Below, piece by piece: positions 1 through 64,000 of a DNA stretch of 64,000 nucleotides. Numbering within the stretch: the first letter of the stretch is position 1; every line of letters begins with the position of its first letter. The notes beneath the pieces were generated by a model. That model did not search any database and had not been told where the DNA came from. It saw nothing but the letters and a program-made list of their open reading frames with translations. The stretch lies in contig JBILWX010000006.1 in the NCBI GenBank assembly GCA_044369655.1, forward strand, positions 2,102 through 66,101, read 5' to 3'. The position numbers and the translations under genes were made by a program. This DNA is from Pirellulales bacterium. Its GTDB lineage: Bacteria > Planctomycetota > Planctomycetia > Pirellulales > UBA1268.

Positions 1-800
1 GCGGCCTTGAGGCGGTCGTGCATGGCCTGGAACCGTTCGGCGGTATCGTCGAGCTTGGCAACGCCTGCGAGCCTGGCGGCCCGAAGTTGGTCGAAGAAGC
101 CGAGCGGCCGTTCACCCTGCATCTGCGTGGTGTGTTGCCGGTATCGGATGAGCGGCTCCTCGATCATCAGGCAGGGAGTCACCGCCCCGATCAGCACCGC
201 GATCCAGGCATCGTGCAGAGCGTTCGTGGGGATCGGCAGCAGGAGATTACGGTAGCGTGCGCGGAAGGCGAGCGTGGCACCGGTGACCACATAGTGCCGC
301 AGCAGGACGTCGATCAGCCGGCCTCGCCGGGCGAGGCGTCGTTCGCCCCCAGTGAACGGATTGGCGAGGGCGGCCCAGAGCCGGTAGCCGAGCGGGTCGC
401 CGCCTGAGTCGATCGCCGTGGCATCGCTGAACACCATTCCGAGCCTCTCGTCGGCGGCGAAGACTGCGGCGATTCGTTCGAGCTTGTGGGGCTCCCAGAC
501 GTCGTCCTGATCGGCCAGTGCGATCAGGTCGCCCGAACAGAGTTCGATGGCCCGGCCAAAGTTGGCGGCGATGCCGAGCGGCGATGCGTGCTTCTCCAGC
601 CGCACGGGGTAGGGGGCCGTGCGGGCGAACTCCTCGACGATCGCGAGAGTGGTGTCGGTGGAGCCGTCGTCACAGACGACGATCTCGGCAGGTGGCTGCG
701 TCTGCCGGGCGATCGACGCCAACTGCTCGCCGATGAATCGGCCGCCGTTGAACGAGCAGAGGGCGACGGATAGAGAGGCCGACTCGCTGGGATAGCGCAT
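1..800 (-). CDS. Glycosyltransferase family 2 (N-terminal part; 3' end runs off the window)
   Basis: Absent from the ORF track because there is no stop inside the window. My translation from ATG (complement 800-798) is MRYPSESASLSVALCSFNGGRFIGEQLASIARQTQPPAEIVVCDDGSTDTTLAIVEEF...LIALADQDDVWEPHKL. This shows GT-A fold motifs (CDDGSTD, DQDD) and high GC3. Confidence 0.75.
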   Translation of the reverse strand, partial: MRYPSESASLSVALCSFNGGRFIGEQLASIARQTQPPAEIVVCDDGSTDTTLAIVEEFARTAPYPVRLEKHASPLGIAANFGRAIELCSGDLIALADQDDVWEPHKLERIAAVFAADERLGMVFSDATAIDSGGDPLGYRLWAALANPFTGGERRLARRGRLIDVLLRHYVVTGATLAFRARYRNLLLPIPTNALHDAWIAVLIGAVTPCLMIEEPLIRYRQHTTQMQGERPLGFFDQLRAARLAGVAKLDDTAERFQAMHDRLKA

Positions 801-877
801 TGCTCAGTCCCCAACTCGCAGCATCGACACTGGGCGGTGCGTAATCACGTCGGGAGATGGTGCCACCTGTTCAAGCA

Positions 878-1885
878 TTACCCCTTAAGCCTCGTGCGTC
901 GGTAGTAGAACGGACTACTTTGTAGCTCTTGCTGTAACGTTGGAAACCAAGGCAGAAGGGTCGCAATCAAGGACATCACGGCATTGAACGGAACCTCGGG
1001 GGTTGCTGCGAGGGCAAAAGCGGCAGTGCGACGCACCATGCCCAACCGCGCGTCAACCATCTTGTTGCGATAGTCATCAAGCCCGAAACATCCCCGCACC
1101 TTCATTGAAACAAGCTCGATGAGCTCGCGTCGCGGATCCTCGGCGACCACCTTCCGTTTTGCTTCAGTGGACAGATGAGGGAATGACCAAATCAACTGAG
1201 GCCATGTTTTCATCCAGATATCGAAGGCACGGCGAGACCATTGGGCATTGCCGTAGCGGATTCGGATCAGCGGTTCTGCAAGCAGCCGCCCGCGGCCTTC
1301 GAACGGCCGCTGAAAAATAACCCCGACGTGCACAAACTCGGTTCCCATATACCGCTCCGTATCTCGCGATAGCCAGACTGACCGCCGAATGACGACGGCC
1401 CCGATAAAACTGAGCAGTGTGCCTGCCGTCGCCAGTAAGTCGTCCTGTTGTTTCGGGCCGAAGTCTCGGTCTCGTGAAATGCAAAGCCGCTGGGGCATGA
1501 GCGTGGTGGCAAGATCTTTGGAAGCAACCTCAGCGTTGACCACCAGAAGGTCGATGTCACCGCTGAGATTCCGAAGCACAGTCTCGATAGCGCCGTGGAT
1601 GAGTAGGTCATCGTCAGTGATAAGCCAGCAGTACTCACCCGTGGCTCGCTCAATCGCGCGGCAGTAGTCTCGGTCGACTCCTCCTTTTTCGCTTAGTCGA
1701 TGAAAATGGCAGTTCGGTCGATCGCGAAACAGATCGCTAATCACGCGATCAGTTCCATCTGTGGACGCGCCATCGACGACAACAACCTCCACTTCCGGGG
1801 TGAGTTGCGTCAATACACTGTGCAGCGTGTCTGCAATGAAGTCTGCGCGATTGAGTGTCGCCATGCAGAGCGACAAACGAATCAT
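878..1885 (-). CDS. Glycosyltransferase family 2 (tandem paralogue A)
   Basis: MIRLSLCMATLNRADFIADTLHSVLTQ..VVVVDGASTDGTD..WLITDDDLL. The start at 1885 gives an ATGA overlap with the stop of the upstream paralogue. The ORF track begins 12 nt earlier, at 1897. Confidence 0.85.
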   Translation of the reverse strand: MIRLSLCMATLNRADFIADTLHSVLTQLTPEVEVVVVDGASTDGTDRVISDLFRDRPNCHFHRLSEKGGVDRDYCRAIERATGEYCWLITDDDLLIHGAIETVLRNLSGDIDLLVVNAEVASKDLATTLMPQRLCISRDRDFGPKQQDDLLATAGTLLSFIGAVVIRRSVWLSRDTERYMGTEFVHVGVIFQRPFEGRGRLLAEPLIRIRYGNAQWSRRAFDIWMKTWPQLIWSFPHLSTEAKRKVVAEDPRRELIELVSMKVRGCFGLDDYRNKMVDARLGMVRRTAAFALAATPEVPFNAVMSLIATLLPWFPTLQQELQSSPFYYRRTRLKG

Positions 1886-2901
1886 GTGCTTCTCCATCGC
1901 GACCGTAGCGCGCGAAACACTAAGAGCGATCGGTATAGGCAGTCGAGCAACCAGACGGGAGCGTAACGGGCGATGTAGAAGAACAGCCTGTCGCCGAGGC
2001 TATTGTCATAGTGGCGATGAACCGCGCGATAGAAGTCGGCCAATTCGGTCGCTGAGCCAGTTCTTATGACGCGCCGTTTCCAATTCAGCATCTCAAGCAC
2101 CGGGTACTCATTCGAGACGACTCGGCTGATTGCCGCGTACTCAGGCGAACTCCTGCCGTAGTAGTGCACCGCGAGATCACGGAACCCGCAGATGGAAAGA
2201 CTTATGCGCCTTGTAATGCCGTGGGCCATGAAAGAGTCGTTGTCACCGCGTTTGAGTACTTGGATATCGGGTTCATATCGCAGTCGAAGTCCTTGCTGAT
2301 CCATGGCGAACGCTTTGGCCGCGATAATCCAGCAACTTCCTATGAAGTGGTCGGTCCCTAGGGTCCTCATCCATCGTTGGCGATCGACAACGACACCGCT
2401 GATGAAGCTGCAGAATGCCGTCGTTGTTCGAGCCCGGCGAAAGTAATCAACGCGTTGCTCGGGCTTGGACCAGTCAAACGTTTGCGCGCCGTCGCAGTCA
2501 AGATAGCGATGTGGGGCGAGCGGTGCCATCTTGATGTCGCAGAGCGTGACGCCAGTTAGAAGCAAATCCCAGCCACCGGCTTCGATTGAGGAGAGGACTC
2601 TCGTGAGAGCGCCAGGGCCGAGCAGGTCATCGCTACTGAAAAGCCAGCAAAAATCCCCCGTTGCCAAAGCCACCGATTCCAGAATGTCACGGTCCACGCC
2701 GACGCGTTCGCAACGTTGAAAAAATGTAATCCGTGGAAACGTCTGCGCTACGCGTTGCACGACCTGTGCAGTGTCATCTGTTGAGCCGCCATCGACGATC
2801 ACAATGTCGACGCGGTCATCGGCTTGATCGATAATTCTGTAAAGAGTCTCGGCTATGAATGAGCCGAAGTTTAGGGTGGGGATGCAGAAGGTTAATCGCA
2901 T
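1882..2901 (-). CDS. Glycosyltransferase family 2 (tandem paralogue B)
   Basis: MRLTFCIPTLNFGSFIAETLYRIIDQ..IVIVDGGSTDDTAQ..WLFSSDDLL. It is collinear with paralogue A, and the track ORFs are both 339 aa. Confidence 0.85.
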   Translation of the reverse strand: MRLTFCIPTLNFGSFIAETLYRIIDQADDRVDIVIVDGGSTDDTAQVVQRVAQTFPRITFFQRCERVGVDRDILESVALATGDFCWLFSSDDLLGPGALTRVLSSIEAGGWDLLLTGVTLCDIKMAPLAPHRYLDCDGAQTFDWSKPEQRVDYFRRARTTTAFCSFISGVVVDRQRWMRTLGTDHFIGSCWIIAAKAFAMDQQGLRLRYEPDIQVLKRGDNDSFMAHGITRRISLSICGFRDLAVHYYGRSSPEYAAISRVVSNEYPVLEMLNWKRRVIRTGSATELADFYRAVHRHYDNSLGDRLFFYIARYAPVWLLDCLYRSLLVFRALRSRWRST

Positions 2902-2934
2902 GCCGAGTTCAGTCTGCAGTGTGCGGGCGTGACA

Positions 2935-4062
2935 TTATCGTGCACATCGTTCAAGGGCGGTGCGGTAGATCTCTCGGTGGCGGGCGGCGATATCGGGCCA
3001 CTGTGGTACGTCACTGACGCCGGCGAGGCTCCTTGTTCCCCGGTGCAAAGCGAGTGCATGCTGCATTTGAGGGACATTGTCTGGTCCGGCCCAGAAGATG
3101 TTGCGAGTGGCGTCATAGCCATGTTCGTTGTGCGAGGTGGCGAGCACGAATGTCCCTTGCAACCGGGCTGCGTGAATCGACGTGTTCCAGATTCCGCCGC
3201 CTTTTCGAAATGGAAGCACTACTGCGTCAGCGACGGCGAGCAGAAAAGCGACCTCCTCCGTAGGCAGAAAGCCAGTAAGGATCGCCCGATTGCGCCATGG
3301 TGAGCGGTGTGCGATCGAATTGAGTGTGTGGTAATACGACTCGGCTCCAGTAATCGGGCCGCCGACGATGAAGAGGCGGTCGCGCGAAGGATTCGCAATA
3401 TCGAACAACTGCTCAACGCCTCTGTCGGGGTACAGCAAGCCAAAGTAGACGACGATCGATTCGTTGGCGCCGATGTTGTGTTTGAGACGGAATGACTCTA
3501 TCTGGGCGAGCGTAGGGGTGGCGCGCGGGATCTGAGACGCGTTGGGTATAAAGTGAAATGGCTTGGATGCAACGGCCGCGCTCAGCCCGCGCTGAAAGCC
3601 TTCTGGGAAGTCAGGTCGAACTGATATCACGGTATCTACGGCGTGCGACATAAGGACCGCACCGACGGATTGCACCCGGGCGGGGATGTGTTCATGGAGC
3701 GTCAACGCGACCGGTCTTCGCACCACTCGTCGAAACCACTGCGGAAGGATCCCGATCAGCGGTCCGTCGTAGCCCTGGGCAGGCCATTGCACATGAAGGA
3801 CGTCGGGCTGCCACCGCAAGACCGCCCGCCGGGCTGCAAAGAAGTTCCGCAGTGACCAATTCGAAAACGGCTGGATAAGTTCGACACCCTTGAACGAGTC
3901 GAGACAAGGTGCGCGATCAGGTCCTTGTGTCGTCATCAAGCCGACATGTACCCCATCGCAGGCGTCAAGTGCGCGTGACAGACACGCGGAATAGTCGCCA
4001 ACACCGCAGCGTATCGGCGGAGCAGAGCCGCAAACAAAGAGAACCCGTAAGGCGTCATTCAT
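2935..4062 (-). CDS. GT-B fold glycosyltransferase (GT4-like)
   Basis: The N-terminus RVLFVCGSAPPIRCGVGDYSACLSRAL is typical of GT4 N-domains. The C-terminal half is Rossmann-like. Its operon context is with other GTs. Confidence 0.7.
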   Translation of the reverse strand: MNDALRVLFVCGSAPPIRCGVGDYSACLSRALDACDGVHVGLMTTQGPDRAPCLDSFKGVELIQPFSNWSLRNFFAARRAVLRWQPDVLHVQWPAQGYDGPLIGILPQWFRRVVRRPVALTLHEHIPARVQSVGAVLMSHAVDTVISVRPDFPEGFQRGLSAAVASKPFHFIPNASQIPRATPTLAQIESFRLKHNIGANESIVVYFGLLYPDRGVEQLFDIANPSRDRLFIVGGPITGAESYYHTLNSIAHRSPWRNRAILTGFLPTEEVAFLLAVADAVVLPFRKGGGIWNTSIHAARLQGTFVLATSHNEHGYDATRNIFWAGPDNVPQMQHALALHRGTRSLAGVSDVPQWPDIAARHREIYRTALERCAR

Positions 4063-4078
4063 CGGGCGAACTGGGGGG

Positions 4079-6664
4079 CTATTTCAATCCACGATTGAGC
4101 CCGCGCAAAAGTCGCTGGCGCTTGGGCGGAGCGGCCGCGACGAATGCGTCCGGCCATTCCGATACGGGGCCGCTGGGCTTCGCCCAGCGGGGACGGTAGG
4201 AAAAGAAGAATGCCTTGCGGGCGCGATCCGAAAAATTGTGACTACCTGCGTGGATCGTAGAGGAATGGAACAGGACGGCGTCGCCTGCCTTGGCGAGGAC
4301 CATTCTGGCATCGGGTGCGAGATGCTCCATGTCCTGGCAAGGCGTTAAGTCATAAAAACAATGACTCCGCGGGACCACCCAGAGCGGCGCGTGGTCGGCC
4401 GTCATGCTGGTAAGGTAGATTCCAACATTGATCCAGCAGGCGCAAGAGTTGCGGAAGTCGCCCTGTTGTTCGCCAATTCCATAGTCGGCATGAAGCGACT
4501 TTCGGGTGGTCGCGTTGACGCCCCGTCGCTCGGTGGGTGTTTCAACGAATGCGCCCTTGAAGAAGCGGATGTCCTCGCCAAGCACAGCGTGGAGAACTGT
4601 GAGCAATGTGTCGTTCTCGATGAGGGGAGGGACGGAAGGCGCGTGCCAGATGTCTTCCGTAGTGCCCTTCAGACCATGGGAGTCGACTTCGCGCAGGATC
4701 GACGCCAGATGGTCCGGTGCTACCACTTGCGGGATAAGCAGGAATCCATTTTCAAAATAAAAGCGGCGCTGCTGTTCCAGCGTCATCCCGGTCCAGTCGA
4801 CATCAAATACCAGGTTGGTGTTCTTTCGAAACGCCAGTGTTGCGAACGTGTATTTGAATCCACCGAGTTCAAAATCTGGTTTTGGGCAGTCCCATTGCGG
4901 GGCATCGACGAGGGCACAGTCTGTGAGTAGCGGGAGGATTCTGTTGGTGAGGTCGTTTTTCGAATAAAATCGGAAGTCTCCCTGGACGACCGGATCCCCG
5001 GCCCGGTATTGATCCTGGAAGTCGCAGGTGAGCACGGAGACACCTCCCGGGGCGAGGAGTGCCACGATCTGAGATATGAATTGCTCGTCGTCGCGGACGT
5101 GTTCGATGACGGACGTCGAAAAAATAATGTCGTAGCTGGCCTTGGTCGTGGTGGTCAGCGAGAAAAAGTCATTCAGATCAATGCCGTTGACTACAGGGTC
5201 GATCCGTTCGATGTGATACCCAAGTTTTATGAGGCTCTCGCAGGCCGTGTCTTCGAAACTACCGACGCAGAGTATTTTGGGCGAGTTGTAATTGCGGGCG
5301 AATCGTTCGACCGAATCCAGCATAAACGCCTGCTGAACGTTGGCGTCGGGGATTTTTCCACGCATCATCTCGGGCACCAGCTGGTGGAGACGATTGATAG
5401 AGTGCCGATATTTCTCGCGAGCCTTGTCGTCGAGGATCCGATTGAACCGGATCTGTTCACGGAATGCCTGATATCTGCTCAACGACTTTCGCTTCGCCAC
5501 GCGGACGAGACGCCTTGTCCTGTTCAAGATCCCGCGGGCAGCGTGCAGTAGCGGTACTTTCATGCTAACCACTCTCTTTTGAAGCGAGGCGATGGCGCGT
5601 CGCTCGGGTTGAAGGGGAATGGCGACTTGTTTCCGCCGGTCTTCCAAGATGGCTGCGGCGACGATTCTATCATAAGTCTCCACCATGTTTTCCGGGGACC
5701 ATAGCTTCCTAAGTTGGTCATGCGGTGCCGTTCCGTTCGCAATGATCCGCTTCATCGTCACGTCTTCGATCGTTACCGGGGGGGTGAGGTCGAACAGGTG
5801 TCGAAACATGATCGATTTGGAAGTTACGAACGGGCGCTGCGCGGCGATGGCGTGGTCGGTCGAACTTGATATCCCAGCGACCTTGATGTAGTCGTACAGG
5901 AATGCGTTGATCGTGTTAGATGCAAGAAAGTCCAGTACCTCTGACTGACTCATGAAGTGGTTGGAGACCTCGAGGCGGACGCCCGGTTTGCGGATCGTGG
6001 CGCGGCAAGACTCGATCTGTCTCAACGCCTGATCTCCCCGGGGATCGACGATTCCGTTGGCGGGAATGTGGACGCGGATGATCGCGGTGTCGAACTCCCG
6101 TTGGACCGTCTCGACGACCCGCGAATAGCCCTTGCTCCCGACCGAAAAACCGAATGTCCCAACCGTGACGACACTGGGGAGTGTCTGCCGATTGACATAG
6201 GGCACAATCAGGCGGCCGGTCTTGAATACCCGCGGGTTGCGCTCTTTCAGTGTCGGATCACCCATCGCGTAATACTGAAAAAACTGCGAGGGCATTTCAT
6301 CTGCTTCCCCTTGGGTCATTTCATGCATTACGGCGATATTGACCGGAAGGAATCGGCGCGGGCCCCGAGGGTCGATGAACGAGAGCGTCTGTGGATGGTA
6401 GTTGTAGATAATCGCAGAATAATCCCCACCCTTAACCGCCTCGTCGATATCCGCCATCGAACGGACCGGGAGGTAGCGATATTGATATCTGCGTGATTGC
6501 TTCAGCGCGTGAAAAAGATTCAGTCCGTATTGATAAACGCCACAGTTTTCAATCGCATAATTCACAAACAACACGCGGCCCAAGCACGCGTCTTGCATCG
6601 CTGTATCCCTATCAATGAGAGGCTTGGGACTAACGGTGTTCATGCGCGGGTCTCGTATGCTCAA
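4079..6664 (-). CDS. Three-module protein: degenerate GT-B-like N-domain, class I SAM methyltransferase, and PhyH-type Fe(II)/2-oxoglutarate dioxygenase
   Basis: The middle module reads ILCVGSFEDTACESLIKLGYHIERIDP...YDIIFSTSVIEHVRDDEQFISQIVALLAPGGVSVLT (methyltransferase motifs I and post-I). The C-terminal module reads HADYGIG...PLWVVPRSH...AGDAVLFHSSTIHAGSHN..RKAFFFSYRP (a PhyH-like HxD...H facial triad). Confidence 0.75.
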   Translation of the reverse strand: MSIRDPRMNTVSPKPLIDRDTAMQDACLGRVLFVNYAIENCGVYQYGLNLFHALKQSRRYQYRYLPVRSMADIDEAVKGGDYSAIIYNYHPQTLSFIDPRGPRRFLPVNIAVMHEMTQGEADEMPSQFFQYYAMGDPTLKERNPRVFKTGRLIVPYVNRQTLPSVVTVGTFGFSVGSKGYSRVVETVQREFDTAIIRVHIPANGIVDPRGDQALRQIESCRATIRKPGVRLEVSNHFMSQSEVLDFLASNTINAFLYDYIKVAGISSSTDHAIAAQRPFVTSKSIMFRHLFDLTPPVTIEDVTMKRIIANGTAPHDQLRKLWSPENMVETYDRIVAAAILEDRRKQVAIPLQPERRAIASLQKRVVSMKVPLLHAARGILNRTRRLVRVAKRKSLSRYQAFREQIRFNRILDDKAREKYRHSINRLHQLVPEMMRGKIPDANVQQAFMLDSVERFARNYNSPKILCVGSFEDTACESLIKLGYHIERIDPVVNGIDLNDFFSLTTTTKASYDIIFSTSVIEHVRDDEQFISQIVALLAPGGVSVLTCDFQDQYRAGDPVVQGDFRFYSKNDLTNRILPLLTDCALVDAPQWDCPKPDFELGGFKYTFATLAFRKNTNLVFDVDWTGMTLEQQRRFYFENGFLLIPQVVAPDHLASILREVDSHGLKGTTEDIWHAPSVPPLIENDTLLTVLHAVLGEDIRFFKGAFVETPTERRGVNATTRKSLHADYGIGEQQGDFRNSCACWINVGIYLTSMTADHAPLWVVPRSHCFYDLTPCQDMEHLAPDARMVLAKAGDAVLFHSSTIHAGSHNFSDRARKAFFFSYRPRWAKPSGPVSEWPDAFVAAAPPKRQRLLRGLNRGLK

Positions 6665-6801
6665 ACGGCGCGAGGAAAGGACTGGGCGTGCAGAGGCACG
6701 GCATTGACTCGAAGACTGGGCGGTGCTTGCTGCTCACGGCCATGCACTTCCCGAAGCGATTGTTCGAGCGTCGCTGCACCTTGCCGGAAAAGTCCCGAGC
6801 A

Positions 6802-7833
6802 TCACCTGATCTGCCGCAGCGACTCCTGGCCGTTGCTCGCCAAGGGCGTCGCCTGGTGCGATTGTGGATCGGTGATTTGCGTATCGGATTCAGCAACTGC
6901 ATCGACTATCGCGTGCACCATGCCTTCGAAGGAGAGACTAGGGAGCCAGCCGGTTAGTCGACGCAGTTTTGCTGGGTTCCCCACCCGCCCTGTCCGTCGC
7001 CGGGCAAGGATTGAAGGAACTTCCCGCACATACCGGCTCCAGTCCAATCCGACGCGACGATACGCCGCATCGGCGAAATCCCGAACGCTATGCATGACCC
7101 CCGTCGCGACCACGAAGTCGGTCGGATAATCGACCTGTAAGATGCGTGTGAACGCATCAACGAAGTCCGGAGCGTAGCCCCAATCGACGGTCGCATCGAG
7201 GGAGCCCACGGCGACGTGCGCGTTGTCACCCCGGCTTGCTGCAATCGCACCTCGTGCCAACTTCATTGACAGAAAGTCGCCTCGGCGGAGATGCGATTCG
7301 TGATTGTAAAGGATGCCTACGCTGGCAAATACGCCAAGGTGCCGACGGTAATCGCGGCAAATGTCGGCGGCATATGCCTTACTTGCTCCATAGGGTTCGT
7401 CAGGATTACAGGGCGTATCCTCGGTCTGCGGCGATGCGGCCGGATGGGAGCCGTAGATCAGCGAACTCGACGCATAGAACAAACGGCATGATTGGGCATA
7501 GAGACGAATAGACTCGAGGAAAGAAAGTAAGCCGTCGACGTTGACCGCGTGCAGCGACTGCCATTCTCGCAGAGGGTTCCGATGTTGCGATTCGGAGGAG
7601 CCATGGTGGGCGGCGAGGTAGTAGATCTCGTTTGGTTGGGTACGTCTGACGAGAGTTGCCAGCGTTTCAGGCTCGGATAATGAGCAGGGGGGCACGCTAT
7701 CAATCGGTCCGAAAGTCTCAACCCTCGACCGGCCGATGCCGATGACCGAGTAGCCACGACCCTGCAATAGCGAGTTAAGCAGTCGTCCGTCTTGGCCTTT
7801 ATGGCCGACGATAATCGCAATGCGTTCAGACAA
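6802..7833 (-). CDS. GDP-mannose 4,6-dehydratase-family SDR (Gmd-like)
   Basis: IAIIVGHKGQDGRLL, PYGASKAYAADI and ILYNHESHLRRGDFLSMKL resemble the Gmd motifs GQDGSYL / YNHESPRRG. I prefer the TTG start at 7833, overlapping the upstream stop. The track ORF extends to GTG 7956, which would overlap the upstream gene by 130 nt. Confidence 0.8.
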   Translation of the reverse strand: MSERIAIIVGHKGQDGRLLNSLLQGRGYSVIGIGRSRVETFGPIDSVPPCSLSEPETLATLVRRTQPNEIYYLAAHHGSSESQHRNPLREWQSLHAVNVDGLLSFLESIRLYAQSCRLFYASSSLIYGSHPAASPQTEDTPCNPDEPYGASKAYAADICRDYRRHLGVFASVGILYNHESHLRRGDFLSMKLARGAIAASRGDNAHVAVGSLDATVDWGYAPDFVDAFTRILQVDYPTDFVVATGVMHSVRDFADAAYRRVGLDWSRYVREVPSILARRRTGRVGNPAKLRRLTGWLPSLSFEGMVHAIVDAVAESDTQITDPQSHQATPLASNGQESLRQIR

Positions 7834-9058
7834 TCTCGATTTCGGGCATTGGGAAAATGAGGTGCCCGCCTGCGTTGAGGAAATCGGCTTCACGTTCGAT
7901 GATGCCCGCTTTGAAGTGCCAGGGGAGTACCAGGAAAAAGTCAGGCCGGGCCGCACGCGCCTCTTGCTCTGACACGATGGGGATGTGTGTGCCGGGTGTC
8001 ACGCATCCATGCTTATCCGGGTTCACGTCGGCGATACAAGGAATGTCGTGGGCGGTAAGACCACAGAATTGGAGCATGACGTTGCCCTTGGTTGATGCTC
8101 CGTAGCCAAACACGCGTTTGCCTGACTGATTGAGTGCATGAATCAATGCGGTGAGGCTGCGACGGTGTTCGTAAACACGGTCTTCAAAGTCCCGAAATGG
8201 TTTTGGGGTGTGCAGCCCGATGCGTTGCTCCGTCGCAAGGAGCCAGTCGATGACTGCCTTGTTTCGGCGGAATGTAGAGCCCCGGCGGGCTGCCGTGACT
8301 GCAAAGCTGCCCCCGTTTACCGCGTTCATTGTAACGTCGATGACTTCCATCTCGGCCGCTGCGAGGATCGTCTCCACCACGCCCAAGCTGTAGTACTCGA
8401 TGTGCTCGTGACAGACCGTGTCATACGAATTCATTCGCAGCATTGACGGCATATAGCTTTGCTCGAAGTGCCAGAGCCCGTCGTGTGCAAGGCAGTCATG
8501 GATTTGCCGTGCGAACTCGATCGGTGTTTCGAGATCGTAGAACATCGCTATGGAAGTGATCAGCTTGGCCTTGAGAGTTCCGGCAGCGGCGACAAAGTTG
8601 TCGCGGCTGAAAAAGTCCGAGACGAGCGTGGTGTCGTCTGGATACATGTGCCGAAATTTAACTCCCGTAGGGTCGATGCCGATTCGGAACAGCCGCGGCG
8701 TCGAATATGATTTCAATAACGTTCCGTCGTTGCTCCCGATGTCTAGCACCAGGTCGCCGGGCTGGAGATCAACGAATCGACTGAGGTGGGCGGTCTTGGC
8801 GGTTAGATGCCGAACCATCGACGCGTTGAGGCCCGAGCGATAGCCATAGTTGGTCCCGTACATGGATCCAAGTTCAAAGCGATGCGCAAGTTGCAACAGC
8901 CCGCTATCTGGGCACCACACAAGTTCAAGTTCACCCATCGGTACGGGCTCGCTAGCTGACCGTGGAAACGTCCCGGTAAACGCTTGGGAGCCCAGGTGCA
9001 AGACGGGAATGAGGTTGGTGCTGTTCGATATGCGGCAACTGTGAATTCGCTGGCTCAT
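7826..9058 (-). CDS. NDP-hexose C-methyltransferase-like (TylCIII-type architecture)
   Basis: SCRISNSTNLIPVLHLGSQAFTGTF...LVWCPDSGLLQL is a degenerate Zn-ribbon. A class I methyltransferase core follows (LVLDIGSNDGTLL), then a C-terminal Rossmann-like domain (RVFGYGASTKGNVMLQF). The start is taken at the internal ATG MSQRIHSC; the track start is 9100. Confidence 0.7.
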   Translation of the reverse strand: MSQRIHSCRISNSTNLIPVLHLGSQAFTGTFPRSASEPVPMGELELVWCPDSGLLQLAHRFELGSMYGTNYGYRSGLNASMVRHLTAKTAHLSRFVDLQPGDLVLDIGSNDGTLLKSYSTPRLFRIGIDPTGVKFRHMYPDDTTLVSDFFSRDNFVAAAGTLKAKLITSIAMFYDLETPIEFARQIHDCLAHDGLWHFEQSYMPSMLRMNSYDTVCHEHIEYYSLGVVETILAAAEMEVIDVTMNAVNGGSFAVTAARRGSTFRRNKAVIDWLLATEQRIGLHTPKPFRDFEDRVYEHRRSLTALIHALNQSGKRVFGYGASTKGNVMLQFCGLTAHDIPCIADVNPDKHGCVTPGTHIPIVSEQEARAARPDFFLVLPWHFKAGIIEREADFLNAGGHLIFPMPEIEIV

Positions 9059-9239
9059 AGCAAGTGTCCGAAAAAGGGTTCTGCCGGTTATGCGGTTCAC
9101 GTCGCCCCGTTTAGGAACCGACGGTCACCATTGTCGGCCCATCTTAAAAGGCGGTGGTGGTACGAAGAGCGAGGAGGGATGAAACAGTTGGGAGTACGGT
9201 GCCTCTGGCGACATATTCGAACATGCGTGGATCATTCGG

Positions 9240-11093
9240 TCACAAGCGTGCTGACTCAGCCGGAAGTAAGACCCCCCCGAAATCCATGCGGATCACGCGG
9301 TCGCAGTAGGCAGTAGTCGAGAGTCGGTGTGCGATCAGGATGATTGTCAGGTCGCGTGACAGTCCATCAAGCGTGTCCATGAGGACCTTTTCCGTATGGT
9401 CGTCGAGGGCGCTCGTCGCTTCGTCGAAGACGAGAACGGGTGCCTGCTTGTAGAGGGCCCTGGCGATGCCGATCCGTTGTCGCTGGCCGCCGGAGAGCCG
9501 TACGCCGCGTTCGCCCACCGTCGTCGCGTAGCCCTGTGGAAGCGACCCGATGAAGTCGGCGATCTGCGCCTGCCGGGCTGCGGCCTCGAGCCTGGTCTGA
9601 TCCACCTCGGCCGCCGGGACGGCCAGCGCGATGTTCTCAGCGATCGACGTGTCCGCCAGGAAAATGCTTTGCGGCACGTGCGCGATGTTCGCCTGCCACG
9701 CTTCGGGGGCGACCTCGCGGCCGTCGATCAGCATCCGCCCGCTCGTTGGCATCAAAAGCCCCAGGAGGATATCGGAGAGCGTGCTCTTGCCACTTCCAGT
9801 CGGGCCCACGAGGGCAACACGTTCGCCGCGGCGGATCTTGAGCGACACATCACGAAGCACGGGCGGCAGGTCGGGCTGGTAGCGAAACGACACATTGTCG
9901 AGCGAGATGAACTCCGTGAACGGCGCCGCGGTTGCCCGCGGCCGGTCGCAGTCGGGGGCCTCCTGGTCCAGCAGATCGAGCACGGTCTCGAGGCCGGCTG
10001 TGTAGTTATGCATCTGAGCGACCGACATGTAGGTCTGCTGCAACGCGGGCAGCAGTCGCTGGGCCCCAAGGGCTAGGGCTCCAAGCACAGGAATCGCCAC
10101 CGCGAGGCCTCCCTGACGCGTCACGAGCACGTAGGCGAGGGCTGCCACGGCCGCCATGCCTGCGGCCTCTATCACAAACCGTGGAAAGCTGGCGAGCAAT
10201 TCCGCCCTCGCCCTCAGTTGGCGGATCGACCAGTCAGCGCCGCGGTAGCGGGCGAGATAGTAAGGCTGCGAGCGGTCGAGGAGAACGTCGCGGATGGCGC
10301 CCAGTCCCTCGTGGACGTTCTGCGCGAGGGCTTTACTGCTCGCGGCCTGTCGGCGGCTGTTGACGGCCAGCGACGTCTTCGTGGCCGCTGAGATCGCGAG
10401 ATAGGCGGTGCCGAACGTGAGCACGGTAAGAAACGCTACTCGTGGATCGATGATGACGAGGCCGATGGCGATCGCCACGATCACCACGACGTTCACCGCC
10501 ACCAGTAGCAGCGGGTTAAGCACGCCGTAAATCAGGCCATCGACGTGCGAAAGCATCGCCGTCGTGATCGTGGCCGAGTTGCGAGCCAAGTGGACGGCGT
10601 AGGGCTGGTAGAGGGTGCGACGGTAGGCCTCCTGCGAGAGATCGCTGCCGATGCCTGCGGCCACACGGCCAGAGAGCCAAAGATTCACGAGGCGAATACC
10701 GCCCGCGGCAATTGCGGAGAGGCCGAAGATGAGCGTGACTGGAAGGAGCAACTGAACTGGCTCGGTGAGACCGCCGGACTTCGAAACTGATTGAATCCAT
10801 GGGTGCCGCCATAGCCGCTCCGGGTCGGCAAGCACCGTGAGAAATGGCACGACGGCGGCGAGGCTCACGATCTCCGCGAGCCCGCTCGCCAGCATCGAGG
10901 CAAAGACAGCCACGAGTTGATATCGCCGTTTTCCCGGTAGATGGGTCCACAGCCGCCCGAGCATGGAAAACAGCGACGGGCTCGTCGAGTCAGCGGCTTC
11001 CGACCCGTGGGCGGCCGATTCATCGGCGCGCACTCCGTTCTTCTGGGTGGCATCCGCCGAGGCAGAAGCCATGCTCGTGGCGGTCATTTCCAT
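9240..11093 (-). CDS. ABC transporter, fused permease/ATPase (MsbA-like exporter)
   Basis: It has six predicted N-terminal TM helices, Walker A GPTGSGKST, signature LSGGQRQRIGIARAL, and Walker B VLVFDEATSALD. Confidence 0.9.
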   Translation of the reverse strand: MEMTATSMASASADATQKNGVRADESAAHGSEAADSTSPSLFSMLGRLWTHLPGKRRYQLVAVFASMLASGLAEIVSLAAVVPFLTVLADPERLWRHPWIQSVSKSGGLTEPVQLLLPVTLIFGLSAIAAGGIRLVNLWLSGRVAAGIGSDLSQEAYRRTLYQPYAVHLARNSATITTAMLSHVDGLIYGVLNPLLLVAVNVVVIVAIAIGLVIIDPRVAFLTVLTFGTAYLAISAATKTSLAVNSRRQAASSKALAQNVHEGLGAIRDVLLDRSQPYYLARYRGADWSIRQLRARAELLASFPRFVIEAAGMAAVAALAYVLVTRQGGLAVAIPVLGALALGAQRLLPALQQTYMSVAQMHNYTAGLETVLDLLDQEAPDCDRPRATAAPFTEFISLDNVSFRYQPDLPPVLRDVSLKIRRGERVALVGPTGSGKSTLSDILLGLLMPTSGRMLIDGREVAPEAWQANIAHVPQSIFLADTSIAENIALAVPAAEVDQTRLEAAARQAQIADFIGSLPQGYATTVGERGVRLSGGQRQRIGIARALYKQAPVLVFDEATSALDDHTEKVLMDTLDGLSRDLTIILIAHRLSTTAYCDRVIRMDFGGVLLPAESARL

Positions 11094-11220
11094 CTGGTTT
11101 TCCTGAGCCCGCCCTCAGTATCGCAGGAATGCAGTATGCGTGCATCTGGTGGGAAAATCCACCGGGAGGCGGGCATGTCGGCGATGGCAGACGGGCGAGT
11201 GAAAGGGCGCTTTCGGGGCC

Positions 11221-11248
11221 GGAGTCCCGTCGCTTCCGCTCCGGGCTT
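11221..11248 (+). repeat. Interspersed REP-like repeat, copy 1 (GGAGTCCCGTCGCTTCCGCTCCGGGCTT)
   Basis: This is an exact 28-nt copy of 12050-12077. It lies about 25 nt downstream of the HEPN stop on the minus strand. Confidence 0.8.
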
Positions 11249-11273
11249 CTCAGGGGCATGTCTCGCGGCTCAC

Positions 11274-11669
11274 TCAGGAGGCGAGCAGTGCTCGCAGCAT
11301 GCTCACGACCTGCTCGGCATCTGCGACAGCCGCCGTGGCGTCGCCCTTTGTCGTCGGGGCCGTGTCCCCATAGTCTGACTGCAGCCGGGAGCGGTAGAGG
11401 CCGCGCATCAATGACGAGCACTCTGGCGGCAGACGACCGGATTTTACCAGCGTGGTGTCGATGGCGGCCATCAGCCCGGTATGCTTGCGGAAAGCTTCGC
11501 CTTCAGCCAGGAAGACTGCGGTCGCGGCATGAAAACAGGCATAGTAGGCCCGTGATCGCACGAGCCGGTAGAAGCCGCCATTCAAGGCGAATTGGGATTC
11601 CGCCAGGCACTCGTCCGCAAGAGCCAGTTCGGCAGTCACAGCGGCTTGTTTCGCTTCCTCGCCCGTCAT
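11274..11669 (-). CDS. HEPN domain protein (toxin partner of the MNT)
   Basis: MTGEEAKQAAVTAELALADECLAESQFALNGGFYRLVRSRAYYACFHAATAVFLAEGEAFRKHTG...LYRSRLQSDYGD has the HEPN (PF05168-type) pattern. The ATGA overlap with the upstream MNT stop fixes the start at 11669. Confidence 0.75.
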   Translation of the reverse strand: MTGEEAKQAAVTAELALADECLAESQFALNGGFYRLVRSRAYYACFHAATAVFLAEGEAFRKHTGLMAAIDTTLVKSGRLPPECSSLMRGLYRSRLQSDYGDTAPTTKGDATAAVADAEQVVSMLRALLAS

Positions 11670-12025
11670 CGTGAATACACCTCGACACCGTCGGTATCGA
11701 TCTGGAGGCGGAGCGGCGTTGCCTGGTCGATGCCGTGCCACCAATCCTCGTGAGACCGAATGACCAGCTGCACGGCACGACCATGCTGGATTCCCGCCCG
11801 CCACGCAGCTTCCTGCATCGTGTTTGCATCGGCGGTGGTGACCGCCCCGCTTGTGATGACGAGCAGGTCGAGGTCGCTCTCGGGATCGTCGTCGCCGCGG
11901 GCCTTCGAGCCAAAGAGGATGATCCGCTCCACAGGCCAGCGATCACGAATGGACGCAATCGTGGCCGCGAGCGCGGCGCGATCAGTGTCGGCGAGCCGAA
12001 GGGGTGGCGACGCGTGTGCTCCCAT
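11666..12025 (-). CDS. Minimal nucleotidyltransferase (MNT, antitoxin-type)
   Basis: ILFGSKARGDDDPESDLDLLVI matches the GSxxRGx(n)SDxDL polymerase-beta NTase motif. The product is 119 aa. Confidence 0.85.
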   Translation of the reverse strand: MGAHASPPLRLADTDRAALAATIASIRDRWPVERIILFGSKARGDDDPESDLDLLVITSGAVTTADANTMQEAAWRAGIQHGRAVQLVIRSHEDWWHGIDQATPLRLQIDTDGVEVYSR

Positions 12026-12049
12026 AATGGTTCATCATACCGCCGCTCA

Positions 12050-12077
12050 GGAGTCCCGTCGCTTCCGCTCCGGGCTT
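12050..12077 (+). repeat. Interspersed REP-like repeat, copy 2
   Basis: It is identical to 11221-11248 and fills the gap between the stop at 12078 and the MNT start. Confidence 0.8.
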
Positions 12078-12323
12078 TTATTGAGGCGGTCTGGACTGGT
12101 ATTCGAAAATGTAAGGTCGGTCGGGATAGCTTCGCTGCAGGGCCGCCGAGAGTTCGCCCGCCTCCTCCGCCGTTACCGGCCCTGTGCGGCGGTAGAGAAA
12201 TGCCTTCGCTCCGCCGTCGAGCGTGTACTCGCCTTCCAGCCTCTCGAACGCCGCCCCGATCCCCACGCCTTCGCCCAGTTGCCGGGCCGGTTCGACGATC
12301 GCCTGCTGGTCTTCCGCCGCCAT
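12078..12323 (-). CDS. Hypothetical small protein (81 aa)
   Basis: MAAEDQQAIVEPARQLGEGVGIGAAFERLEGEYTLDGGAKAFLYRRTG...YIFEYQSRPPQ. The N-terminal 68 codons of the track ORF (to 12527) run through REP-like repeats and were trimmed. I recognised no family. Confidence 0.35.
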   Translation of the reverse strand: MAAEDQQAIVEPARQLGEGVGIGAAFERLEGEYTLDGGAKAFLYRRTGPVTAEEAGELSAALQRSYPDRPYIFEYQSRPPQ

Positions 12324-12383
12324 TGGAATCTGCGGCGGATCGGTCGTCACCACGATGTCGGCCTCGGCACCAAGCCGTCGGCC

Positions 12384-12417
12384 GGAGTCCCTCGCTCGCG
12401 CTTCGGGCTTGCATGGG
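12384..12417 (+). repeat. REP-like repeat variant (GGAGTCCCTCGCTCGCGCTTCGGGCTTGCATGGG)
   Basis: It belongs to the same family as copies 1 and 2. It forms an inverted pair with 12484-12508 around short direct repeats (ATCGGGAATCGA x2, AACCAACCGG x2). Confidence 0.65.
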
Positions 12418-12483
12418 AACCAACCGGGATCGGGAATCGATGGGCATCGGGAATCGACCGGCATTGGTAACCAACCGGCATCC

Positions 12484-12508
12484 AAGCCCGCAGCGCAAGC
12501 AAGGGAAT
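12484..12508 (-). repeat. REP-like repeat variant, inverted and diverged
   Basis: The reverse complement ATTCCCTTGCTTGCGCTGCGGGCTT aligns with the family consensus. Confidence 0.55.
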
Positions 12509-12601
12509 GCGGTGAGCCGCTTGCCATCGGAAAGCTCCGCTGGCTCGTGGTAAGATTTCCAGATCCTTCAATCAGGCCGGGCCCACAGGAACATGGTCCA
12601 T

Positions 12602-13381
12602 ATGGAAGTCGTCATTCTCTGCGGTGGTCAGGGTGCGCGGATGCGCGAGGAGACGGAGTATCGCCCCAAGCCGATGGTCGAGGTCGGCAGCCGCCCGCTC
12701 CTCTGGCACATCATGCGGCTCTTTGGTCACCACGGGCTCAACCGGTTCGTGCTCTGCCTCGGATACAAGGGGAGCATGATCAAGGATTACTTCCTCAACT
12801 ACGAGGCGATGACGCAGGACTGCACCGTGGCCGTCGGGGGGCGGCGTCAGGTCTGGTATCACGGCAATCAGGAGCCGTTTGATTTCGAGGTCACCCTCTC
12901 CGATACCGGTGTCGAGACGAATACCGGCGGCCGCGTGAAACACGTCGAGCCTTACGTCAAGGGAGACACGTTCCTGGTCACCTACGGCGACGGCCTCGCA
13001 GATGTCGACATCGACAAACTCATTGCGTTTCACCGGTCGCACGGCAAACTGGCGACGGTGACGACCGTGCAACCCGTTTCTCGGTTCGGCATGACGATGC
13101 TCGACGCGCACTCGCGGGTGACGAGCTTCTCCGAGAAGCCGAAGGTGGAAGGCTGGGTGAGCGCGGGATTCTTCGTGTTCGATCGCCGCATCTTCGACTA
13201 TCTCGACGGCGGCGAGTCGCTGATCCTTGAGAAGGAGCCGCTCGAACGGCTGGCAGCCGAGGGCCAGCTGATGGCCTACCAACACGCCGGCTTTTTCTTC
13301 GCCGTCGACACCTACCGCGATTACTTGCAGGTGAATGAAATCTGGCGCGAGGGCCGGGCGCCTTGGAAGGTGTGGGGATGA
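12602..13381 (+). CDS. rfbF: Glucose-1-phosphate cytidylyltransferase
   Basis: MEVVILCGGQGARMREETEYRPKPMVEVGSRPLLWHIMRLFGHHGLNRFVLCLGYKG is the characteristic RfbF/DdhA N-terminus. Confidence 0.9.
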   Translation: MEVVILCGGQGARMREETEYRPKPMVEVGSRPLLWHIMRLFGHHGLNRFVLCLGYKGSMIKDYFLNYEAMTQDCTVAVGGRRQVWYHGNQEPFDFEVTLSDTGVETNTGGRVKHVEPYVKGDTFLVTYGDGLADVDIDKLIAFHRSHGKLATVTTVQPVSRFGMTMLDAHSRVTSFSEKPKVEGWVSAGFFVFDRRIFDYLDGGESLILEKEPLERLAAEGQLMAYQHAGFFFAVDTYRDYLQVNEIWREGRAPWKVWG

Positions 13382-14505
13382 ACGTCGCGGACAGCCTGCA
13401 GAGCCTGCGTGGCAAGAAGGTCTTTGTCACCGGACACACCGGCTTCAAGGGCTCTTGGCTGCTCTTGCTCCTCGACCGGCTCGGCGCCACTGTCACCGGC
13501 TACTCCCTCGCGGCGCCGACCAGGCCGTCGCTCTTCGAGGCGGCGGGGCTCGTGGATCTGGTGGCAACGCACCACGAGGCCGACATCCGCGACGCGGCCC
13601 GCCTGGCCGCCGCCGTGCGGGCGGCGGATCCCGACGTGGTGCTGCACCTCGCCGCACAGCCGCTCGTGCGGCTCTCCCATCGCGAGCCGCTCGACACGTT
13701 TTCGACCAACGTGGTCGGCACAGCGGCGCTCCTCGATGCCGTGCGCCAGCGAGGCAAGCCCTGCGTGCTGATTTCAGTCACGAGCGACAAGTGCTACGAG
13801 CCCCATCCCGACGGCCGGCCGCACGACGAGGGTGACCGGCTGGGCGGCCACGATCCCTACAGTGCGAGCAAGGGGGCGGCTGAACTGGTGGCGGCGGCCT
13901 ATCGCCAGAGCTTCTTTCCGTCGGCCCGGCTCGGTGAGCATGGCGTGCAGGTGGCGACCGTCCGGGCCGGCAACGTCATCGGCGGTGGCGATTGGGCGGA
14001 GGATCGGATCATCACCGACATCGTGCGGCATCTCTCGGCCGGCGACCCGGTGCCCGTGCGGAATCCCGTGGCCGTGCGGCCCTGGCAGCACGTGCTCGAA
14101 CCGCTCGCCGGGTATCTCACGCTCGCCGCCGCGATGCTCGCTGAGCCGGCTGCGAAGTGGTGCACCGGCTGGAATTTCGGGCCCGCTGCCGACGACGACA
14201 TCACCGTGCAACAGCTCACCGAGATCTTCATCGAGGCATGGGGCACGGGCCGCTGGGAAGACATCCACGACCCGCGGGCTCCGATCGAGACCCACGTACT
14301 CCGGCTCGCCATCGACAAATCGCTTGCCGGCCTGCCTTGGCGGCCGCGGCTCTCCTCGCGTGAGGCGATTCTGCGGACGGCGGCGTGGTTTCGGGGCTAC
14401 GGCGACAACGCGGCGGCTGCTCGTTCGCTCTGTCTGGCGGACATCGATGCCTATGATACGGCCGGACCGACAGGCCGCCTTGCCACGCCGGGGGTGCGTA
14501 CATGA
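13378..14505 (+). CDS. rfbG: CDP-glucose 4,6-dehydratase
   Basis: [35 protein letters not shown] and [10 protein letters not shown] (YxxxK). There is an ATGA overlap with rfbF. Confidence 0.9.
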
Positions 14506-15896
14506 ACGAGCAGCAGCGTGGCAAAGCTTCCGATGACCGCACGGCCAACGCCGTCCGCGATGAGATCCGCGCGCTCGTGGCGGAATACTGTCGGCTGGCG
14601 TTTCCTGACCGGCCCTTCCAGCCCGGACAGGCCGTGCCGGTGGCGGGGCGGGTGTTCGACGCCCGTGAAGTGGAACATCTCGTCGACAGCTCTCTCGATT
14701 TCTGGCTGACGACGGGCCGGTATGCGGAGGAGTTTGAAAAGCGGTTTGCGGCCCGCGTGGGCACGCGGTGTGCGAGCCTCGTGAACTCCGGTTCGAGCGC
14801 CAACCTCGTCGCCCTCACGGCGCTCACGTCCCACAAGCTGCTCGCCGAACAACTCGCACCGGGCGACGAGGTGATCACGGTGGCTGCGGGCTTTCCCACC
14901 ACGGTCAATCCGATCCTGCAGAACAACCTCGTGCCGGTGTTCGTGGACGTGGAGCATCCCGAGAAGCGGGCCACCTACAACATCGACGTCGATCGCCTGG
15001 AGGCGGCCCGCAGCGACAAGACACGCGCGGTGATGCTCGCCCATACCCTCGGCAATCCGTTCGACTGCGTCGCGGTGGCAGACTTCTGCAAGCGTCACGA
15101 CCTTTGGCTCGTGGAAGACTGTTGCGACGCGCTGGGGGCGGAGTTTGGCGGGAGGCACGTCGGCCAGTTCGGTGACCTGGCGACCTGCAGCTTCTATCCG
15201 GCCCATCACATGACCATGGGCGAGGGAGGAATCGTGTTCACCGATTCGCCGAAGCTCGAGAAGCTGGTGGAGAGCTTCCGCGACTGGGGCCGCGACTGCT
15301 GGTGCGAGCCCGGCCACGACGACACCTGCGGCAAGCGGTTTGACTGGCAGCTGGGCGACTTACCGCATGGCTACGACCACAAATACATCTACTCCCACAT
15401 CGGCTACAACCTGAAGCTCACCGACATGCAGGCTGCCGTGGGGGTGGCGCAGCTCGACAAGCTCGACGGTTTCATAGCGGCCCGACGGAAGAATTACTCC
15501 CGGCTATGGGCCGCCCTCGAGCCGTTGCAGGATGTCTTCGTGCTGCCCGAGCCCACGCCCGGGTCGAACCCCAGCTGGTTCGGATTCCCGCTCTCCGTTC
15601 GCCCCACGGCAGCGTTTACGCGGCGCGATCTGGTCCGGCACCTCGACGAGAAGAAGATCGGCACGCGTCAACTCTTTGGCGGCAACCTGCTGCGGCAGCC
15701 GGCCTACCACGGCAAGCCGCAGCGGGTGGCGGGTGCACTGACCGGTGCCGACTACATCATGCGGCACACGCTCTGGCTCGGCGTCTATCCGGGCCTCAGC
15801 GACGCCCACGTCGATCATGTCGTCGCGACTGTTTCCGATTTCGTGCGGGATTCTCGAGGAGAGAATCTTCCTCTGCCGCAGCGCCTGCGCCCATGA
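14502..15896 (+). CDS. rfbH: CDP-4-keto-6-deoxy-D-glucose 3-dehydrase (E1, RfbH/DdhC; DegT/DnrJ/EryC1 family)
   Basis: [65 protein letters not shown]. The 464-aa length and sequence are typical of RfbH. There is an ATGA overlap with rfbG. Confidence 0.9.
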
Positions 15897-18013
15897 GTTC
15901 AGCTATCCGCACCACCGTCGACGCGACCGCGAAGCAGTCGTCGCCCTCGCCCTGGTTCTGGGCCGGGTTGGCGTTCGTTGTGGCGGCGTTCGCGATGCTC
16001 GAACTCCGTGATCCCTATTTCTTCTGCCAGGACGACGCCCTTTCGCTCGAACTCCCCTTCACGCTGATGAACTGCCGGGGACTCTGGCAGGGCATCATGC
16101 CTGGATACAATCCGTACATCTTTCTCGGTTCACCGACGGCGACAATCGACGGGACGTATCCGCCGCTGTATCTGGCATACGGGATTGCGCGTCACCTGCT
16201 GGGCAATGAGTATGCGACGTTCGACGTGTTCGCGGCTCTCCACCTGCTCGCAGGCTATTGCCTGACCTTTCTCGTCGCGCGGCGGCTGGGAATCGGGTCG
16301 GTACTCGCGGCCCTGGCGAGCCTCACATTCGTGCTTTCCGGCCCCGTGCTCGTGATGGCGCGATGCTGGCATTCGTTTTCGGTGCTCGCCGCGTTTCTCC
16401 CGCTCTTCGTTCTCTTCGTGGATCACTTGCGCACCGGACCGGTGAGCTGGCGGTGGCCGGCCGCACTCGGCCTGGCCCTCGGGGCCTATTACCACGCGGG
16501 GTTTCCGCAGCTCTTCGTGCTGGGCTGCGGCCTGATGCTCGTCCATGCCGCAGCGTTGGCGGCCGTGGGCCTGATGCCGCCGCGGCGGCTCGTGTGGCTC
16601 GTGCCAGCCCTGGCATTCGGCGCGGCGATCTCCATTCCGGTTTTCTACCAGCAGTGGCAGATCTCGAAAGAGATCTCCGTCAGCCGCCCCGGCCGCGGCT
16701 CGGGCGCTGGGGGCAATTTGCTTTCGATGCTGCTGCCCTACCCGTTCGCTCAGGGGACGCTTCCCAACGACTGGGGAAACCTGAACCTGCAATGGAGCGG
16801 ACATCTCTATTATTTCGGCACGGTGCTTTTGGTGGCATTCCTCGCCGCCGTCGTGTCGCTCGGCTGGCGGTGCATCGCCCGCCGGCCTGAACGGGCCGAC
16901 AGGAGTGAATCGTCCGGGCTTCAGCTGGCTCTGATGGTTCCGGCGTTCCTCGCCTTCCTGCTGGCGCTCGGCAGGTGGGGTGGACTCTGGTGGCTGATGG
17001 ACCTGTTGCCCGTCGGACTGCGCAACAATCCCTTCCGTGCCCTGCCTTGGTTCGTGATTTTTGCCTGCCTGACGGGGGCGAGGTACCTCGAGGATTTCAT
17101 CACGTCGCGGCCAGCCGTCACCGGCCACGCCGGGGGGGGCCGCCGGTCGGGGTTCCTGACCGTGATCGGGGGCCTCGGTCTCGCGCTCGTCGCACTGCAT
17201 CTCTCCCACGTCGGCATCGCGTTCTACACCTACGGATTTCGGCCTTACCCTGCGCTGCCGTCGGCGCTTGCCAGGATTGTCGAGCCGGACGAACGAGGAC
17301 GGCAGCAGCGGATCACGTCGTTCGGATCGATGCGGTCGACCGATCCGTCGTATCCGCTGGCCCTTTTGCACAACCTGCCCTGTGAGTACGAGGTGCCGGC
17401 GCTCTTCGGCTACGACCCGCTCGTGCAGCGATTCGATCGCTACAACGCCTGCCTGACGCGGGTGCTCGAGCAGCCGCAGGCGGCCCTCGCGGCCTACGGC
17501 GTCCGGTGGCTGCTCGTGCATCGCACCGCCTGGGGCGGTTGGCAGAAGCAGACGTCAAACGCCTTCGAACGGCTCTTTGTCTTCGTTCAACTCCTCGACG
17601 CCCTGGACGACAACCCGCAGGTGACGCCGCCGGAGTTGGACAGCTATCTGAAAGTCTTCGAGATACCCGACCCGGCTCCACTGGCCTTCGACGCCGCCCG
17701 CCCCAAGGAACCGCTTCCGCTGCAGATGAGCGTGGCCGGGCTCGATATCGGGCTCGCTCCGCTGAATGAGCCGCGGAACATCGTGGCGAATTTCCTGAGG
17801 TATCCCGCCTTCGTGGCGACGGCAGATGGTAAGCCGGCAGAAGTCTCGGAAGACTCGTGGCAGCGGATCGTCGTCGCTGCGCCACCCGGCGCGAAGGAGA
17901 TTCGCATCCGCTATTCGCCGCCGCGTGCCGCGGGCATCACGCTGGCGGCCGTGTGTACCCTCCTGGGCGTCGCGGCCGCGCTGGCCTGCCAAAAGGGTCA
18001 AGGTGAGCTTTGA
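15893..18013 (+). CDS. Large polytopic membrane protein, putative GT-C/YfhO-like glycosyltransferase or polymerase
   Basis: The start at ATG 15893 has an ATGA overlap with rfbH. The track ORF start at 15506 lies inside rfbH. The product is about 706 aa, with more than 10 hydrophobic segments ([28 protein letters not shown]...) and a soluble C-terminal domain. Confidence 0.65.
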
Positions 18014-18162
18014 AAAAGCAGATCTCATCCCACCCTGAAGTGTCAGCTTGACCGACCTGCGAAAAAAGGTAGTTTCAAGCGTATGGGGCATGATGTCCGC
18101 GGTGTTTGCCGTGGGTCTATCTCGGATCGCATCCGTAGTCGACAAGAATTCAGAGGTGCTCG

Positions 18163-19335
18163 ATGTCGCTCTCTCTTGAAGCTGCAGCCCTCAATGGTCT
18201 GCTCCCCGACGGCCTCAGTGACGCCGAAAAAAACAAGCGCGGCGACCTCGCCCGCCGCAAACCCTACGTGGCGGCGAAGCTCGCTGCGAACAAGGAACGG
18301 CAGGATAACGGGTTTCCCACGCCCGTCATCCGCCTCGCGGCGAACATGCTCTGCAACTTCCAGTGCGACCACTGCTGTGCCGAGCACTACATGGACCGGC
18401 ATCTGGTGAAGCTCACCTCCAAGCCGGAACAACGGCACCAGCTCGACCTTAACGACATCCGTGAACTGTCTCGGCAGGCAGACGAATACGGTCTCGCGCG
18501 GTTCGTGATGACCGGCGGCGAGCCGCTCGTGATGCGGGATCCCGGTTTCGAGGAGGTCGTGGCGGCGGTCGACCCGGACAAGCACTATGTGATCACCGAC
18601 ACGAACGGCTGGTTTCTGGATCACGAGAAGGCCAAGCATCTCAAATCGATCGGTGTCGAGAAGGTTCAGCTGAGCCTCGACAGCTACATCGAGGCGGAGC
18701 ACGACGACTTTCGCAACAAGCCCGGTTCCTACAAGCGGGTCATGCAGGCCATCGATGCATCGCTCGACGCCGGCTTGAACCTGATCCTTTCCACCTGCCT
18801 CGTGCATGCCCGGGTGCGGAGCGAGGAGTTCAGGAACCTGTGTGAGTTTTCCAAGCGTCGTGGCATCGGCCTCTACGTCACCTACGCGAAGCCCGTCGGG
18901 TCTTGCAAGGACCATCTGGAGTGGCTCATCACGAAGGACGACGCCGACTACCTCCGTGAACTCGAGAAGGAATACCCGGTGTTCACCCACATGACCCCGT
19001 CGTACGGCATGTTCCAAGGCTGCATCACCGTGAAGGGCATCATCACCGTGACTTCGACCGGCGAAATCGTGCCCTGTCCGTACATGGACATGTCGATCGG
19101 CAACTATCTCAAAGAGCCGCTCAAGGTGATCCTCGAGCGCGGCATGCGAAACAAGTGGCTCGGTCCTCACCGTCCCGATTGCCTCATCGGCGAAGATCGC
19201 GAGTTCATCAAGTTCCACAACGATATGGTTGGCGACAGGGTGCTTCTGCCCGTGCCCTACGGCGAGGGCTTTTCCGATGCCGACATTTTGCCGATGATCA
19301 CGGTAGATGAGCTGACGGGTGTCACCGCCGGCTGA
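18163..19335 (+). CDS. Radical SAM enzyme with C-terminal auxiliary-cluster (twitch/SPASM-like) region
   Basis: The CxxxCxxC motif is in NMLCNFQCDHCCAEHY. TGGEPL follows. C-terminal Cys residues occur in GCITVKG..GEIVPCPYMDMSIGN..RPDC. Confidence 0.85.
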   Translation: MSLSLEAAALNGLLPDGLSDAEKNKRGDLARRKPYVAAKLAANKERQDNGFPTPVIRLAANMLCNFQCDHCCAEHYMDRHLVKLTSKPEQRHQLDLNDIRELSRQADEYGLARFVMTGGEPLVMRDPGFEEVVAAVDPDKHYVITDTNGWFLDHEKAKHLKSIGVEKVQLSLDSYIEAEHDDFRNKPGSYKRVMQAIDASLDAGLNLILSTCLVHARVRSEEFRNLCEFSKRRGIGLYVTYAKPVGSCKDHLEWLITKDDADYLRELEKEYPVFTHMTPSYGMFQGCITVKGIITVTSTGEIVPCPYMDMSIGNYLKEPLKVILERGMRNKWLGPHRPDCLIGEDREFIKFHNDMVGDRVLLPVPYGEGFSDADILPMITVDELTGVTAG

Positions 19336-19378
19336 CCAGTGTGCCGCGGCGAATCGGGATCACTCCGGGTCATTACGC

Positions 19379-20203
19379 ATGTCCACCAGCACGACTCTCA
19401 CCGGCCGACCGATGGCCACCGGTGGTTTGTTCGACTCACACGGGCGGCTGGTCCCCGGCAAGGGCGAAGTGGTCTACAGCCAGATCGACCGCCGGTACTT
19501 CAGCCTGGCCCAGCCGGGGTTTACGTTTTCAGGAGTCCTGGCGGCGGTCGCCAAGCACCTGTGCATCGCCGACCTCGATCGCCTCATATCCGCCGCGGAG
19601 TTCGAGCGGCGCTGCAAGGAATCGCAGAGAGCCATCCTCGACGACGCGGACCTCGCCGGCTTGTTTCGCGGCGTCCATGTGCCGTTCGTGCTCGTGCCAG
19701 CGACGGCGCGGGCTGACATCGGGGAGGAACTCGATGCGGCACTGCTGCCAGCCGTTGCCTCGGCGTACGTCGAGAAGGTGCCCGGCTTCGAGTTCCGCAA
19801 CTACCTCAAGGGCCAACTCGCCGGCGCCACCCCCGTCGTTCCCGGCGTCCGGTACGAGCGGATCGTCGCGAGGCATGCGAGGGAGGTGGTCACCGGTTGG
19901 TATTTTCCATGTGCTTTGGCCGGCTTCGCCATTCCGGAGCAACGGCGGGTGATGGCCCGACTCCCCGAGTCTCTCTCGCTTGCCGGGCCGCTCGAGGCGG
20001 CGATGGCGTTCATCGGCGTCCCCGACATCCTGATGCGGTTGGAAAATTATCCCAACCTGCTCGCACTTGCGGCGGTCCAACCGCCCGACCCGAGGTTCTT
20101 CCACTTTTTCGAGGCGTATGGCTGGAACCTCACCTACAACCAGCGGTCGATGGTTGGCGCCGCCTCCGAGTACTTTTCCGGCGGGCTCACCGTGTGCGGC
20201 TGA
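19379..20203 (+). CDS. Hypothetical protein (274 aa), no family recognised
   Basis: It has strong GC3 bias and sits between coupled genes. It starts at ATG MSTSTTLTGRP. The track start at 19319 overlaps the radical SAM stop. Confidence 0.6.
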   Translation: MSTSTTLTGRPMATGGLFDSHGRLVPGKGEVVYSQIDRRYFSLAQPGFTFSGVLAAVAKHLCIADLDRLISAAEFERRCKESQRAILDDADLAGLFRGVHVPFVLVPATARADIGEELDAALLPAVASAYVEKVPGFEFRNYLKGQLAGATPVVPGVRYERIVARHAREVVTGWYFPCALAGFAIPEQRRVMARLPESLSLAGPLEAAMAFIGVPDILMRLENYPNLLALAAVQPPDPRFFHFFEAYGWNLTYNQRSMVGAASEYFSGGLTVCG

Positions 20204-20219
20204 CGCCCGCGCCTCACGC

Positions 20220-20975
20220 ATGCACAGCGGGTCCGCGAAGTTCTACGGAACCTTTTATTCCGGTGCGGGCGACGCCCGTCGGAAGGCGTCGTTCGTGACG
20301 TCGCTCCTCTCTCCGCGGCTCGGTCGGATTGTCGACGTGGCCGCGGGCGTTGGAGATCTCGCGTTCATGCTGGCCCACGAGGGGCATCATGTCTTCGGGT
20401 TTGAGCCCTGCGGTGAGATGTACGCGGTCTTGTTCGACCGGTTCAGCCGTGATTCCGATATCCGTCATCTCGCCGCGCTGTTTCCGATGCGGTTCGACGA
20501 CTATCCTCTCGACCCGGAAGCTGATGCGGTGGTAGCCTCTAACCTCTGGTCGCACCTCGAGACGGTCGCGCGAGACTCCCTGGTTCGCAGGGTGTTTCGC
20601 GGGCTCAGGCCGGGAGGCTTTCTGGTCATGAACTGTGTTCAAGACACGCCCCTGCGAGCGGATCAGCCGTGGGATGAGGTCTACAAGCGGGTGTTCGGCA
20701 AGGTCGTGATTCGCCATTTCGCCTCATCGACGGTCGTTCCCGGTGGAGCCTCGCGACATATTCGCTTCGAATACCGCATGGAATACGAAGGTGCCTTCGT
20801 GCATTCCGAATCGACCGAATTCGTGCTGACGCTCGACTCGCCGGACGGTGTTTCCGCGAGGCTCGCTGCGGCCGGATTCGCCGACATCCGGATTCGCGGG
20901 AGCTTCGCCGATACCGACTACGATCCTCGTCTTCCCGGTTTTCTGGTTGTAGCCCGCAAGCCACAGGAGGACTGA
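20220..20975 (+). CDS. Class I SAM-dependent methyltransferase
   Basis: RIVDVAAGVGDLAFMLAHEGHHVFGFEP (motif I/II) and LRPGGFLVM. Confidence 0.75.
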   Translation: MHSGSAKFYGTFYSGAGDARRKASFVTSLLSPRLGRIVDVAAGVGDLAFMLAHEGHHVFGFEPCGEMYAVLFDRFSRDSDIRHLAALFPMRFDDYPLDPEADAVVASNLWSHLETVARDSLVRRVFRGLRPGGFLVMNCVQDTPLRADQPWDEVYKRVFGKVVIRHFASSTVVPGGASRHIRFEYRMEYEGAFVHSESTEFVLTLDSPDGVSARLAAAGFADIRIRGSFADTDYDPRLPGFLVVARKPQED

Positions 20976-20979
20976 GCCC

Positions 20980-21495
20980 ATGGAAACGACGGCGAGGATC
21001 CGCGAACTCGTGACCGAGCTCGACAGCCTCTTTCCCGACTCCCGGCAAGGGCTCCCGATCGAGCTCTTCTACTTCGTCAGCAGGCTGACGCCGTTGGTCA
21101 ACGTGGATCTCCTGATTCGCAATGACCGCGGCGAGATCCTGCTCACCTGGCGTCACGACCAGTTCTACAAGGGTTGGCACATACCCGGTGGCATCATCCG
21201 CTTCAAGGAGACTGCGGCCGAGCGGATCAAGGCCGTGGCCCATTCGGAGTTGGGCGCGAACGTGGAGGCTGACGCAACCCCGTGCGAGGTCCACGAAAAA
21301 CAGAACTGCCAACGGGATGTCCGCGGCCACTTCATCTCGCTGCTCTACGAAGCTCGGCTGACGTCTGGACTCGACGACGCCCGGAAATGTGTCGATGTCG
21401 CCCGGCCCATGGACGGGCAATGGGCCTGGCACGGGCCATGTCCGGATCTGCTGCTTCCCAATCACGCCAGCTACCGCCATCTCTTCCAGCCATGA
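20980..21495 (+). CDS. Nudix hydrolase, GDP-mannose mannosyl hydrolase-like (WcaH/Gmm type)
   Basis: WHIPGGIIRFKETAAERIKAVAHSELG parallels the modified Nudix box of E. coli WcaH ([27 protein letters not shown], from memory). Confidence 0.75.
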   Translation: METTARIRELVTELDSLFPDSRQGLPIELFYFVSRLTPLVNVDLLIRNDRGEILLTWRHDQFYKGWHIPGGIIRFKETAAERIKAVAHSELGANVEADATPCEVHEKQNCQRDVRGHFISLLYEARLTSGLDDARKCVDVARPMDGQWAWHGPCPDLLLPNHASYRHLFQP

Positions 21496-22655
21496 AGCCT
21501 GCGGCCATATCGATCGATGCCTGCCGAGTCTGCGGCCGCTCGTTTTTTCCGGAGCCGCTGTTTCGGTTCGTCGGCATGCCCGCCGTCGCCCAAAACTTCC
21601 CCCGACGCGAGGACTTGGCGGCGGACAGCGGCAGCGACTTCGACGTCGTCCAATGCTCTGCGTGCGGCCTCGTGCAGCTATCCTGCGGACCGGTCGCGTA
21701 TTACCGGGATGTCATCCGCGCTGCGGCCGTCTCACCCGAGATGGCCGAGCACCGGCGTCAGCAGTTCGATGGTTTCGTGCGGATGCACGGCCTTCACCGC
21801 CGTCCAGTCATCGAGATCGGCTGCGGAAGCGGCGAGTATCTGCGTTGGCTGAAGGAGGCGGGCACCGAAGCACACGGTCTGGAGCACAACGAGGCTGCAG
21901 TCGACGCGTGCCGACGCCAGGGACTGCACGTGCAACGGGGATTCGTGGAGGGGAAGGGAACACGGATTCCTGGCGGGCCGTTCGACGGCTTCGTGATGCT
22001 CAGCTGCCTGGAGCATGTACCCGACGTGAATGGCATGCTTTCCGGAATCCGGGCCAATCTGGCCCCTTCCGCCGTCGGCCTCGTCGAAGTGCCGAACTTC
22101 GACATGATCGTTACCGAGCAGACGGTGAGCGAGTTCATGACCGACCATCTCCTCTACTTCACACGCGAGACGCTCGAGACGACGCTGAGGATCAACGGGT
22201 TCGAGGTGCTCGACTGCCGGGCGACGTGGCACGACTACATCCTGACGGCGACTGTGCGCGCCAGGGCACCGCTCGAGGTGGCGACATTCGCGGCAGTGGC
22301 TGCCGCGGTGCGGCGGGACATCGACACCTTCATCGGTCGTTTTCCGCCCCGATCAGTCGTCGTCTGGGGGGCCGGTCACCAGGCTCTCGCGGCCCTGGCG
22401 ATGCATCGACTCGGTGATCGATTGGCCTATGTGGTCGATTCGGCCGCCTTCAAGCAGGATCGCTTCACTCCCGCCACGCACGTTCCGGTCCGCAGTCCAG
22501 CGGAATTGAAGTCCGATCCAGGCATCCGGGCCGTGATCGTGATGGGGGCGAGCTACTCCGACGAGATCAGGAGGACTCTCCGCAACGACTATTCCCCCGC
22601 GCTTTCCGTCGCGATCCTGCGGCCTGCGCATCTCGAAACGGACGCCGTGGCATGA
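21492..22655 (+). CDS. C-methyltransferase-like protein (Zn-ribbon, class I methyltransferase, C-terminal Rossmann-like domain)
   Basis: The start is the ATGA overlap with the Nudix stop. It has two CxxC pairs (CRVCGRS...CSACGLVQL), the core VIEIGCGSGEYL, and C-terminal VVVWGAGHQALAAL. Confidence 0.7.
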   Translation: MKPAAISIDACRVCGRSFFPEPLFRFVGMPAVAQNFPRREDLAADSGSDFDVVQCSACGLVQLSCGPVAYYRDVIRAAAVSPEMAEHRRQQFDGFVRMHGLHRRPVIEIGCGSGEYLRWLKEAGTEAHGLEHNEAAVDACRRQGLHVQRGFVEGKGTRIPGGPFDGFVMLSCLEHVPDVNGMLSGIRANLAPSAVGLVEVPNFDMIVTEQTVSEFMTDHLLYFTRETLETTLRINGFEVLDCRATWHDYILTATVRARAPLEVATFAAVAAAVRRDIDTFIGRFPPRSVVVWGAGHQALAALAMHRLGDRLAYVVDSAAFKQDRFTPATHVPVRSPAELKSDPGIRAVIVMGASYSDEIRRTLRNDYSPALSVAILRPAHLETDAVA

Positions 22656-23704
22656 AGCCCTTGCCCCGCGAAGACCTCGACGCTGCGATCGACCTCGCGG
22701 ACCAATGCTTCCGCGAGCTTCGCGGTGCCCGGATCTTCCTCACGGGGTGCACGGGATTTTTCGGTGTCTGGATACTGGAAACGCTTCGCCGGGCAGACGA
22801 GCGGTTTGGTCTCGGGCTCGATCTGACCCTGCTCAGTCGTTCGCCCAACGCATTCGTCGAGCAGCACCCGCACCTCGCCCCCGCCGACCGCCTGCGTTAT
22901 CTGCAGGGCGACATCCGGTCTTTCGCATTTCCCGTGGGTATCTTTTCACACGTCATTCACGGGGCGACGACGAACGCCCGGGAGACGTTCGCCGGTGAAG
23001 ATCCGCTACGGAAGTTCGACACCGTGGCGCTCGGAACTCGGCGTGTCTTGGAATTCTGCGAAAGTGGGTCCGTTTCCGACATGCTCTACGTCGGCTCGGG
23101 CGCCGTCTACGGCCGTCGCACGACGCCGGAGCCGATTTGCGAGGACGACCCGTTCGCGCCGCACCCGCTCGACGTGGGCATGACACTCGGGCATGCGAAA
23201 CGTGCCGCCGAACTTTTCTGTGCGATCTACGGGGCGCGATGTGCGACCCGGATCAAGATCGCCCGCTGCTTTTCCTTCGTGGGGCCGCAGTTGCCGCTCG
23301 ACATCCACTATGCGATCGGCAACTTCATCGCCGACGCAATTGCGGAACGCCCGATCACCGTCACCGGCACCGGCCGGGCGGTTCGGTCCTACATGTACAT
23401 GTCGGACCTCGTCGCCTGGCTGGTCACGATTCTGGTGCGGGGCACACCGCTTCGTCCGTACAATGTCGGATCCGAGGACGGTCGGCCGGTGCTTGAAATG
23501 GCAAACGTCGTGGCCAGAATTGCGGGCCAAAGGGTCCAGAGACCTCGGTTCCCGGAAAAGGAAGCACGAAGCTCTGCCGGCGATAACTACGTCCCGTCCG
23601 CTGCCCGCTCGATGTCGGAATTGGGGCTTCGCCAGTCCGTTCCGCTTGAAGAATCCATCCGCAAAATGCTGGCCTATCACGCTCTCCAGGGATTGAAGAC
23701 ATGA
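22652..23704 (+). CDS. NAD-dependent epimerase/dehydratase family (extended SDR)
   Basis: IFLTGCTGFFGVWILETL (GxxGxxG) and YVGSGAVYG. The expected YxxxK position reads LGHAK by my eye alignment (see findings). Confidence 0.75.
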   Translation: MKPLPREDLDAAIDLADQCFRELRGARIFLTGCTGFFGVWILETLRRADERFGLGLDLTLLSRSPNAFVEQHPHLAPADRLRYLQGDIRSFAFPVGIFSHVIHGATTNARETFAGEDPLRKFDTVALGTRRVLEFCESGSVSDMLYVGSGAVYGRRTTPEPICEDDPFAPHPLDVGMTLGHAKRAAELFCAIYGARCATRIKIARCFSFVGPQLPLDIHYAIGNFIADAIAERPITVTGTGRAVRSYMYMSDLVAWLVTILVRGTPLRPYNVGSEDGRPVLEMANVVARIAGQRVQRPRFPEKEARSSAGDNYVPSAARSMSELGLRQSVPLEESIRKMLAYHALQGLKT

Positions 23705-24630
23705 AAAAAGTTTCCGTCGTGATCCCGTGTTTCAACGAGGAAGAGAACGTCAACATAGTCTACGACCGCACCACCGATGTGTTTCGTCAGCTACCCGCCT
23801 ATGAATACGAGATTATCTTCATCGACAACGATTCGACCGACCGGACCGTGTCACTATTGAGGGAGATCGCGGCACGCGATAAGCGGGTGAAGGTGATCGT
23901 CAACTCCCGCAATTTCGGCCATCTGCGATCGCCATTTCACGCGCTGATGAACACGACCGGTGACGCGGCGCTCATGATGGCTGCCGATCTGCAGGATCCG
24001 CCGGAGCTCATTCTGGACTTCGTGCGCAAGTGGGAGGAAGGCAACGATATCGTTTTGGCGATCAAGGACCGCACCGATGAGAAGGGCCTTTTGCCGCACG
24101 TGCGGAAGCTCTACTACTTTTTCCTGGCGAGTATTTCGGAGAACGAAGTCGTCCAGGGGTTTCATGGCTACAGCCTTTTGGACAGGAAGGTCGTGGAGGC
24201 GATCAGGTTATTTCACGACCCGCTCCCGTTCTTCCGCAGCATGCTGCTGGAGGCTGGTTTCCGGAGAGCCGTCGTTCGTTTCTGTCAGCCAACGCGGAGG
24301 CGCGGCGTTACGGCGAACAATCTGTACTCGCTGTACGACACGGCGATGCTCGGAATCGTCCAAAACTCCAAGGTGCCACTTCGTATCGCAATCTTTGTCG
24401 GCTTTACGATCGCCTGCGGGAGTTTCGCTATCGCGATCGGTTATCTCATCCGCAAAGTGCTCTACTGGGACGACGTCTCGCTTGGCATCGCGCCGTTGCT
24501 CATCGGCCTGTTCTTTCTTTCAGGAACGCAGTTGATTTTTCTGGGAGTCATCGGCGAATACATCGGTGCGTTGTGCACGCAGGTCAAGAACAGGCCTTTG
24601 GTAATCGAGAGAGAGCGAATCAACTTCTGA
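23701..24630 (+). CDS. Polyprenyl-phosphate glycosyltransferase (GT2, GtrB/ArnC/DPM1-like)
   Basis: VSVVIPCFNEEENV, IIFIDNDSTDRT and MAADLQDPPE, plus two C-terminal TM helices (LRIAIFVGFTIACGSFAIAIGYLI and APLLIGLFFLSGTQLIFLGVIGEYI). Confidence 0.85.
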   Translation: MKKVSVVIPCFNEEENVNIVYDRTTDVFRQLPAYEYEIIFIDNDSTDRTVSLLREIAARDKRVKVIVNSRNFGHLRSPFHALMNTTGDAALMMAADLQDPPELILDFVRKWEEGNDIVLAIKDRTDEKGLLPHVRKLYYFFLASISENEVVQGFHGYSLLDRKVVEAIRLFHDPLPFFRSMLLEAGFRRAVVRFCQPTRRRGVTANNLYSLYDTAMLGIVQNSKVPLRIAIFVGFTIACGSFAIAIGYLIRKVLYWDDVSLGIAPLLIGLFFLSGTQLIFLGVIGEYIGALCTQVKNRPLVIERERINF

Positions 24631-24776
24631 GGGAATGAAAGTGTTCCGGGGCCCGAAAAACGAGGTATCGGGGCCGTGACGGGCCGGCCGCCACTTGCAC
24701 GGGCGAAAATCGGGACAACAATTGACAGGGGGTGGAGCCCCGCCAGGGGATGTCCTCGAAACAAAGGTGGCCGTAA

Positions 24777-26534
24777 ATGGACCGGATCCTCTTCGTCATA
24801 CCTCCGCACCTCAAGTGCGAAGATTTTCTTCACCCGGCCTACAACGCCCGGATTGAAACCCGTGACTCAGGGTGCAAGTTCGGTAGCGTGTTGACCGACA
24901 TGCCGCTCGGGCCGATGGCGCTCGCAGCGTATCTGAAGCACACTCGCGGCGATGAAATCGAGGTGCGAGTGCTGGACTTCAACGTCGAATTGAACTTCGT
25001 GCAGGAGTTTCCGTGGGCAAACTTTCGGGAGTATTTCGAACACGTCCTTCGGACAGGCCACGATCGCGTGAGTGGCGAAGCGTGGGTGGAGTATGCCCCC
25101 AATGTCATCGGGCTGTCGGTGCTCTTCAGTCCGTCGTACGACAATTTTCTCGACATTGCTGCCGCGGCACGGCTCGTGTTTCCTGAGTCGATTATCATGG
25201 CCGGAGGTGGCGTGCCAACCACGATGTACACGCAGATCTTCGCCGATTCGGATGCAATCGACGCTCTGTGTTTTGCCGAGGGCGAGAAGCCTCTTCACGA
25301 CTTTCTGGTGGCCACGGACCGACGCCGCTTCCTCGAGGAAAGCACGTCGTGGGTCACACGTGCCAAGAAGGATCTGCCCAAGTGTTCCTTCAAGCCGGAC
25401 TACGTGGTGGATCTCGACGAGATTCCTTTCGGTGACTATTCCGTCGTGCGCACGTAGGATTACTCACTCAATCCCGCTCTCACGGCATACGCAGGAGTTT
25501 TTCAAAAGAAGCAAAACTTCCACTACACAACGTCCCGAGGGTGCGTCTATCACTGCAACTTCTGCGCATCGCACAATGTCAATGGCCGAACCATGCGGTA
25601 CTACAGCGTTCCGCGTGTGAAGGCCGACCTGATGCGGCTGCGGGACGAGTGTGGTGCAAGAACGATCGTGTTTCAGGACGATCACTTCATGGGCGACCGC
25701 AACCGTGCGCTCGACATCGTCAACATCATCGGGGACCTGAAGCTCACGGCCGTGTTTCAGAACTCTCTCACGCTCTTCGCGCTGAAGCGTCCGATGCTGG
25801 AGGCGATGAAGCGGGCCGGCGTCAATCAATTGCTCCTGTCGGTCGAGTCGGGATCAGCCCGTGTTCTCCGGGAGATCATGCACAAACCGCTTACGTTGCC
25901 GATCGTCGAGCAGGTGGCGAATGACTGTCGCGATCTCGGCATCTATACCGACTGCAACATCCTGATCGGTAACATCCGGGAGACGGAGGCAGATATAGCC
26001 GAGGGGCGAGCGTTCCTCCGGAAGAGCTGTCCGGCCAACTGGTTCAAAATCTTCATAGCGACGCCGCTTGTCGGAAGCGAGTTCTACGAAGAAGCCAGGG
26101 CGAAGGGATTCATCACCGGAGACTTCGTCAACTTCGACTACAAGAAGGCGAATATCTCCACCGATGAGTTGAGCCAAGAGCGTGTGGAGCATCTCCAGTA
26201 TGAGCTCAACCTGGAGCTGAACTTCGTCTGCAACCACGACTTCCGGATTGGGGAAGAAAAGGTCGCAGCCGGCGACTACGAGGGCTCGGTTCGCAACTAC
26301 CGAACCGCGTTGCTCGGCTTCCTGAACGCCGTGAAGGCCAAGCCGAACCACGCCTTCGGTCATCACTTCGCAGCGATGTGCTACGATCGGCTCGGTGACA
26401 ATGAGAAGGCGGTCTACCATCGGGCGCATGCGGTACAAGCCTCGCAAGACCCTTTTTGGCAGAAGTGGCTGAGTGCTTTTCCACAGGTTGAAATCGGCAG
26501 GTGCCTGGAGTCCGTTGGCGTGCCGGCCGCTTAG
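24777..26534 (+). pseudogene. B12-binding radical SAM enzyme interrupted by a single in-frame TAG (25455-25457)
   Basis: Track ORFs 24777-25457 and 25593-26534 are in the same frame (816 nt apart). The stretch after the TAG translates DYSLNPALTAYAGVFQKKQNFHYTTSRGCVYHCNFCASHNVNGRTMRYY, which carries the CxxxCxxC motif. The N-terminal part looks like a B12-binding domain. The C-terminal end is TPR-like. Confidence 0.8.
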
Positions 26535-26597
26535 GATCGCTGGCGTAGCGTTGTCGAACAATGCTGCGATCGCGGACGGGTTTCGCGACGACGGGTA

Positions 26598-27260
26598 CTA
26601 GGACGCCGTCGGCTGAGAGGTCACGGCCATGGCGAACGCGTGAACGACCTCCTCCGGACGGAGTACGAACGTCGTCGTCGGCTCACGCTCCCCAGGGCCC
26701 GCCCCCCAACTCGCGAGGATGCATGGCAAGCCGACTTGCCGAGCAGCTTCGACGTCGGCCGTGGTGTCGCCAAGATATACGGCCGCAGACGGCGACAAAA
26801 CTGTGAGGATGTCACGAAGCATCTGAGCCTTCGTGCGAGGGGCGGGTGGCCGCGAGTCCACCGTTTCCACAACCGCAAAGCGGTCTTGCCAGCCCAGCGA
26901 CTCAAGGATCAATGCGGTGGGTGCGCGCCTCTTGTTCGTCGCGAGCGCCAACCTCCATCCCTTCGCGATCACCGCCCGGAGCATCTCTTCCACGCCGACG
27001 AACGGAGCCGTGAGTCGACACGCCCCGCCGTCGTAGGCCTTGGTGAATTCGTTTCGCAGACGATCAAGGACATCTCCCGCGCCAAGCCCTGTCACGCGTC
27101 GTAGTAATTCATCCAACGGAGGGCCGATGATCGCCGCATCGAGTGGTTCGGAAGGCTCGATGCCCGCCGTGGAACAGGCCTGACGGAGGGCTTCCGCGAC
27201 GCCAGGCTGCGAGTCGACGAGGGTGCCGTCGAGGTCACAAATGAGGAGCGGCGGTCCCAT
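26598..27260 (-). CDS. HAD-IA family phosphatase
   Basis: LLICDLDGTLVDS (motif I), LATNK, and YLGDTTADVEAA (motif IV). Confidence 0.8.
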   Translation of the reverse strand: MGPPLLICDLDGTLVDSQPGVAEALRQACSTAGIEPSEPLDAAIIGPPLDELLRRVTGLGAGDVLDRLRNEFTKAYDGGACRLTAPFVGVEEMLRAVIAKGWRLALATNKRRAPTALILESLGWQDRFAVVETVDSRPPAPRTKAQMLRDILTVLSPSAAVYLGDTTADVEAARQVGLPCILASWGAGPGEREPTTTFVLRPEEVVHAFAMAVTSQPTAS

Positions 27261-27291
27261 GCAGATCGGTCCTTTCGGGCACAGGGCGGTG

Positions 27292-29109
27292 TCAGTTCAC
27301 GTTCCGCGCCGCCCGCGACTGCGGCAGGATAGGCACGATCATCTCCGCCTCGAGTTCCGGAAGCGTAAGCAGGGGGCTCATATCTTCCAGCGGCATCGAC
27401 AACATCGAGCCATCCGGCTGCGGAATGGCAGCCGCTTTCGGCGAGAGTTGTTCTTCGGTGGCCAGATGCGCATCGACGATGCACGGCCGCGGAAGCGCGA
27501 GTGCCTTTCGGAGATCGGCTTCGAGCGTCTCGGAGCGTGTGATCCGGGCATATGGCAGATCGAATGCCGCCGCCACCTGCTCCAGGTCCGGCATCCAGAG
27601 CCGATGGGCCGGATCAGTGCCGATGAACCGTGAATCGAAGTAATTCCGCTGCGTGTTGCGGATCGAGCAGTAGCCGCCGTTGTTCATGACGGTCAGGCAG
27701 ATTGGCAACCCCTGGCCCTTCAGGGTCGCCAGTTCCTGGATGTTGAGCATCAGGCTGCCGTCGCCTTCGACGCAGATCATCGGCCGTGAGCCCGCCGCGA
27801 GGCACGACCCTATCGCAGCAGGGAGGCCGTACCCCATCGATCCGAGGCCGGAGGTCAGAAACACCCGTTGGCCCGGTTTGTTGCGAAATCCGAGATAGAA
27901 AGCCTCGACTGCGAGCCCGGAACTTCCAGTGCCCACGACGCTGTCGGGCGGGGCTGCGGACGAGAGGGCTGCCACGAACGCCTGATGCGTGATCACGCCG
28001 GGCGGGGCGGTGATCGGCTCAGCGGCATACCGCTGTTTCCATGACTGGCAGCGGGATATCCATGCGGATTTCTTGCCGCACTGCTCAGACGCGGCATCGG
28101 CAAGAACCGCCTTCACGAAGCGAATGGCATCGACCGGAACCGCCATGGCGATGTCCATGTCGAGTTTCTCGATTTCACGCGGATCGACGTCGACGACAAT
28201 CTTCTTGGCCTCCCGCGCAAAGCCCCGCGGGTTGTAGGCCGTGATGACGTTGTCGAGCCTGCTGCCGATTGCGATCAGCAGGTCGCAGTTCTGTACGGCA
28301 AAATTCGCCGCCCGCCCCGCCACCACGCCTGGCCGACCGACGCAGAGCGGATGTTCCCAGGGAATCAGGTCGAGCGCGTTCCATGTGGCAACCACGGGGA
28401 TTCCCAGGCGGTCGACAAGTTCCCGAAATGGCTTGGACGCGCCGGCCAATCGCACGCCTTGCCCAACGAGAATGAGCGGCCGTTCCGCGGCGCGAATCAG
28501 CCGCAAGACCTCTTCGACCTGTGCATGGAGTTGTGCCTCGCTCACCTCCGCGGCCGCTGGTGGCAGAAAGCCTTCCAGCGTGTCGGGGTCAATCTGCGCC
28601 CCCTGGATGTCGAGCGGCACGTCGATCCACACCGGCCCCTTGCGGCCGGCGAGCATCTCGTGGATCGCCCGCTCGAATTCCCGCCGCGCATCCTGCGGTC
28701 GCTCGATCGTCACGGCGTATTTGGTGCAGTTTCGCACCATCGGCACGACGTCCACTTCCTGCACGCCCGTCTGGCGGAGCGGCCGGCCCCTGAGCCGGTC
28801 CGCTGTCTTCACCTGCCCGGAAATCACGAGGAACGGGACGGATTCGATCCACGCCCCGACCACCGGCGTGAGCACGTTCGTGGCACCCGGCCCCGTGGTG
28901 ACCATCGCCACGCCAAATGTTTCCTTCACGCGGCCGTAGGCCTCCGCGGCGATGCCGCAGGCCTGCTCATGGTGGCAGGGCACGGCCGTGATCCGAGGCT
29001 CGAGCGTGAGCGCGTCGTTCAAGTGCATCGCGCCGCCGCCGGGAAGCATGAAGACATGCTCGATGCCAAGATCGGCGATTCGGCGAACGAGATAATCGGC
29101 GACTCGCAT
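27292..29109 (-). CDS. Thiamine-diphosphate-dependent enzyme, acetolactate-synthase large-subunit-like (YerE-like candidate)
   Basis: MRVADYLVRRIADLGIEHVFMLPGGGAMHLNDAL, and the ThDP motif GDGSLMLNIQELATLKGQGLPICLTVMNNGGY. The start is trimmed to 29109; the track ORF extends to 29418 over the upstream gene's end. Confidence 0.85.
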   Translation of the reverse strand: MRVADYLVRRIADLGIEHVFMLPGGGAMHLNDALTLEPRITAVPCHHEQACGIAAEAYGRVKETFGVAMVTTGPGATNVLTPVVGAWIESVPFLVISGQVKTADRLRGRPLRQTGVQEVDVVPMVRNCTKYAVTIERPQDARREFERAIHEMLAGRKGPVWIDVPLDIQGAQIDPDTLEGFLPPAAAEVSEAQLHAQVEEVLRLIRAAERPLILVGQGVRLAGASKPFRELVDRLGIPVVATWNALDLIPWEHPLCVGRPGVVAGRAANFAVQNCDLLIAIGSRLDNVITAYNPRGFAREAKKIVVDVDPREIEKLDMDIAMAVPVDAIRFVKAVLADAASEQCGKKSAWISRCQSWKQRYAAEPITAPPGVITHQAFVAALSSAAPPDSVVGTGSSGLAVEAFYLGFRNKPGQRVFLTSGLGSMGYGLPAAIGSCLAAGSRPMICVEGDGSLMLNIQELATLKGQGLPICLTVMNNGGYCSIRNTQRNYFDSRFIGTDPAHRLWMPDLEQVAAAFDLPYARITRSETLEADLRKALALPRPCIVDAHLATEEQLSPKAAAIPQPDGSMLSMPLEDMSPLLTLPELEAEMIVPILPQSRAARNVN

Positions 29110-29114
29110 GATGT

Positions 29115-30608
29115 CTACAGCCAGTGCGTGAGCTGCGTCTTGCGGTTTTTGTTGGCGGCGATCGCGGGATCTGTGTAGTAGGAGTCGTCGGTGTAGTGTG
29201 TCGAGGAAATCTCCTCGAATACGCAGCCATGTTCCGAACGCATCGCGTGCCGCACTCCCCGCTCGACGGTGATCACGTCGCCGGCGCGGGCGTCCTGCTC
29301 GACGTCGTCGAGAATCACTTTCATGGAGCCATGGATGACCACGAACGTCTCTTCCTTCTGTTTGTGATGCTGCTCCGGGTGCGACTGCCCTGGCAGCAAA
29401 ACGAGGATTTTTTTGCAATAGGCCCGGTTCACCACCGTGAGCATGGTGAGGCCGTAGCGGTCGAACTGCTCCATGCCGTAGTGGTGCGAAAGCTCCAGAT
29501 CGGTCTTGCCTGGCAGGCTGACACCGCTGGACTTCAGGAGGCCCCGGACTGCGCTGACGTTTTTCAGCACGAGTTCGCGGAGGTGCGTGACCTTCGTGGC
29601 TTCGGTCGCGATCGGATCGAGCGCCTTCACCGCCGACAGCAGTTCATAACGGGAATATTTCGACCAATCGTTCGCGGTGACCTGCCCCTGGGCCGCGGGA
29701 AAGGCGAAAAAGACGTCGGCTGTCGTGAGCACTGTGCCAGCCGGCAGGTCCCGGGTGGCGAAGACTCCGCGACGGAGCGAGCCGAGCGACTCTCGCTCGC
29801 TGGCGGAGGGTTGCAGCCTCTCCCTGGGGCCGAGCATCGCCAGCGACTCTCGGCCGGCCGCCAGCCAGTTCGCGATTTCGGAGGGCGATGCCGAATAGGC
29901 GTTGTTGGGGTATTTCTCCGTCGGCAGACCGACGTGCTTTTCAACGACGGTCGCACCCTTCGCCAATGCCACGATGATTCCACCAGTGAACCCGGGCGGT
30001 TCGTGCGTGGAAAAGCCCACCTCGACATCCGGATACCGTTGCTTCAGAAGATCGAGTTGGTTCAGTGCGAGCCGGTCTGGCGGCGTCGGATACTCGGCGA
30101 CGCAGTGCAGGATCGTGAGCCGCTTGTTGCGGTGGAAAAGAAAGCTGACCACGGCGTCGATTTCCTGAAGCGAGGCCCCGGCTGTCGATGCGATGATCGG
30201 CTTGTCGACGCGGGCAATCCGCTCCAGGAGGGGCCAATCGGTGAACGAGCAGGAGGCGATCTTGACGATGTCGATGCCCTGCGACTCGATCTGATCGACC
30301 GAGGGCTCGTCAAACGGGGTACAGGCGGTAAGAAAACCGCATTCGCGCATCACGGCGAGCAGTTCGTCGAAGGCCCGCCTTTCCAGCCGTGTCGACTCGA
30401 ACCGCTTGACGTATTTGACGTCGTCTCGGCCTTTGAACGCGGGGTGGACGAAGGTGTCGAGGTCGCGGTACTGCAGCTTGAAAGCAAATCGAAACGTGTC
30501 GCGATAGGGCCTTGAAGCCTCTGCGAAGCTGCGGATGACCGCACTCCCATGGGCGATATCGCCCATATGGTTGTTGGCCATCTCGAAAATGATCAGCGGC
30601 TGGGCCAT
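29115..30608 (-). CDS. NeuB-like (N-acylneuraminate/nonulosonate synthase family) with SAF domain and C-terminal cupin
   Basis: MAQPLIIFEMANNHMGDIAHG...IVKIASCSFTDWPLLERIA..KPIIASTAGASLQEID..ILHCVAEYPTP is the NeuB TIM-barrel pattern. C-terminal HPEQHHKQKEETFVVIHGSMKV..GDVITVERGVRHAM is cupin-like. Confidence 0.8.
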   Translation of the reverse strand: MAQPLIIFEMANNHMGDIAHGSAVIRSFAEASRPYRDTFRFAFKLQYRDLDTFVHPAFKGRDDVKYVKRFESTRLERRAFDELLAVMRECGFLTACTPFDEPSVDQIESQGIDIVKIASCSFTDWPLLERIARVDKPIIASTAGASLQEIDAVVSFLFHRNKRLTILHCVAEYPTPPDRLALNQLDLLKQRYPDVEVGFSTHEPPGFTGGIIVALAKGATVVEKHVGLPTEKYPNNAYSASPSEIANWLAAGRESLAMLGPRERLQPSASERESLGSLRRGVFATRDLPAGTVLTTADVFFAFPAAQGQVTANDWSKYSRYELLSAVKALDPIATEATKVTHLRELVLKNVSAVRGLLKSSGVSLPGKTDLELSHHYGMEQFDRYGLTMLTVVNRAYCKKILVLLPGQSHPEQHHKQKEETFVVIHGSMKVILDDVEQDARAGDVITVERGVRHAMRSEHGCVFEEISSTHYTDDSYYTDPAIAANKNRKTQLTHWL

Positions 30609-30793
30609 GGCATCACTGCAGCAACGCATCCGGGCAGTGCACCGCTGCCCCTTCTCCGCAGAATAGTCGATTGCGTCCGGGTCGCGAACAGTCAGCCCGT
30701 TTTGCCCCGAAAAACGCACGGGTTTCGCCACGGTTACACGGCGTCGGGAAGTTCTCTAAATTGAACGCACTTTTACCCGCAACGAGGAAAGAC

Positions 30794-32608
30794 ATGGCAG
30801 CCGACCAGACATCCCCCGACCGTGAGACCGGCCAGCGACGGCATGCTGTCGACGGTGGTCTTTCCACGCAGGATCATCGTGCCTCCCTCCCCTGGCTGGC
30901 CGCCCTCTTGGCCCTGGTCGCCCTCGCCTGGTGTACCGGCACCGGCCGCTGGACCGCCGCCGCCTGGAACACGCCCACGCAATACGGCGACGGCTTCTAC
31001 TGCGACGTCATCAGCACCCTCGCCGGCATGAAGGCCACCGCCGAAGGCCACAACCTGCCGTTCGCCTGGAAAACCATCCCCGAACTCGGGGCGCCCTTCG
31101 ACGGCAACTGGACCGACTGGCCGTCGATCGAGGAACTCCAGGGCCTGCTCGTCGGCCTTTTGGGCAAGACCTTCGGCCTGTTCGCCGGACTCAACCTCGC
31201 CCTGCTGATCGGCCATCTGCTCGCCGCCGGCACGATGTTCTTCGTCGCCCGCTCCCTCGACTGCGCAGCGACCTGGGCCTTCGTCGCCGCGCTTGCCTAT
31301 GGCCTCGCGCCCTTCATCTTCGCCCAGTCGCCCCACCACATCACCGTCGCCTACGCCTGGCACATCCCGCTCTTCGTGCTCGTCTGGAAATGGGCCTCGG
31401 TCGAACCCGGCCTCGAGTTCGGCTCACGGCGGTTCTGGTGGGCCATCGGCATCGCCTTCCTCACCGGGCTCCAAAACGTCTACTACACCAACATCTTCTG
31501 CCAGCTCACCCTCCTCGGAGCCGGCTTTCTTTGGCTGCGCACCGGCTCCCGCACGCCGCTCAAGGCCGCCCTTGCCGTCGTCGGCGCCGCGGCCGCCGCC
31601 TTCGCCCTCATGAACCTCGACACCTGGACCTTCCGCGCCGTCAACGGCCCCAACCCAGGGGCCGTCGTCCGCGAATACAAATGGCTGGAGATCTACGGGC
31701 TCAAGCTCGTCGATCTAGTCGTGCCGCCGACCACGCATCATTTCCAACGCTTCGCCGATTTTGCCCGGTCCCATCGCGCAGCCGCCCCGCTCCAAGACGA
31801 GGGCTCCTACCTCGGCCTCGTCGGTCTGGCCGCCCTCGGTCTGTTGGCCTTCTCGAGCATCGCCGCCGTCGTCAAGAACCGGGCCAACTCGATCCCCATG
31901 GAGGCCTGGCAGGTGCTCTGGATCGTGCTCTGTTTTTCGACAGGGGGGCTCAACGCGATTCTCGGGGCCTGCGGCTTCACGCTCTTTCGCACCGGCTGCC
32001 GCTACAGCGTCGTCATTCTCGCGATCGCCCTGATCTATGCGGCACAGCGGCTCACGGCCCTGCAGCGTGCGGCTGCGTTTCGCACCGACCCCGATACCCT
32101 GAGGATCGGCGGGCTCACCGCGGCCGCGGCGGCCTGCCTCGTGATCCTCTGGGATCAGGTGCCACGGGCCCCGACGGCCGACCAGACCTCTGCGATCGCC
32201 CGGCAGGTCGAGGCCGATCGGCAGTTCGTCGCGCAGATGGAGGCGGCCCTGCCTGCCGGCGCGATGGTGTTTCAGCTGCCGATCATGGAGTTTCCCGAGG
32301 CGCCCGCCCCCGGCGTGCCACCCTACGACCACTTCCGCCCGTATCTCTATAGCAAGCAGCTACGGTTCTCTTTCGGCTCCATGAAGGGCCGGCCCCGCGA
32401 ACAGTGGCAGCAGGAACTCGGGAGGGTGCCGTTCGACAAGGCGATCGAACAGATCAAGGAACGGGGCTTCGCCGCGGTCTCCATCAACCGCAACGGCTTC
32501 CCAGACAAGGGCAAACAACTCGTTGAGAAACTCCGCGGGATGGGGTTCGAGAAGCCACCGATCGAAAGCGCGGCCGGCGACCTCGTCTGCGTGCCGCTGA
32601 CGCGATGA
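30794..32608 (+). CDS. Large polytopic membrane protein with soluble C-terminal domain (GT-C-like candidate)
   Basis: The start is ATG MAADQTSPD. About 12 hydrophobic segments are followed by a roughly 130-aa soluble tail (PPYDHFRPYLYSKQLRFSFGSMKGRP...). Confidence 0.6.
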   Translation: MAADQTSPDRETGQRRHAVDGGLSTQDHRASLPWLAALLALVALAWCTGTGRWTAAAWNTPTQYGDGFYCDVISTLAGMKATAEGHNLPFAWKTIPELGAPFDGNWTDWPSIEELQGLLVGLLGKTFGLFAGLNLALLIGHLLAAGTMFFVARSLDCAATWAFVAALAYGLAPFIFAQSPHHITVAYAWHIPLFVLVWKWASVEPGLEFGSRRFWWAIGIAFLTGLQNVYYTNIFCQLTLLGAGFLWLRTGSRTPLKAALAVVGAAAAAFALMNLDTWTFRAVNGPNPGAVVREYKWLEIYGLKLVDLVVPPTTHHFQRFADFARSHRAAAPLQDEGSYLGLVGLAALGLLAFSSIAAVVKNRANSIPMEAWQVLWIVLCFSTGGLNAILGACGFTLFRTGCRYSVVILAIALIYAAQRLTALQRAAAFRTDPDTLRIGGLTAAAAACLVILWDQVPRAPTADQTSAIARQVEADRQFVAQMEAALPAGAMVFQLPIMEFPEAPAPGVPPYDHFRPYLYSKQLRFSFGSMKGRPREQWQQELGRVPFDKAIEQIKERGFAAVSINRNGFPDKGKQLVEKLRGMGFEKPPIESAAGDLVCVPLTR

Positions 32609-32659
32609 AACGGGCGTCGCTCCTGGCAAGATGAAATCTCGCCCCCACGGAGGAATCGG

Positions 32660-32688
32660 TTGACAGCCCCCCCTAAAAGGACTATACA
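32660..32688 (+). promoter_or_regulatory. Sigma70-type promoter candidate (TTGACA-17 nt-TATACA)
   Basis: TTGACA is at 32660-32665 and TATACA at 32683-32688, about 95 nt upstream of ATG 32782. The ATG has a GGAGCAGGAG SD-like stretch. Confidence 0.45.
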
Positions 32689-32781
32689 TGAGTTCACTTT
32701 GCCAATCGCCTGCCGCCGTTTGCCGGCCTGCTTGCCGTTGGCAAAAATAGCTTTCACCCCTTCCGGAGCAGGAGATCTTCC

Positions 32782-33561
32782 ATGCGCAACTTTGCCGAAA
32801 TGAAGAACCGCTTTCTGGTCGGCTTCAATGAGCAGCAGTCCGAACTGCTGGCGGAATTCGTCGTGGAAACCTACGACGACCTCGTCACCCGGCGGGACTT
32901 TGCGGAACTCCGCGAGGTTGTCGCTGATCTGGCCGCCTCGGAAAAAAGGCTCGCCATCGCCCAGGAACGGACCGAGGCACGGGTTGAAGAACTCGCAGTC
33001 GCCCAAAAGGAGACGCAGGCTGAACTGCAGAAGCTCGCGGCCTCGCACGACAAACTCGCTGCCTCGCACGACAGGCTTGCTGCCTCGCACGAGCAGACGC
33101 AGTCTGATGTCCACGAGTTGACCCGCATCAGCAAGGAGGTGCTCTGGTCGATCGGCGACCTCCGGAAGCAGGTCGGCGGCCTGTCCAATTCGGTTGGTCA
33201 GGGGCTCGAGGCCTACGCGATGGAACGGATCCCCCGCATCCTCGAGCAGCGGTTCGGATTCGTCACCGAATCGGCTGCTCCCGAAAACATCGGCGGCGAC
33301 GGCGAGGAGTATCCGTTCGACATCGTGTATCGCGGCACCTGCGATGGGCACCGGGTCGTGGTGCTCTGCGAAGTCAAAACGAATATTACGATCACCGAGG
33401 TGGAGGACTTCGTCGCTCTGGCCATGCGGGCAAAGCCGCACGTTGGGGCTGCCGATGTTCGCACGCTGTTTTTCGGCTATCGTGCCGGCCACAAGGCCCA
33501 ACAACTGATCGCCGACCATCGGTCGATGCTGGCGTTTCCGCGTGGGCTCGTTGTGAGCTGA
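32782..33561 (+). CDS. Coiled-coil protein with C-terminal PD-(D/E)xK-like nuclease fold (DUF3782-like)
   Basis: The N-terminal coiled coil has a 7-aa repeat, KLAASHD KLAASHD RLAASHE (21-bp tandem, about 33036-33100). The C-terminal EYPFDIVYRGTCDGHRVVVLCEVKTNIT resembles a D..(D/E)xK core. The family assignment is from memory of similar archaeal/cyanobacterial proteins. Confidence 0.5.
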   Translation: MRNFAEMKNRFLVGFNEQQSELLAEFVVETYDDLVTRRDFAELREVVADLAASEKRLAIAQERTEARVEELAVAQKETQAELQKLAASHDKLAASHDRLAASHEQTQSDVHELTRISKEVLWSIGDLRKQVGGLSNSVGQGLEAYAMERIPRILEQRFGFVTESAAPENIGGDGEEYPFDIVYRGTCDGHRVVVLCEVKTNITITEVEDFVALAMRAKPHVGAADVRTLFFGYRAGHKAQQLIADHRSMLAFPRGLVVS

Positions 33562-33579
33562 CAGGCATTTCCATCGCTG

Positions 33580-33621
33580 ACGCTTCGGTCTTGGCGCTTC
33601 GGTCTTGGCGCTTCGGGCTTG
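33580..33621 (+). repeat. 14-nt tandem repeat x3 (GCGCTTCGGTCTTG / ..GGGCTTG), related to the REP-like family
   Basis: ACGCTTCGGTCTTG GCGCTTCGGTCTTG GCGCTTCGGGCTTG lies directly downstream of the stop at 33561. Confidence 0.7.
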
Positions 33622-33680
33622 GATGAAAACCGGCGGCATATGCTCGTTCCCGTGCTGCGTGCCTCCATGAGAGCTGATCG

Positions 33681-35237
33681 ATGACCGCGACGCCCAGGCA
33701 ACAGGCGGCGGTGCTCGCCGGCATCACGTTCGCCGTCTTTTCGGCCACGCTCGGCGCCGACTTGGTGTACGACGCCCGGATGCAGATTCTCACGGACGGC
33801 TTCATCCACGACTGGCGGAACTGGCCCGCCGTGCTCAGCGGACGTGTGCTCGGGATGGACGTGCTCGACTTCAACCGTCCGGCCATGCTGGCATCGCTCA
33901 TGCTCGACGCGGCTGTCTGGGGCCGTGAGCCCTTTGGCTACCACCTGGCGAGCGTAGCCCTGCACGCGGTCAACGTCGTGCTCCTCTGGCTGGTCGTGCG
34001 GCAGGTTGTCGGACCGGAAAAAAACATCCTGCCGCTCCTGGCGGCGCTCCTGTTTGCCGTTCATCCGGTCGTCGCCGAGGCCGTCTGCGAACCGACCTAC
34101 CGCGAGGATCTGCTCGTGGCGACGTGCTCGCTCGCGGCGCTCGTGCTCGCCATGCGGCACGATCCGGCGGCGCCGGGCTGCGACCGCTGGCGGGCCCTCG
34201 GCTGCACGGTGTTGTGCCTGCTGGCCATCGCCAGCAAGGAGGCCGGGATCGTCGCCCCGATGCTTCTCGGGTGCTACTGGTGGCTCTTCCGCCGCGGCGA
34301 GCCGGGTCGATTCTGGGCCGTCGCCATCGGGGGTGCGAAGCTGGTCGTGCTCGCGTTTCTGGCCGCCCGTTTTCTCCTGGAACCCAATCCCTCGAAGATC
34401 TTTGAAACAAAACCGGAATACCTCGGCGGCTCCCTCGCCCAGGCCTTGCTGTTCGAGCCCCGGATCCTCGCGCTCTACGCCCAACTCATCCTGTTTCCCG
34501 TCAACCTCTGCGCCGACTACGGGAGCGTTTCCATCGACCACCTGCCGCTGCCGGTGGCCCTCGTCTTTCTCGCCGCCATCGTGATCGTCGCCACCATCGC
34601 TGCCCGGCAAGACCGTCGCCTTCTCTTCGCCGCTGCGCTGACGCTCTTGCCCCTCGTGCCCGTGGCCAATCTGGTTCCCATCTACCGCCCTGCCGCCGAC
34701 CGCTACCTCTACCTGCCGATGGCGGGCGTGGCAGTCGCCGTCGCCTGCCTGCTCGATGCCCCCTGGCTCGCCGGCCGAGAGGCTCTCCGCAGGCGAGTCA
34801 TCATCGGCTGCATGGCTGCCGTGGCGATCCTGGGCCTGGCCTGCATCGAACGCCAGCGTGTCTGGGCCGACTCGCTCGCCCTCTGGAGCGATTCCCACCG
34901 GAAGAATCCCGCCTCGGTCACGACCGCCGCGGGCCTGGGCGAGGCGCTCCGCGAAGCCGGCCGGCTCACCGAGGCCGAAGCACTCACCCGCGAGGCCATT
35001 CGGCTCTCCAACGGACAACGCGGGGATGCGTGGGCCAGCCTCGCCCTCATCCTTGATGCGCAGGGCCGTGCGACCGAGGCCACCGACGCGGTCGCACGAG
35101 CCTTGGAGGTCGACCCCAAGCTCGCCGACCCCGATGCCCGCGTGGCCGCACTGGCCATGGAACGGCCGATGGCCGAAGACCTCAAGCGGCTGCTCGAGCG
35201 GCTCGGCGTCAGCCGCCCCAGAGTCCCGTGGCCTTGA
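33681..35237 (+). CDS. Membrane protein with C-terminal TPR repeats (TMTC/PMT-like GT-C candidate, DUF1736-type)
   Basis: The N-terminal two thirds are polytopic (VYDARMQILTDGFIHDWRN near the first loop). The C-terminus carries TPR-like repeats (LGEALREAGRLTEAEALTREAIRL.., ALILDAQGRATEATDAVARALEVDP). Confidence 0.65.
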   Translation: MTATPRQQAAVLAGITFAVFSATLGADLVYDARMQILTDGFIHDWRNWPAVLSGRVLGMDVLDFNRPAMLASLMLDAAVWGREPFGYHLASVALHAVNVVLLWLVVRQVVGPEKNILPLLAALLFAVHPVVAEAVCEPTYREDLLVATCSLAALVLAMRHDPAAPGCDRWRALGCTVLCLLAIASKEAGIVAPMLLGCYWWLFRRGEPGRFWAVAIGGAKLVVLAFLAARFLLEPNPSKIFETKPEYLGGSLAQALLFEPRILALYAQLILFPVNLCADYGSVSIDHLPLPVALVFLAAIVIVATIAARQDRRLLFAAALTLLPLVPVANLVPIYRPAADRYLYLPMAGVAVAVACLLDAPWLAGREALRRRVIIGCMAAVAILGLACIERQRVWADSLALWSDSHRKNPASVTTAAGLGEALREAGRLTEAEALTREAIRLSNGQRGDAWASLALILDAQGRATEATDAVARALEVDPKLADPDARVAALAMERPMAEDLKRLLERLGVSRPRVPWP

Positions 35238-37104
35238 GGATCTCGAGCGTGAGGATGATCGTCACGCCCATCAGCGATTCCCCCGCGATCAGTCCGCTCG
35301 ACACCGGCACCGTGTAGGTCTCCGCGGCCTTCGGGGCTGTCCGCGCGGCAATCCACGCGACGAGCGCCCCCACGAACATCGCGATCGAGTTGAAGGCGGG
35401 AATCACCCCCGCGATCCCCAGCCCCGTCGTCGAGGGAATCCAGGGTTTCCACTTTTTCGGTGCATACTCTTCCAGGAGCGTGAGCACCACGCCGAGCACG
35501 GCCCCCACCAGGATCGCCGCGAGCGCACCCTTCGGCAGGGCATGCAGCCCCTGTGCGAGCAGCCGCGCCACTCCCTCCCAGACCTTCGCCGCCGGCGCCG
35601 GCAGCTCCGCCGACCCGAGCCGGCCGGGATTGCTCTGCACCACGAAGATGTAGGCCGGCACCGAAATGAGCGTGCCCGCCACCACGCCAAAGAGCTGCGA
35701 GATCGTCTGCTTCCGCGGATTGCCGCCCAGCAGGTAGCCGCTCTTCAGATCGGTGAGCAGGTCGGCCGCATGCGAGGCCGCCCCCGACGTGATGCAGGCC
35801 GTCATCAGGTTCGTGGTGATGTTGGAGGGCGCGATCACGCCGTAGAGCAGCTGCGTGATCTTCCCCATCGCCCCGATCGGCGTGATGTCGGTCTCGCCCG
35901 TCGCCCGCGCCGCCACGATCGACAATAAAAAGGTCACCACGACCGCCAGGATCCCCATCCACCACGTGATGCCGAAGAGCAGGTGGCCGAGCACCACGCA
36001 GGCGGTGCCCGCCAGGCCGACGCCCACCACGAACCAGGACGCCGGCACCTCGATGTGGGCCAGTTCGTCGTCGATCCGCTCGTGCGGCCGCCCGCCGCCG
36101 AAGATTCCCGCGAGGCTGCCCGACAGGCCGCCGAACGCCCGCAGCACCGTCCGCCACTTGAGGGCGAACGAGAGGAGCCCGCTCGTCACCATCATCGCCG
36201 TCGCCGGCCAGAGCACCCACGATACGATCCCCTTGTAGCCGGGCTGCACGATCCCCTCTGTGACGAGGATCGGGCCGATGACGCCGAAGCAGACGATCGA
36301 GCCGATGAGCATCGACGCCGCCACCCGCAGCCCCATGATCGCCCCGGCCGCCAGCATGATCAGCGAGCCCTCGATCCCGATCGTGTATTTCGTGAGCAGA
36401 TCGCGGCCGAGCGCCGTCGGCAGGAAGGCCAGCTCCGCCGGAAACGCATAGGCGGAGAGCGACTTCACCGCTGCGAAGAGATCCCGCCAGACCGCGACCA
36501 CGGCGCCGATGATGCCCGCCGCGAAGAGCGACCGCGCCTTCACCACCGCCTCGCCCCCGGCCGTGTGCATGCTCTTGAGCGTTTCGGCGGTGGCGATGCC
36601 GGAGGGGAAGGGGAGCTGGTCGATGTTGATCAGCTGCCGCTTGAGCGGGATCGCCATGAACACGCCCAGAAACGAAAGCGCCCCCAGCCAAAGCATGATC
36701 TCCCACCACTGCATCAGCCGGCCGGTGGTGAGGTAGAGCGCGGGAAGCGCCGACACGAGCCCCGCGCTCGACATGTAGCCGGCGGCGCTGGCGGCGCTGC
36801 TCATCGTGTAGTTTTCGAGCGTCGTGAACGGCCGGTTCCGCCACGCGGGCACCACCCGCTCGAGCACCGAGAAGACGGCGTAGGCGATGATCGACGCCGT
36901 GATCGTCACGCCCAGCCCCCAGCCGGTCTTGAGCCCCACGTAGAGGTTCGAGATCGACATCACGCCGCCGATGATCATGCCCGTGATCACGGCCCGCGGC
37001 GTGAGTTGGACGGCGTCGTCGCCCGCGTAGACGTTGGCGAGCCACCACCGCGCCGCCTGGCGCTCGTCGTCAAACGGCGGATGCTGCGTGTCGGGTGAGG
37101 TCAA
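35209..37104 (-). CDS. OPT-family oligopeptide transporter
   Basis: ITGMIIGGVMSISNLYVGLKTGWGLGVTITASIIAYAV is the typical OPT N-terminus. The product is about 630 aa and polytopic. I propose the TTG start at 37104, overlapping the stop of the upstream small ORF; the track ORF start at 37470 runs through that ORF. Confidence 0.8.
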   Translation of the reverse strand: MTSPDTQHPPFDDERQAARWWLANVYAGDDAVQLTPRAVITGMIIGGVMSISNLYVGLKTGWGLGVTITASIIAYAVFSVLERVVPAWRNRPFTTLENYTMSSAASAAGYMSSAGLVSALPALYLTTGRLMQWWEIMLWLGALSFLGVFMAIPLKRQLINIDQLPFPSGIATAETLKSMHTAGGEAVVKARSLFAAGIIGAVVAVWRDLFAAVKSLSAYAFPAELAFLPTALGRDLLTKYTIGIEGSLIMLAAGAIMGLRVAASMLIGSIVCFGVIGPILVTEGIVQPGYKGIVSWVLWPATAMMVTSGLLSFALKWRTVLRAFGGLSGSLAGIFGGGRPHERIDDELAHIEVPASWFVVGVGLAGTACVVLGHLLFGITWWMGILAVVVTFLLSIVAARATGETDITPIGAMGKITQLLYGVIAPSNITTNLMTACITSGAASHAADLLTDLKSGYLLGGNPRKQTISQLFGVVAGTLISVPAYIFVVQSNPGRLGSAELPAPAAKVWEGVARLLAQGLHALPKGALAAILVGAVLGVVLTLLEEYAPKKWKPWIPSTTGLGIAGVIPAFNSIAMFVGALVAWIAARTAPKAAETYTVPVSSGLIAGESLMGVTIILTLEILKATGLWGG

Positions 37105-37439
37105 AACACGTCCAGATGGAAGTGATGCCCCTGGTAGTAGCGGCGCGACTTCGGGTATTCGTTCTGCCACGCCCGGTTGTAGACCGGCACCCGCATCTCC
37201 TGCGGATAGCGGTAGTAGAGGTCGTTGGCGCTCTGCTGGTAGCTGTCGGCGTAGAAGTTGTGCGGATACCAGACATACGGATAGTGGTAGAACCGGTTCC
37301 AGTCGGTGGCGTTGTAGGAATTGCCCCACTGGTAGCCATACGCCTGCTGGCCGACGGCCGGCGGCTGGGCGTGCGCCGCCGGCGCCGCCATCATCATGGC
37401 CCCGGCCAGGACGGCCGTGCCAAGCATGGATCGCATCAT
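37101..37439 (-). CDS. Small secreted Tyr/Trp-rich protein (112 aa)
   Basis: The signal peptide is MMRSMLGTAVLAGAMMMAAPAAHA|Q. The mature part is rich in Y/W/N (YGYQWGNSYNATDWNRFYHYPYVWYPHNFY...). Confidence 0.55.
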   Translation of the reverse strand: MMRSMLGTAVLAGAMMMAAPAAHAQPPAVGQQAYGYQWGNSYNATDWNRFYHYPYVWYPHNFYADSYQQSANDLYYRYPQEMRVPVYNRAWQNEYPKSRRYYQGHHFHLDVF

Positions 37440-37539
37440 CGGATTGTCCCCCTGAAGAACCCGGACTCACGGGAGGTATCGGCCGTCCGCACGACCGTTC
37501 TTCACGGAAAAACCGGCAGGGTCGGAAAACGGCAGCCGG

Positions 37540-38346
37540 TCAGGCCTTCGACGCCGGCAGCCGGCCCTCGGCCAACTCCCGGTCCCATTCCTCGATCAGC
37601 GGCCAGTGCTGGGCGCAGGTGCCGAAGTCGGCCAGGCTCAGATAGCCACGCAGCCGTTCGAGGGTCTTCGCGAGCAGGTGACCGTCCTTCTTGAAGATCG
37701 GGCCGTGGCTCGGAAGCAGCCACTCCACGTCGCTGGCCGCGATCCGCTCGAGCGACTTGATGAAGGCCGGAATGTCGCTGCCGTGGTGGGCGTCGATCGC
37801 CCCCACCGAGCCGTCGCGGTAGATGTTGTCACCCGAGAGCAGCAGGTTGCCCAGGCGGAAGGCGAGTTGGCTGTCGGTGTGGCCCGGCGTATGCCAGACC
37901 TCGAGTTTGTGGCTGCCGACCTCGATGATGTCGCCGTCGACGACCTCGCGATCGATCTTCACCACCGGCATGTCGAGGTGGACGTTCTGCGCGGCGATCT
38001 CGGCGAAGGTCTTGATCCGGTCGCCCGTCTCCAGCGACTCGACCGCCAGCGGATGCGCCAGCACCGGAGCCTTGAGAATCCCCTTCGCCTTGGCCAGCCC
38101 CTGGATGTGGTCGACGTCGGCGTGCGTGGCCACGAGGGCCTTGCACTGCGACAGCGGGAAATCCATCTCCCGGATCATCTCCACGATCTCGTCGACGCTC
38201 TCCTCGTAGCCGATGTCGATGAGCGCCCAGTCGCGGTCGTCGTAGACCAGGTAGACGTTGCAGCCGATCCGCCAGCCGGCCTGGTGATTCATCTCGATGA
38301 CACCGGGGAAAATCGGACGACGTTCAAGCATGGGGTTGGATCGCAC
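37540..38346 (-). CDS. MBL-fold metallo-hydrolase
   Basis: [12 protein letters not shown] (HxHxDH-type motif), WHTPGHTDS, and LLPSHG. Confidence 0.85.
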
Positions 38347-38467
38347 TCATGGGGAAAACGCCGGCAACACGGACCGCCCTCCGCCCGCAGCCGGATTTGC
38401 GGCAATCGTCGGCGGAAGACACACTGGATGCCGAAGTTTAGACGTTTTCCATCCAAAGTGTAGCGGC

Positions 38468-40354
38468 ATGGCATCTTTCCCTCGGACGGGGTTTGCGGCG
38501 TGGGCCGGCAGCGTCGACGAGCTGTGTCGGCTCATCGACGCCCTGCAGCCGCTCGGCCGCTCCCTGGGAGCTCCCGACCCGCAGGCCGACGATTGGTATG
38601 GCGCGCTATTCGGCAAGCTCCGGCCGCAGGTGTCGCGGGAGCCCCTGCTCGTGGCCGCCGTCTGCGGTGGCACGAACACCGGCAAGAGCCTGATCACCAA
38701 CACGCTCGTGGGTGCGGAGATCAGCCGCTCCGTGCCGGAGGCGGCGCGAACCCGTCATCCGGTGGCGAGCCTGCCGCAGGGACTCGCCACGCGAATCGAT
38801 CTGGCGGCACTCTTTCCCGGCTTCTCCCCCGCGCCGTGGCAAGGCGTGCAGGACGCGATCGACCTCGGGCCGGATGCGAGCGGCAACGCCGATCGGCTCG
38901 TGTGGCGCGAGGATGCCGGCGGCCGGCAGCCCGCCCGGCTCGTGCTTCTCGACACCCCCGACATCGACGGCACGCTCCGGGAAAACTGGCACCGCGCCGA
39001 ACTGGTGCGGAACGCCTGCGACGTGATCGTGGCCGTGCTCACCCAGCAGAAATACAACGACGCCGCCGTGCGGGATTTCTTCGCCGCCGCGGCGGCCGCC
39101 GGGAAGGCCGTGGTCGTCGTCTTCAACATGATCGACTGGCCGCGGCAGCGCGACCGCATCGGCGGCTGGCTGGCCACCTTCACCGCCGAGACCGGCGTCG
39201 CTCCGCTGGCGGCATACGCCGTGCCGCACGACTTCCGCGCGGCCGAGGCGGGACGGATCGAGTTTCATCCCCTGCCCGAACTCACGCCCGACGGCGCCGC
39301 GGTCGACCTCGCCACCCGCCTGGCCGAGTGCGACTTCGATTCGATCAAGCTGCGGGCGATGGAGGGAGCACTGCGTGTCGTGCTCGATCCCGCGACCGGC
39401 GCCGGCCACTGGCTCGACTCGTTCGAAACCAGCGCGAAGGAGTGGCGGGACGCGCGCCGGTTGCTGACGGACGAGGCTCATGTGCGGGTGGAACTGCCCA
39501 CTGCGCCGCGCGAGATCGTCTGGAACGAGATCTGGCAGTGGCTCGAACCGCGGCGGTCGGGCCTCGACCTCACCGTCAGCAAGGTCTATCGCGTCGCCGG
39601 CAAGGGCGTGAGCTGGGCGGCGCGGCGGGTGGGGCTCGTCCGCAGCGAGGCGGAACGTCGCGAGGATTTTTCGACGCTCGAACTGGCGGCCCTCAAGACC
39701 GCCCTCGGCGACTTCGTGCAACGGCTCGACGACGCCTGCCGTCGCAATCCGCGGCTCGCCGCGATGCTCGGGAGCCGGCTCGTGGATGGCGATCGCGCGG
39801 CCTGGTATGCCGACCTCGAACGCCGCCATGCGAGCCTGCCGCTGGTGTCGGAGGATTACCGGGCGTTCGTCCGCCACGAACTCGACCGTTTCGCGAAGGA
39901 AAACCCCGGCATGGTGCGGTTCATCCTCACGGGGCTCAACGTGGGCGCGGTGGCGCGGCCCGCGATCACGGTGGCGCTCGGCATGGCGGGCGCGGCGGCC
40001 GTGCCCGCGGCGGCCGCCTCGGCCGGAGGGCTTTCCGTGCTCGTGCACCATGTCGGCGACGTCGTCGTGGGCACAGCGGCGACGATCGCCGGCGAGGGGG
40101 CGCTCGGCCTCACGATGGCCGGGCTCAAGCCGCTCATCGAGACGCTCTTTGCAGGCTGGTCGGCGGAACGCGGCCGCGTGCTCGCGGAGACGTTGCACGA
40201 CGTCGTGCTTGGCGACCGGTTGGAGGAGATCGACCGCCTGGCCAACGCGGCGGCGGCACCGGAGGTGGCTCAGGCCCGTCGGCTGCTCGTGGAATGCGGC
40301 CGTGATATCGGCCGCGACATGGGCCGTGGCATGGGCCAGGAGGTTTCCCGATGA
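38468..40354 (+). CDS. Dynamin-like/large GTPase, paralogue 1
   Basis: G1 is CGGTNTGKSLITNTL and G3 is LVLLDTPDIDG. The motif VAVLTQQKY is shared with paralogue 2. A Gly/Ala-rich hydrophobic segment lies near the C-terminus (VGAVARPAITVALGMAGAAAVPAAAASAGG). The start is taken at ATG MASFPRTG. Confidence 0.7.
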   Translation: MASFPRTGFAAWAGSVDELCRLIDALQPLGRSLGAPDPQADDWYGALFGKLRPQVSREPLLVAAVCGGTNTGKSLITNTLVGAEISRSVPEAARTRHPVASLPQGLATRIDLAALFPGFSPAPWQGVQDAIDLGPDASGNADRLVWREDAGGRQPARLVLLDTPDIDGTLRENWHRAELVRNACDVIVAVLTQQKYNDAAVRDFFAAAAAAGKAVVVVFNMIDWPRQRDRIGGWLATFTAETGVAPLAAYAVPHDFRAAEAGRIEFHPLPELTPDGAAVDLATRLAECDFDSIKLRAMEGALRVVLDPATGAGHWLDSFETSAKEWRDARRLLTDEAHVRVELPTAPREIVWNEIWQWLEPRRSGLDLTVSKVYRVAGKGVSWAARRVGLVRSEAERREDFSTLELAALKTALGDFVQRLDDACRRNPRLAAMLGSRLVDGDRAAWYADLERRHASLPLVSEDYRAFVRHELDRFAKENPGMVRFILTGLNVGAVARPAITVALGMAGAAAVPAAAASAGGLSVLVHHVGDVVVGTAATIAGEGALGLTMAGLKPLIETLFAGWSAERGRVLAETLHDVVLGDRLEEIDRLANAAAAPEVAQARRLLVECGRDIGRDMGRGMGQEVSR

Positions 40355-42189
40355 CCAGGGAGCATGCCGGCGTCGAGCCGGTCGACTTCGCCAGTTTCGA
40401 CGAACTGGTCGAAGCCCTCGCGCGGTGGAGCGGCTCGCTGCCGGAATGGGCGCCCGCCCGCGCCGTGCGGGCCGAATGGGAACAGGTGGAGCCCCGCCTC
40501 GACCGCGCCCGCCGTGAACTCTCGCGGATGCTCGTCGTCGGCGTGATCGGCGGCACCGGCACCGGCAAGAGCACGCTCGTCAACGCGCTGGCCGGTTGCG
40601 ACCTGAGCCCCGCCGGCGACATCGCCCGGCCGACCACGATCAACCCGGTGGTGGTCGCCGCCCGCGACGTCGATCTCTCCTGGCTGCCGGTCGACACGAT
40701 GAACGCCCGCGTGGTCCGCAGCGACTCGGCCGCGGTCGCCAACATCGTGCTCGTCGACTGCCCCGATCCCGACACGCAGGCCGAATCACGGCAGGGGGGC
40801 GGGCAGGCGTCACACGGCCCCGCGCGGCCGAGCGACACGAACCACAACCGCGATCTGCTCGAGGCCGTGCTGCCCGCCTGCGACGTGTTGCTGCTCGTGT
40901 CGACCGCGCAGAAATACCGTTCGTGGGTCGTCGCCCGCGAGGTGGCCGCCTTTGCCCCGGGCCGACCGCTGCTCTTCGTGCAGACCCACGCCTCGCGGGA
41001 TCCCGATATCCGGGACGATTGGCGGCGGGAACTGGAATCGCAGGGCTTCGTCGTGCCACGGATCTTCCGGCTCGACGCGGTCGACGCGGCGACGCGGTCG
41101 GCTGCGGGCCTCGAGCCCGACAGCGGTTTTCGCGAGTTGGTGGAAGCGATCGACGCGGAGCTCGTGGGCCGGGCCGCCCGCCGTGTCCGCCGCACCGGCA
41201 GCCTCGATCTCGCCGGCTGGTTTCTGCGGCAGTCGCGGGAGGGGCTCGACCCGTTGCGCGAGCCGGTCGCCCAGCTTGCCGCGGGTGTGGCGAGCGAGCG
41301 GACGCGGCTCGAGGGGATCCTCGCGAAGTCGGTCGGCGTGCGGCTGCGGGCCAGCCGCACGGCCTGGCAGCGCATCCTCACCAGCGAGATCGTCGAACGC
41401 TGGCACGGCGGACCGTTCGCGACGTTTCTCCACCTGGTGGAATCGATCATCGCGTTCTGGCCGCGGATGCGGGCCGCCGGCAGCGGCCTGATCAGCCGGC
41501 TGCTGACCGGGCAGGGGGTGGGCGCGATTCCCGCGGGGCAGGGTGGCTGGCAGGCGGTCGAAGAACTCGGGCTCTCGGCAGCGGAGGTCGAGCAGTCGCG
41601 GAGCGTTCTTTCCGGACTGGCCGCGCGGGCGCGTCTCGCCGAGCCGCTCGTGGGCCGGGCGCGGTTCGCTGAAGCCAACGTGGCATCGACCGTCGGCACG
41701 CTGCTCGAACGGACCGCGGCCTGGCTCTCCTCCGGCATCGATCGCCTCGTCGCATCGCGCCGCGGACGGATCGACGGGCCGGTGTTTCGCTGGGTATGCG
41801 AGGCGCTCTTTTCGGGGCTGCTCGTGGCCGTGCTCGTTCGGGCGGGCTGGAATTTCTTCGTCGGCCATCTCTGGCAGGGCCGCGTGGTGGACGGCGGCGG
41901 CTTCCTGCAGGAGGCACTCGTGTGGGTGATCCTGTGGGGATTGCTGCTGCGGTGGATCGCGTTCGCACGTGTGCGTGTCGGACTCGACGGCGACATCCAA
42001 TCGCTCGTGTCCCGGCTGCCCGAGGCCCACCTGACCGACCCCCTGCTCGCCGACTTCGCCGCCGCCGCCGACGCGACGGCCCGGTTCATCGACTCAGGCG
42101 ACAGGCTCGCTCGCGACCACGAGACGCTCGTTGCCCGCCTGACCGAGCCGAGCGCCGGCCTCGGCCGCCTCCGTGGAGACGTGCGATGA
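40351..42189 (+). CDS. Dynamin-like/large GTPase, paralogue 2 (membrane-anchored)
   Basis: G1 is IGGTGTGKSTLVNAL, G3 is IVLVDCPDPDT, and the shared motif is LLVSTAQKY. There are two C-terminal TM helices (LFSGLLVAVLVRAGWNFFV and ALVWVILWGLLLRWIAF). There is an ATGA overlap with paralogue 1. Confidence 0.7.
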   Translation: MTREHAGVEPVDFASFDELVEALARWSGSLPEWAPARAVRAEWEQVEPRLDRARRELSRMLVVGVIGGTGTGKSTLVNALAGCDLSPAGDIARPTTINPVVVAARDVDLSWLPVDTMNARVVRSDSAAVANIVLVDCPDPDTQAESRQGGGQASHGPARPSDTNHNRDLLEAVLPACDVLLLVSTAQKYRSWVVAREVAAFAPGRPLLFVQTHASRDPDIRDDWRRELESQGFVVPRIFRLDAVDAATRSAAGLEPDSGFRELVEAIDAELVGRAARRVRRTGSLDLAGWFLRQSREGLDPLREPVAQLAAGVASERTRLEGILAKSVGVRLRASRTAWQRILTSEIVERWHGGPFATFLHLVESIIAFWPRMRAAGSGLISRLLTGQGVGAIPAGQGGWQAVEELGLSAAEVEQSRSVLSGLAARARLAEPLVGRARFAEANVASTVGTLLERTAAWLSSGIDRLVASRRGRIDGPVFRWVCEALFSGLLVAVLVRAGWNFFVGHLWQGRVVDGGGFLQEALVWVILWGLLLRWIAFARVRVGLDGDIQSLVSRLPEAHLTDPLLADFAAAADATARFIDSGDRLARDHETLVARLTEPSAGLGRLRGDVR

Positions 42190-43700
42190 AGTGCCTCCTG
42201 CGCATGCTGGCTGCCCTCGCGCTGGTGGCGTGGCTGGCAGCGCCGACGACCGCCGCCGACCTCGACGAGGTGATGGCCCGCGGCGAGCTGATCTGGGCAG
42301 CCGACCAGGAGGGGGGCGGGCCGCACGTCTTCCCCGATCCCGCCGATCCACGGCGGCTGACCGGCTTCGAAGTCGATCTTGCGGCGCTTCTGGCCGAGGA
42401 ACTGGGGGTGAAGCCGCGGTTTCAGCAGGGCCAGTGGGACCGGCTGCCGTTGCTCTTGGGCCGCACCGCCGACTGTGTCATCAACGGCATCGAGCTGACG
42501 CCGGACCGACAGCGAGACTACCACTGTTCGCGTCCCTACTTCGCATACAGCCTCCAGCTGCTCGCCCGGCGCGACGGCTCCCTCGACACGTTTGCGAAGC
42601 TGGCAGCGCCGGGGCCCGAGGGCCGCTGGCGGGTGGGCGTGCTGACCGGCTCGGCCGCCGAAAGCGTCATGCGGTCGCGTGCGGATTTCGAGGTCGACGT
42701 CGTCGGGTACGACGGCACGATCGACTCGCTGGAGCAGGTCTCGGGTGGCGTGCTCGATGCCGCCGTGATGGACGACTGCATCTTCAATTTCTACGCCGAC
42801 CGGTTCGGCCGGCTGCGGACGGTCGAACGGCCGTTCGCCGGCGGCTTCTACACGATCCTCACCGCCCGCGACACGCCGCGGCTCTCGGCAGCCATCGACG
42901 CGGCGCTGACCCGCCTCATCGCCGACGGCCGGCTCAAGGCCCTCTACGACCGCTGGGATCTCGCCGGCCGCCAGCAGATGCTCCTGCTCCGCGATGCCAC
43001 CGAGATACCGGTGGCCCGTCGGAAGAGCCTCGCCGAGCTCTGCCGCGACACCCTGCCGCTGCTGCTGCAATCGGCGGGGATGACGCTGCTGCTGTCGTGC
43101 CTGTCGTTCCCGCTGGCGGTCGGCATCGGCCTGGCCGTGGCCGTGGGGCGGATGCACGGGCCGGAGCTGCTCAAGCCGCTGCTGACCGGCTACGTCGAGG
43201 TGCTCCGCGGCACGCCCCTCATGCTCCAGCTCTACGCCATCTTCTTCCTGCTCCCCAAGATCGGCCTCGCCCTGCCGGCGCTGGTGGCGGCGGTCCTCGG
43301 CCTGGCGCTCAACTATTCGGCCTACGAGTCGGAGATCTACCGGGCCGGGCTCAAGGCGGTGCCGCCGGGACAGTTGGAGGCGAGCCTGGCACTGGGGCTC
43401 TCGAAGTGGCAGGCGCTGCGGCACGTGCTCGTGCCGCAGGCGGTGCGGATCGTGATGCCGCCGGTGACGAGCGACTTCATCGCGCTGTTCAAGGATACGA
43501 GCGTCTGCTCCGCGATCACGGTGATCGAGCTGACCAAGCGGTACAGCGTGCTGGCGCTCTCCACCGGCAGGATCGTGGAGCTGGCCGTCGTCACGGCCCT
43601 GCTCTATCTTTGCATGAGCTGGCCGCTGGCGCTGCTCTCGCGGTGGTTCGAGCGGCGGCTCGAACGCCCGGCCGCCGCCGGCGGCATGACGGAGGGCTGA
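42186..43700 (+). CDS. Polar amino-acid ABC transporter, fused periplasmic binding domain and permease
   Basis: The signal peptide is MKCLLRMLAALALVAWLAAPTTA. An SBP_bac_3-like part follows (GFEVDLAALLAEELGVKPRFQQGQWDRL..). The HisM/GlnP-like permease has the EAA loop EASLALGLSKWQALRHVLVPQA. There is an ATGA overlap with GTPase 2. Confidence 0.85.
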   Translation: MKCLLRMLAALALVAWLAAPTTAADLDEVMARGELIWAADQEGGGPHVFPDPADPRRLTGFEVDLAALLAEELGVKPRFQQGQWDRLPLLLGRTADCVINGIELTPDRQRDYHCSRPYFAYSLQLLARRDGSLDTFAKLAAPGPEGRWRVGVLTGSAAESVMRSRADFEVDVVGYDGTIDSLEQVSGGVLDAAVMDDCIFNFYADRFGRLRTVERPFAGGFYTILTARDTPRLSAAIDAALTRLIADGRLKALYDRWDLAGRQQMLLLRDATEIPVARRKSLAELCRDTLPLLLQSAGMTLLLSCLSFPLAVGIGLAVAVGRMHGPELLKPLLTGYVEVLRGTPLMLQLYAIFFLLPKIGLALPALVAAVLGLALNYSAYESEIYRAGLKAVPPGQLEASLALGLSKWQALRHVLVPQAVRIVMPPVTSDFIALFKDTSVCSAITVIELTKRYSVLALSTGRIVELAVVTALLYLCMSWPLALLSRWFERRLERPAAAGGMTEG

Positions 43701-43708
43701 CCGGCACC

Positions 43709-44392
43709 GTGATCACCGTATCGTCACTGACGAAGTTGCGGGCGCAGCGCCGCGTGCTCGAGGAGGTGAGTCTCACGGGCGCCGAGGGCACCGTGACGGC
43801 GCTCGTGGGCCCGTCGGGGAGCGGCAAGAGCACGCTCTTGCGGTGTCTGAACGGACTGGAGACCTTCGACTCGGGCGAGATCACGATCGCGGGCCATCGA
43901 CTCGCGGCCGGGGCGCATGCGCCGGGCGTCCTCGAGCGGATGCGGCGCGACGTGGGCATGGTGTTTCAGCAGTTCAACCTCTTCTCCCACCTGTCGGCCG
44001 CCGAGAACGTGGCGCTGGCACCCCGCGTGGTGCTGGGAGTGTCGGCGGCCGAGGCCCGGGCCCGCGGCCTCGACCTCCTCGACCGGGTCGGACTCCGCTC
44101 CTTTGCGGACGCCCGGCCGGCCACCCTCTCCGGCGGCCAGCAGCAGCGGGTGGCGATCGCCCGGGCCTTGGCGATGCGGCCCCGCGTCATGCTCTTCGAC
44201 GAACCGACCAGCGCGCTCGATCCGGCGATGTCGCTGGAGGTGATGGAGGTGATCGTCGAACTGGCGCGGGCGGGGCAGACGATGGTGGTGGTCACGCACG
44301 ACCACGGCTTCGCCCGGCGGGCGGCCTCGCGGGTGGTGGAGCTCGCCGCCGGCCGGATTGCCCGCCAGGGACCTGCGGCCGACATGCTCTGA
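43709..44392 (+). CDS. Polar amino-acid ABC transporter ATP-binding protein (GlnQ/HisP-like)
   Basis: It has a GTG start, GPSGSGKSTLLRCLNGLE, LSGGQQQRVAIARALA, and MLFDEPTSALD. Confidence 0.9.
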   Translation: MITVSSLTKLRAQRRVLEEVSLTGAEGTVTALVGPSGSGKSTLLRCLNGLETFDSGEITIAGHRLAAGAHAPGVLERMRRDVGMVFQQFNLFSHLSAAENVALAPRVVLGVSAAEARARGLDLLDRVGLRSFADARPATLSGGQQQRVAIARALAMRPRVMLFDEPTSALDPAMSLEVMEVIVELARAGQTMVVVTHDHGFARRAASRVVELAAGRIARQGPAADML

Positions 44393-44402
44393 CGGGCTCA
44401 CG

Positions 44403-44439
44403 AAAAAACTCCGCCCGGGACTTTTGGTCCCGGGCGGAG
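44403..44439 (-). terminator. Rho-independent terminator (13-bp GC-rich stem, T-run on the minus strand)
   Basis: CTCCGCCCGGGAC-TTTTG-GTCCCGGGCGGAG is flanked by AAAAAA on the plus strand, which reads TTTTTT after the hairpin on the minus strand. It lies between convergent genes. Confidence 0.7.
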
Positions 44440-44491
44440 CTCACTGGCCGAAGTCGGGCAACAGATCTCCGATCGACCTATCGTCCGAACA

Positions 44492-45280
44492 TCACTTGGC
44501 GGAAACCGTGCGGCTCACCGCCACCACCTTGCCGCTGGTCTGCTTCTTGGCAGACGCATCGGGCGTGGGGGCCGGGGCAACCGCCGGCGACGAGTCGCAG
44601 GCACTGCAGGCACCGCAGGCCGGCTCAGCACCGCAGCCGGGCTCGCAGCCAGCGCTGCAGTCGGGCTCGCAGCAGCTGGTGCAGCTCTTGTGGCAACGGT
44701 TCTTCTTCGCCTGGTGGATCGCCTTCAGCAGGTCAAGGATCCGGTGAGACTTCTTGCAACGAGCAGCACCGCAGCTGGGCTCGCAGCAGCCAGCACCGGC
44801 GTCGCAGGCCGGCTCGCAGCAGCCGTTGCCGGCACCGCAAGCAGGTTCAGCGCAACCGTTGCCAGCACCGCAGGCCGGCTCGCAGCAGCCGTTGCCAGCG
44901 TCGCACGCCGGCTCGCAGCAGCTATCCGTGCAACCACGGCACTTCTTCTTGCAAGCGAACAGACCCTTCAGACCGCCGAAGAGGTCATGCTTCTTCTTCA
45001 GGCAGCCCTTCGCGGCACCGCAGCTCGGCTCGCAGCAGCCAGCACCAGCGTCGCAGGCCGGCTCGCAGCAGCCGTTCCCAGCACCGCAGGCCGGTTCCGC
45101 ACATCCATTGCCGGCCCCGCAGCCGGGTTCGCAGCATCCATTGCCGGCATCGCAGCCGGGCTCACAGCACGAGGTGCAGCCCTTGTGGCCGAGCATCTTG
45201 TCAAGAAGCTCGAAACCAAACGACTGACTACAAACGGTGACACCGAGAACCAGCGCACCGAGGAACAACATACGCTTCAT
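44492..45280 (-). CDS. Secreted cysteine-rich tandem-repeat protein (CCEPxCxAGxG units)
   Basis: The signal peptide is MKRMLFLGALVLGVTVCSQS. Then come 2 x 5 units of CCEP[AGS]C[GD]AG[NA]G separated by Lys-rich linkers, plus degenerate units. SD AAGGAG lies 10 nt upstream of ATG 45280. The track start is GTG 45310. Confidence 0.75.
   Translation of the reverse strand: MKRMLFLGALVLGVTVCSQSFGFELLDKMLGHKGCTSCCEPGCDAGNGCCEPGCGAGNGCAEPACGAGNGCCEPACDAGAGCCEPSCGAAKGCLKKKHDLFGGLKGLFACKKKCRGCTDSCCEPACDAGNGCCEPACGAGNGCAEPACGAGNGCCEPACDAGAGCCEPSCGAARCKKSHRILDLLKAIHQAKKNRCHKSCTSCCEPDCSAGCEPGCGAEPACGACSACDSSPAVAPAPTPDASAKKQTSGKVVAVSRTVSAK
44605..45172 (-). repeat. Intragenic 30-bp tandem repeat array within a roughly 200-bp duplication (approximate bounds)
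   Basis: The repeated GCTGCGAGCC(G/A)GCCTGCG..GGCAACGG units encode the CCEPxCGAGNG repeats. They also generate long spurious antisense ORFs (44690-45340 and 44754-45227). Confidence 0.7.
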
Positions 45281-45712
45281 CGAGCCACATCTCCTTTGCT
45301 TGTAGATCACGTGAGAGTCTTCGTCCCGATCGCGAGGTAGAGGTCACCCCGAGGTTGTGATCTACGAACTGTCTTGCGGCAGGCCTGTCGAGCCATTCCG
45401 TGACTCGAAGTATTTTCAGGTTGCTGCCGCCCCCTGGTTGCCCGACGGGCACAGTGATTGCCCCGGGGGACATGAGGGGCTATCGGCGGGCAGGGGAAAG
45501 CGGCTTGAGCGACACCCAAGTATTTTTCGTCACAGGACTTGTGGCGTGTTGTGCGCAAGAAATGCCACGTGTTCCAGCCATGCAATCTGTGCGGCGCAGC
45601 ACCGTACAACCCGTACAAATTCAGGCGGTTCTTCTGCGCAATCGGCAAGGTTTCACACGCGGTGACGCCGCGTGTGAGAGTGTGCGGATTGTGGTGCCGC
45701 AATCGTTCCAGC

Positions 45713-45740
45713 TTGACAGGGGCGGCACCACCGTTAGACT
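45713..45740 (+). promoter_or_regulatory. Sigma70-type promoter candidate (TTGACA-16 nt-TAGACT) for the riboswitch leader
   Basis: TTGACA is at 45713-45718 and TAGACT at 45735-45740, immediately upstream of the riboswitch. Confidence 0.5.
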
Positions 45741-45751
45741 CCGCCAACGAA

Positions 45752-45965
45752 TCTGGTGGCCCGTCGTTCGCAGCTGTGAACGGCAGGCAAACAGGGAACT
45801 CCGGTGCGATTCCGGGACGGCCCCGCCGCTGTATTTGGGCGCATTTCCCCGACAGGAAAGAGAGGCCGGCTGTTTTCAGGCCATTGCGACCGAAACGGTG
45901 CCAACCGTGCGGTGTGCGAGAAGGCATGCAGCCGGTCGAGCCCGAGAGTCAGAAGACCTACCAGC
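45752..45965 (+). promoter_or_regulatory. Cobalamin (B12) riboswitch
   Basis: The core at 45789-45833 reads AAACAGGGAACTCCGGTGCGATTCCGGGACGGCCCCGCCGCTGTA (compare E. coli btuB AAUAGGGAAUCCAGUGCGAAUCUGGAGCUGACGCGCAGCGGUAAGG). The B12 box at 45947-45962 reads AGTCAGAAGACCTACC (compare GCCCGAAGACCUGCC). Boundaries are approximate. Confidence 0.8.
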
Positions 45966-46118
45966 ATTCACGAGGAGCGCGTGCTGACCGCGAGGGCGGT
46001 TGCACGGGCACGGTCTGCGTGTGCAGGCTGTTGGATTGACTGGCAACCGGTCTGTCTGGAGTGTGCCCGGCCATTCGCTGTCGTGGGCAGCGCTGCGCCC
46101 TGGCGTCGGAGAGGCCGC

Positions 46119-47018
46119 ATGGAGGCTGTCATGCAGGTAGGCATTGGTCATCGGGGCGCTTCCCTGCGCCGGTCGGGCTTCTCGCTCGTGGAACTGCTCG
46201 TCGTGGTGTCGATCATCGGGGTGCTCGCGGGGTTGCTCCTGCCCGCAGTGCAGTCGGCACGGCAGTCGGCCCGGGGGATGACGTGCGCAGGCAACCTCCG
46301 GCAACTGGGGCTCGCCTTGCACAATTACAGCTCGGCCAACGGCGAGAAGTTCGTCTGCCAAAAGATCGACTCCCTGCAACGCTACGAAAACACGGTGGCC
46401 GGAAGCTGGACGCCGGGCGGAACGGCGGCTTTCTGGTTCGGCGAAGTCGACTACACCGCCAGCCCGCCCAAGTGCGACTTCGAGAAGGGGCCGTTGCGTC
46501 CGTTCTTCGAGTCGAACGCAGCGCTGCTCCAATGCCCCAATTTCCCCAGCAGTGCGGTCGGACAGCTCCAGTATGGCGCGGGTATCACGACGGCCTTCGG
46601 CTACAACACGCAGCTGGGGCCCGGGTCGACGTATGAATACGACGAGAACTACAGCGTCGTCCGGCACGCCCGGACGCAGGCATTTCGTCTGAAGGACATC
46701 GCCGAACCGTCCCGCACCGTCGCGTTCGCCGACACCGCCATGGTCCACTGGTCGTTGCCGTACGATCTGCGGGAGCAGTTGGGCGGGTTCGACATGCCCT
46801 CCACGGTCGATCCGGTCGCCCATTTCAGGCACGCCGGTCGGACGGCGACCGTCGTCTTCGTCGACGGGCACGTGGAATCGTACCCGTGGAAATTCCGTCG
46901 GGGGCCCTATACGAGCGACGAGCAGCAGCAGCAGATGGATTTTTACGGCATCGGCGTCATCTGCGACGGCGACCCTGCCGTCGCGGCGGATGCAGACGCG
47001 TTGTTCGATCGCCGTTGA
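46119..47018 (+). CDS. DUF1559 domain protein with type IV prepilin-like N-terminal methylation motif
   Basis: [54 protein letters not shown] is the canonical planctomycete DUF1559 N-terminus. The C-terminus [15 protein letters not shown] is of the H-X9/10-DG type. The alternative start is 46131. The track ORF start at 45804 overlaps the riboswitch and is rejected. Confidence 0.9.
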
Positions 47019-47056
47019 CCGGTGGAGACGGCCGGTCGCACCCGAGGGATGAAGCA

Positions 47057-47365
47057 GTGGCGAGAGATCCGCGATTCTGGACGGCCGTGGTCGCCTTTGC
47101 GGTGGCGGCCTGGCTGATCGCGCCGCACGTCGTGGGGCGGCGGCCTCCTGCCGTGGCGGCGGATGCAACGGTGGAAATACCGTATGTCTGCGTGGAGAGC
47201 GGCGAGGTCTTCCGACTTCGGGCTTGCGAGTCGGCCCAGGTCCATCCCACGACCGGCAAGCCGACGCTGGTGCCGGCGGTCTACGATGCCAAGCGGAAGA
47301 AGTGGAAGCCGGGGCCGCCCCTCGAGATCATGCACAAGCAAGGGCTGCTCAGGCCGGCGTCGTGA
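47057..47365 (+). CDS. Small single-TM protein (102 aa), hypothetical
   Basis: It has a GTG start preceded by GAGGGA, one TM helix (FWTAVVAFAVAAWLIAP), and a roughly 70-aa domain with two Cys residues. It is probably co-transcribed with the DUF1559 gene. Confidence 0.45.
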   Translation: MARDPRFWTAVVAFAVAAWLIAPHVVGRRPPAVAADATVEIPYVCVESGEVFRLRACESAQVHPTTGKPTLVPAVYDAKRKKWKPGPPLEIMHKQGLLRPAS

Positions 47366-47400
47366 GGGCGTGTGGCCGCGGGAGGGCGCTTGGCCGGGCA

Positions 47401-47976
47401 TCAGCCGCCGACGAGGAACGGCTCCGGGGCGAGGTGCGGCACCTTCGATTGCATGGCCGCGGGCCATGTGGATCCGCACAGCAGGACCCGCAGCGTGCGG
47501 ATCACGCCGGCGTGGGTGATCCAGAGCGTCCGGCCGAGTCCGCCCGTGGCGTCGCCCGCGGCCCGCACTCTCGCTTCGAGGTCGGCCAGCGATTCGCCGC
47601 CCGGCGGTGCCGTGGTCTGCCACTGCTCCATCCAGCGCTGCAGCCGCTCGCCATCGTGCTGCTCGATCCACTGCCACGGCTTTCCCTCCCAGTCGCCCAT
47701 GGAGAGTTCGGCGATCCGCGGATCTTCGTCGTGTGCGAGGCCGAGCCGAGCGGCGAGCGGCGCGGCGATTCGTCGGCAGCGTTCCGCGGGGGAGGAGACG
47801 ATGCGCAGGATGTCGCCGGCTGCCGTCGGAGCCAGGGCGGCCCCTGTCGGCAAGCCTGCCAGGGCCTCGAGGATCGTGTCGGCGTCGGTCTGGGGCGGGT
47901 TCATCAGCGGCGGATTCCATCGGCCGTAGCAGATGCCTGCGGCGGCGACCGGGCCGTGCCGGACGGCGACGATCAT
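47401..47976 (-). CDS. cobC: Histidine-phosphatase family, alpha-ribazole phosphatase-like
   Basis: MIVAVRHGPV.. carries the RHG motif. ..ITHAGVIRTL.. follows. There is an ATGA overlap with cobS, and the gene sits in the cobT-cobS context. Confidence 0.7.
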   Translation of the reverse strand: MIVAVRHGPVAAAGICYGRWNPPLMNPPQTDADTILEALAGLPTGAALAPTAAGDILRIVSSPAERCRRIAAPLAARLGLAHDEDPRIAELSMGDWEGKPWQWIEQHDGERLQRWMEQWQTTAPPGGESLADLEARVRAAGDATGGLGRTLWITHAGVIRTLRVLLCGSTWPAAMQSKVPHLAPEPFLVGG

Positions 47977-48791
47977 GCGGCGGCACTCCCGCGCACGAGG
48001 GCCACCGCCAGCAGAAACGCCACCTCGGCGCACTGCTCCGTGGCACCGAGAAAGTCGCCGGTGAGGCCACCGATCCGACGGACGAACCGCCAGCCGAGCA
48101 GCAGGGTGATCGCGGCGGCTGCGAGAATGCCGGCGGTCGACTCTCCGACCGTGATCGCACCGACGAGCAGGGCCGCGCCCAGCCCGGCGGCACACCAGGC
48201 CGTCGCCAGCCAGGCCTGCCCGTAGCCCGCCCGTGTGACGAGCTTGCTCTTCGCGGTGTCGTCCTGCGTGACGTAGGGAATCGTGGCCATCAGCCAGACT
48301 GGCGGCGTGCGGGCGAGCCCCTGCGTGAGGATGATGAGCGCCGGTACGGTGGCGGGGCTGAGTTCGCCGAGCCGGGCGAGCAGGCTGATCCGCAGCAGCA
48401 GCGTGATCAAGAGGCTGGCGGCACCGAACGCCCCGATGCGGCTGTCTTTGAGGATCTCGAACACCTTGTCGCGGTCGACGACGCCCCCGAGCGCGTCGGC
48501 GGTGTCGGCCATGCCATCCTCGTGGAAGGCGCCGGTGAGGAGCATGCCAAGCCCCGTCACGAGCGCGGCTGCCGGCACCATGCCGGCATTGGCGACGATC
48601 ACCCAGGCCGCCGCCATCGCCGCGCCGATCACAAACCCGACGAACGGAAACCAGCCCGAGGCCCACCGCCATGCATCCGGCGGGTAGGGAAAGCCGCCCA
48701 CGGGAATCCGCGTGAGGAAGAAGAAGGCGGCGCGGCAGGCTGAAACGATTGGCGGCATGGGTGGCGGCTTGGTTGCCGGCTTGGTTGGCAT
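47973..48791 (-). CDS. cobS: Adenosylcobinamide-GDP ribazoletransferase (cobalamin synthase)
   Basis: FFLTRIPVG, LLTGAFHEDGMADTADALGG, and a polytopic membrane profile. Confidence 0.9.
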   Translation of the reverse strand: MPTKPATKPPPMPPIVSACRAAFFFLTRIPVGGFPYPPDAWRWASGWFPFVGFVIGAAMAAAWVIVANAGMVPAAALVTGLGMLLTGAFHEDGMADTADALGGVVDRDKVFEILKDSRIGAFGAASLLITLLLRISLLARLGELSPATVPALIILTQGLARTPPVWLMATIPYVTQDDTAKSKLVTRAGYGQAWLATAWCAAGLGAALLVGAITVGESTAGILAAAAITLLLGWRFVRRIGGLTGDFLGATEQCAEVAFLLAVALVRGSAAA

Positions 48792-48818
48792 CAGGGCGGC
48801 TGGTGGCCGTGGTGGCGC

Positions 48819-49871
48819 TCAGCTGCGGTCCGGGACGCCTGCCTCCGTGAACGACGCCATCGCGTTGTGGGTTTCGCAGGCCAGATCCAGGAGCGGTAAC
48901 GCCGCCAGGCCCCCGGTACCTTCGCCGAGCGCCATCTCGAGTGCAAGCAGCGGTGATGCCCCGAGCCATTCAAGCAGGAGCCGGTGGCCGGGCTCGCCCC
49001 CGACGTGGGAAAAAACCACGCCGGCACGGGCGGCAGGCTCGGCCGCGATCAGGGCGGCGATCGCCGCCGTCGAGATGAAGCCATCGGCGACGACGACCAG
49101 CCGCCTGGCGAGCGCGGCGGCGGCGGCCCCCACGATTGCCGCCAGTTCGCGGCCGCCGGCGCGGCGGAGGATCTCGAGCGGCGGACTGCCGACGACGCGG
49201 GCGTGCGACTGACGGACGGCGTCGAGCTTCGTCGCGAAACAGTCGCCGGTCGCACCGGTGCCAGGTCCCGTCACGAGTTCCGGCGCCAGGTCGCAGAGGC
49301 TGCTCGTCACGGCCGCGGCCAGCGTGGAGTTGCCGATCCCCATTTCGCCGAGGATGACCGAGCGCGTCTCGGGCGGAAGGGCGGCCACGGCGTCACGGCC
49401 GGCGGCGATGGCCGCGGCAAACACCGCCGGGGTCATGGCATCCTCGGTGCGCACGTCGCCCTCCTGGGCATCCGCCACCGGCGACCGCTCGAGGGTCACG
49501 GCGTCGGCCGCCGTGAAATGCGTCGCCGATCGGCCCGCCACCACGCCGACGTCGACGACCCGCATCGGCACCCCGAGGCGCCTGGCCATGACCGAGGAGG
49601 CGGCGCCGCCGCGGATAAAGTTCCCCACCATCGCCGCCGTGACCGCCTGCGGATAAGGCGACACGCCGGCCAGCGCGATCGGATGGTCAGCGGCAAAGAT
49701 GAGCACCTGCGATGGCCGGACGGCGGGGCGTGGGGTGGCCTGCCAGGCCGCGATGTCCACGGCCAGCCGCTCGAGCCGGCCGAGGCTGCCGGGGGGCTTC
49801 GTCAGCCCGGACTGCCGCTCCGTGGCTGCCGTCCGCGACGCGTCGCATGGTGGTGGAATGGGCGAGAACAT
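48819..49871 (-). CDS. cobT: Nicotinate-nucleotide--dimethylbenzimidazole phosphoribosyltransferase
   Basis: LTKPPGSLGRLERLAVDIA, GEMGIGNSTLAAA, and the C-terminal GEGTG. The start is uncertain (49871, 49886 or 49988). Confidence 0.9.
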   Translation of the reverse strand: MFSPIPPPCDASRTAATERQSGLTKPPGSLGRLERLAVDIAAWQATPRPAVRPSQVLIFAADHPIALAGVSPYPQAVTAAMVGNFIRGGAASSVMARRLGVPMRVVDVGVVAGRSATHFTAADAVTLERSPVADAQEGDVRTEDAMTPAVFAAAIAAGRDAVAALPPETRSVILGEMGIGNSTLAAAVTSSLCDLAPELVTGPGTGATGDCFATKLDAVRQSHARVVGSPPLEILRRAGGRELAAIVGAAAAALARRLVVVADGFISTAAIAALIAAEPAARAGVVFSHVGGEPGHRLLLEWLGASPLLALEMALGEGTGGLAALPLLDLACETHNAMASFTEAGVPDRS

Positions 49872-50003
49872 ATAAACGCAAAGCATCGTGACCGAACCAC
49901 GGACATCGCGCTGACGATGGTTCATGTGGGGAGAAAACGCAAGCCCCGTGAACGCGTGTTTCCCCCTCCGGCTCTGCACGCTCCACAAGGATCATCCCTC
50001 GCC

Positions 50004-50864
50004 ATGTCGTTCCCATCCGGCCCGCCCGGCCGCGACGTCGTGCTCGACCACAACGCCCGGGCCTGGGACCGGCTGGCCGCCGGCCGCTCGGCGCTGACGC
50101 GGCCTGCGGCAGACGAGGCATTCGCCGACCCGCGCACATGGCTGGGCAGTGGCGGGCCGACGACGGGCCGCCAGTGGCTGCCCGCTCGGCTCGCCGGCCT
50201 CGAGGTGCTCTGCCTCGCCGCGGGCGGCGGCAAGCACGGCCCGCTCTACGCGGCGGCGGGAGCCCGCGTGACGGTGCTCGACCTGTCGCCGGCCATGCTC
50301 GAACTCGACCGGCAGGTGGCCCGCGAACGGCGGATCGACATGGAGATCCTCGAAGGATCGATGGACGATCTCACCATGCTGGCGGCGGGCCGTTACGACC
50401 TCGTCATCCATCCGGTCAGCAGCTGCTACGTGCCCGACGTGGGCCGCGTGTTTCACGAGGTGGCCCGGGTCACGAAGCCCGGCGGCCGCTACGTCAGCCA
50501 GCACAAGTCGCCCGCGAGTCTCCAGGCATCGGTCGAGACCGGAGCCGCCGGTCGCTACGAACTGGTGCATCCGCAGGCGAGTGGATCCCCCTTGCCGCCG
50601 CAGCCCCCGTCGCGGCTGCGGGAGGCGGGCACGCATGAATTCATCCACTCGCTCACCGCCCTGCTCGGCGGCATCTGCGCCGCCGGTTTTACGATCGAGG
50701 ATGTCTGCGAGCCCGACCACACGGCGCCGGCAGCCGCGGCGGGATCGTTCGCCCACCGCGCCGCCTTCGTGCCCCCCTATCTCCGCGTTCTGGCCCGGAG
50801 GTCGGGGGCAGGGTTCCAGGCTGCCGTTTCGATCGCCCCGGGGCCCCGTCTGCTGGTAGAGTAG
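50004..50864 (+). CDS. Class I SAM-dependent methyltransferase
   Basis: VLCLAAGGGKHGPLYAAAGARVTVLDLSPAML, YDLVIHPVS, and TKPGGRYV. The start is taken at ATG MSFPSGPP. Confidence 0.7.
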   Translation: MSFPSGPPGRDVVLDHNARAWDRLAAGRSALTRPAADEAFADPRTWLGSGGPTTGRQWLPARLAGLEVLCLAAGGGKHGPLYAAAGARVTVLDLSPAMLELDRQVARERRIDMEILEGSMDDLTMLAAGRYDLVIHPVSSCYVPDVGRVFHEVARVTKPGGRYVSQHKSPASLQASVETGAAGRYELVHPQASGSPLPPQPPSRLREAGTHEFIHSLTALLGGICAAGFTIEDVCEPDHTAPAAAAGSFAHRAAFVPPYLRVLARRSGAGFQAAVSIAPGPRLLVE

Positions 50865-50920
50865 CGGACCCTGGTCGCCTGTTCGTCAGCCCCCGACACT
50901 CCCTCGGATCACCATCCATC

Positions 50921-51208
50921 ATGATCTGCCTGAACGTGCTCCTGCTCGCCAAGGACCCGGCCGACGTGGCGACGATCCGCGACCATCTCGCCCAGGCGAT
51001 GCGGAAGAGCCGCACGGAGCCGGGCTGCCTGCGGTTCGACGTCTATCACTCCAGCGCCGAGCCGCGCCGGTTCGTGCTCGTGGAGCACTGGGCCTCGCAG
51101 GAAGCGCTCGACCAGCATCGGCTGGCAGAGGCCTATACGACGATCTACAAACCCCACGTGATGCCGCTCATCGACCGCGAAGGGCATCCGGCGACCCTGC
51201 TCGACTGA
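50921..51208 (+). CDS. Antibiotic-biosynthesis-monooxygenase (ABM) domain protein
   Basis: It is 95 aa, with EPGCLRFDVYHS..RFVLVEHWASQEALDQH, the typical YgiN/ABM pattern. Confidence 0.7.
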   Translation: MICLNVLLLAKDPADVATIRDHLAQAMRKSRTEPGCLRFDVYHSSAEPRRFVLVEHWASQEALDQHRLAEAYTTIYKPHVMPLIDREGHPATLLD

Positions 51209-51232
51209 GCCCGCTGCCTCCGGCACACCACC

Positions 51233-51829
51233 ATGATCCTGCTCATCGACAACTACGACTCGTTCACGTGGAACCTCGTCCAGCGGCTGGGGGAGGTCGC
51301 TCCCGGTGTGGCTGTCGAGGTGCATCGCAACGACGCGATCACCGGCGACGAGATCGCCGCCAAGGCCCCCAGCCACATCGTGCTCTCACCGGGGCCATGC
51401 ACGCCCGACGAGGCTGGCATCTCCTGCGAGGTGGTCCGCCGGTTCGCCGGTCGGATGCCGATCCTCGGGGTCTGCCTCGGCCACCAGTCGATCGGGCAGG
51501 TCTTCGGCGGCACGATCGTGCGGGCGCAGCGGCCGATGCACGGCAAGGTCGACAGCATCGAACATTCCGGAAAGGGACTGTTCGCGGGGCTGCCGAGTCC
51601 GATCGAGGCGACCCGCTACCACAGCCTCGTCATCGATCCCCCTACGCTGCCCCGCGACTTCGAGGTGGATGCCTGGTCGACCGCGCCCGACGGCAGCCAT
51701 GAGATCATGGCGATCCGCCACCGCTCCCTGCCCGTCTACGGCGTGCAGTTTCATCCGGAGAGTTTCCTGACACCGGCCGGGTACGAGCTTCTCCGCAGCT
51801 TTCTGAAAACCGGCACGGTGTCGGCATGA
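51233..51829 (+). CDS. Glutamine amidotransferase component II of anthranilate/aminodeoxychorismate synthase (TrpG/PabA)
   Basis: MILLIDNYDSFTWNLVQ, ILGVCLGHQ, and GVQFHPES. TrpG and PabA cannot be separated by eye. Confidence 0.85.
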   Translation: MILLIDNYDSFTWNLVQRLGEVAPGVAVEVHRNDAITGDEIAAKAPSHIVLSPGPCTPDEAGISCEVVRRFAGRMPILGVCLGHQSIGQVFGGTIVRAQRPMHGKVDSIEHSGKGLFAGLPSPIEATRYHSLVIDPPTLPRDFEVDAWSTAPDGSHEIMAIRHRSLPVYGVQFHPESFLTPAGYELLRSFLKTGTVSA

Positions 51830-53070
51830 TCGAGCTGACGGAGGCGATAGCGCTCATCGAGCGGTCGGCGGCGCCGCTGCCGCCGCGCCGCACCGCCCTG
51901 CTGGCCGCCTGTGGCCGCCTGCTCGCCGCGCCGGTCGTGTCGGACGTCGATTCGCCGCCGTGGGATCGGGCGATGATGGACGGCTTTGCCGTGCGGAGCG
52001 ACGACATCGCCGGCCACGCGGGGGAGATCGTCGAACTCGACGTGGCGGTCGATCTGGCAGCCGGCGACGTGACGACACTCGAGATCGCCCGGGGGACGTG
52101 CGGTCGGATCATGACCGGCGCGCCGATTCCGGCGGGGGCTGATGCGGTCGTGCCGGTCGAACTGGCCGTCGACGACACCTCCCGCGTGCATGCCGGCGGC
52201 AGGGTGCGGCTGCGGGACGAGCGCTTTCGTGTGGGACAGCACATCGCCAGGCAGGGGGCTGCGTTTCGGCGCGGACAGGAGGTGCTCTCCGTCGGCATGA
52301 CGCTCGGCAGCGCCGAGATCGGCCTGGCGGCCGAGGCCGGTGCCACGCACGTGTTCGTCTCGCCGCAGGTCCGCGTGGCGATCCTGTCCACCGGCAGTGA
52401 ACTGGTGCCTCCCGATGCGGTGCCCGCCTTCGGGCAGACCCGCAATTCCAACGGCCCGATGATCACCGCCGCGGTGCAACTGCTCGGGGCCGAGCCGATC
52501 CCGCTAGGCATCGCGGCCGACCGGCCGGAGGCGATTCGGGCGGCGGTGGCCCAGGGACTGGCGGCCGACGTGCTCGTGTTGTCGGGTGGTGTGTCGGCGG
52601 GCGACCTCGACCTCGTGCCGGAGATGTTCCGGCAGTGTGGCGTGGAGAAGATCTTTCACAAGGTGCGGCTCAAGCCGGGGAAGCCCGTCTGGTTTGGCAT
52701 GCTCCACCGCGAGCGGGCCGCACCGACGCTCGTCTTCGGCCTGCCGGGCAACCCGGCCAGCAGCCTCGTCTGCTTCGAGCTGTTCGCGCGGCCGGCGATC
52801 GCGATGCTCGCCGGCCGACCCCGCGAGGCATGGCATCTCCCGCGTGGCCGCGCCCGCCTCGATGCCGCGGCCAAGGCCGCGGCGGACCGGCCCGTCTATC
52901 TGCCCTGTCGGCTGGCGTCGTCCGCCGATGGTCTCGTGGCGACGCCGCTGCCCTGGTCGGGCTCGTCGGATCTGCTCGGGCTGGCGGGGGCGGCCGGCCT
53001 GATCGCGCTTCCCGCCGGCGGCCGTCGGTTCGAGGCGGGCGAAGAGGTCGAGGTCGTGTTGCGGTCGTGA
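51826..53070 (+). CDS. moeA: Molybdopterin molybdotransferase
   Basis: SPPWDRAMMDGFAVRS, RIMTGAPIP, NSNGPM, LSGGVSAGDLD and FGLPGNPAS are MoeA signatures. There is an ATGA overlap with the upstream gene. Confidence 0.85.
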   Translation: MIELTEAIALIERSAAPLPPRRTALLAACGRLLAAPVVSDVDSPPWDRAMMDGFAVRSDDIAGHAGEIVELDVAVDLAAGDVTTLEIARGTCGRIMTGAPIPAGADAVVPVELAVDDTSRVHAGGRVRLRDERFRVGQHIARQGAAFRRGQEVLSVGMTLGSAEIGLAAEAGATHVFVSPQVRVAILSTGSELVPPDAVPAFGQTRNSNGPMITAAVQLLGAEPIPLGIAADRPEAIRAAVAQGLAADVLVLSGGVSAGDLDLVPEMFRQCGVEKIFHKVRLKPGKPVWFGMLHRERAAPTLVFGLPGNPASSLVCFELFARPAIAMLAGRPREAWHLPRGRARLDAAAKAAADRPVYLPCRLASSADGLVATPLPWSGSSDLLGLAGAAGLIALPAGGRRFEAGEEVEVVLRS

Positions 53071-53074
53071 GGAA

Positions 53075-53101
53075 GAGTCCCGTCGCTTCCGCTCAGGGCT
53101 T
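53075..53101 (+). repeat. Interspersed REP-like repeat, copy 3 (GAGTCCCGTCGCTTCCGCTCAGGGCTT)
   Basis: It has one mismatch relative to copies 1 and 2, and shares the following TTTA with copy 2. It lies 5 nt after the moeA stop. Confidence 0.75.
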
Positions 53102-53319
53102 TTATGGAACCGGAATCATCCGTGAGGGGCTGCCCATGTTCCGAGAGCCGGCGTTGCTGACAAGCGCAGGCAGGATGCCGGAGCGCAGTCAGCATCGAGT
53201 GAGCGGAGGGCAGGATGCCCGAAGCGAACGTCCGGCGACGGGGCATGGGCAGCCCCGAACCGTCGCCGATACTCGCTGCCGACCACCTGCGTCGCATGGA
53301 TGCGACGCCATGTTTTTCC

Positions 53320-53736
53320 TTACGACGGCAGGCTGCGGTGGAAGTGCACGTGCTTCCAATGGCCGGCCTGCTTCTGCCAGAGCCGTGTCTCCTCCGAGCT
53401 CCGCGTCACCGGCTTGCCGGCGTCGTCGAGCGTCTGCGTGAGGCGGACGTAGGCGACGAGCGCCACGTCGGCGGCGAGCAGTTTCACCGTCGGGCTGGTC
53501 ATCGTCGTCGTGACGGGTTTCGCGGGGGCCGCCGACTTGCCTTCGGCGGGCGGACCGGGGAGCTTGAAATAGAACTCGTGGAACGGAAGCCCCTCCACCA
53601 GATGCCCGCGGGCCTCGGGTTCGAAGCAGGTGATGTCTTCGGCCACGAGCTGGCAGTATGTCTTCCAGTCGCCGGACGCGACGGCCGCCAGCAGGCGGCG
53701 GTTGAGTTCGAGCACTTCTTCGGCGGCGGATGGCAT
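53320..53736 (-). CDS. NTF2/SnoaL-like (DUF4440-type) protein
   Basis: EEVLELNRRLLAAVASGDWKTYCQLVAEDITCFEPEA...ETRLWQKQAGHWKHVHFH is the typical CaMKII-association/SnoaL-like pattern. The start is trimmed to ATG 53736. Confidence 0.6.
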   Translation of the reverse strand: MPSAAEEVLELNRRLLAAVASGDWKTYCQLVAEDITCFEPEARGHLVEGLPFHEFYFKLPGPPAEGKSAAPAKPVTTTMTSPTVKLLAADVALVAYVRLTQTLDDAGKPVTRSSEETRLWQKQAGHWKHVHFHRSLPS

Positions 53737-53795
53737 GGGGGTGAGACTCCCGGAGGTTGAATGAACGGAGAAACGTGAAGTTGCAGGCGATCGGA

Positions 53796-54725
53796 TCAGG
53801 TCGATTCGGCGGGCCGCACGAGGCCGAGGGTCACGAGCTTGGCCAGACATTCGTCCCGCTCGCGGCAGCGTTCCAGGCCGGCCCACGAGGGATCCTGCGC
53901 CGCCAGGAAGTCGGCGTGGCCGACCGGCAGGCCCTGCTTTCCCGAGCGGGAGGCGAGCCGCTGGATCACCTCGCGGTCGAGCTTCGTCAGCCGCATCGCC
54001 TCCACGCGGTAGTCGATGAATGCCTCCCACACGAGCGGAAAGAGCGGCTGCACGATCTGTCGGCCGATCGTTTCGGCATACCGTCGGATTTCCAGCTGCG
54101 CGTGGGTGTCCATCCGCAGCGCCAGGAAGTGGAGCAGGTTGTGGAGGTCGATCTTCCAGTAGGCTTCGGTGTAGGTGGACAGCGGCAGATCCTTCCGCGC
54201 CTGTTCCCGCGCGATGCCGGCCGCCAGCCGCTCCTCGTAGACGCGCCGCGCGAGGCTCTGCAGTTCCTGCTCCGACTGCGTGAGGCTGTGGCCGGCCGAC
54301 CGTGACAGCAGGCCACCCGATCCCTGGCGGTTGCTCGCCGCCTGGCTCCGCCACTCGTCGTCGTGGGTCGACTGCATCGAGTCGATCGCCAGCGAGTAGC
54401 GTGTCGAGTATTCGTTGACGCTCGCCGTCCGGTGCCGGATCCACTGCCGCCAGCAGTCCATCGGCACGCGGACCACGAACTTCAGCTCCGCCATCTCGAA
54501 GGGGGTGGTGTGGGCGTGCCGCAGGAGATACCGGATGAGCTGGCGGTCATCGCTCACCTTGCGGGTGCCTTCGCCGTAGCTGACCCGCGCGGCCTGCACG
54601 ACGGAGCCGTCGTCTCCCATGCAGTCGACCAGCGCCACGAAGCCGTCGTCGAGCACCGGAAACTTCTTCCAGCGCAAGGACTCGAGCAGGGCGGTGCGGT
54701 CGGCGGCTGGCGTGGTCGTGCTCAT
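53796..54725 (-). CDS. thyX: FAD-dependent thymidylate synthase
   Basis: The ThyX motif RHRTASVNEYSTRY, plus HTTPFE. The start is at MSTTTPAAD. Confidence 0.9.
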   Translation of the reverse strand: MSTTTPAADRTALLESLRWKKFPVLDDGFVALVDCMGDDGSVVQAARVSYGEGTRKVSDDRQLIRYLLRHAHTTPFEMAELKFVVRVPMDCWRQWIRHRTASVNEYSTRYSLAIDSMQSTHDDEWRSQAASNRQGSGGLLSRSAGHSLTQSEQELQSLARRVYEERLAAGIAREQARKDLPLSTYTEAYWKIDLHNLLHFLALRMDTHAQLEIRRYAETIGRQIVQPLFPLVWEAFIDYRVEAMRLTKLDREVIQRLASRSGKQGLPVGHADFLAAQDPSWAGLERCRERDECLAKLVTLGLVRPAEST

Positions 54726-54780
54726 CGCGAGGTTCCCGGAGGGTGGAAGCCTCACAGGATGGAGCACGACCGCCGTGTGG

Positions 54781-55041
54781 TCAATCCTTCGCCAGCAGTT
54801 CCTGCAGGATCTTGGCGAGTTGGCGGGCGTCGTCCGATTTCACGATCGTCGCGATCCGGCTCTGGGGCACGCCCAGCTTGGCCAGCGACTTCTCGATGGT
54901 TTCCCAGAGTTTGGCCCGCTTCTTGCCTTCCGCGAGGTAGAGGTCGGTGACCTGCTCCCCCAGCCGCTGGAGCAGGGCCGTATCGAGGTTGTCGTAGTAA
55001 TTCTTGACGATCGATTGCTGGTATTTTGAGAGTTCCGCCAT
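54781..55041 (-). CDS. Hypothetical small helical protein (86 aa)
   Basis: MAELSKYQQSIVKNYYDNLDTALLQRLGEQVTDLYLAEGKKRAKLWETIEKSL.. The track start at 55146 was trimmed. Confidence 0.5.
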   Translation of the reverse strand: MAELSKYQQSIVKNYYDNLDTALLQRLGEQVTDLYLAEGKKRAKLWETIEKSLAKLGVPQSRIATIVKSDDARQLAKILQELLAKD

Positions 55042-55126
55042 GATCCCGGTTCCGGTCTGCTGGAAGGACTGTCCCGCGCTGGCTACAGTATCGGTCAAAC
55101 CACCCCACTCAAGCGAGAATATTCCG

Positions 55127-55474
55127 ATGCCGACCATCACGTTCACGAATGAAAAAAAGGAAATTCAGGTCCCCGAGGGGGCCAACCTCCGCAAAGAGGC
55201 CTTGGCGGCGGGCGTCGCCCTCTACCCGGGGATCCACAAGGTCGCGAACTGCCACGGCATGGGGTCGTGCGGCAGCTGCCGGGTGCTCATCACCAAGGGG
55301 ATGGAAAACGTCAGCCCCCGGGGCATCCTCGAAGCGGCCCGCATGGCGGTGTCGCTGGCCTACATCGGCAACGAGAGCACCATGCGGCTCGCCTGCCAGA
55401 CGAAGGTGAAGGGCGACATCACCGTCACCACCTGCCCGCCCTTGAACCTTTTCGGCGAAAACTTCTTCAGCTGA
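55127..55474 (+). CDS. [2Fe-2S] ferredoxin-like protein
   Basis: NCHGMGSCGSCRV ... RLACQT is a plant-type 2Fe-2S Cys pattern. The product is 115 aa. Confidence 0.7.
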   Translation: MPTITFTNEKKEIQVPEGANLRKEALAAGVALYPGIHKVANCHGMGSCGSCRVLITKGMENVSPRGILEAARMAVSLAYIGNESTMRLACQTKVKGDITVTTCPPLNLFGENFFS

Positions 55475-55563
55475 ATTCACGAAAAACATGGCATCATGCA
55501 ATTTTGTTGGGCTCTCCCAGGCCTGGAGGGCCGGGTAAGTACCAGCGGGCGGAGGCCCGCCAA

Positions 55564-55591
55564 GAAAAAACGACACGATGTCGTGTTTTTC
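55564..55591 (+). terminator. Rho-independent terminator (bidirectional A/T-flanked hairpin)
   Basis: GAAAAAACGACAC-GAT-GTCGTGTTTTTC. A second GC hairpin, GCGGGC-GGAG-GCCCGC, lies just upstream. Confidence 0.65.
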
Positions 55592-55785
55592 GTGAAGCAT
55601 CTTCGCCGGCTGCGGCATGCTCGTCGCCGGCGGATTCTGCTCCAGGAGACTCGTGGATGATGGTGGATCGCTCGTGAGTCGCAGAATTCACCGGCTCCTG
55701 CGCGTGCCTCCGACCGGCTCCTCAGCATCGGGAGTTTGGGTGCCCCAGCGAGTCCCCTCCGGCATCCCCACCTGAACGTGACACC

Positions 55786-56094
55786 ATGAAAGAAGTCATC
55801 GCCATCGTGAAGCCGTTCCTCGCGGAGCGGGTGCTCGAGGCGCTCAAGTTCGCACCGCTGGAGGCCTGCACGGTCCGCGAGGTGAAGGGCTTCGGGCGGC
55901 AGAAGAGCTACCTCGACCAATACGGCGAGAGCGACTACGCCCAGGCATTCCTGCCGAAGGTTGAGATTCAGCTCTGGGTGGACGATGCCCGGGTGGACGA
56001 GGTGGTCGACCGCATCGTCGAAGTCGCTCGCACCGGCCGCATGGGCGACGGCAAGATCTTCGTCCTGCCGGCGACCGAACGGGCGATGGTGTGA
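55786..56094 (+). CDS. P-II family signal-transduction protein
   Basis: MKEVIAIVKPF...VKGFGRQK (T-loop)...GRMGDGKIFVLP. The product is 102 aa. Confidence 0.85.
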   Translation: MKEVIAIVKPFLAERVLEALKFAPLEACTVREVKGFGRQKSYLDQYGESDYAQAFLPKVEIQLWVDDARVDEVVDRIVEVARTGRMGDGKIFVLPATERAMV

Positions 56095-56110
56095 GGGGCA
56101 TTCCCTCTTG

Positions 56111-57076
56111 CTACTTGAGAAAGATGCCCGTGGCGTACCAGATGCCGTTGGAGCCACGGCGGATGTCGTAGCCGTAGGCCGCTTGGGGGCTGCGGACCGC
56201 GTTCCAGTGGCCCGACGACTGCCGCCAGCTGGCCACGCAGTCGACGCACGAATCGAGCAGGTCCTGGTTCTCCCAGCTTTCGGCGCAGACCTCCGCGGCG
56301 CCGCCACGGCCGGCGGCGATCCGCTGCGAACGTGTCTGCCAGTCGTGATGGCCTTGCTTGCGAATCCTGGCCTGATGGCCCGAGTGGGCTGCTGCTTCCT
56401 GGCAGAGCTGCGGATCGCACGTGCCCTGGGTGCTCTGCGGGTGTTCCGGATGCACCCGGACGGCGAGGATCAGCGATCGCTGGGTAAGCGTGCCCGCCGG
56501 CAGCGTGGCCAGTTCGTCGACGTGGGCCGTGCTGAATCGATAATACTTGCCGGGTGTCCGCGGCAGGATCGACACGATCCTGCCGGCGAGTCCACCGTGG
56601 GCGTGGTCGACGACGAAGACACCAGGCCCACGCCGCATTTCCACGAGACTGGGATCGCCCACGAGGCCGGCGCCCGAGTCCTGCATGCCGACGCGGCAGA
56701 ACACCCAGGGCGTGCCGCTGGTGGCAAACCGCTGCTGCACGTCGGGGCGTTCGAGATGCTGACCGACCAGATCGGCCGGGTCGCCGCCGGCGGGCTCCAC
56801 CGACACCAAAAGCATCGCCTGCGCTTGCCGGGCGGCCTCCGTTGCAGCGGCGTAGTCGTCGACCCGCTGCACCGGGCCACCGGCTGATTCGGCCGCGAAG
56901 GCTGGCGGAGCGGGGGTCGCCGCGAACTCGACGGGAGGCGCGGCGTGGGTGCCGGTGGCGATGACCAGCGGACCGATGACCAGTGACGGGAGTCGGCAGC
57001 AGGACCGGCCAAACCAACCCAGAACGGTCGTCGTGGCAGGCAGGCTGGCGGGTAACGTGGTGGCGTGAATGGTCAT
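56111..57076 (-). CDS. CAP/SCP (YkwD-like) domain protein with N-terminal anchor
   Basis: The C-terminus ..SWRQSSGHWNAVRSPQAAYGYDIRRGSNGIWYATGIF is CAP-domain-like. The start is taken at MTIHATT. Confidence 0.55.
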   Translation of the reverse strand: MTIHATTLPASLPATTTVLGWFGRSCCRLPSLVIGPLVIATGTHAAPPVEFAATPAPPAFAAESAGGPVQRVDDYAAATEAARQAQAMLLVSVEPAGGDPADLVGQHLERPDVQQRFATSGTPWVFCRVGMQDSGAGLVGDPSLVEMRRGPGVFVVDHAHGGLAGRIVSILPRTPGKYYRFSTAHVDELATLPAGTLTQRSLILAVRVHPEHPQSTQGTCDPQLCQEAAAHSGHQARIRKQGHHDWQTRSQRIAAGRGGAAEVCAESWENQDLLDSCVDCVASWRQSSGHWNAVRSPQAAYGYDIRRGSNGIWYATGIFLK

Positions 57077-57396
57077 CGGGGAACCCTCTCCTTGGTGTTG
57101 CGTGCAGCAGTCGATCCCTGGGAACGCCGGCGATTGAATGGCCGTGACAGCGGCCTGGCAAGCGTTGACGGTCGCGTAGGCCGGGGTAGAAGCGACGGCT
57201 TTTCTCAACTTGCGGCCTGGGCGGTCTGCTTCAAGTGCCGTGGCTGCCGCAGGTTGCGGCCGATGGTGCAAAAAAGATTTTTTCCCGCGGCAAAAGGGGG
57301 GGATTTTGGCTTCCCACGGCCGCTGTGGAGGGGATTCGGCCAACAGACTACACTCCGGCTCGTTTCACCCTTCCCCCCAACGACAGGCTTTGGCTC

Positions 57397-59433
57397 ATGG
57401 CTTCCAGCACTCTCCTCCGCGTAGCAGCGTCCCGGACCCCCTCTGGCTGGCGGTTGGCCGTAGGGGGTGTCGTCTGGGCCGCCCTCATGGCGGTCATGCC
57501 GGTGGCCTCCGCCCAACTGCCCGCCCAGCGGCTCGAGCAACTGGCCAACGAGGCCCTGCAGGCCACGGAAACCTTCCGTCCGGCCGATGACGCCGCCCTC
57601 GAGTCGGCCGCTGCCGGGCTGCGGCAGGCTCTCCAGCCGCTCGACAGGCTCCTCGGCCGCAGCAAGAGCGGCGCGGCCTGGCGGACCTATCTCGACTGGC
57701 CTGCGCTGCAGGCACAGGCCGCCTCCGGTGCGGCGGCCGACCCCGCCACCCTGCGGCGGCTGGAGGAACTGCTGAACGCCACCGAGACAGGCCTCGACAT
57801 GCCCGAGTTCGTCCGGGCGCGGAAGGCGGTGACGCGGTATGCCGAAGTGGCCGATGCCGCCCGTGGCAACGGGGCCAACCGGATGAGCCAGCGGCTCGGG
57901 GCGTTGGCCTCGTCGCTGTTCTCCGCCTCCGCCACGGGGTCTGCCGAGAGCCTGGCGCCGGTGCCGCCGATCCTGGAGCGGCTGGTCGAGGCGGGGCAGG
58001 CTCCTGCGGTCGTGGCCGCCGTTCGCGGTGCCAACTCCCGGCCGAACATCCTGCTTGAAATGCACGAGAGCCTGCTCGCGCACGCCGTGAATCGTCCCGT
58101 CGATCAGGTGATGCCGGTCGACGAGGTCGTGCTGGGCACCAGGGTTCGTGGCAACGGCCGCACGAACGGCCATGTCCGGCTCGACTTCGTGCCGTCCACC
58201 GATCGAGCGGCATTCGATCTCGTGATGGACGGCACCAACATTTCCCACACCCGCGGCTCGCAGGGGCCTGTGACCGTCAGCAGCCGAGGCGTGACGAATC
58301 TCTCGGCACGGCGACGGCTTTATCTCGACGAGTTCTCGGCCTCCGCCTCTCCCGTGCAGGCCTCCGCGACGACCGACACCACGATCACCGGCATGTCCAT
58401 CAACTCGCGGTTCGGAAAGCGGCTGATCCAGAAGATCGCCAGTCGCAAGATCGCCGAGACCAAGCCGCAGGCCGAGGCCATTGCCGAAGGCAGGGCTCGG
58501 GATCGGCTCAGACGGAAGTTTCAGGAGGAATCGGAGCCTGCCGCCACGCAGTTCCGCGACGAGTTCCAGCAGAAGGTGCGCGGGCCGCTCGAGAAGCAGG
58601 GGCTCTATCCGGAAATGCTCCACATGAACACGACCGACACCACGCTCGCCATCACCGCCCGCAAGGCAACCGCCAGCCAACTCGCGGCAGCGAGCCTGCC
58701 GCCCGCCGCAGACACCGGCAACCTCATCTCCGCCCGCGTGCACGAGTCGGCGATCAACAACATGCTCGAGGAAAAACTGGGCGGCCGCATGATCACGCAG
58801 GCCGATGTCGATCGGATGGCCCGCGAAAGCAAGGCGAAGATACCGGAGTCGCTCGGCAGCGACCCCGAACAAAAGGCGTGGGCGGTGACGTTCGCGAAGC
58901 ACCGGCCGGTCACCGTGGCGGTTGACGACGGCCGCGTGAAGGTGATGGTCCGGGGCGACAAGTTCGTGTCGGGTGACCGGAGCTTCCCGGGCATGGACAT
59001 CTGGGCCACGTATGCGATCGGCCGGTCGTCGCAGGGGCTGCATCTCATCCGCGAAGGGGACGTGCAGATCTACCCGCCGGGATTCAAGCCGGGTGGCCGG
59101 GAGAAGCTGTCGATGGCGGAGACCTCACTGCGACGCATCCTGCAAAAGCGATTCGACAAGCTCTTCAAGGACATGATCGACATCCCCGACCTGCCGCTGC
59201 AGGGCGAATTGGCCGCGGCCGGCCCCCTGCCGCTGCGGCAATTGGTGGCGCGAAAGGATGGCTGGGTGGTGGCCGGTTGGCACCGTCGCGACGCGGCCCT
59301 TCCCGCCATGGACCGCTCCTTCCCCGTCGAAACGATCTTGCACGAGCAACCCGCGCCGACCGCGGTCGTTCCCGCGGAGATCCTCTCGGGAGGGGCGGCT
59401 CCGGCCGACCCGCTGGTGGCGGTCGTGCGGTAG
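57397..59433 (+). CDS. Large secreted hypothetical protein (678 aa)
   Basis: It has a signal-like N-terminus (WRLAVGGVVWAALMAVMPVASA|Q) and good GC3 bias. I recognised no family. Confidence 0.6.
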   Translation: MASSTLLRVAASRTPSGWRLAVGGVVWAALMAVMPVASAQLPAQRLEQLANEALQATETFRPADDAALESAAAGLRQALQPLDRLLGRSKSGAAWRTYLDWPALQAQAASGAAADPATLRRLEELLNATETGLDMPEFVRARKAVTRYAEVADAARGNGANRMSQRLGALASSLFSASATGSAESLAPVPPILERLVEAGQAPAVVAAVRGANSRPNILLEMHESLLAHAVNRPVDQVMPVDEVVLGTRVRGNGRTNGHVRLDFVPSTDRAAFDLVMDGTNISHTRGSQGPVTVSSRGVTNLSARRRLYLDEFSASASPVQASATTDTTITGMSINSRFGKRLIQKIASRKIAETKPQAEAIAEGRARDRLRRKFQEESEPAATQFRDEFQQKVRGPLEKQGLYPEMLHMNTTDTTLAITARKATASQLAAASLPPAADTGNLISARVHESAINNMLEEKLGGRMITQADVDRMARESKAKIPESLGSDPEQKAWAVTFAKHRPVTVAVDDGRVKVMVRGDKFVSGDRSFPGMDIWATYAIGRSSQGLHLIREGDVQIYPPGFKPGGREKLSMAETSLRRILQKRFDKLFKDMIDIPDLPLQGELAAAGPLPLRQLVARKDGWVVAGWHRRDAALPAMDRSFPVETILHEQPAPTAVVPAEILSGGAAPADPLVAVVR

Positions 59434-59446
59434 CGGCAAGCCGTCC

Positions 59447-59698
59447 ATGAACGACATGAACGACGATATCCTGCGGGCGATCGACCTGGCTCTCGACGAC
59501 CGGTGGGACGAGGCCCACGAGATCGCGCAGCGGTACGAGTCGGACGCCACGGCCCAGTGGCTGCACGCCGTGTTGCACAAGATCGAGGGTGATCTTTCCA
59601 ACAGCCGCTACTGGTATCGGCAGGCCGGCCGGCTCGACTGGGCGGACAAGGAACCGCTCGAAGAACTGCGGTCGATCCGGGCCACGCTCACCGGCTGA
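59447..59698 (+). CDS. Hypothetical small protein (83 aa)
   Basis: MNDMNDDILRAIDLALDDRWDEAHEIAQRYESDATAQWLHAVLHKIEGDLSNSRYWY.. lies 14 nt after the upstream stop. Confidence 0.5.
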   Translation: MNDMNDDILRAIDLALDDRWDEAHEIAQRYESDATAQWLHAVLHKIEGDLSNSRYWYRQAGRLDWADKEPLEELRSIRATLTG

Positions 59699-59728
59699 CG
59701 GCCTGGATCAGCGTGTTGGGGCCCATAC

Positions 59729-59754
59729 AAGCCCGACGCGCGAGCGAGGGAATC
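59729..59754 (-). repeat. REP-like repeat, inverted copy
   Basis: The reverse complement GATTCCCTCGCTCGCGCGTCGGGCTT matches 12384-12410. It is followed by the direct repeat GTTCATTCGG x2. Confidence 0.65.
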
Positions 59755-59776
59755 CGTGTCCCATGTTCATTCGGGT

Positions 59777-61489
59777 TCATTCGGGCACGACCGGCTCGAA
59801 GGGGCGGATCCAGATCGAGCGGAACTGCACCGGATTGCCATGGTCCTGCAGCGAGATCGGCAGGGCGTCGGCATGAGCCTTGTAGCTGGGCGGCTCATGC
59901 CACACCGTGTCACCCTTGATCACCGTGTCGGAATGGATCGCCACGCCGTTGTGCAGCACGCTCACCCGGCCGGGTTTCGCAAGCGAGCCATCGCCGCGGA
60001 ACCGGGGCCGGGTGAACAGGATGTCGTAGGTCTGCCACTCACCCGGCTTGCGGCAGGCATTGACCGCCGGTGGCTGCTGCTTGTAGAGGGCGCCGCACTG
60101 GCCGTCGGGATAGGTCAGGGGCCCGTCGGTGCCGTCTTCGAACGAATCGAGCACCTGGATCTCGTACTCGCTCATCAAAAAGATGCCGGAGTTGCCGCGG
60201 CCCTGACCTTTGCCCGTGGCCGGCGCTGGCAGCCGAAACTCGACGTGGAGGTGGCAATCGCCGAAGGCTTGCTTGGTCTGGATGCTCCCCTTGCCGACCG
60301 TGGCCACACCATCTGCCACCGGCCAGTTTTCCCCTCCCACCCAGGAGTCGAGGCTCTTGCCATCGAAGAGCACGATCGCGTCGGCGGGCACGGGGGCGGG
60401 GTTCGCCGGTGCCGGCCCCGGATCGACCGGCCGCGGCCGAGGCCACACGATCGGCATCCGCCATTCGCCGCTGGCATGTTTCTCGCCCCGCAGTTGCAGC
60501 CGCCGCGACCGGATCGATTCGGTGATCTCCCGCGCCTTGGCCTCAGCGTCGCCGATCGGCAGTCCTGTGGGCATCCCCGGCCGGAGATGCCCCGCCGCAG
60601 CGAGGTAGGCATCGCGAAGCACTTTCATGCGGGCCGTCACCTCCGGCAGAAAGGCCGCCAGCGCCGTCGGCGAGGCCGCGGCCTGCTCGTCCAGCCCCGC
60701 CAGCACCGCCCGACAGATCGCCCAGTGGCCTTCGTCATTGGGGTGGACGGTGTCGGGCGAGAAGACAGCCGACGGTTCCTTCGACCGGGCGGCGGACAAC
60801 GCCGTCTTCATCGGTCCATGCACGTCGATCACCGTCCAGCCATCCGCCCGCTTCGAGAGCAGCCACTGCGAATAGGCCTCGAGCACCGCGTCGTAGTCTG
60901 TCTGGCCGGCCGGACCGGGCTGATCGGCACGCTTGTCGTAGACAGGCGGCGTGAGGTGGATGATCTTCGCGCCGGCCTGCTCGACGGCGTCGTGCAGCCG
61001 TTGCATGCCGTCGCGAAACTTCGCAAACCGCGGCTCGTCGAGCGGCTCGTAGATGCCGCAGTTCATGCCATAACAGGCGACGACGAGATCGGGCCTGGTG
61101 ACACGGAGCACCCGCTCGAGACGCTCGTCCAGGGCGGGCCGGGGGAATTTCCCGTCCGCATGCCCGCTCTCCGAGAGCCCCGAGACCGTCTCGCTCGGCA
61201 GGCCGACATCGATGACCTCGCCCGTGAGTCCCTCCGCTTCCATCCACGCCGCCAGGTCGGCGATCCAGCGACCGTCATACGTGATCGAATCCCCGAGGAA
61301 GACGATCCGGCGGGCGTCTTGCACCATCGCCCGCGGCGACGAGGAAGGTGCGGCAGTCACCGGCGTGGCCGGGCAGAGGGCTGCGGCGAAGAGGCCGAGT
61401 GCGAGGATATCGCGCAGAGAACGGCGCCGTTCCCGACCGGTTCCCCGCGTGAGCGCTTCGGGACTGCATGGAAGGATGGCTCTGTCCAC
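59777..61489 (-). CDS. SGNH/GDSL hydrolase fused to a DUF1080 (3-keto-disaccharide hydrolase-like) domain
   Basis: The N-terminal half has IVFLGDSITYDG (block I). The C-terminal half has LFDGKSLDSW..HVEFR..GNSGIFL..YEIQVLD..LQDHGNPVQFRSIWIRP, typical of DUF1080. Confidence 0.8.
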   Translation of the reverse strand: MDRAILPCSPEALTRGTGRERRRSLRDILALGLFAAALCPATPVTAAPSSSPRAMVQDARRIVFLGDSITYDGRWIADLAAWMEAEGLTGEVIDVGLPSETVSGLSESGHADGKFPRPALDERLERVLRVTRPDLVVACYGMNCGIYEPLDEPRFAKFRDGMQRLHDAVEQAGAKIIHLTPPVYDKRADQPGPAGQTDYDAVLEAYSQWLLSKRADGWTVIDVHGPMKTALSAARSKEPSAVFSPDTVHPNDEGHWAICRAVLAGLDEQAAASPTALAAFLPEVTARMKVLRDAYLAAAGHLRPGMPTGLPIGDAEAKAREITESIRSRRLQLRGEKHASGEWRMPIVWPRPRPVDPGPAPANPAPVPADAIVLFDGKSLDSWVGGENWPVADGVATVGKGSIQTKQAFGDCHLHVEFRLPAPATGKGQGRGNSGIFLMSEYEIQVLDSFEDGTDGPLTYPDGQCGALYKQQPPAVNACRKPGEWQTYDILFTRPRFRGDGSLAKPGRVSVLHNGVAIHSDTVIKGDTVWHEPPSYKAHADALPISLQDHGNPVQFRSIWIRPFEPVVPE

Positions 61490-61501
61490 GAACGGTTCTC
61501 C

Positions 61502-63172
61502 TTAGGGCGCGGGTGTGCCGGTGGCCGCCCGCGGTATCCGGGGTGCCCCGACGTCCAGTGTCAGCACGTCATCATATTCACGGCGTTCCCAGGTCACGAT
61601 CGTCCCCGGAGTCTCGGCATCGAGGACCGGAAACACGGAGACGGGCGTGATCGTCACCTCGAATCCGGCCGTCGGCCCGGCGACCGCCTCGCCGCTGCTG
61701 TCGGCGGCCTGCTTGCGTCTGACGTCGACCTCGATGTGGCCGTAATGCTTGCCTCCCGTGTCCAGCACGTTGCCCTTCCAGTGCTCGGGGGCATGGTCGT
61801 GGGCGATGAAGATCTGCCGCTCGTTGATCACGCCCTCCAGCGGACCCCGCAGGCCGTCGCCACCGATGCCACTGGAGAAGAAATGCACACCCTCCACGAT
61901 CGAGTGCTCGTACATCTCGTCATGTCCCGTGAACACGGCCCGCACGCCGTGCTTGCGGAACAGCGGCGTCAGGCTCCGGAGCGGTTGACCCGAGTGTTCG
62001 TCCTTGCCCTGTCCCTTGCCCGGCGCCCGGCCGTGCGGGCCTGACGAGAACGGGGAGTGGTGGAACTGCACGAAGGTGACGACGCCGCGTTCCTGCGCGT
62101 CGGCGAGTTCCTGTTCCAGCCAGGCGTGCTGCTCCGAGCCGGCTGCGTAGTCGGGGATGTGGGCCGCGGTGCCGCGGTCAAGGAGCTGGTTGGTGTCGCT
62201 GTCGGTGCCGTCGCTGCCGCCGTTGGTCGAATCGAGCGTGAGGAGTGTGACCGGGCCGAAATCGACGCGGTGATAGCGGCCGATGTGCCGCTTGTCGGCC
62301 GCGCCGTTGTCCGGGTGTTCGAAGTAGGTGAGGAATTTCCGTGATGCCAGCAGGGATGCCGGCCCGGAATAGCCGCCGAGATCATCGAGCAAATCGGTGG
62401 AGGGCGGGCCGCCGTACACCTCGTGGTCGCCCAGTGCCGCCACGATCGGCACCCGAGAGGCGAGGCTGCCGAACACACCGGCGTTGTGCCGCCAGAACTC
62501 GTCCCAGTCCCGCTGTTCGCCGCCGCTTTCCACAAGGTCGCCCACCACGCTCGCCAGCACCGGGTTGCCTGCGCGAAGGCTCTCCGCCGCCCTGCTCGCG
62601 ATCAACGCGAGGTTCATCCGGTAGCCGGTCGTCTCGTCGGCGAGGTATTGGTCGCGCACCCAGCGGGGCCGCGGTCCTCCGGGCAGCGACGTCGACGGCG
62701 TCCAGTCCTGCCGACTGTCCCGCGACTCGGGCTGGGTTTTGCTGTCGGCATAGAAGAAGAGCCGCACGCCGCCCCCCTTGCCGACCTCGCCCGGCCGTGG
62801 TGCCGTGGTGAGGATCGCCTTGATCGTCTCGCCGTCCTGTTCGACGCTGTAGGGATAGCTCGTCGCCGGCGCCAGGCCGGTGACGCGGACCGAATGCAGA
62901 TGGGGCGGCTTGGGATACCGCAGGTCGGTCTGCTCGGCTCCCTGGTAGTCGAGTTCCGGGCAGAGCACGGGCTCCGACGGGATGGTTCTGCCGTCGATCG
63001 TCACCGTGCCTGGATCGGCAGACTGCGAACACCAGCGGATCGTCATCGCCTCGGCGGCGGGGTTCTGCAAATAGGGCCGAACGCGAAACGCCGTCGGTCC
63101 GGCCGGCTCCGCCGCATGTGCCAGCACCGGCGCACACGCGAGGATGATCAGCAGACAGAGTCGGTCGGCCAT
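61502..63172 (-). CDS. Metallophosphoesterase, purple-acid-phosphatase-like
   Basis: It has a signal peptide, the N-terminal PAP-like RVRPYLQNP, and the motifs VGDLVESG, ALGDHEV, FHHSPFSS and FTGHDEMYEH. Confidence 0.8.
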   Translation of the reverse strand: MADRLCLLIILACAPVLAHAAEPAGPTAFRVRPYLQNPAAEAMTIRWCSQSADPGTVTIDGRTIPSEPVLCPELDYQGAEQTDLRYPKPPHLHSVRVTGLAPATSYPYSVEQDGETIKAILTTAPRPGEVGKGGGVRLFFYADSKTQPESRDSRQDWTPSTSLPGGPRPRWVRDQYLADETTGYRMNLALIASRAAESLRAGNPVLASVVGDLVESGGEQRDWDEFWRHNAGVFGSLASRVPIVAALGDHEVYGGPPSTDLLDDLGGYSGPASLLASRKFLTYFEHPDNGAADKRHIGRYHRVDFGPVTLLTLDSTNGGSDGTDSDTNQLLDRGTAAHIPDYAAGSEQHAWLEQELADAQERGVVTFVQFHHSPFSSGPHGRAPGKGQGKDEHSGQPLRSLTPLFRKHGVRAVFTGHDEMYEHSIVEGVHFFSSGIGGDGLRGPLEGVINERQIFIAHDHAPEHWKGNVLDTGGKHYGHIEVDVRRKQAADSSGEAVAGPTAGFEVTITPVSVFPVLDAETPGTIVTWERREYDDVLTLDVGAPRIPRAATGTPAP

Positions 63173-63199
63173 GGCATGCTTCCGAAATCGCGATTGGCG

Positions 63200-64000
63200 T
63201 CAGTTCGCGGCCCGTGGGGCTGCGGCTTTCGCCGACCCAGCGACGATGGGCCGCGCTCCCTCCCGGATCGCGAACAGGTGGCTCTTGTTGGCGATGTAGA
63301 GCGTGTCGCCCGCTACGATCGGCGTGGAATAAACGCTGTTGCCCATGTTGATTTCACCCACGAGCTCCATCTCTTTCGACAGTTTGAAGATCGAGATGTC
63401 TCCGTCTTCGTCGCCGATGTAGACCTTGCCGTCGGCGATCAGCGGGGATCCCCAGCTGGCGGCGAGCATGTCGTGGGTCCAATGGGGCTTGCCCGTCTTC
63501 AGGTCGAGACAGTGAAACAGGCCGCTGAAGTCGGCGACGAAGAGCAGCCCGTCGTGGATGGCCACCGTGCCGCAGGTGCGATGCATCGTCTCCTCGAAGT
63601 CGAGTTTGCCGTTGCCGTCGCCGTCGAAGCCGGGATAGTGCCAGACGGCCGCCGAGTTGGGATTCGGCCGGGCCACCTCGCCCTGCTCCTTGATGACAGC
63701 CTGATTGCGGCGGTGGGGCAGGGGGGTGTCGGGAGCCTTGAGGCTCACGGCCAGTTCGGGGCTCGTGTCCCCGCGCTTCGTGGGATCGATGCACCAGAGG
63801 TGTCCGACGCCCTCACCGTGCTCGGGATCCTCGCCGACGGCGATGTAGACCAGCCCCTCGTGGATGACAGGCGTGCCGATGATGTGGTTGCGGTCGGCGC
63901 GGCCGCCGAGCGTGTATTTCGATTCCTTCGGGTTGCAGTCGAACTTCCAAAGGAGTTTGGCCTTGCCGTTCTCCCCCCGTGCGTCGAACGCATAGAGCCA
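63200..64000 (-). CDS. PQQ-like beta-propeller repeat protein (C-terminal part; 5' end outside the window)
   Basis: The reading frame is open from the window edge (WLYAFDARGENGKAKLLWKFDC...GTPVIHEGLVYIAVG...GSPLIADGKVYIGDEDGDISIF..STPIVAGDTLYIAN). The track lists only the GTG-initiated part, 63200-63748. Confidence 0.7.
   Translation of the reverse strand, partial: WLYAFDARGENGKAKLLWKFDCNPKESKYTLGGRADRNHIIGTPVIHEGLVYIAVGEDPEHGEGVGHLWCIDPTKRGDTSPELAVSLKAPDTPLPHRRNQAVIKEQGEVARPNPNSAAVWHYPGFDGDGNGKLDFEETMHRTCGTVAIHDGLLFVADFSGLFHCLDLKTGKPHWTHDMLAASWGSPLIADGKVYIGDEDGDISIFKLSKEMELVGEINMGNSVYSTPIVAGDTLYIANKSHLFAIREGARPIVAGSAKAAAPRAAN

What the first reader, a model, noticed from the sequence alone, without database searches (positions are those of the whole stretch)
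27292..29109. YerE-like ThDP enzyme in a CDP-3,6-dideoxyhexose island: possible branched-chain (yersiniose-type) sugar
Seen: an acetolactate-synthase-large-subunit-like ThDP enzyme (GDG-X24-NN motif present) lies inside a glycan cluster. The cluster also encodes RfbF, RfbG and RfbH (12.6-15.9 kb). Established: in Yersinia pseudotuberculosis the ALS-like ThDP flavoenzyme YerE adds a two-carbon unit from pyruvate to CDP-3,6-dideoxy-4-keto-hexose. That substrate is made by the DdhA-D (RfbF/G/H/I) route, and the product is yersiniose. Inference: this island may build a C-branched 3,6-dideoxyhexose. Two C-methyltransferase-like genes (7826-9058 and 21492-22655) suggest additional or alternative C-branching. 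Such sugars have not, to my knowledge, been described for planctomycete envelopes.
Basis: partly seen in the sequence, partly recalled or inferred. Interest (0 to 1): 0.65.

Follow-up and report, generated by a model that had tools for sequence, protein, structure and literature searches.

The report
Branched-sugar ThDP enzyme paired with NeuB-cupin
This gene most likely encodes a thiamine-dependent enzyme that attaches a carbon side chain to a CDP-activated 3,6-dideoxy sugar, as YerE does in Yersinia; it belongs to a separate, widespread subfamily that always follows a sialic-acid-synthase-like fusion protein, which probably makes a long side-chain donor, so the product is unlikely to be yersiniose itself.

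Summary
Window 27292-29109 (-) encodes a 605-aa three-domain ThDP enzyme with GDG-X24-NN and the catalytic Glu. It lies in a glycan island that also encodes RfbF, RfbG and RfbH, all above their NCBIfam equivalog cut-offs.

The enzyme is not an AHAS: it scores below every ALS cut-off and has no small subunit next to it. It is also not a YerE orthologue (30% identity). Its closest solved relative is JanthE (8rph, 37% identity, shared C-terminal extension), a characterised ketone-accepting "YerE-like" carboligase.

NJ trees group the JanthE-like superclade with the YerE clade against AHAS, Gcl and PoxB (100/100). Cross-HMM scores do not confirm that deep link.

In 74 of 77 orthologous loci from other genomes, a NeuB-SAF-cupin fusion ends within 100 nt upstream of the ThDP gene. 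RfbF-G-H usually precede that fusion. Other subclades of the superclade carry a BphI/J-type or HpcH-type pyruvate aldolase instead.

I infer that the NeuB-cupin protein, whose cupin domain is D-lyxose-isomerase-like, makes a 3-deoxy-2-ulosonic acid donor. The ThDP enzyme would couple this donor to CDP-4-keto-3,6-dideoxyhexose, followed by reduction, methylation and Gtr-like transfer. The E3 reductase is missing. No biochemistry exists for this subfamily.

The parts
27292..29109 (-). ThDP-dependent carboligase of the JanthE-like (YerE-like) superclade, 605 aa. It has GDG-X24-NN, the catalytic Glu, and a C-terminal extension with the motif SPK...PLEDMSPL.
   Evidence: The motif P[LMI]ED[LMI]xP is present in JanthE and in 58/150 representatives of the superclade, and absent from 120/120 YerE-clade proteins.
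29115..30605 (-). NeuB-SAF-cupin fusion protein (496 aa; real start MAQPLIIFEMANNHMG). Proposed to make the alpha-keto-acid donor. Its stop codon lies 5 nt before the ThDP start codon.
   Evidence: Pfam NeuB 4e-42 and Cupin_2 1e-11. PDB 3g8r at E 3e-127. NmNeuB metal and PEP residues are conserved, but Arg314 is replaced by Phe. The cupin model has pLDDT 88 and best matches D-lyxose isomerases. The junction reads TAG-ACATC-ATG.
26598..27260 (-). HAD-IA phosphatase (phosphoglycolate-phosphatase-like), the last gene of the minus-strand operon. It may dephosphorylate a phosphorylated ulosonate or precursor.
   Evidence: Pfam HAD_2 1e-22; below all NCBIfam PGP cut-offs. A homologue is present in 40/80 related loci, in a subset directly downstream of the ThDP gene.
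12593..13381 (+). RfbF/DdhA, glucose-1-phosphate cytidylyltransferase
   Evidence: TIGR02623, 314 bits against a cut-off of 300.
13363..14505 (+). RfbG/DdhB, CDP-glucose 4,6-dehydratase
   Evidence: TIGR02622, 419 bits against a cut-off of 278.
14502..15896 (+). RfbH/DdhC (E1), the PMP- and [2Fe-2S]-dependent CDP-4-keto-6-deoxyglucose 3-dehydrase
   Evidence: NF011936, 708 bits against a cut-off of 423. It is 55% identical to Yersinia canariae DdhC, and residues C193, H220, C251, C253 and C261 are all conserved.
18163..19335 (+). Radical SAM/SPASM enzyme; a conserved tailoring gene of the module
   Evidence: Pfam. Found in 30/80 related loci at a median 64% identity.
19319..20203 (+). Conserved protein with no Pfam family (294 aa as listed; homology starts near 19379)
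   Evidence: No Pfam hit. It is 80% identical to the L004 gene and present in 24/80 loci.
20067..20975 (+). Class I SAM methyltransferase
   Evidence: Pfam Methyltransf_25/11. Found in only 1/80 loci.
20980..21495 (+). NUDIX hydrolase; conserved in the module, role unknown
   Evidence: Pfam NUDIX 1e-6. Found in 38/80 loci at a median 53% identity.
21282..22655 (+). Sugar C-methyltransferase-like protein with three domains (Zn domain, class I MT, Methyltransf_14). The real start is probably near 21492.
   Evidence: Found in 46/80 loci, in many of them directly downstream of the ThDP gene.
22652..23704 (+). SDR (NAD-dependent epimerase/dehydratase family). Candidate side-chain ketoreductase, a functional analogue of YerF.
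   Evidence: Pfam Epimerase 5e-24. It is 36% identical to the SDR in the Sulfuritalea operon and present in 54/80 loci. tblastn with Yersinia YerF gave no hit at E 1e-3.
23701..24630 (+). GT2, GtrB-like polyprenyl-phosphate glycosyltransferase
   Evidence: It is 52% identical to the GT2 that follows yerE-yerF-gtrA in Yersinia canariae, and 49% identical to the Sulfuritalea GT2.
24777..26534 (+). B12-binding radical SAM gene interrupted by one in-frame TAG after codon 226. Probably a pseudogene or a sequencing error.
   Evidence: The intact 573-aa orthologue in L004 lies between the ThDP and HAD genes and has Glu at the position of the stop.
30671..32608 (+). Polytopic membrane protein, DUF7024-like. 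Candidate periplasmic glycosyltransferase, transcribed divergently from NeuB-cupin.
   Evidence: It is 26.5% identical over 524 aa (E 1e-35) to the Yersinia DUF7024 protein, and 55% identical to the L004 611-aa neighbour. No Pfam hit at E 1e-3.

Best explanation
The gene encodes a YerE-like ThDP carboligase that makes a C-4-branched 3,6-dideoxyhexose. It belongs to a distinct, widespread subfamily of the JanthE-like superclade.

Proposed pathway:
1. RfbF, RfbG and RfbH/E1 convert glucose-1-phosphate to CDP-4-keto-3,6-dideoxy-D-glucose. Enzyme identities are shown; the reductase partner E3 is not identified.
2. The NeuB-SAF-cupin protein encoded 5 nt upstream makes the donor. Its D-lyxose-isomerase-like cupin domain would turn a ketose into an aldose. 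Its NeuB domain would condense that aldose with PEP into a 3-deoxy-2-ulosonic acid, which is a gamma-hydroxy-alpha-keto acid (inferred). The HAD phosphatase may remove a phosphate if the substrate is a sugar phosphate (inferred).
3. The ThDP enzyme decarboxylates this acid and adds the resulting acyl-anion equivalent to the C-4 ketone of the CDP-sugar, forming a tertiary alcohol with a long polyhydroxyacyl branch. This is inferred from JanthE, ErwE and YerE chemistry and from synteny.
4. The SDR reduces the side-chain ketone, as YerF does. The C-methyltransferase-like protein, the second methyltransferase, the radical SAM enzymes and the NUDIX protein tailor the product (inferred).
5. The GtrB-like GT2 loads the sugar onto polyprenyl phosphate, and the DUF7024-like membrane protein transfers it to an envelope glycan (inferred from homology to the Yersinia yerE locus).
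For: Fold, motifs and relatives:
- Three ThDP domains and GDG-X24-NN are present.
- The best solved relative is JanthE (8rph): E 2.5e-123, 37% identity over 595 aa including the C-terminal extension. JanthE is a characterised aldehyde-ketone cross-coupling, YerE-like enzyme (PMC12188165, PMC12247030).
- NJ trees give 100/100 support for JanthE-like plus YerE clades against E. coli IlvB, IlvI, Gcl, PoxB and yeast and Arabidopsis AHAS.

Synteny across 80 loci from other species:
- NeuB-cupin ends within 100 nt upstream of the ThDP gene in 74/77 loci.
- RfbH lies directly upstream of NeuB-cupin in 57/72 loci.
- RfbF, RfbG and RfbH all lie within 6 kb upstream in 50/61 loci.
- The reverse check holds in two loci found through NeuB-cupin.

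Positional equivalence of NeuB-cupin with the donor aldolase:
- The representative nearest JanthE has BphJ/BphI-type aldolase genes next to its ThDP gene, the ErwE architecture.
- Another subclade has an HpcH/HpaI aldolase, the MMAR_2331 type.
- NeuB-cupin loci lack these aldolases (0/80 and 1/80).
- The published unifying scheme has an aldolase make the 4-hydroxy-2-oxo acid donor (PMC9306805).

Partner and downstream genes:
- The NeuB catalytic core is conserved, while the ManNAc-binding Arg314 is Phe.
- The cupin domain best matches D-lyxose isomerases.
- E1 signature residues are conserved in RfbH.
- GT2 and the DUF7024-like protein are homologous to those in the Yersinia yerE locus.
Against: - No member of this subfamily, and no NeuB-cupin protein, has been assayed. 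The donor, the acceptor and the order of steps are inferred.
- The E3 reductase that E1 needs is absent from the window and from all 80 loci.
- In the window, rfbFGH lie 11 kb from the ThDP gene and on the other strand.
- The deep link to YerE rests on NJ trees with few outgroups and could reflect long-branch attraction. The YerE-clade HMM scores E. coli IlvI (341 bits) above this protein (302), and the JanthE-like HMM scores PpYerE (487) about the same as IlvB (468).
- The cupin also gives sub-threshold hits to FdtA-type NDP-sugar ketoisomerases, so it might act on the CDP-sugar instead.
- The HAD gene is present in only 40/80 loci.
Confidence: 0.6

Rival explanations
1. True YerE function. 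The enzyme uses pyruvate and adds a C2 (acetyl) branch to give a yersiniose-type sugar, and NeuB-cupin serves a separate sugar pathway in the same island.
For: The ddhABC-type genes and the GT2/DUF7024 pair resemble the Yersinia yerE locus. JanthE accepts pyruvate among other donors (PMC12188165).
Against: Identity to the YerE clade is only 30%. The NeuB-cupin/ThDP pair is translationally coupled and nearly invariant (74/77). NeuB-cupin occupies the position of the donor aldolase in sister subclades. ErwE, the precedent with a linked aldolase, rejects pyruvate (PMC9306805).
Confidence: 0.12
2. Reverse order. The ThDP enzyme first installs a short branch bearing an aldehyde (for example from glyoxylate), or the cupin isomerises the CDP-sugar. 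NeuB then extends the CDP-linked intermediate with PEP.
For: The cupin gives sub-threshold FdtA/WxcM hits. NeuB enzymes condense PEP with aldehydes (established knowledge). The synteny data do not fix the order of steps.
Against: The cupin fold matches free-sugar D-lyxose, L-ribose and mannose isomerases over its whole length. No NeuB homologue is known to act on a nucleotide-sugar (my knowledge). The characterised precedent, ErwE, uses a pre-formed keto acid (PMC9306805).
Confidence: 0.1
3. Simple decarboxylase. The ThDP enzyme only decarboxylates the NeuB product to a 2-deoxy-aldose or aldehyde, which is then used elsewhere, with no C-C coupling to the CDP-sugar.
For: The tight NeuB-cupin/ThDP coupling alone would fit this. 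Many enzymes of the ThDP decarboxylase superfamily are simple decarboxylases (established knowledge).
Against: The nearest characterised relative is a carboligase that accepts ketones (PMC12188165). Conserved contiguity with rfbFGH would be left unexplained. Sister subclades have the ErwE and MMAR_2332 cluster architecture.
Confidence: 0.08
4. Ordinary acetohydroxyacid synthase (IlvB/IlvI/IlvG) for branched-chain amino acid synthesis that happens to sit in the island.
For: The best NCBIfam hit is TIGR00118 at 358 bits. Identity to E. coli IlvI is 29%.
Against: The score is below the cut-off (538) and below the cut-offs of all other ALS equivalogs. No regulatory small-subunit gene is adjacent. 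The protein matches JanthE far better than any AHAS (415 against 238 bits). The glycan-cluster context is conserved in 80 genomes. The C-terminal extension is absent from AHAS.
Confidence: 0.02

Closest known systems
JanthE (Janthinobacterium sp. HH01; PDB 8rph, 8rpi, 8rpj)
   Same: It is the closest solved and characterised relative: 37% identity over the full length, with the same C-terminal extension (SPK...PLEDxSPL). It is a ThDP carboligase that accepts ketones and alpha-keto acids longer than pyruvate (PMC12188165).
   Different: JanthE has CDG where the window protein has GDG; the window's close family is mostly SDG. It sits in a different subclade. The representative nearest JanthE is linked to BphI/J-type aldolase genes, not to NeuB-cupin. 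JanthE's physiological substrates are unknown.
YerE (Yersinia pseudotuberculosis) and PpYerE (PDB 5ahk): yersiniose A biosynthesis
   Same: It is an ALS-like ThDP enzyme next to ddhABC and followed by a reductase, GT2 and a DUF7024 membrane protein. The window has homologues of the GT2 (52% identity) and of DUF7024. The two clades are sisters in NJ trees.
   Different: Identity is only 30% and YerE has no C-terminal extension. The Yersinia locus has E3 (ddhD), gtrA and yerF and has no NeuB-cupin; the window lacks E3, gtrA and a YerF orthologue. YerE's donor is pyruvate, giving a C2 branch (PMC9306805).
ErwE, MMAR_2332 and MyGE: longer-branched sugars (erwiniose, caryophyllose, gastriose)
   Same: The logic of the "unifying scheme" is the same: a linked C-C-forming enzyme makes a gamma-hydroxy-alpha-keto acid, a ThDP enzyme couples it to CDP-4-keto-3,6-dideoxyglucose, and a reductase follows (PMC9306805). 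Subclades with exactly these aldolase types occur in the same superclade.
   Different: Here a PEP-dependent NeuB-type synthase fused to an isomerase-like cupin replaces the pyruvate aldolase (BphI- or HpcH-type). I could not obtain the ErwE, MMAR_2332 or MyGE sequences, so their position relative to this protein is untested.
NeuB, PseI, LegI and Kdn-9-P synthase (PEP-dependent ulosonic acid synthases)
   Same: The partner protein has the NeuB and SAF domains and conserves the metal-binding His pair, Glu and the PEP-binding Lys/Ser. A HAD phosphatase in the operon recalls the Kdn-9-P and Neu5Ac-9-P phosphatases (my knowledge).
   Different: It is far below the NeuB and PseI equivalog cut-offs (140 against 400; 129 against 340). 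Arg314 is Phe. It is fused to a D-lyxose-isomerase-like cupin. No CMP-sugar synthetase was seen among the window ORFs scanned. It is coupled to a ThDP enzyme.

Membership tests
YerE sensu stricto (yersiniose synthase) | Orthology to YerE/PpYerE (same clade, high identity) | tested here: not met
   Identity to PpYerE and Yersinia homologues is 30%, against 29% to E. coli IlvI. The protein is in a separate clade. The YerE-clade HMM gives it 302 bits, below E. coli IlvI at 341.
YerE sensu stricto (yersiniose synthase) | Pyruvate as donor, CDP-4-keto-3,6-dideoxyglucose as acceptor | not testable with these tools
   This needs an enzyme assay.
YerE-like ThDP carboligases (functional class: C-branching of CDP-deoxy-keto sugars) | Three-domain ALS-like ThDP fold with the ThDP motif and catalytic Glu | tested here: met
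   Pfam N, M and C domains; GDG-X24-NN at 449-477 and HHEQA.
YerE-like ThDP carboligases (functional class: C-branching of CDP-deoxy-keto sugars) | Genomic linkage to genes that make CDP-4-keto-3,6-dideoxyhexose (ddhA, ddhB, ddhC) | tested here: met
   All three are in the window above equivalog cut-offs. They are contiguous with the orthologue in 50/61 loci.
YerE-like ThDP carboligases (functional class: C-branching of CDP-deoxy-keto sugars) | Grouping with characterised members rather than with AHAS | tested here: inconclusive
   JanthE is the best PDB hit by 160 bits. NJ gives 100/100 for the JanthE-like plus YerE clades against AHAS, Gcl and PoxB. However, HMM cross-scores do not separate YerE from AHAS, only six outgroup sequences were used, and no ML tree was built.
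YerE-like ThDP carboligases (functional class: C-branching of CDP-deoxy-keto sugars) | Linked side-chain reductase (YerF-type) | tested here: inconclusive
   An SDR at 22652-23704 is conserved in 54/80 loci, but tblastn with Yersinia YerF gave no hit at E 1e-3.
JanthE-like superclade | Full-length similarity including the C-terminal extension motif P[LMI]ED[LMI]xP | tested here: met
   Bootstrap support for superclade monophyly is 69-75%.
JanthE-like superclade | CDG variant of the ThDP motif | tested here: not met
   The window has GDG. Of 120 close family members, 89 have S, 29 have G and 2 have no match at this position. CDG occurs in 1/150 representatives, so it does not define the clade.
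Acetohydroxyacid synthase large subunit (IlvB/IlvG/IlvI) | Score above the NCBIfam equivalog cut-off | tested here: not met
   TIGR00118 scores 358 bits against a cut-off of 538. All other ALS models are also below their cut-offs.
Acetohydroxyacid synthase large subunit (IlvB/IlvG/IlvI) | Adjacent regulatory small subunit (IlvN/IlvH) | tested here: not met
   The neighbours are NeuB-cupin and HAD.
CDP-3,6-dideoxyhexose pathway (DdhA-D / RfbF, G, H, I) | E1 dehydrase with [2Fe-2S] Cys ligands and His220 | tested here: met
   C193, H220, C251, C253 and C261 are conserved. The residue numbers are recalled from the literature and match the Yersinia canariae DdhC sequence.
CDP-3,6-dideoxyhexose pathway (DdhA-D / RfbF, G, H, I) | E3 reductase (DdhD/RfbI; Fer2 + FAD_binding_6 + NAD_binding_1) | tested here: not met
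   tblastn with Yersinia DdhD gave no hit in the window or in the 80 loci. No such Pfam architecture occurs among the window ORFs scanned. It may be encoded elsewhere in the genome.
NeuB/PseI/LegI ulosonic acid synthases (for the partner protein) | NeuB TIM-barrel with metal-binding His pair and PEP-binding residues | tested here: met
   Equivalents of E25, K129, S132, Y186, H215, E234 and H236 are conserved in the alignment to NmNeuB. The residue roles are recalled from the literature.
NeuB/PseI/LegI ulosonic acid synthases (for the partner protein) | Equivalog-level score and the N-acetyl-sugar-binding Arg314 | tested here: not met
   TIGR03569 scores 140 against 400, and TIGR03586 scores 129 against 340. 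Arg314 aligns with Phe.
Gtr-type periplasmic glycosylation module (GtrA, GtrB, GtrC-like) | GtrB-like GT2 plus a large polytopic transferase plus the GtrA flippase | tested here: inconclusive
   The GT2 is 52% identical to the Yersinia GT2, and the DUF7024-like protein matches at E 1e-35. No GtrA homologue is in the window.

The most novel reading that the evidence does not exclude
A PEP-dependent NeuB-type synthase fused to a D-lyxose/mannose-isomerase-like cupin feeds a C8-C9 3-deoxy-ulosonic acid directly to a ThDP carboligase. The carboligase grafts it, minus CO2, onto C-4 of CDP-4-keto-3,6-dideoxyhexose. The result would be an undescribed class of very long-branched (about C13-C14) "higher" sugars. 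The module occurs in at least 567 species-level genomes. In some Betaproteobacteria it sits beside flagellin genes, and here it sits in a Pirellulales envelope-glycan island, so the sugar would decorate both flagellins and LPS-like glycans.
Probability: 0.35. Interest if true: 0.72.

Novelty: new variant of a known kind. Interest (0 to 1): 0.55.

Why it matters
C-branched deoxysugars with long side chains (caryophyllose, erwiniose, gastriose) are rare, hard to detect chemically, and affect the immune response to bacterial surfaces. The enzymes that make them are sought as biocatalysts for chiral tertiary alcohols.

This locus defines a large, uncharacterised subfamily, found in at least 567 species genomes. 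In this subfamily the donor-forming pyruvate aldolase of the published scheme appears to be replaced by an irreversible PEP-dependent NeuB-type synthase fused to a sugar isomerase.

If that is confirmed, three things follow. It would predict a new type of surface sugar in many environmental Proteobacteria and in Planctomycetes. It would give a physiological context to the JanthE-like enzymes, whose natural substrates are unknown. It would also add polyhydroxylated ulosonic acids to the donor range of ThDP carboligases.

Tried and rejected
- AHAS/IlvB identity: rejected (NCBIfam cut-offs, context, PDB ranking).
- Sulfoacetaldehyde acetyltransferase: 228 bits against a cut-off of 620, rejected. 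IolD is not among the 25 best of 54 NCBIfam matches.
- Phosphonopyruvate-decarboxylase idea: dropped, because the protein has all three domains and no PEP mutase was seen among the window ORFs scanned.
- E3, GtrA and YerF homologues: searched for in the window with Yersinia and Sulfuritalea proteins; none found.
- JanthE paper (Lanza 2024) and the in-silico BGC survey (Krug 2024): neither is held. I therefore cannot say whether these NeuB-linked clusters are already listed there.
- Literature search for NeuB or cupin together with YerE-like enzymes: nothing relevant. The supplement of PMC9306805 is not held.
- First bootstrap script: timed out and was replaced by a faster one.
- Cross-HMM scoring meant to confirm the sister relation to YerE: it did not confirm it.
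- ErwE, MMAR_2332, MyGE and YpYerE sequences: could not be retrieved by accession. The YerE clade is represented by PpYerE and by Yersinia species homologues.
- Mapping of the JanthE hotspot residues (V121, Y297, K567) onto the window protein: abandoned, because chain and paper numbering disagreed by one residue.


Full report
**1. Observation**

The finding's coordinates hold a real gene. Window 27292-29109 (minus strand) encodes 605 aa starting MRVADYL. The mechanical ORF runs on to 29418, but every homologue starts at MRVADYL.

Pfam finds the three ThDP-enzyme domains at E about 1e-34 to 1e-37. The motif GDG-X24-NN is at residues 449-477, and the cofactor-activating Glu lies in HHEQA.

The surrounding 1-33 kb is a glycan island with lower G+C than the rest of the window. 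It contains:
- RfbF, RfbG and RfbH, each above its NCBIfam equivalog cut-off;
- several GT2 and GT4 genes;
- an ABC exporter;
- methyltransferases and radical SAM enzymes.

The host is probably a Pirellulales planctomycete. The best genome match is a Pirellulales MAG at 79% identity, and a DUF1559/N-methyl protein is present.

**2. What the enzyme is not**

It scores below the curated cut-off of every acetolactate synthase model (TIGR00118: 358 against 538). It is also below the cut-offs for sulfoacetaldehyde acetyltransferase and glyoxylate carboligase. No AHAS small-subunit gene is adjacent.

It is not an orthologue of YerE either. Identity to PpYerE (PDB 5ahk) and to Yersinia homologues is 30%, the same as to E. 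coli IlvI at 29%.

**3. What it is closest to**

The best solved structure by a wide margin is 8rph (415 bits, against 256 for 5ahk and 238 for plant AHAS). 8rph is JanthE from Janthinobacterium sp. HH01. JanthE is a "YerE-like" ThDP enzyme that couples alpha-keto acids from pyruvate to 4-methyl-2-oxovalerate with ketones, and its physiological substrates are unknown (PMC12188165, PMC12247030).

The two proteins align over the full length at 37% identity. The alignment includes a C-terminal extension (SPK...PLEDxSPL) that is absent from all 120 YerE-clade proteins examined.

A search of 1.84 billion representatives shows at least 150 clusters (at 50% identity) scoring above 376 bits, so this is a large superclade.

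NJ trees (83-85 sequences, 100 bootstraps, two alignments) give these results:
- window protein with its Sulfuritalea and Azonexus orthologues: 100%;
- JanthE-like superclade: 69-75%;
- superclade plus YerE clade, against E. coli IlvB, IlvI, Gcl and PoxB and yeast and Arabidopsis AHAS: 100%.

There is a caveat. Profile cross-scores do not reproduce this deep link. The YerE-clade HMM scores E. coli IlvI (341 bits) above the window protein (302). The JanthE-like HMM scores PpYerE (487) about the same as IlvB (468). With few outgroups and a distance method, long-branch attraction is possible. I treat the deep placement as likely but not settled.

**4. Genomic context, the strongest evidence**

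A scan of one genome per species found at least 567 genomes with a relative. The 80 best (57-79% identity) are mostly Rhodocyclales, Chromobacterium, Methylophilaceae, Zoogloea, Pseudomonas and Desulfuromonadales/Geobacteraceae.

I ran tblastn with the window's proteins against these loci:
- A NeuB-SAF-cupin gene ends within 100 nt upstream of the ThDP gene, on the same strand, in 74 of 77 loci with enough flank.
- RfbH lies directly upstream of that gene in 57 of 72 loci.
- RfbF, RfbG and RfbH all lie within 6 kb upstream in 50 of 61 loci.

In the window, the NeuB-cupin stop codon and the ThDP start codon are 5 nt apart. Two loci found through the NeuB-cupin protein instead also have the ThDP gene immediately downstream.

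Further module genes recur in the 80 loci:

| Gene (window coordinates) | Loci with a homologue |
|---|---|
| C-methyltransferase-like, 21282-22655 | 46/80 |
| SDR, 22652-23704 | 54/80 |
| NUDIX, 20980-21495 | 38/80 |
| Radical SAM/SPASM, 18163-19335 | 30/80 (median 64% identity) |
| HAD, 26598-27260 | 40/80 |
| Second C-methyltransferase, 7826-9100 | 0/80 |

**5. Comparison with the canonical YerE locus**

The YerE-clade gene of Yersinia canariae lies in this order: ddhD(E3)-ddhA-ddhB-ddhC-yerE-yerF-gtrA-GT2-DUF7024.

The window's GT2 (23701-24630) is 52% identical to that GT2. The 645-aa membrane protein next to NeuB-cupin (30671-32608) is homologous to the DUF7024 protein (E 1e-35). The front end (CDP-dideoxy-keto sugar supply) and the back end (Gtr-like transfer through a polyprenyl-phosphate sugar) are therefore shared.

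What differs:
- NeuB-cupin is inserted before the ThDP gene.
- The tailoring genes are additional.
- E3, gtrA and a YerF orthologue are absent.

**6. Why NeuB-cupin is probably the donor synthase**

In the published "unifying scheme", a pyruvate aldolase encoded next to the ThDP gene makes a gamma-hydroxy-alpha-keto acid. ErwE, MMAR_2332 or MyGE then couples that acid to CDP-4-keto-3,6-dideoxyglucose, and ErwE rejects pyruvate (PMC9306805).

Other subclades of the same superclade show exactly those architectures:
- The representative nearest JanthE has acetaldehyde dehydrogenase plus a DmpG/BphI-type aldolase directly after the ThDP gene, with rfbFGH, gtrA, GT2 and DUF7024 around it.
- Another representative has an HpcH/HpaI aldolase.
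- A third, inside the 97%-supported clade that holds the window protein, has NeuB-cupin.

The aldolases are absent from the NeuB-cupin loci (0/80 and 1/80). NeuB-cupin thus occupies the slot of the donor-forming enzyme. NeuB chemistry (PEP plus an aldehyde gives a 3-deoxy-2-ulosonic acid) yields the same functional class of donor.

The NeuB domain keeps the equivalents of NmNeuB E25, K129, S132, Y186, H215, E234 and H236, but has Phe in place of the ManNAc-binding Arg314. It is 65%-level similar to the uncharacterised structural-genomics entry 3g8r.

The C-terminal 167 aa fold with confidence (pLDDT 88). Over their whole length they best match D-lyxose isomerases (2y0o, 7nzo, 3kmh; TM 0.6-0.7), followed by L-ribose and phosphomannose isomerases. 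Pfam Lyx_isomer is just above its cut-off.

A ketose-to-aldose isomerase fused to the condensing enzyme fits supply of an aldose such as D-lyxose or D-mannose, which would give a C8 or C9 ulosonic acid. This assignment is an inference. Sub-threshold FdtA hits leave open that the cupin acts on the CDP-sugar instead.

**7. Proposed mechanism and open points**

1. RfbF, RfbG and RfbH/E1 make CDP-4-keto-3,6-dideoxyglucose. E1 keeps all [2Fe-2S] ligands and His220. Its reductase is unidentified.
2. NeuB-cupin, possibly with the HAD phosphatase, makes the keto acid.
3. The ThDP enzyme decarboxylates the keto acid and attacks the C-4 ketone.
4. The SDR reduces the side-chain ketone.
5. Methyltransferases and radical SAM enzymes tailor the product.
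6. GT2 and the DUF7024-like protein deliver it to an envelope glycan.

Unexplained points:
- E3 is systematically absent.
- The roles of the NUDIX protein and the conserved 294-aa protein are unknown.
- The first residue of the ThDP motif varies (S, G or C).

In the window, the B12-radical SAM gene is interrupted by a TAG. The intact orthologue lies between the ThDP and HAD genes in a close relative.

**8. Novelty**

YerE-like enzymes and the aldolase/ThDP/reductase scheme are known, and a 2024 survey that I could not read lists more than 200 such clusters (PMC12247030). The ThDP enzyme is therefore a new member of a known kind.

I found no accessible paper that mentions the invariant pairing with a NeuB-cupin fusion. 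That pairing would be a new variant of the scheme.

"Yersiniose-type" and "DdhA-D route" need correcting.

Noticed in passing
window 24777-26534 (+): The B12-binding radical SAM gene has a single in-frame TAG after codon 226, where the intact 573-aa orthologue in L004 has Glu. This is either a pseudogene or a sequencing error. In L004 the gene lies between the ThDP and HAD genes; here it lies on the opposite strand after GT2.
   Followed up: partly
window (whole) and loci L012-L091: No E3 (DdhD/RfbI) reductase gene occurs near any NeuB-cupin/ThDP cluster (0/80 loci plus the window), although E1 keeps its Fe-S ligands. The electron donor for C-3 deoxygenation in this cluster family is unknown.
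   Followed up: partly
L095 2806-4401 (Azoarcus sp. KH32C); also L029, L043, L044, L053, L057, L069, L091: In some Proteobacteria the rfbFGH-NeuB/cupin-ThDP cluster lies within 10 kb of a flagellin gene (7/80 loci, plus L095). TPR/GT41-like proteins are nearby in 19/80 loci, which suggests a flagellin glycosylation island there. The window has neither.
   Followed up: partly
window 27292-29109 and proteins P0001-P0120: The first residue of the ThDP-binding motif is variable in this family. Of 120 close homologues, 89 have SDG and 29 have GDG (as here); JanthE has CDG.
   Followed up: partly
window 4079-6664 (-): An 861-aa protein combines a class I methyltransferase domain with a C-terminal PhyH (phytanoyl-CoA dioxygenase-like) domain. 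It sits beside GT2/GT4 genes, a GMD-like dehydratase (6802-7956) and a strong sugar C-methyltransferase (7826-9100). This probably forms a second, separate modified-sugar pathway.
   Followed up: no
window 15899-18013 (+): A polytopic membrane protein of about 700 aa lies between rfbH and the radical SAM gene. It has no Pfam hit and no homologue in the 80 related loci, so it is specific to this lineage.
   Followed up: partly
window 1-33000 versus 34000-64000: G+C is 56-65% across the glycan island and 64-72% in the rest of the window. The ThDP and NeuB-cupin proteins are 57-68% identical to proteobacterial ones. Both points are compatible with horizontal acquisition of the module.
   Followed up: no
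window 38297-42189 (+): Two adjacent large GTPase-like genes (MMR_HSR1 and Dynamin_N hits) may be a bacterial dynamin-like pair. They are unrelated to the finding.
   Followed up: no
window 45804-47018 (+): A DUF1559 (SBP_bac_10) protein with an N-terminal methylation motif, a family typical of Planctomycetes (from my own knowledge). This supports the taxonomic assignment.
   Followed up: no

Follow-up and report, generated by a model that had tools for sequence, protein, structure and literature searches.

The riboswitch, its leader and the genes around them

In this study, a stretch of DNA of 64 kb (hereafter the window) was analysed with regard to one locus, in which a cobalamin riboswitch on the plus strand stands in front of a gene for a prepilin-type DUF1559 protein (gene A) and a gene for a small single-helix protein (gene B), and three cob genes lie on the opposite strand. 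The features of the locus are given below.

45713-45740, plus strand: predicted sigma-70-like promoter, TTGACA-16 nt-TAGACT, agreeing with the consensus at 10 of 12 positions
45740-45979, plus strand: cobalamin riboswitch aptamer, RF00174, the top-scoring family of clan CL00101
45977-46009, plus strand: first leader hairpin, P13-like, with compensatory changes in the outer stem pairs among 27 sequences
46011-46030, plus strand: second conserved leader hairpin, with 8 predicted pairs and a GUGU loop
46121-46125, plus strand: Shine-Dalgarno sequence GGAGG, 5 nt 5' of the conserved gene A start codon
46131-47018, plus strand: gene A, prepilin-type DUF1559 protein of 295 aa (PF07963, PF07596, TIGR02532)
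47057-47365, plus strand: gene B, 102 aa from a GTG start codon, with a single hydrophobic helix at the N-terminus ahead of a conserved C-terminal domain
47401-47976, minus strand: cobC, alpha-ribazole phosphatase-like histidine phosphatase (His_Phos_1; ribazole_cobC below the model cut-off)
47973-48791, minus strand: cobS, adenosylcobinamide-GDP ribazoletransferase (PF02654, 160.9 bits)
48819-49988, minus strand: cobT, nicotinate-nucleotide--dimethylbenzimidazole phosphoribosyltransferase (TIGR03160, 321.8 bits, cut-off 319.3)

We observed that positions 45740-45979 form a genuine, full-length cobalamin riboswitch. A covariance-model search of the kind that an earlier note on this DNA had proposed, run here with cmscan, gave an RF00174 match of 61.6 bits on the plus strand, above the gathering score of 31.5 and with an E value of 8.2e-13, which spans model positions 1-189 of 189 without truncation and is the single Rfam match in the entire 64-kb window. 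The conserved core at 45789-45833 (AAACAGGGAACTCCGGTGCGATTCCGGGACGGCCCCGCCGCTGTA) and the B12 box at 45947-45962 (AGTCAGAAGACCTACC), both picked out in that note, align to the corresponding RF00174 blocks with a posterior probability marked by an asterisk, the consensus being GGGAA...GGUG...CC...GCCCCGC..CUGUA for the core and AGYCAGRAGACCUGCC-like for the box. The promoter that it had placed just upstream is likewise present as a predicted site at 45713-45740; it stops where the riboswitch match starts (45740) and is the sole promoter-like site in 45300-47600, against a mean of 0.1 in shuffled sequence.

Between the aptamer end and the gene A start there are about 150 nt, and this part of the leader carries two conserved hairpins, which together show double-sided changes in 12 of 20 pairs among 27 sequences; pair 52/61 of the second hairpin, for example, occurs as CG (16 sequences), UA (10) and AU (1). 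The first hairpin contains the invariant GCGAGGGCGG at 45990-45999, of which GGCGG is complementary over 5 nt to the CCGCC of aptamer loop L5 (GGCCCCGCCGC), and as both partners are invariant, the loop of the first hairpin is, from complementarity, a candidate L5-L13 kissing-loop partner. These pairs differ between clades, being GGCGG:CCGCC in that of the window and GCGGGA:UCCCGC in Roseimaritima ulvae, which is suggestive of covariation, though with an ambiguous register, and we therefore do not claim it. The second hairpin has no U-tract, and no terminator-like site was found there, which sets it apart from canonical intrinsic terminators; a search of the leader as a whole for such a terminator also found none. 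The Shine-Dalgarno sequence of gene A lies about 90 nt 3' of the conserved hairpins, and no sequestration of it was demonstrated in the leader fold. A single-sequence MFE fold of the leader suggested a long-range alternative helix, for which no conservation could be shown.

The cob genes converge on the gene pair as formerly described, cobT-cobS-cobC occupying 47401-49988 of the minus strand, with cobC ending 35 bp from the gene B stop codon and not lying 3' of the riboswitch. In the window these three genes have no riboswitch of their own, and the remainder of the window holds no gene for a B12-dependent enzyme, a known B12 transporter, or pilus or type II secretion machinery.

The products of genes A and B

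The conserved start of gene A is the ATG at 46131, as the pattern GGAGG(T/C)-N4-5-ATG is kept in close relatives, where the ATG at 46119, which would give 299 aa, is replaced by AGG or ACG. The protein was formerly described as a DUF1559 member with a type IV prepilin methylation motif, and both of its domains score above the model cut-offs: the N_methyl motif reaches 28 bits with PF07963 (cut-off 21.2) and 26.7 bits with TIGR02532 (cut-off 16.3), and SBP_bac_10/DUF1559 reaches 38.3 bits with PF07596 against 23.3, yet the aligned profile positions are only 1-29 of 268, and the globular part is divergent. The class III signal reads RRSG↓FSLVELL, with G(-1), a hydrophobic residue at +1 and E(+5) all present. 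Named pseudopilin equivalogs such as GspG, GspH and ComGC, among others, were not reached (for example TIGR01710, 33.4 bits, cut-off 88.85), and the resemblance to GspG, GspH and type IV pilins is confined to the N-terminal helix. At the C-terminal end the protein carries an H-X10-DGH motif in which H, D and G are nearly invariant; the related model TIGR04294 (H-X9-DG) gave no match to the window protein at E<=0.01, and one orthologue (locus L040) reached 12.6 bits where the cut-off is 19.

The AlphaFold2 model of A, built on an alignment of 129 sequences that includes the distant subfamily, has a pLDDT of 93.5 and a pTM of 0.86, and shows a helix at residues 19-69 followed by 11 strands, that is, a predicted N-terminal helix of about 50 residues and a β-rich head; an alignment of the 34 close orthologues only gave an unusable model (pLDDT 39). 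On this high-confidence model, A is predicted to be a type IV pilin-like protein. A Foldseek search of the model against the PDB returned nothing at E<=1e-3, the top entry being the type IV pilin FimA (3sok, probability 0.57), and when the A sequence was searched against the PDB, the pilin helix was the sole matched part. The head thus has no solved structural relative, and its fold gives no clue to a ligand. Neither Pfam, NCBIfam nor the PDB gave a match of A to BtuB, BtuFCD, ECF-CbrT, BtuM, CbiMNQO or other known families of B12 and cobalt uptake, no recognisable corrinoid-binding domain was found in A or B, and no metal-binding motif specific to the A subfamily was identified. The former statement that the genes behind the riboswitch are not a TonB-dependent receptor, BtuFCD or cob genes agrees with this, as no TonB_dep_Rec, BtuF or BtuCD domain is present.

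Gene B, as was noted before, encodes a 102-aa protein with one N-terminal hydrophobic helix; it has zero Pfam or NCBIfam matches, and its C-terminal domain follows the pattern YxC...G..F...P.TG..TLVPAVYD...W..GPP. A search at E<=1e-3 gave 99 representatives of 50% clusters, of which two long ones, with ten matched stretches, are eukaryotic C2H2 zinc-finger proteins and were rejected as false positives; 76 homologues share 20 invariant columns. The B-like partners in R. ulvae and in locus L051 are lipoproteins, which indicates that the B domain is extracytoplasmic and that the A/B pair lies outside the cytoplasm. We also considered the single invariant cysteine of B as a BtuM-like cobalt ligand and rejected it as a lead, as this cysteine is, in B-like proteins further off, part of a CxxC...C zinc-ribbon-like pattern, which is lost in the clade of the window.

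Distribution of the riboswitch and its partner genes

The earlier note had proposed to look for the same arrangement in other Planctomycetota, with absence of the leader upstream of orthologues counting against it. Altogether, RF00174 was found directly upstream of the A subfamily in 45 of the 46 evaluable loci scanned, the window included. It stands on the same strand and directly 5' of the A orthologue in all 31 evaluable species-representative genomes and in all six evaluable metagenome contigs, and it also precedes seven of eight distant A-like genes with 35-45% identity to the window protein. Each positive locus has exactly one RF00174 match, always 5' of the A-like gene, in scans that covered roughly 500 kb out of about 515 kb of loci. 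The single exception, L047, has kept the A-like gene and lost both the riboswitch and B. Most of the positive loci belong to one syntenic clade and are not independent events, so that independence rests on about six non-syntenic contexts: among the seven distant positive loci, the flanking genes are unrelated to those of the window in six, and one (L046) shares its synteny. Five of the distant loci (L048, L049, L050, L051 and L052) carry RF00174 at 75-119 bits, and in the cultured Roseimaritima ulvae UC8 (CP042914.1) a match of 107 bits, at about 4,838,580-4,838,795, precedes the gene of an A-like protein (QEG41472.1 / WP_202908893.1). The regulatory part of the earlier reading has thus stood up well, in that the riboswitch is real and its position 5' of this DUF1559 subfamily is conserved, including in neighbourhoods that otherwise share nothing. 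The term gene pair is more restricted than was supposed; it applies to the clade of the window and some other loci and not to the whole subfamily, as B is absent or replaced by an unrelated protein in four of the eight distant loci (L047, L048, L049 and L050).

Further genes accompany A and B in a minority of loci only. The order A-B-cobT-cobS(-cobC) occurs on one strand in L007/L008, L037, L038 and L040, and a polytopic membrane protein of family DUF6580 (PF20221, E 2e-26), absent from the window, lies 3' in three independent contexts (L037/L038/L040, L050 and L052). DUF6580 gave no meaningful match to the PDB, BtuM included, and no match in NCBIfam. No cbi/cob ring-synthesis or chelatase genes were found among the operon partners. 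The operons shared with cobT-cobS-cobC and/or DUF6580 tie the leader to cobamide metabolism.

A possible role in corrinoid acquisition

Repression of A and B by B12 is, by inference, well supported, the direction of regulation (off with ligand) being that of almost all cobalamin riboswitches. A and B would then share one transcript, and the RF00174-type riboswitch in its 5' leader would shut off both when coenzyme B12 suffices. Under B12 scarcity both would be made, A being processed in the manner of type IV pilins or type II pseudopilins and B serving as its small membrane-anchored partner facing the periplasm. The task of A in the cell envelope would be to acquire corrinoids, be it cobalamin, cobinamide or a related precursor, and it could do so within a pilus or pseudopilus fibre, as the subunit that binds the ligand, or else as a binding protein anchored in the inner membrane. 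The ligand might be passed to an inner-membrane carrier, for which DUF6580 is a candidate where it is present, after which completion or remodelling of the cofactor would fall to the nucleotide-loop enzymes CobT, CobS and CobC. Corrinoid acquisition by A and B is the best reading of the genomic evidence, and we consider the explanation as a whole, a riboswitch-repressed A/B pair that acquires corrinoids in the cell envelope, to be probable, albeit with appreciable doubt.

The riboswitch might really serve downstream cob genes, or be a decaying relic, with the DUF1559 gene as a passenger, and the loci with cobT-cobS(-cobC) on the same strand behind A and B would agree with the former. Nevertheless, the cob genes are convergent in the window, most loci including the window have no cob gene downstream of the leader, and the first gene after it, and the sole constant one, is the A-like gene, so that A (with B) is the constant regulated unit. 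Moreover, the aptamers keep scores of 45-119 bits while the A-like proteins diverge down to 35% identity, and together with the covarying leader hairpins this is a mark of purifying selection and not of decay. The passenger or relic reading is largely refuted by these comparative data, and we regard it as highly improbable.

It is also conceivable that A and B acquire cobalt or another metal for corrin synthesis and not the corrinoid itself, as cobalt transporters of B12 producers are likewise under cobalamin riboswitches. In a census of 2009, three planctomycete genomes were without any known Ni or Co transporter (PMC2667541). Two FUR-family regulator genes lie 3' of the A-like gene in L049 and a Na/Ca-exchanger-family gene lies 3' of that in R. 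ulvae; a conserved secreted protein with 17% cysteine is encoded divergently upstream in the syntenic clade, and the B-like partners outside that clade have zinc-ribbon-like cysteines. Against this, the metal-hinting neighbours occur in single loci, whereas the recurrent partners are the nucleotide-loop or salvage genes cobT, cobS and cobC and DUF6580, and both the lack of ring-synthesis and chelatase genes among them and that of a subfamily-specific metal-binding motif speak against a metal, which we regard as quite unlikely to be the cargo. Adhesion is a common task of pilins, and pseudopilins power secretion; A, with an N-terminus like those of GspG, GspH and type IV pilins, could accordingly belong to a B12-starvation response other than import, as a pilus adhesin to B12-producing partners or as a pseudopilin that adapts type II secretion to export a corrinoid-scavenging factor; the data do not distinguish inward from outward function. 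The sharing of an operon with DUF6580, CobT, CobS and CobC accords better with import and subsequent processing, and no secreted cargo gene is conserved beside A, so that a role outside import seems unlikely.

With corrinoid acquisition as the preferred reading, the A/B pair may work like an uptake system, yet it belongs to none known. In E. coli and Salmonella, a cobalamin riboswitch controls btuB, which encodes the outer-envelope B12 receptor. As in the btuB leaders, an RF00174 aptamer lies here in the 5' leader of an envelope-protein gene that is expected to be off at abundant coenzyme B12, with a candidate L5-L13 kissing-loop platform as judged from complementarity, whereas the Shine-Dalgarno sequence stands well past the conserved hairpins and A is a prepilin-processed DUF1559 protein and not a TonB-dependent barrel. 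The riboswitch-controlled surface lipoproteins BtuG and BtuH of Bacteroides act in accessory corrinoid capture; they resemble A and B in being non-transporter envelope proteins behind a B12 riboswitch, and A and B, too, would bind corrinoids before these reach a membrane carrier, but the two sets of proteins are unrelated in sequence, A has a pilin-type helix and not a lipid as its anchor, and no BtuB partner is encoded nearby. Competence pseudopili mediate DNA uptake, and like these and dextran-binding fibres, a pilin-type subunit could bind its cargo outside and bring it to the periplasm, with the difference that the cargo would be a small cofactor and that the window has no assembly ATPase, platform or secretin gene. 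DUF6580 is comparable to the solitary or ECF-type B12 carriers BtuM (PMC6072759) and ECF-CbrT as a small polytopic membrane protein behind a B12 riboswitch and beside B12 genes, but it matches no solved structure in sequence, that of BtuM included.

With the DUF1559/SBP_bac_10 and N_methyl family at large, A has in common the prepilin signal, a match to the first part of the PF07596 profile and, at the C-terminal end, a motif of the form H-X(9-10)-DG, and genes of this family have been described as paired with a small gene for a signal-peptide protein or a lipoprotein (PMC8567305). The A subfamily is distinct within it, with members at least about 35% identical to one another and Pfam covering the first 29 profile positions only, and, as far as the searched literature shows, it alone is tied to a metabolite-sensing RNA. 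DUF1559 ranks with the largest families of paralogues in the Planctomycetota: Planctomycetales genomes have at least 41 N_methyl genes, most with an SBP_bac_10/DUF1559 domain, and proteins that combine N_methyl with SBP_bac_10 fractionate with membranes (PMC8567305), while Planctopirus limnophila has 68 DUF1559 copies, two of them essential, in a family at large without assigned function (PMC10632474). The searched literature yielded no link between DUF1559 and cobalamin and nothing relevant on DUF6580, on H-X9-DG or on a riboswitch together with a prepilin and B12, and a review of the phylum from 2025 is silent on B12, cobalamin, pilin and TonB.

A metabolite-sensing RNA is the most direct clue to a ligand obtainable from sequence alone, and here it indicates that the paralogue A matters when coenzyme B12 is short; the riboswitch before one DUF1559 subfamily gives the first ligand-linked clue for this huge uncharacterised family. 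It also suggests an undescribed route of B12 acquisition, which may let a group that is ecologically abundant in fresh water and in the sea acquire a scarce, shared vitamin in the absence of the classical BtuB route. Planctomycete pili-like fibres bind dextran, and uptake through these fibres has been proposed (PMC5394234); this idea of pili-assisted nutrient capture becomes testable, now that ligand and protein are defined and one carrier, Roseimaritima ulvae, is in culture. Tentatively, one could go further and suppose a pilus or pseudopilus import machine that replaces TonB-dependent receptors in Planctomycetota and for which the DUF1559 proteins provide the substrate-specific capture subunits; the riboswitch-marked subfamily would be the corrinoid-specific one, aided by a small protein of the periplasm and in certain lineages by DUF6580 as inner-membrane carrier. 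We hold this to be possible and rather doubtful; if true, it would mean a new class of B12 uptake and the first substrate for a family with 40 to more than 100 paralogues per genome. The B-type partner family and DUF6580 are nominated as further B12-linked unknowns, and one NCBI record labels the R. ulvae member as a 'DUF1559 family PulG-like putative transporter'.

The cobalamin riboswitch and the genes behind it

With reference to the earlier note, which placed a cobalamin riboswitch before a DUF1559 gene pair, we observed a forward-strand match to the Rfam model RF00174 at 45740-45979 that covers the whole model length with 61.6 bits (E 8.2e-13), against a gathering score of 31.5, and this was the sole Rfam match of the 64-kb window. 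The core and B12 box that had been claimed were both present, the region had no promoter-like site other than the upstream promoter (shuffles expect 0.1), and the two downstream reading frames were found as described, a DUF1559 protein with a prepilin signal (gene A) and a small protein with a single hydrophobic helix (gene B).

45713-45740, forward strand: promoter-like site TTGACA-16-TAGACT
45789-45833, forward strand: cobalamin-riboswitch core
45947-45962, forward strand: B12 box
46131-47018, forward strand: gene A
47057-47365, forward strand: gene B, 102 aa, one N-terminal hydrophobic helix, no family match

The riboswitch is an ordinary RF00174 member, and the novelty lies in its regulated partner. 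Gene A has a signal for prepilin cleavage and methylation (PF07963, TIGR02532), and of the DUF1559/SBP_bac_10 profile PF07596 it matches only the beginning, positions 1-29. Its first in-frame ATG (46119) is not conserved, being AGG or ACG in three orthologous loci (L010, L015, L016), and the second (46131), preceded 5 nt upstream by a conserved GGAGG and giving 295 aa, is the likely start on this sequence comparison. AlphaFold2 reached a pLDDT of 39 from 34 close orthologues and of 93.5 (pTM 0.86) from 129 sequences including a distant subfamily; in the resulting model a helix spanning residues 19-69 leads into a β-rich head some 225 residues long, so that the predicted architecture follows the plan of type IV pilins. 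No solved structural relative came up in Foldseek at E<=1e-3, where the pilin FimA was the top match (probability 0.57), and PDB sequence searches matched the pilin helix only. The GspG, GspH and ComGC pseudopilin models likewise matched only the N-terminus, with scores far under their cut-offs. Neither A nor B gave a match to a B12 or cobalt transport family already described.

Recurrence of the pairing and the conserved leader

The orthologues of A form a tight group in metagenomes (57-98% identity), and among the first contigs fetched RF00174 preceded the A orthologue at every locus with enough upstream DNA. When a GTDB set holding a single genome for each species was scanned with the alignment of B, 34 loci came out, all from uncultured Pirellulales/Planctomycetia MAGs; the recurrence of the synteny that had been proposed as a check was seen in 31 of them, with RF00174 immediately ahead of A in the same orientation and 1.1-1.4 kb upstream of B, and the contigs of the other three stop short of the riboswitch position. 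These loci share the order dynamin-like GTPases, amino-acid ABC transporter, Cys-rich protein, riboswitch, A, B, variable slot, methyltransferase, ABM, GATase and MoeA, which indicates that recurrence within the clade is largely vertical inheritance, and the aptamer holds 45-83 bits while A falls to 43% identity. Several MAGs labelled 'Candidatus Kuenenia' or 'Chitinophagaceae' (L017, L018, L022, L023, L024, L031, L033, L036, L040) carry the Pirellulales-type locus, with ABM, GATase and MoeA neighbours 76-96% identical; judged by sequence, these bin labels look wrong.

A wider search, seeded with the most divergent A orthologue (from L040), reached an A-like subfamily at 36-54% identity, including a protein of the cultured Roseimaritima ulvae. 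The A-like proteins divide into three or more groups, with 35-45% identity between groups. RF00174 lies directly upstream of the A-like gene in seven of the eight distant loci examined.

RF00174 scores upstream of A-like genes in distant loci
L045 (R. ulvae): 107 bits
L046: 58 bits
L048: 119 bits
L049: 108 bits
L050: 78 bits
L051: 75 bits
L052: 118 bits

Apart from L046, these seven loci share no flanking genes with the window or among themselves. The eighth, L047 (4592-5903), has window-type synteny, retains the A-like gene and has lost both B and the riboswitch; it shows no RF00174 match at E<=0.01, and a promoter-like TTGACA...TAGACT stands just before its A-like gene. This lineage is abundant, its protein P0240 occurring in 55 of the collection's blocks. 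The loci total about 515 kb, and in the roughly 500 kb scanned with Rfam, covering DUF1559 genes of the A-like subfamily only, RF00174 was found nowhere other than before an A-like gene. Absence of the leader from orthologues had been named as a refutation, and the outcome of this test clearly favours the association of riboswitch and A.

The leaders also share two hairpins directly 3' of the Rfam match (RNAalifold, 27 sequences), in which 12 of the 20 predicted pairs have double-sided compensatory changes. The first bears an invariant GCG(A/C)GGGCGG, whose GGCGG could pair with the complementary CCGCC in L5, a loop that is likewise invariant (GGCCCCGCCGC), in the manner of the L5-L13 kissing loop known from other cobalamin riboswitches. 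The L5 of R. ulvae differs (GGUCCCGCC), and a GCGGGA complementary to it lies 12 nt past the aptamer. Within the clade neither partner varies, and between clades the register can be read in more than one way, so this is complementarity and no proof of pairing. No canonical terminator was found in the window leader, and the Shine-Dalgarno sequence stands about 90 nt past the hairpins in the window, while in L049 its distance from the aptamer is only about 45 nt; control may be translational, Rho-dependent or attenuation-like.

Companion genes and the variable slot

The B family is narrow, with 76 proteins, and its profile search gave 99 cluster representatives. Two long proteins with apparent 10-repeat B matches (P0354, P0395) are eukaryotic C2H2 zinc-finger proteins and were rejected as false positives. 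B-like partners adjoin the A-like gene in R. ulvae (L045 5905-6258) and L051 (4887-5231; hmmsearch 2e-8 and 6e-9, respectively), and both are lipoproteins, with LLGC and IFGC lipoboxes, which places the B domain outside the cytoplasm. Outside the window's clade, B-like proteins (L045, L051, P0319, P0323, P0340) are lipoproteins or anchored and carry zinc-ribbon-like CxxC...C cysteines, one of which is kept in the clade; this suggests a zinc-ribbon-like ancestor whose motif was lost there. No B stands beside the A-like gene in L048 (bioF next), L049 (two FUR genes next) or L050 (a different small lipoprotein).

In most clade members nothing occupies the slot behind B. In the window it holds the cobT-cobS-cobC genes, which were confirmed as convergent with the A/B pair (47401-49988).

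47401-47976, reverse strand: cobC, converging on B
47973-48791, reverse strand: cobS, converging on B
48819-49988, reverse strand: cobT, converging on B

The convergent arrangement is shared with L009, L018 and L028, and co-directional cobT-cobS-cobC occurs in L037 (7987-10192, forward), L038 and L040 (7965-10176, forward), as does cobT-cobS in L007/L008 as far as the contig reaches (L008 1508-3276, forward). The co-directional genes are only about 40% identical to those of the window (CobT), which points to separate acquisition, and the two orientations together with the mostly empty slot imply that the cassette was repeatedly gained or lost at one site. A polytopic DUF6580 membrane protein (PF20221, E 2e-26), absent from the window, sits between B and cobT in L037 (7349-7933), L038 (1494-2174) and L040 (7240-7923), and also 3' of the A-like gene in the unrelated L050 (5301-5837) and L052 (2637-3200), thus inside a riboswitch-headed operon in three independent contexts. 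It gave no PDB or NCBIfam match, and we regard it as a candidate inner-membrane carrier of corrinoid or lower ligand. Since B is missing in L048-L050 and the slot genes vary, the constant target of the leader is the A-like gene; B, DUF6580 and cobTSC recur beside it without being obligatory, and all of them would fit corrinoid acquisition with subsequent assembly of the nucleotide loop.

Possible role of gene A and neighbouring genes

When ligand is present, cobalamin riboswitches almost always switch off genes for the uptake or synthesis of B12, or for isozymes that do without it. A is a prepilin-processed envelope protein, hence no isozyme or biosynthetic enzyme, and is constant behind the leader, which makes corrinoid acquisition the best reading; as the earlier note had proposed, A is rather probably a B12-repressed envelope component of that process. 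It would act as the ligand-binding subunit of a fibre or, alternatively, as an anchored binding protein feeding an inner-membrane carrier. A different starvation response, such as adhesion or secretion, could also employ a protein of pilin plan, and we consider it unlikely beside the recurrent cobTSC genes. Cobalt acquisition by A and B seems slightly less likely again. That the riboswitch is a relic, or the DUF1559 gene a passenger behind it, is very improbable, being largely refuted by the comparison of loci.

With respect to the literature, dextran is bound by fibres of planctomycetes, which have been proposed as a route of uptake (PMC5394234), N_methyl+SBP_bac_10 proteins associate with membranes (PMC8567305), and DUF1559 is without known function, with two paralogues essential in P. 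limnophila (PMC10632474). In the literature searched, whose coverage is incomplete, we found no mention of DUF1559 together with cobalamin or of DUF6580, no link between riboswitch, prepilin and B12, nor any earlier tie to B12; a 2025 review of the phylum leaves B12, pilins and TonB all unmentioned. In one NCBI record the R. ulvae protein bears the name 'PulG-like putative transporter', so a transport role had been guessed before.

Divergently upstream of the riboswitch (44492-45310, reverse strand) lies a gene for a secreted protein of 272 aa, 46 of them (17%) cysteines, in CCEP[AG]C[GD]AGNG-type repeats; about 30 syntenic loci conserve it in this position at 50-93% identity. The protein has no Pfam or NCBIfam match and might serve in the envelope, either in metal binding or as a structural component. 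Two large dynamin-like/MMR_HSR1 GTPase genes (38288-42189, forward strand) are conserved upstream in the common synteny, also in L004, L046 and L047. Further away, 878-26534 holds a large sugar-modification and polysaccharide cluster comprising three GT2 and one GT4, GDP-mannose-dehydratase-like epimerases, two C-methyltransferases, two radical SAM proteins, a DegT aminotransferase, a PhyH-methyltransferase fusion and an ABC exporter.
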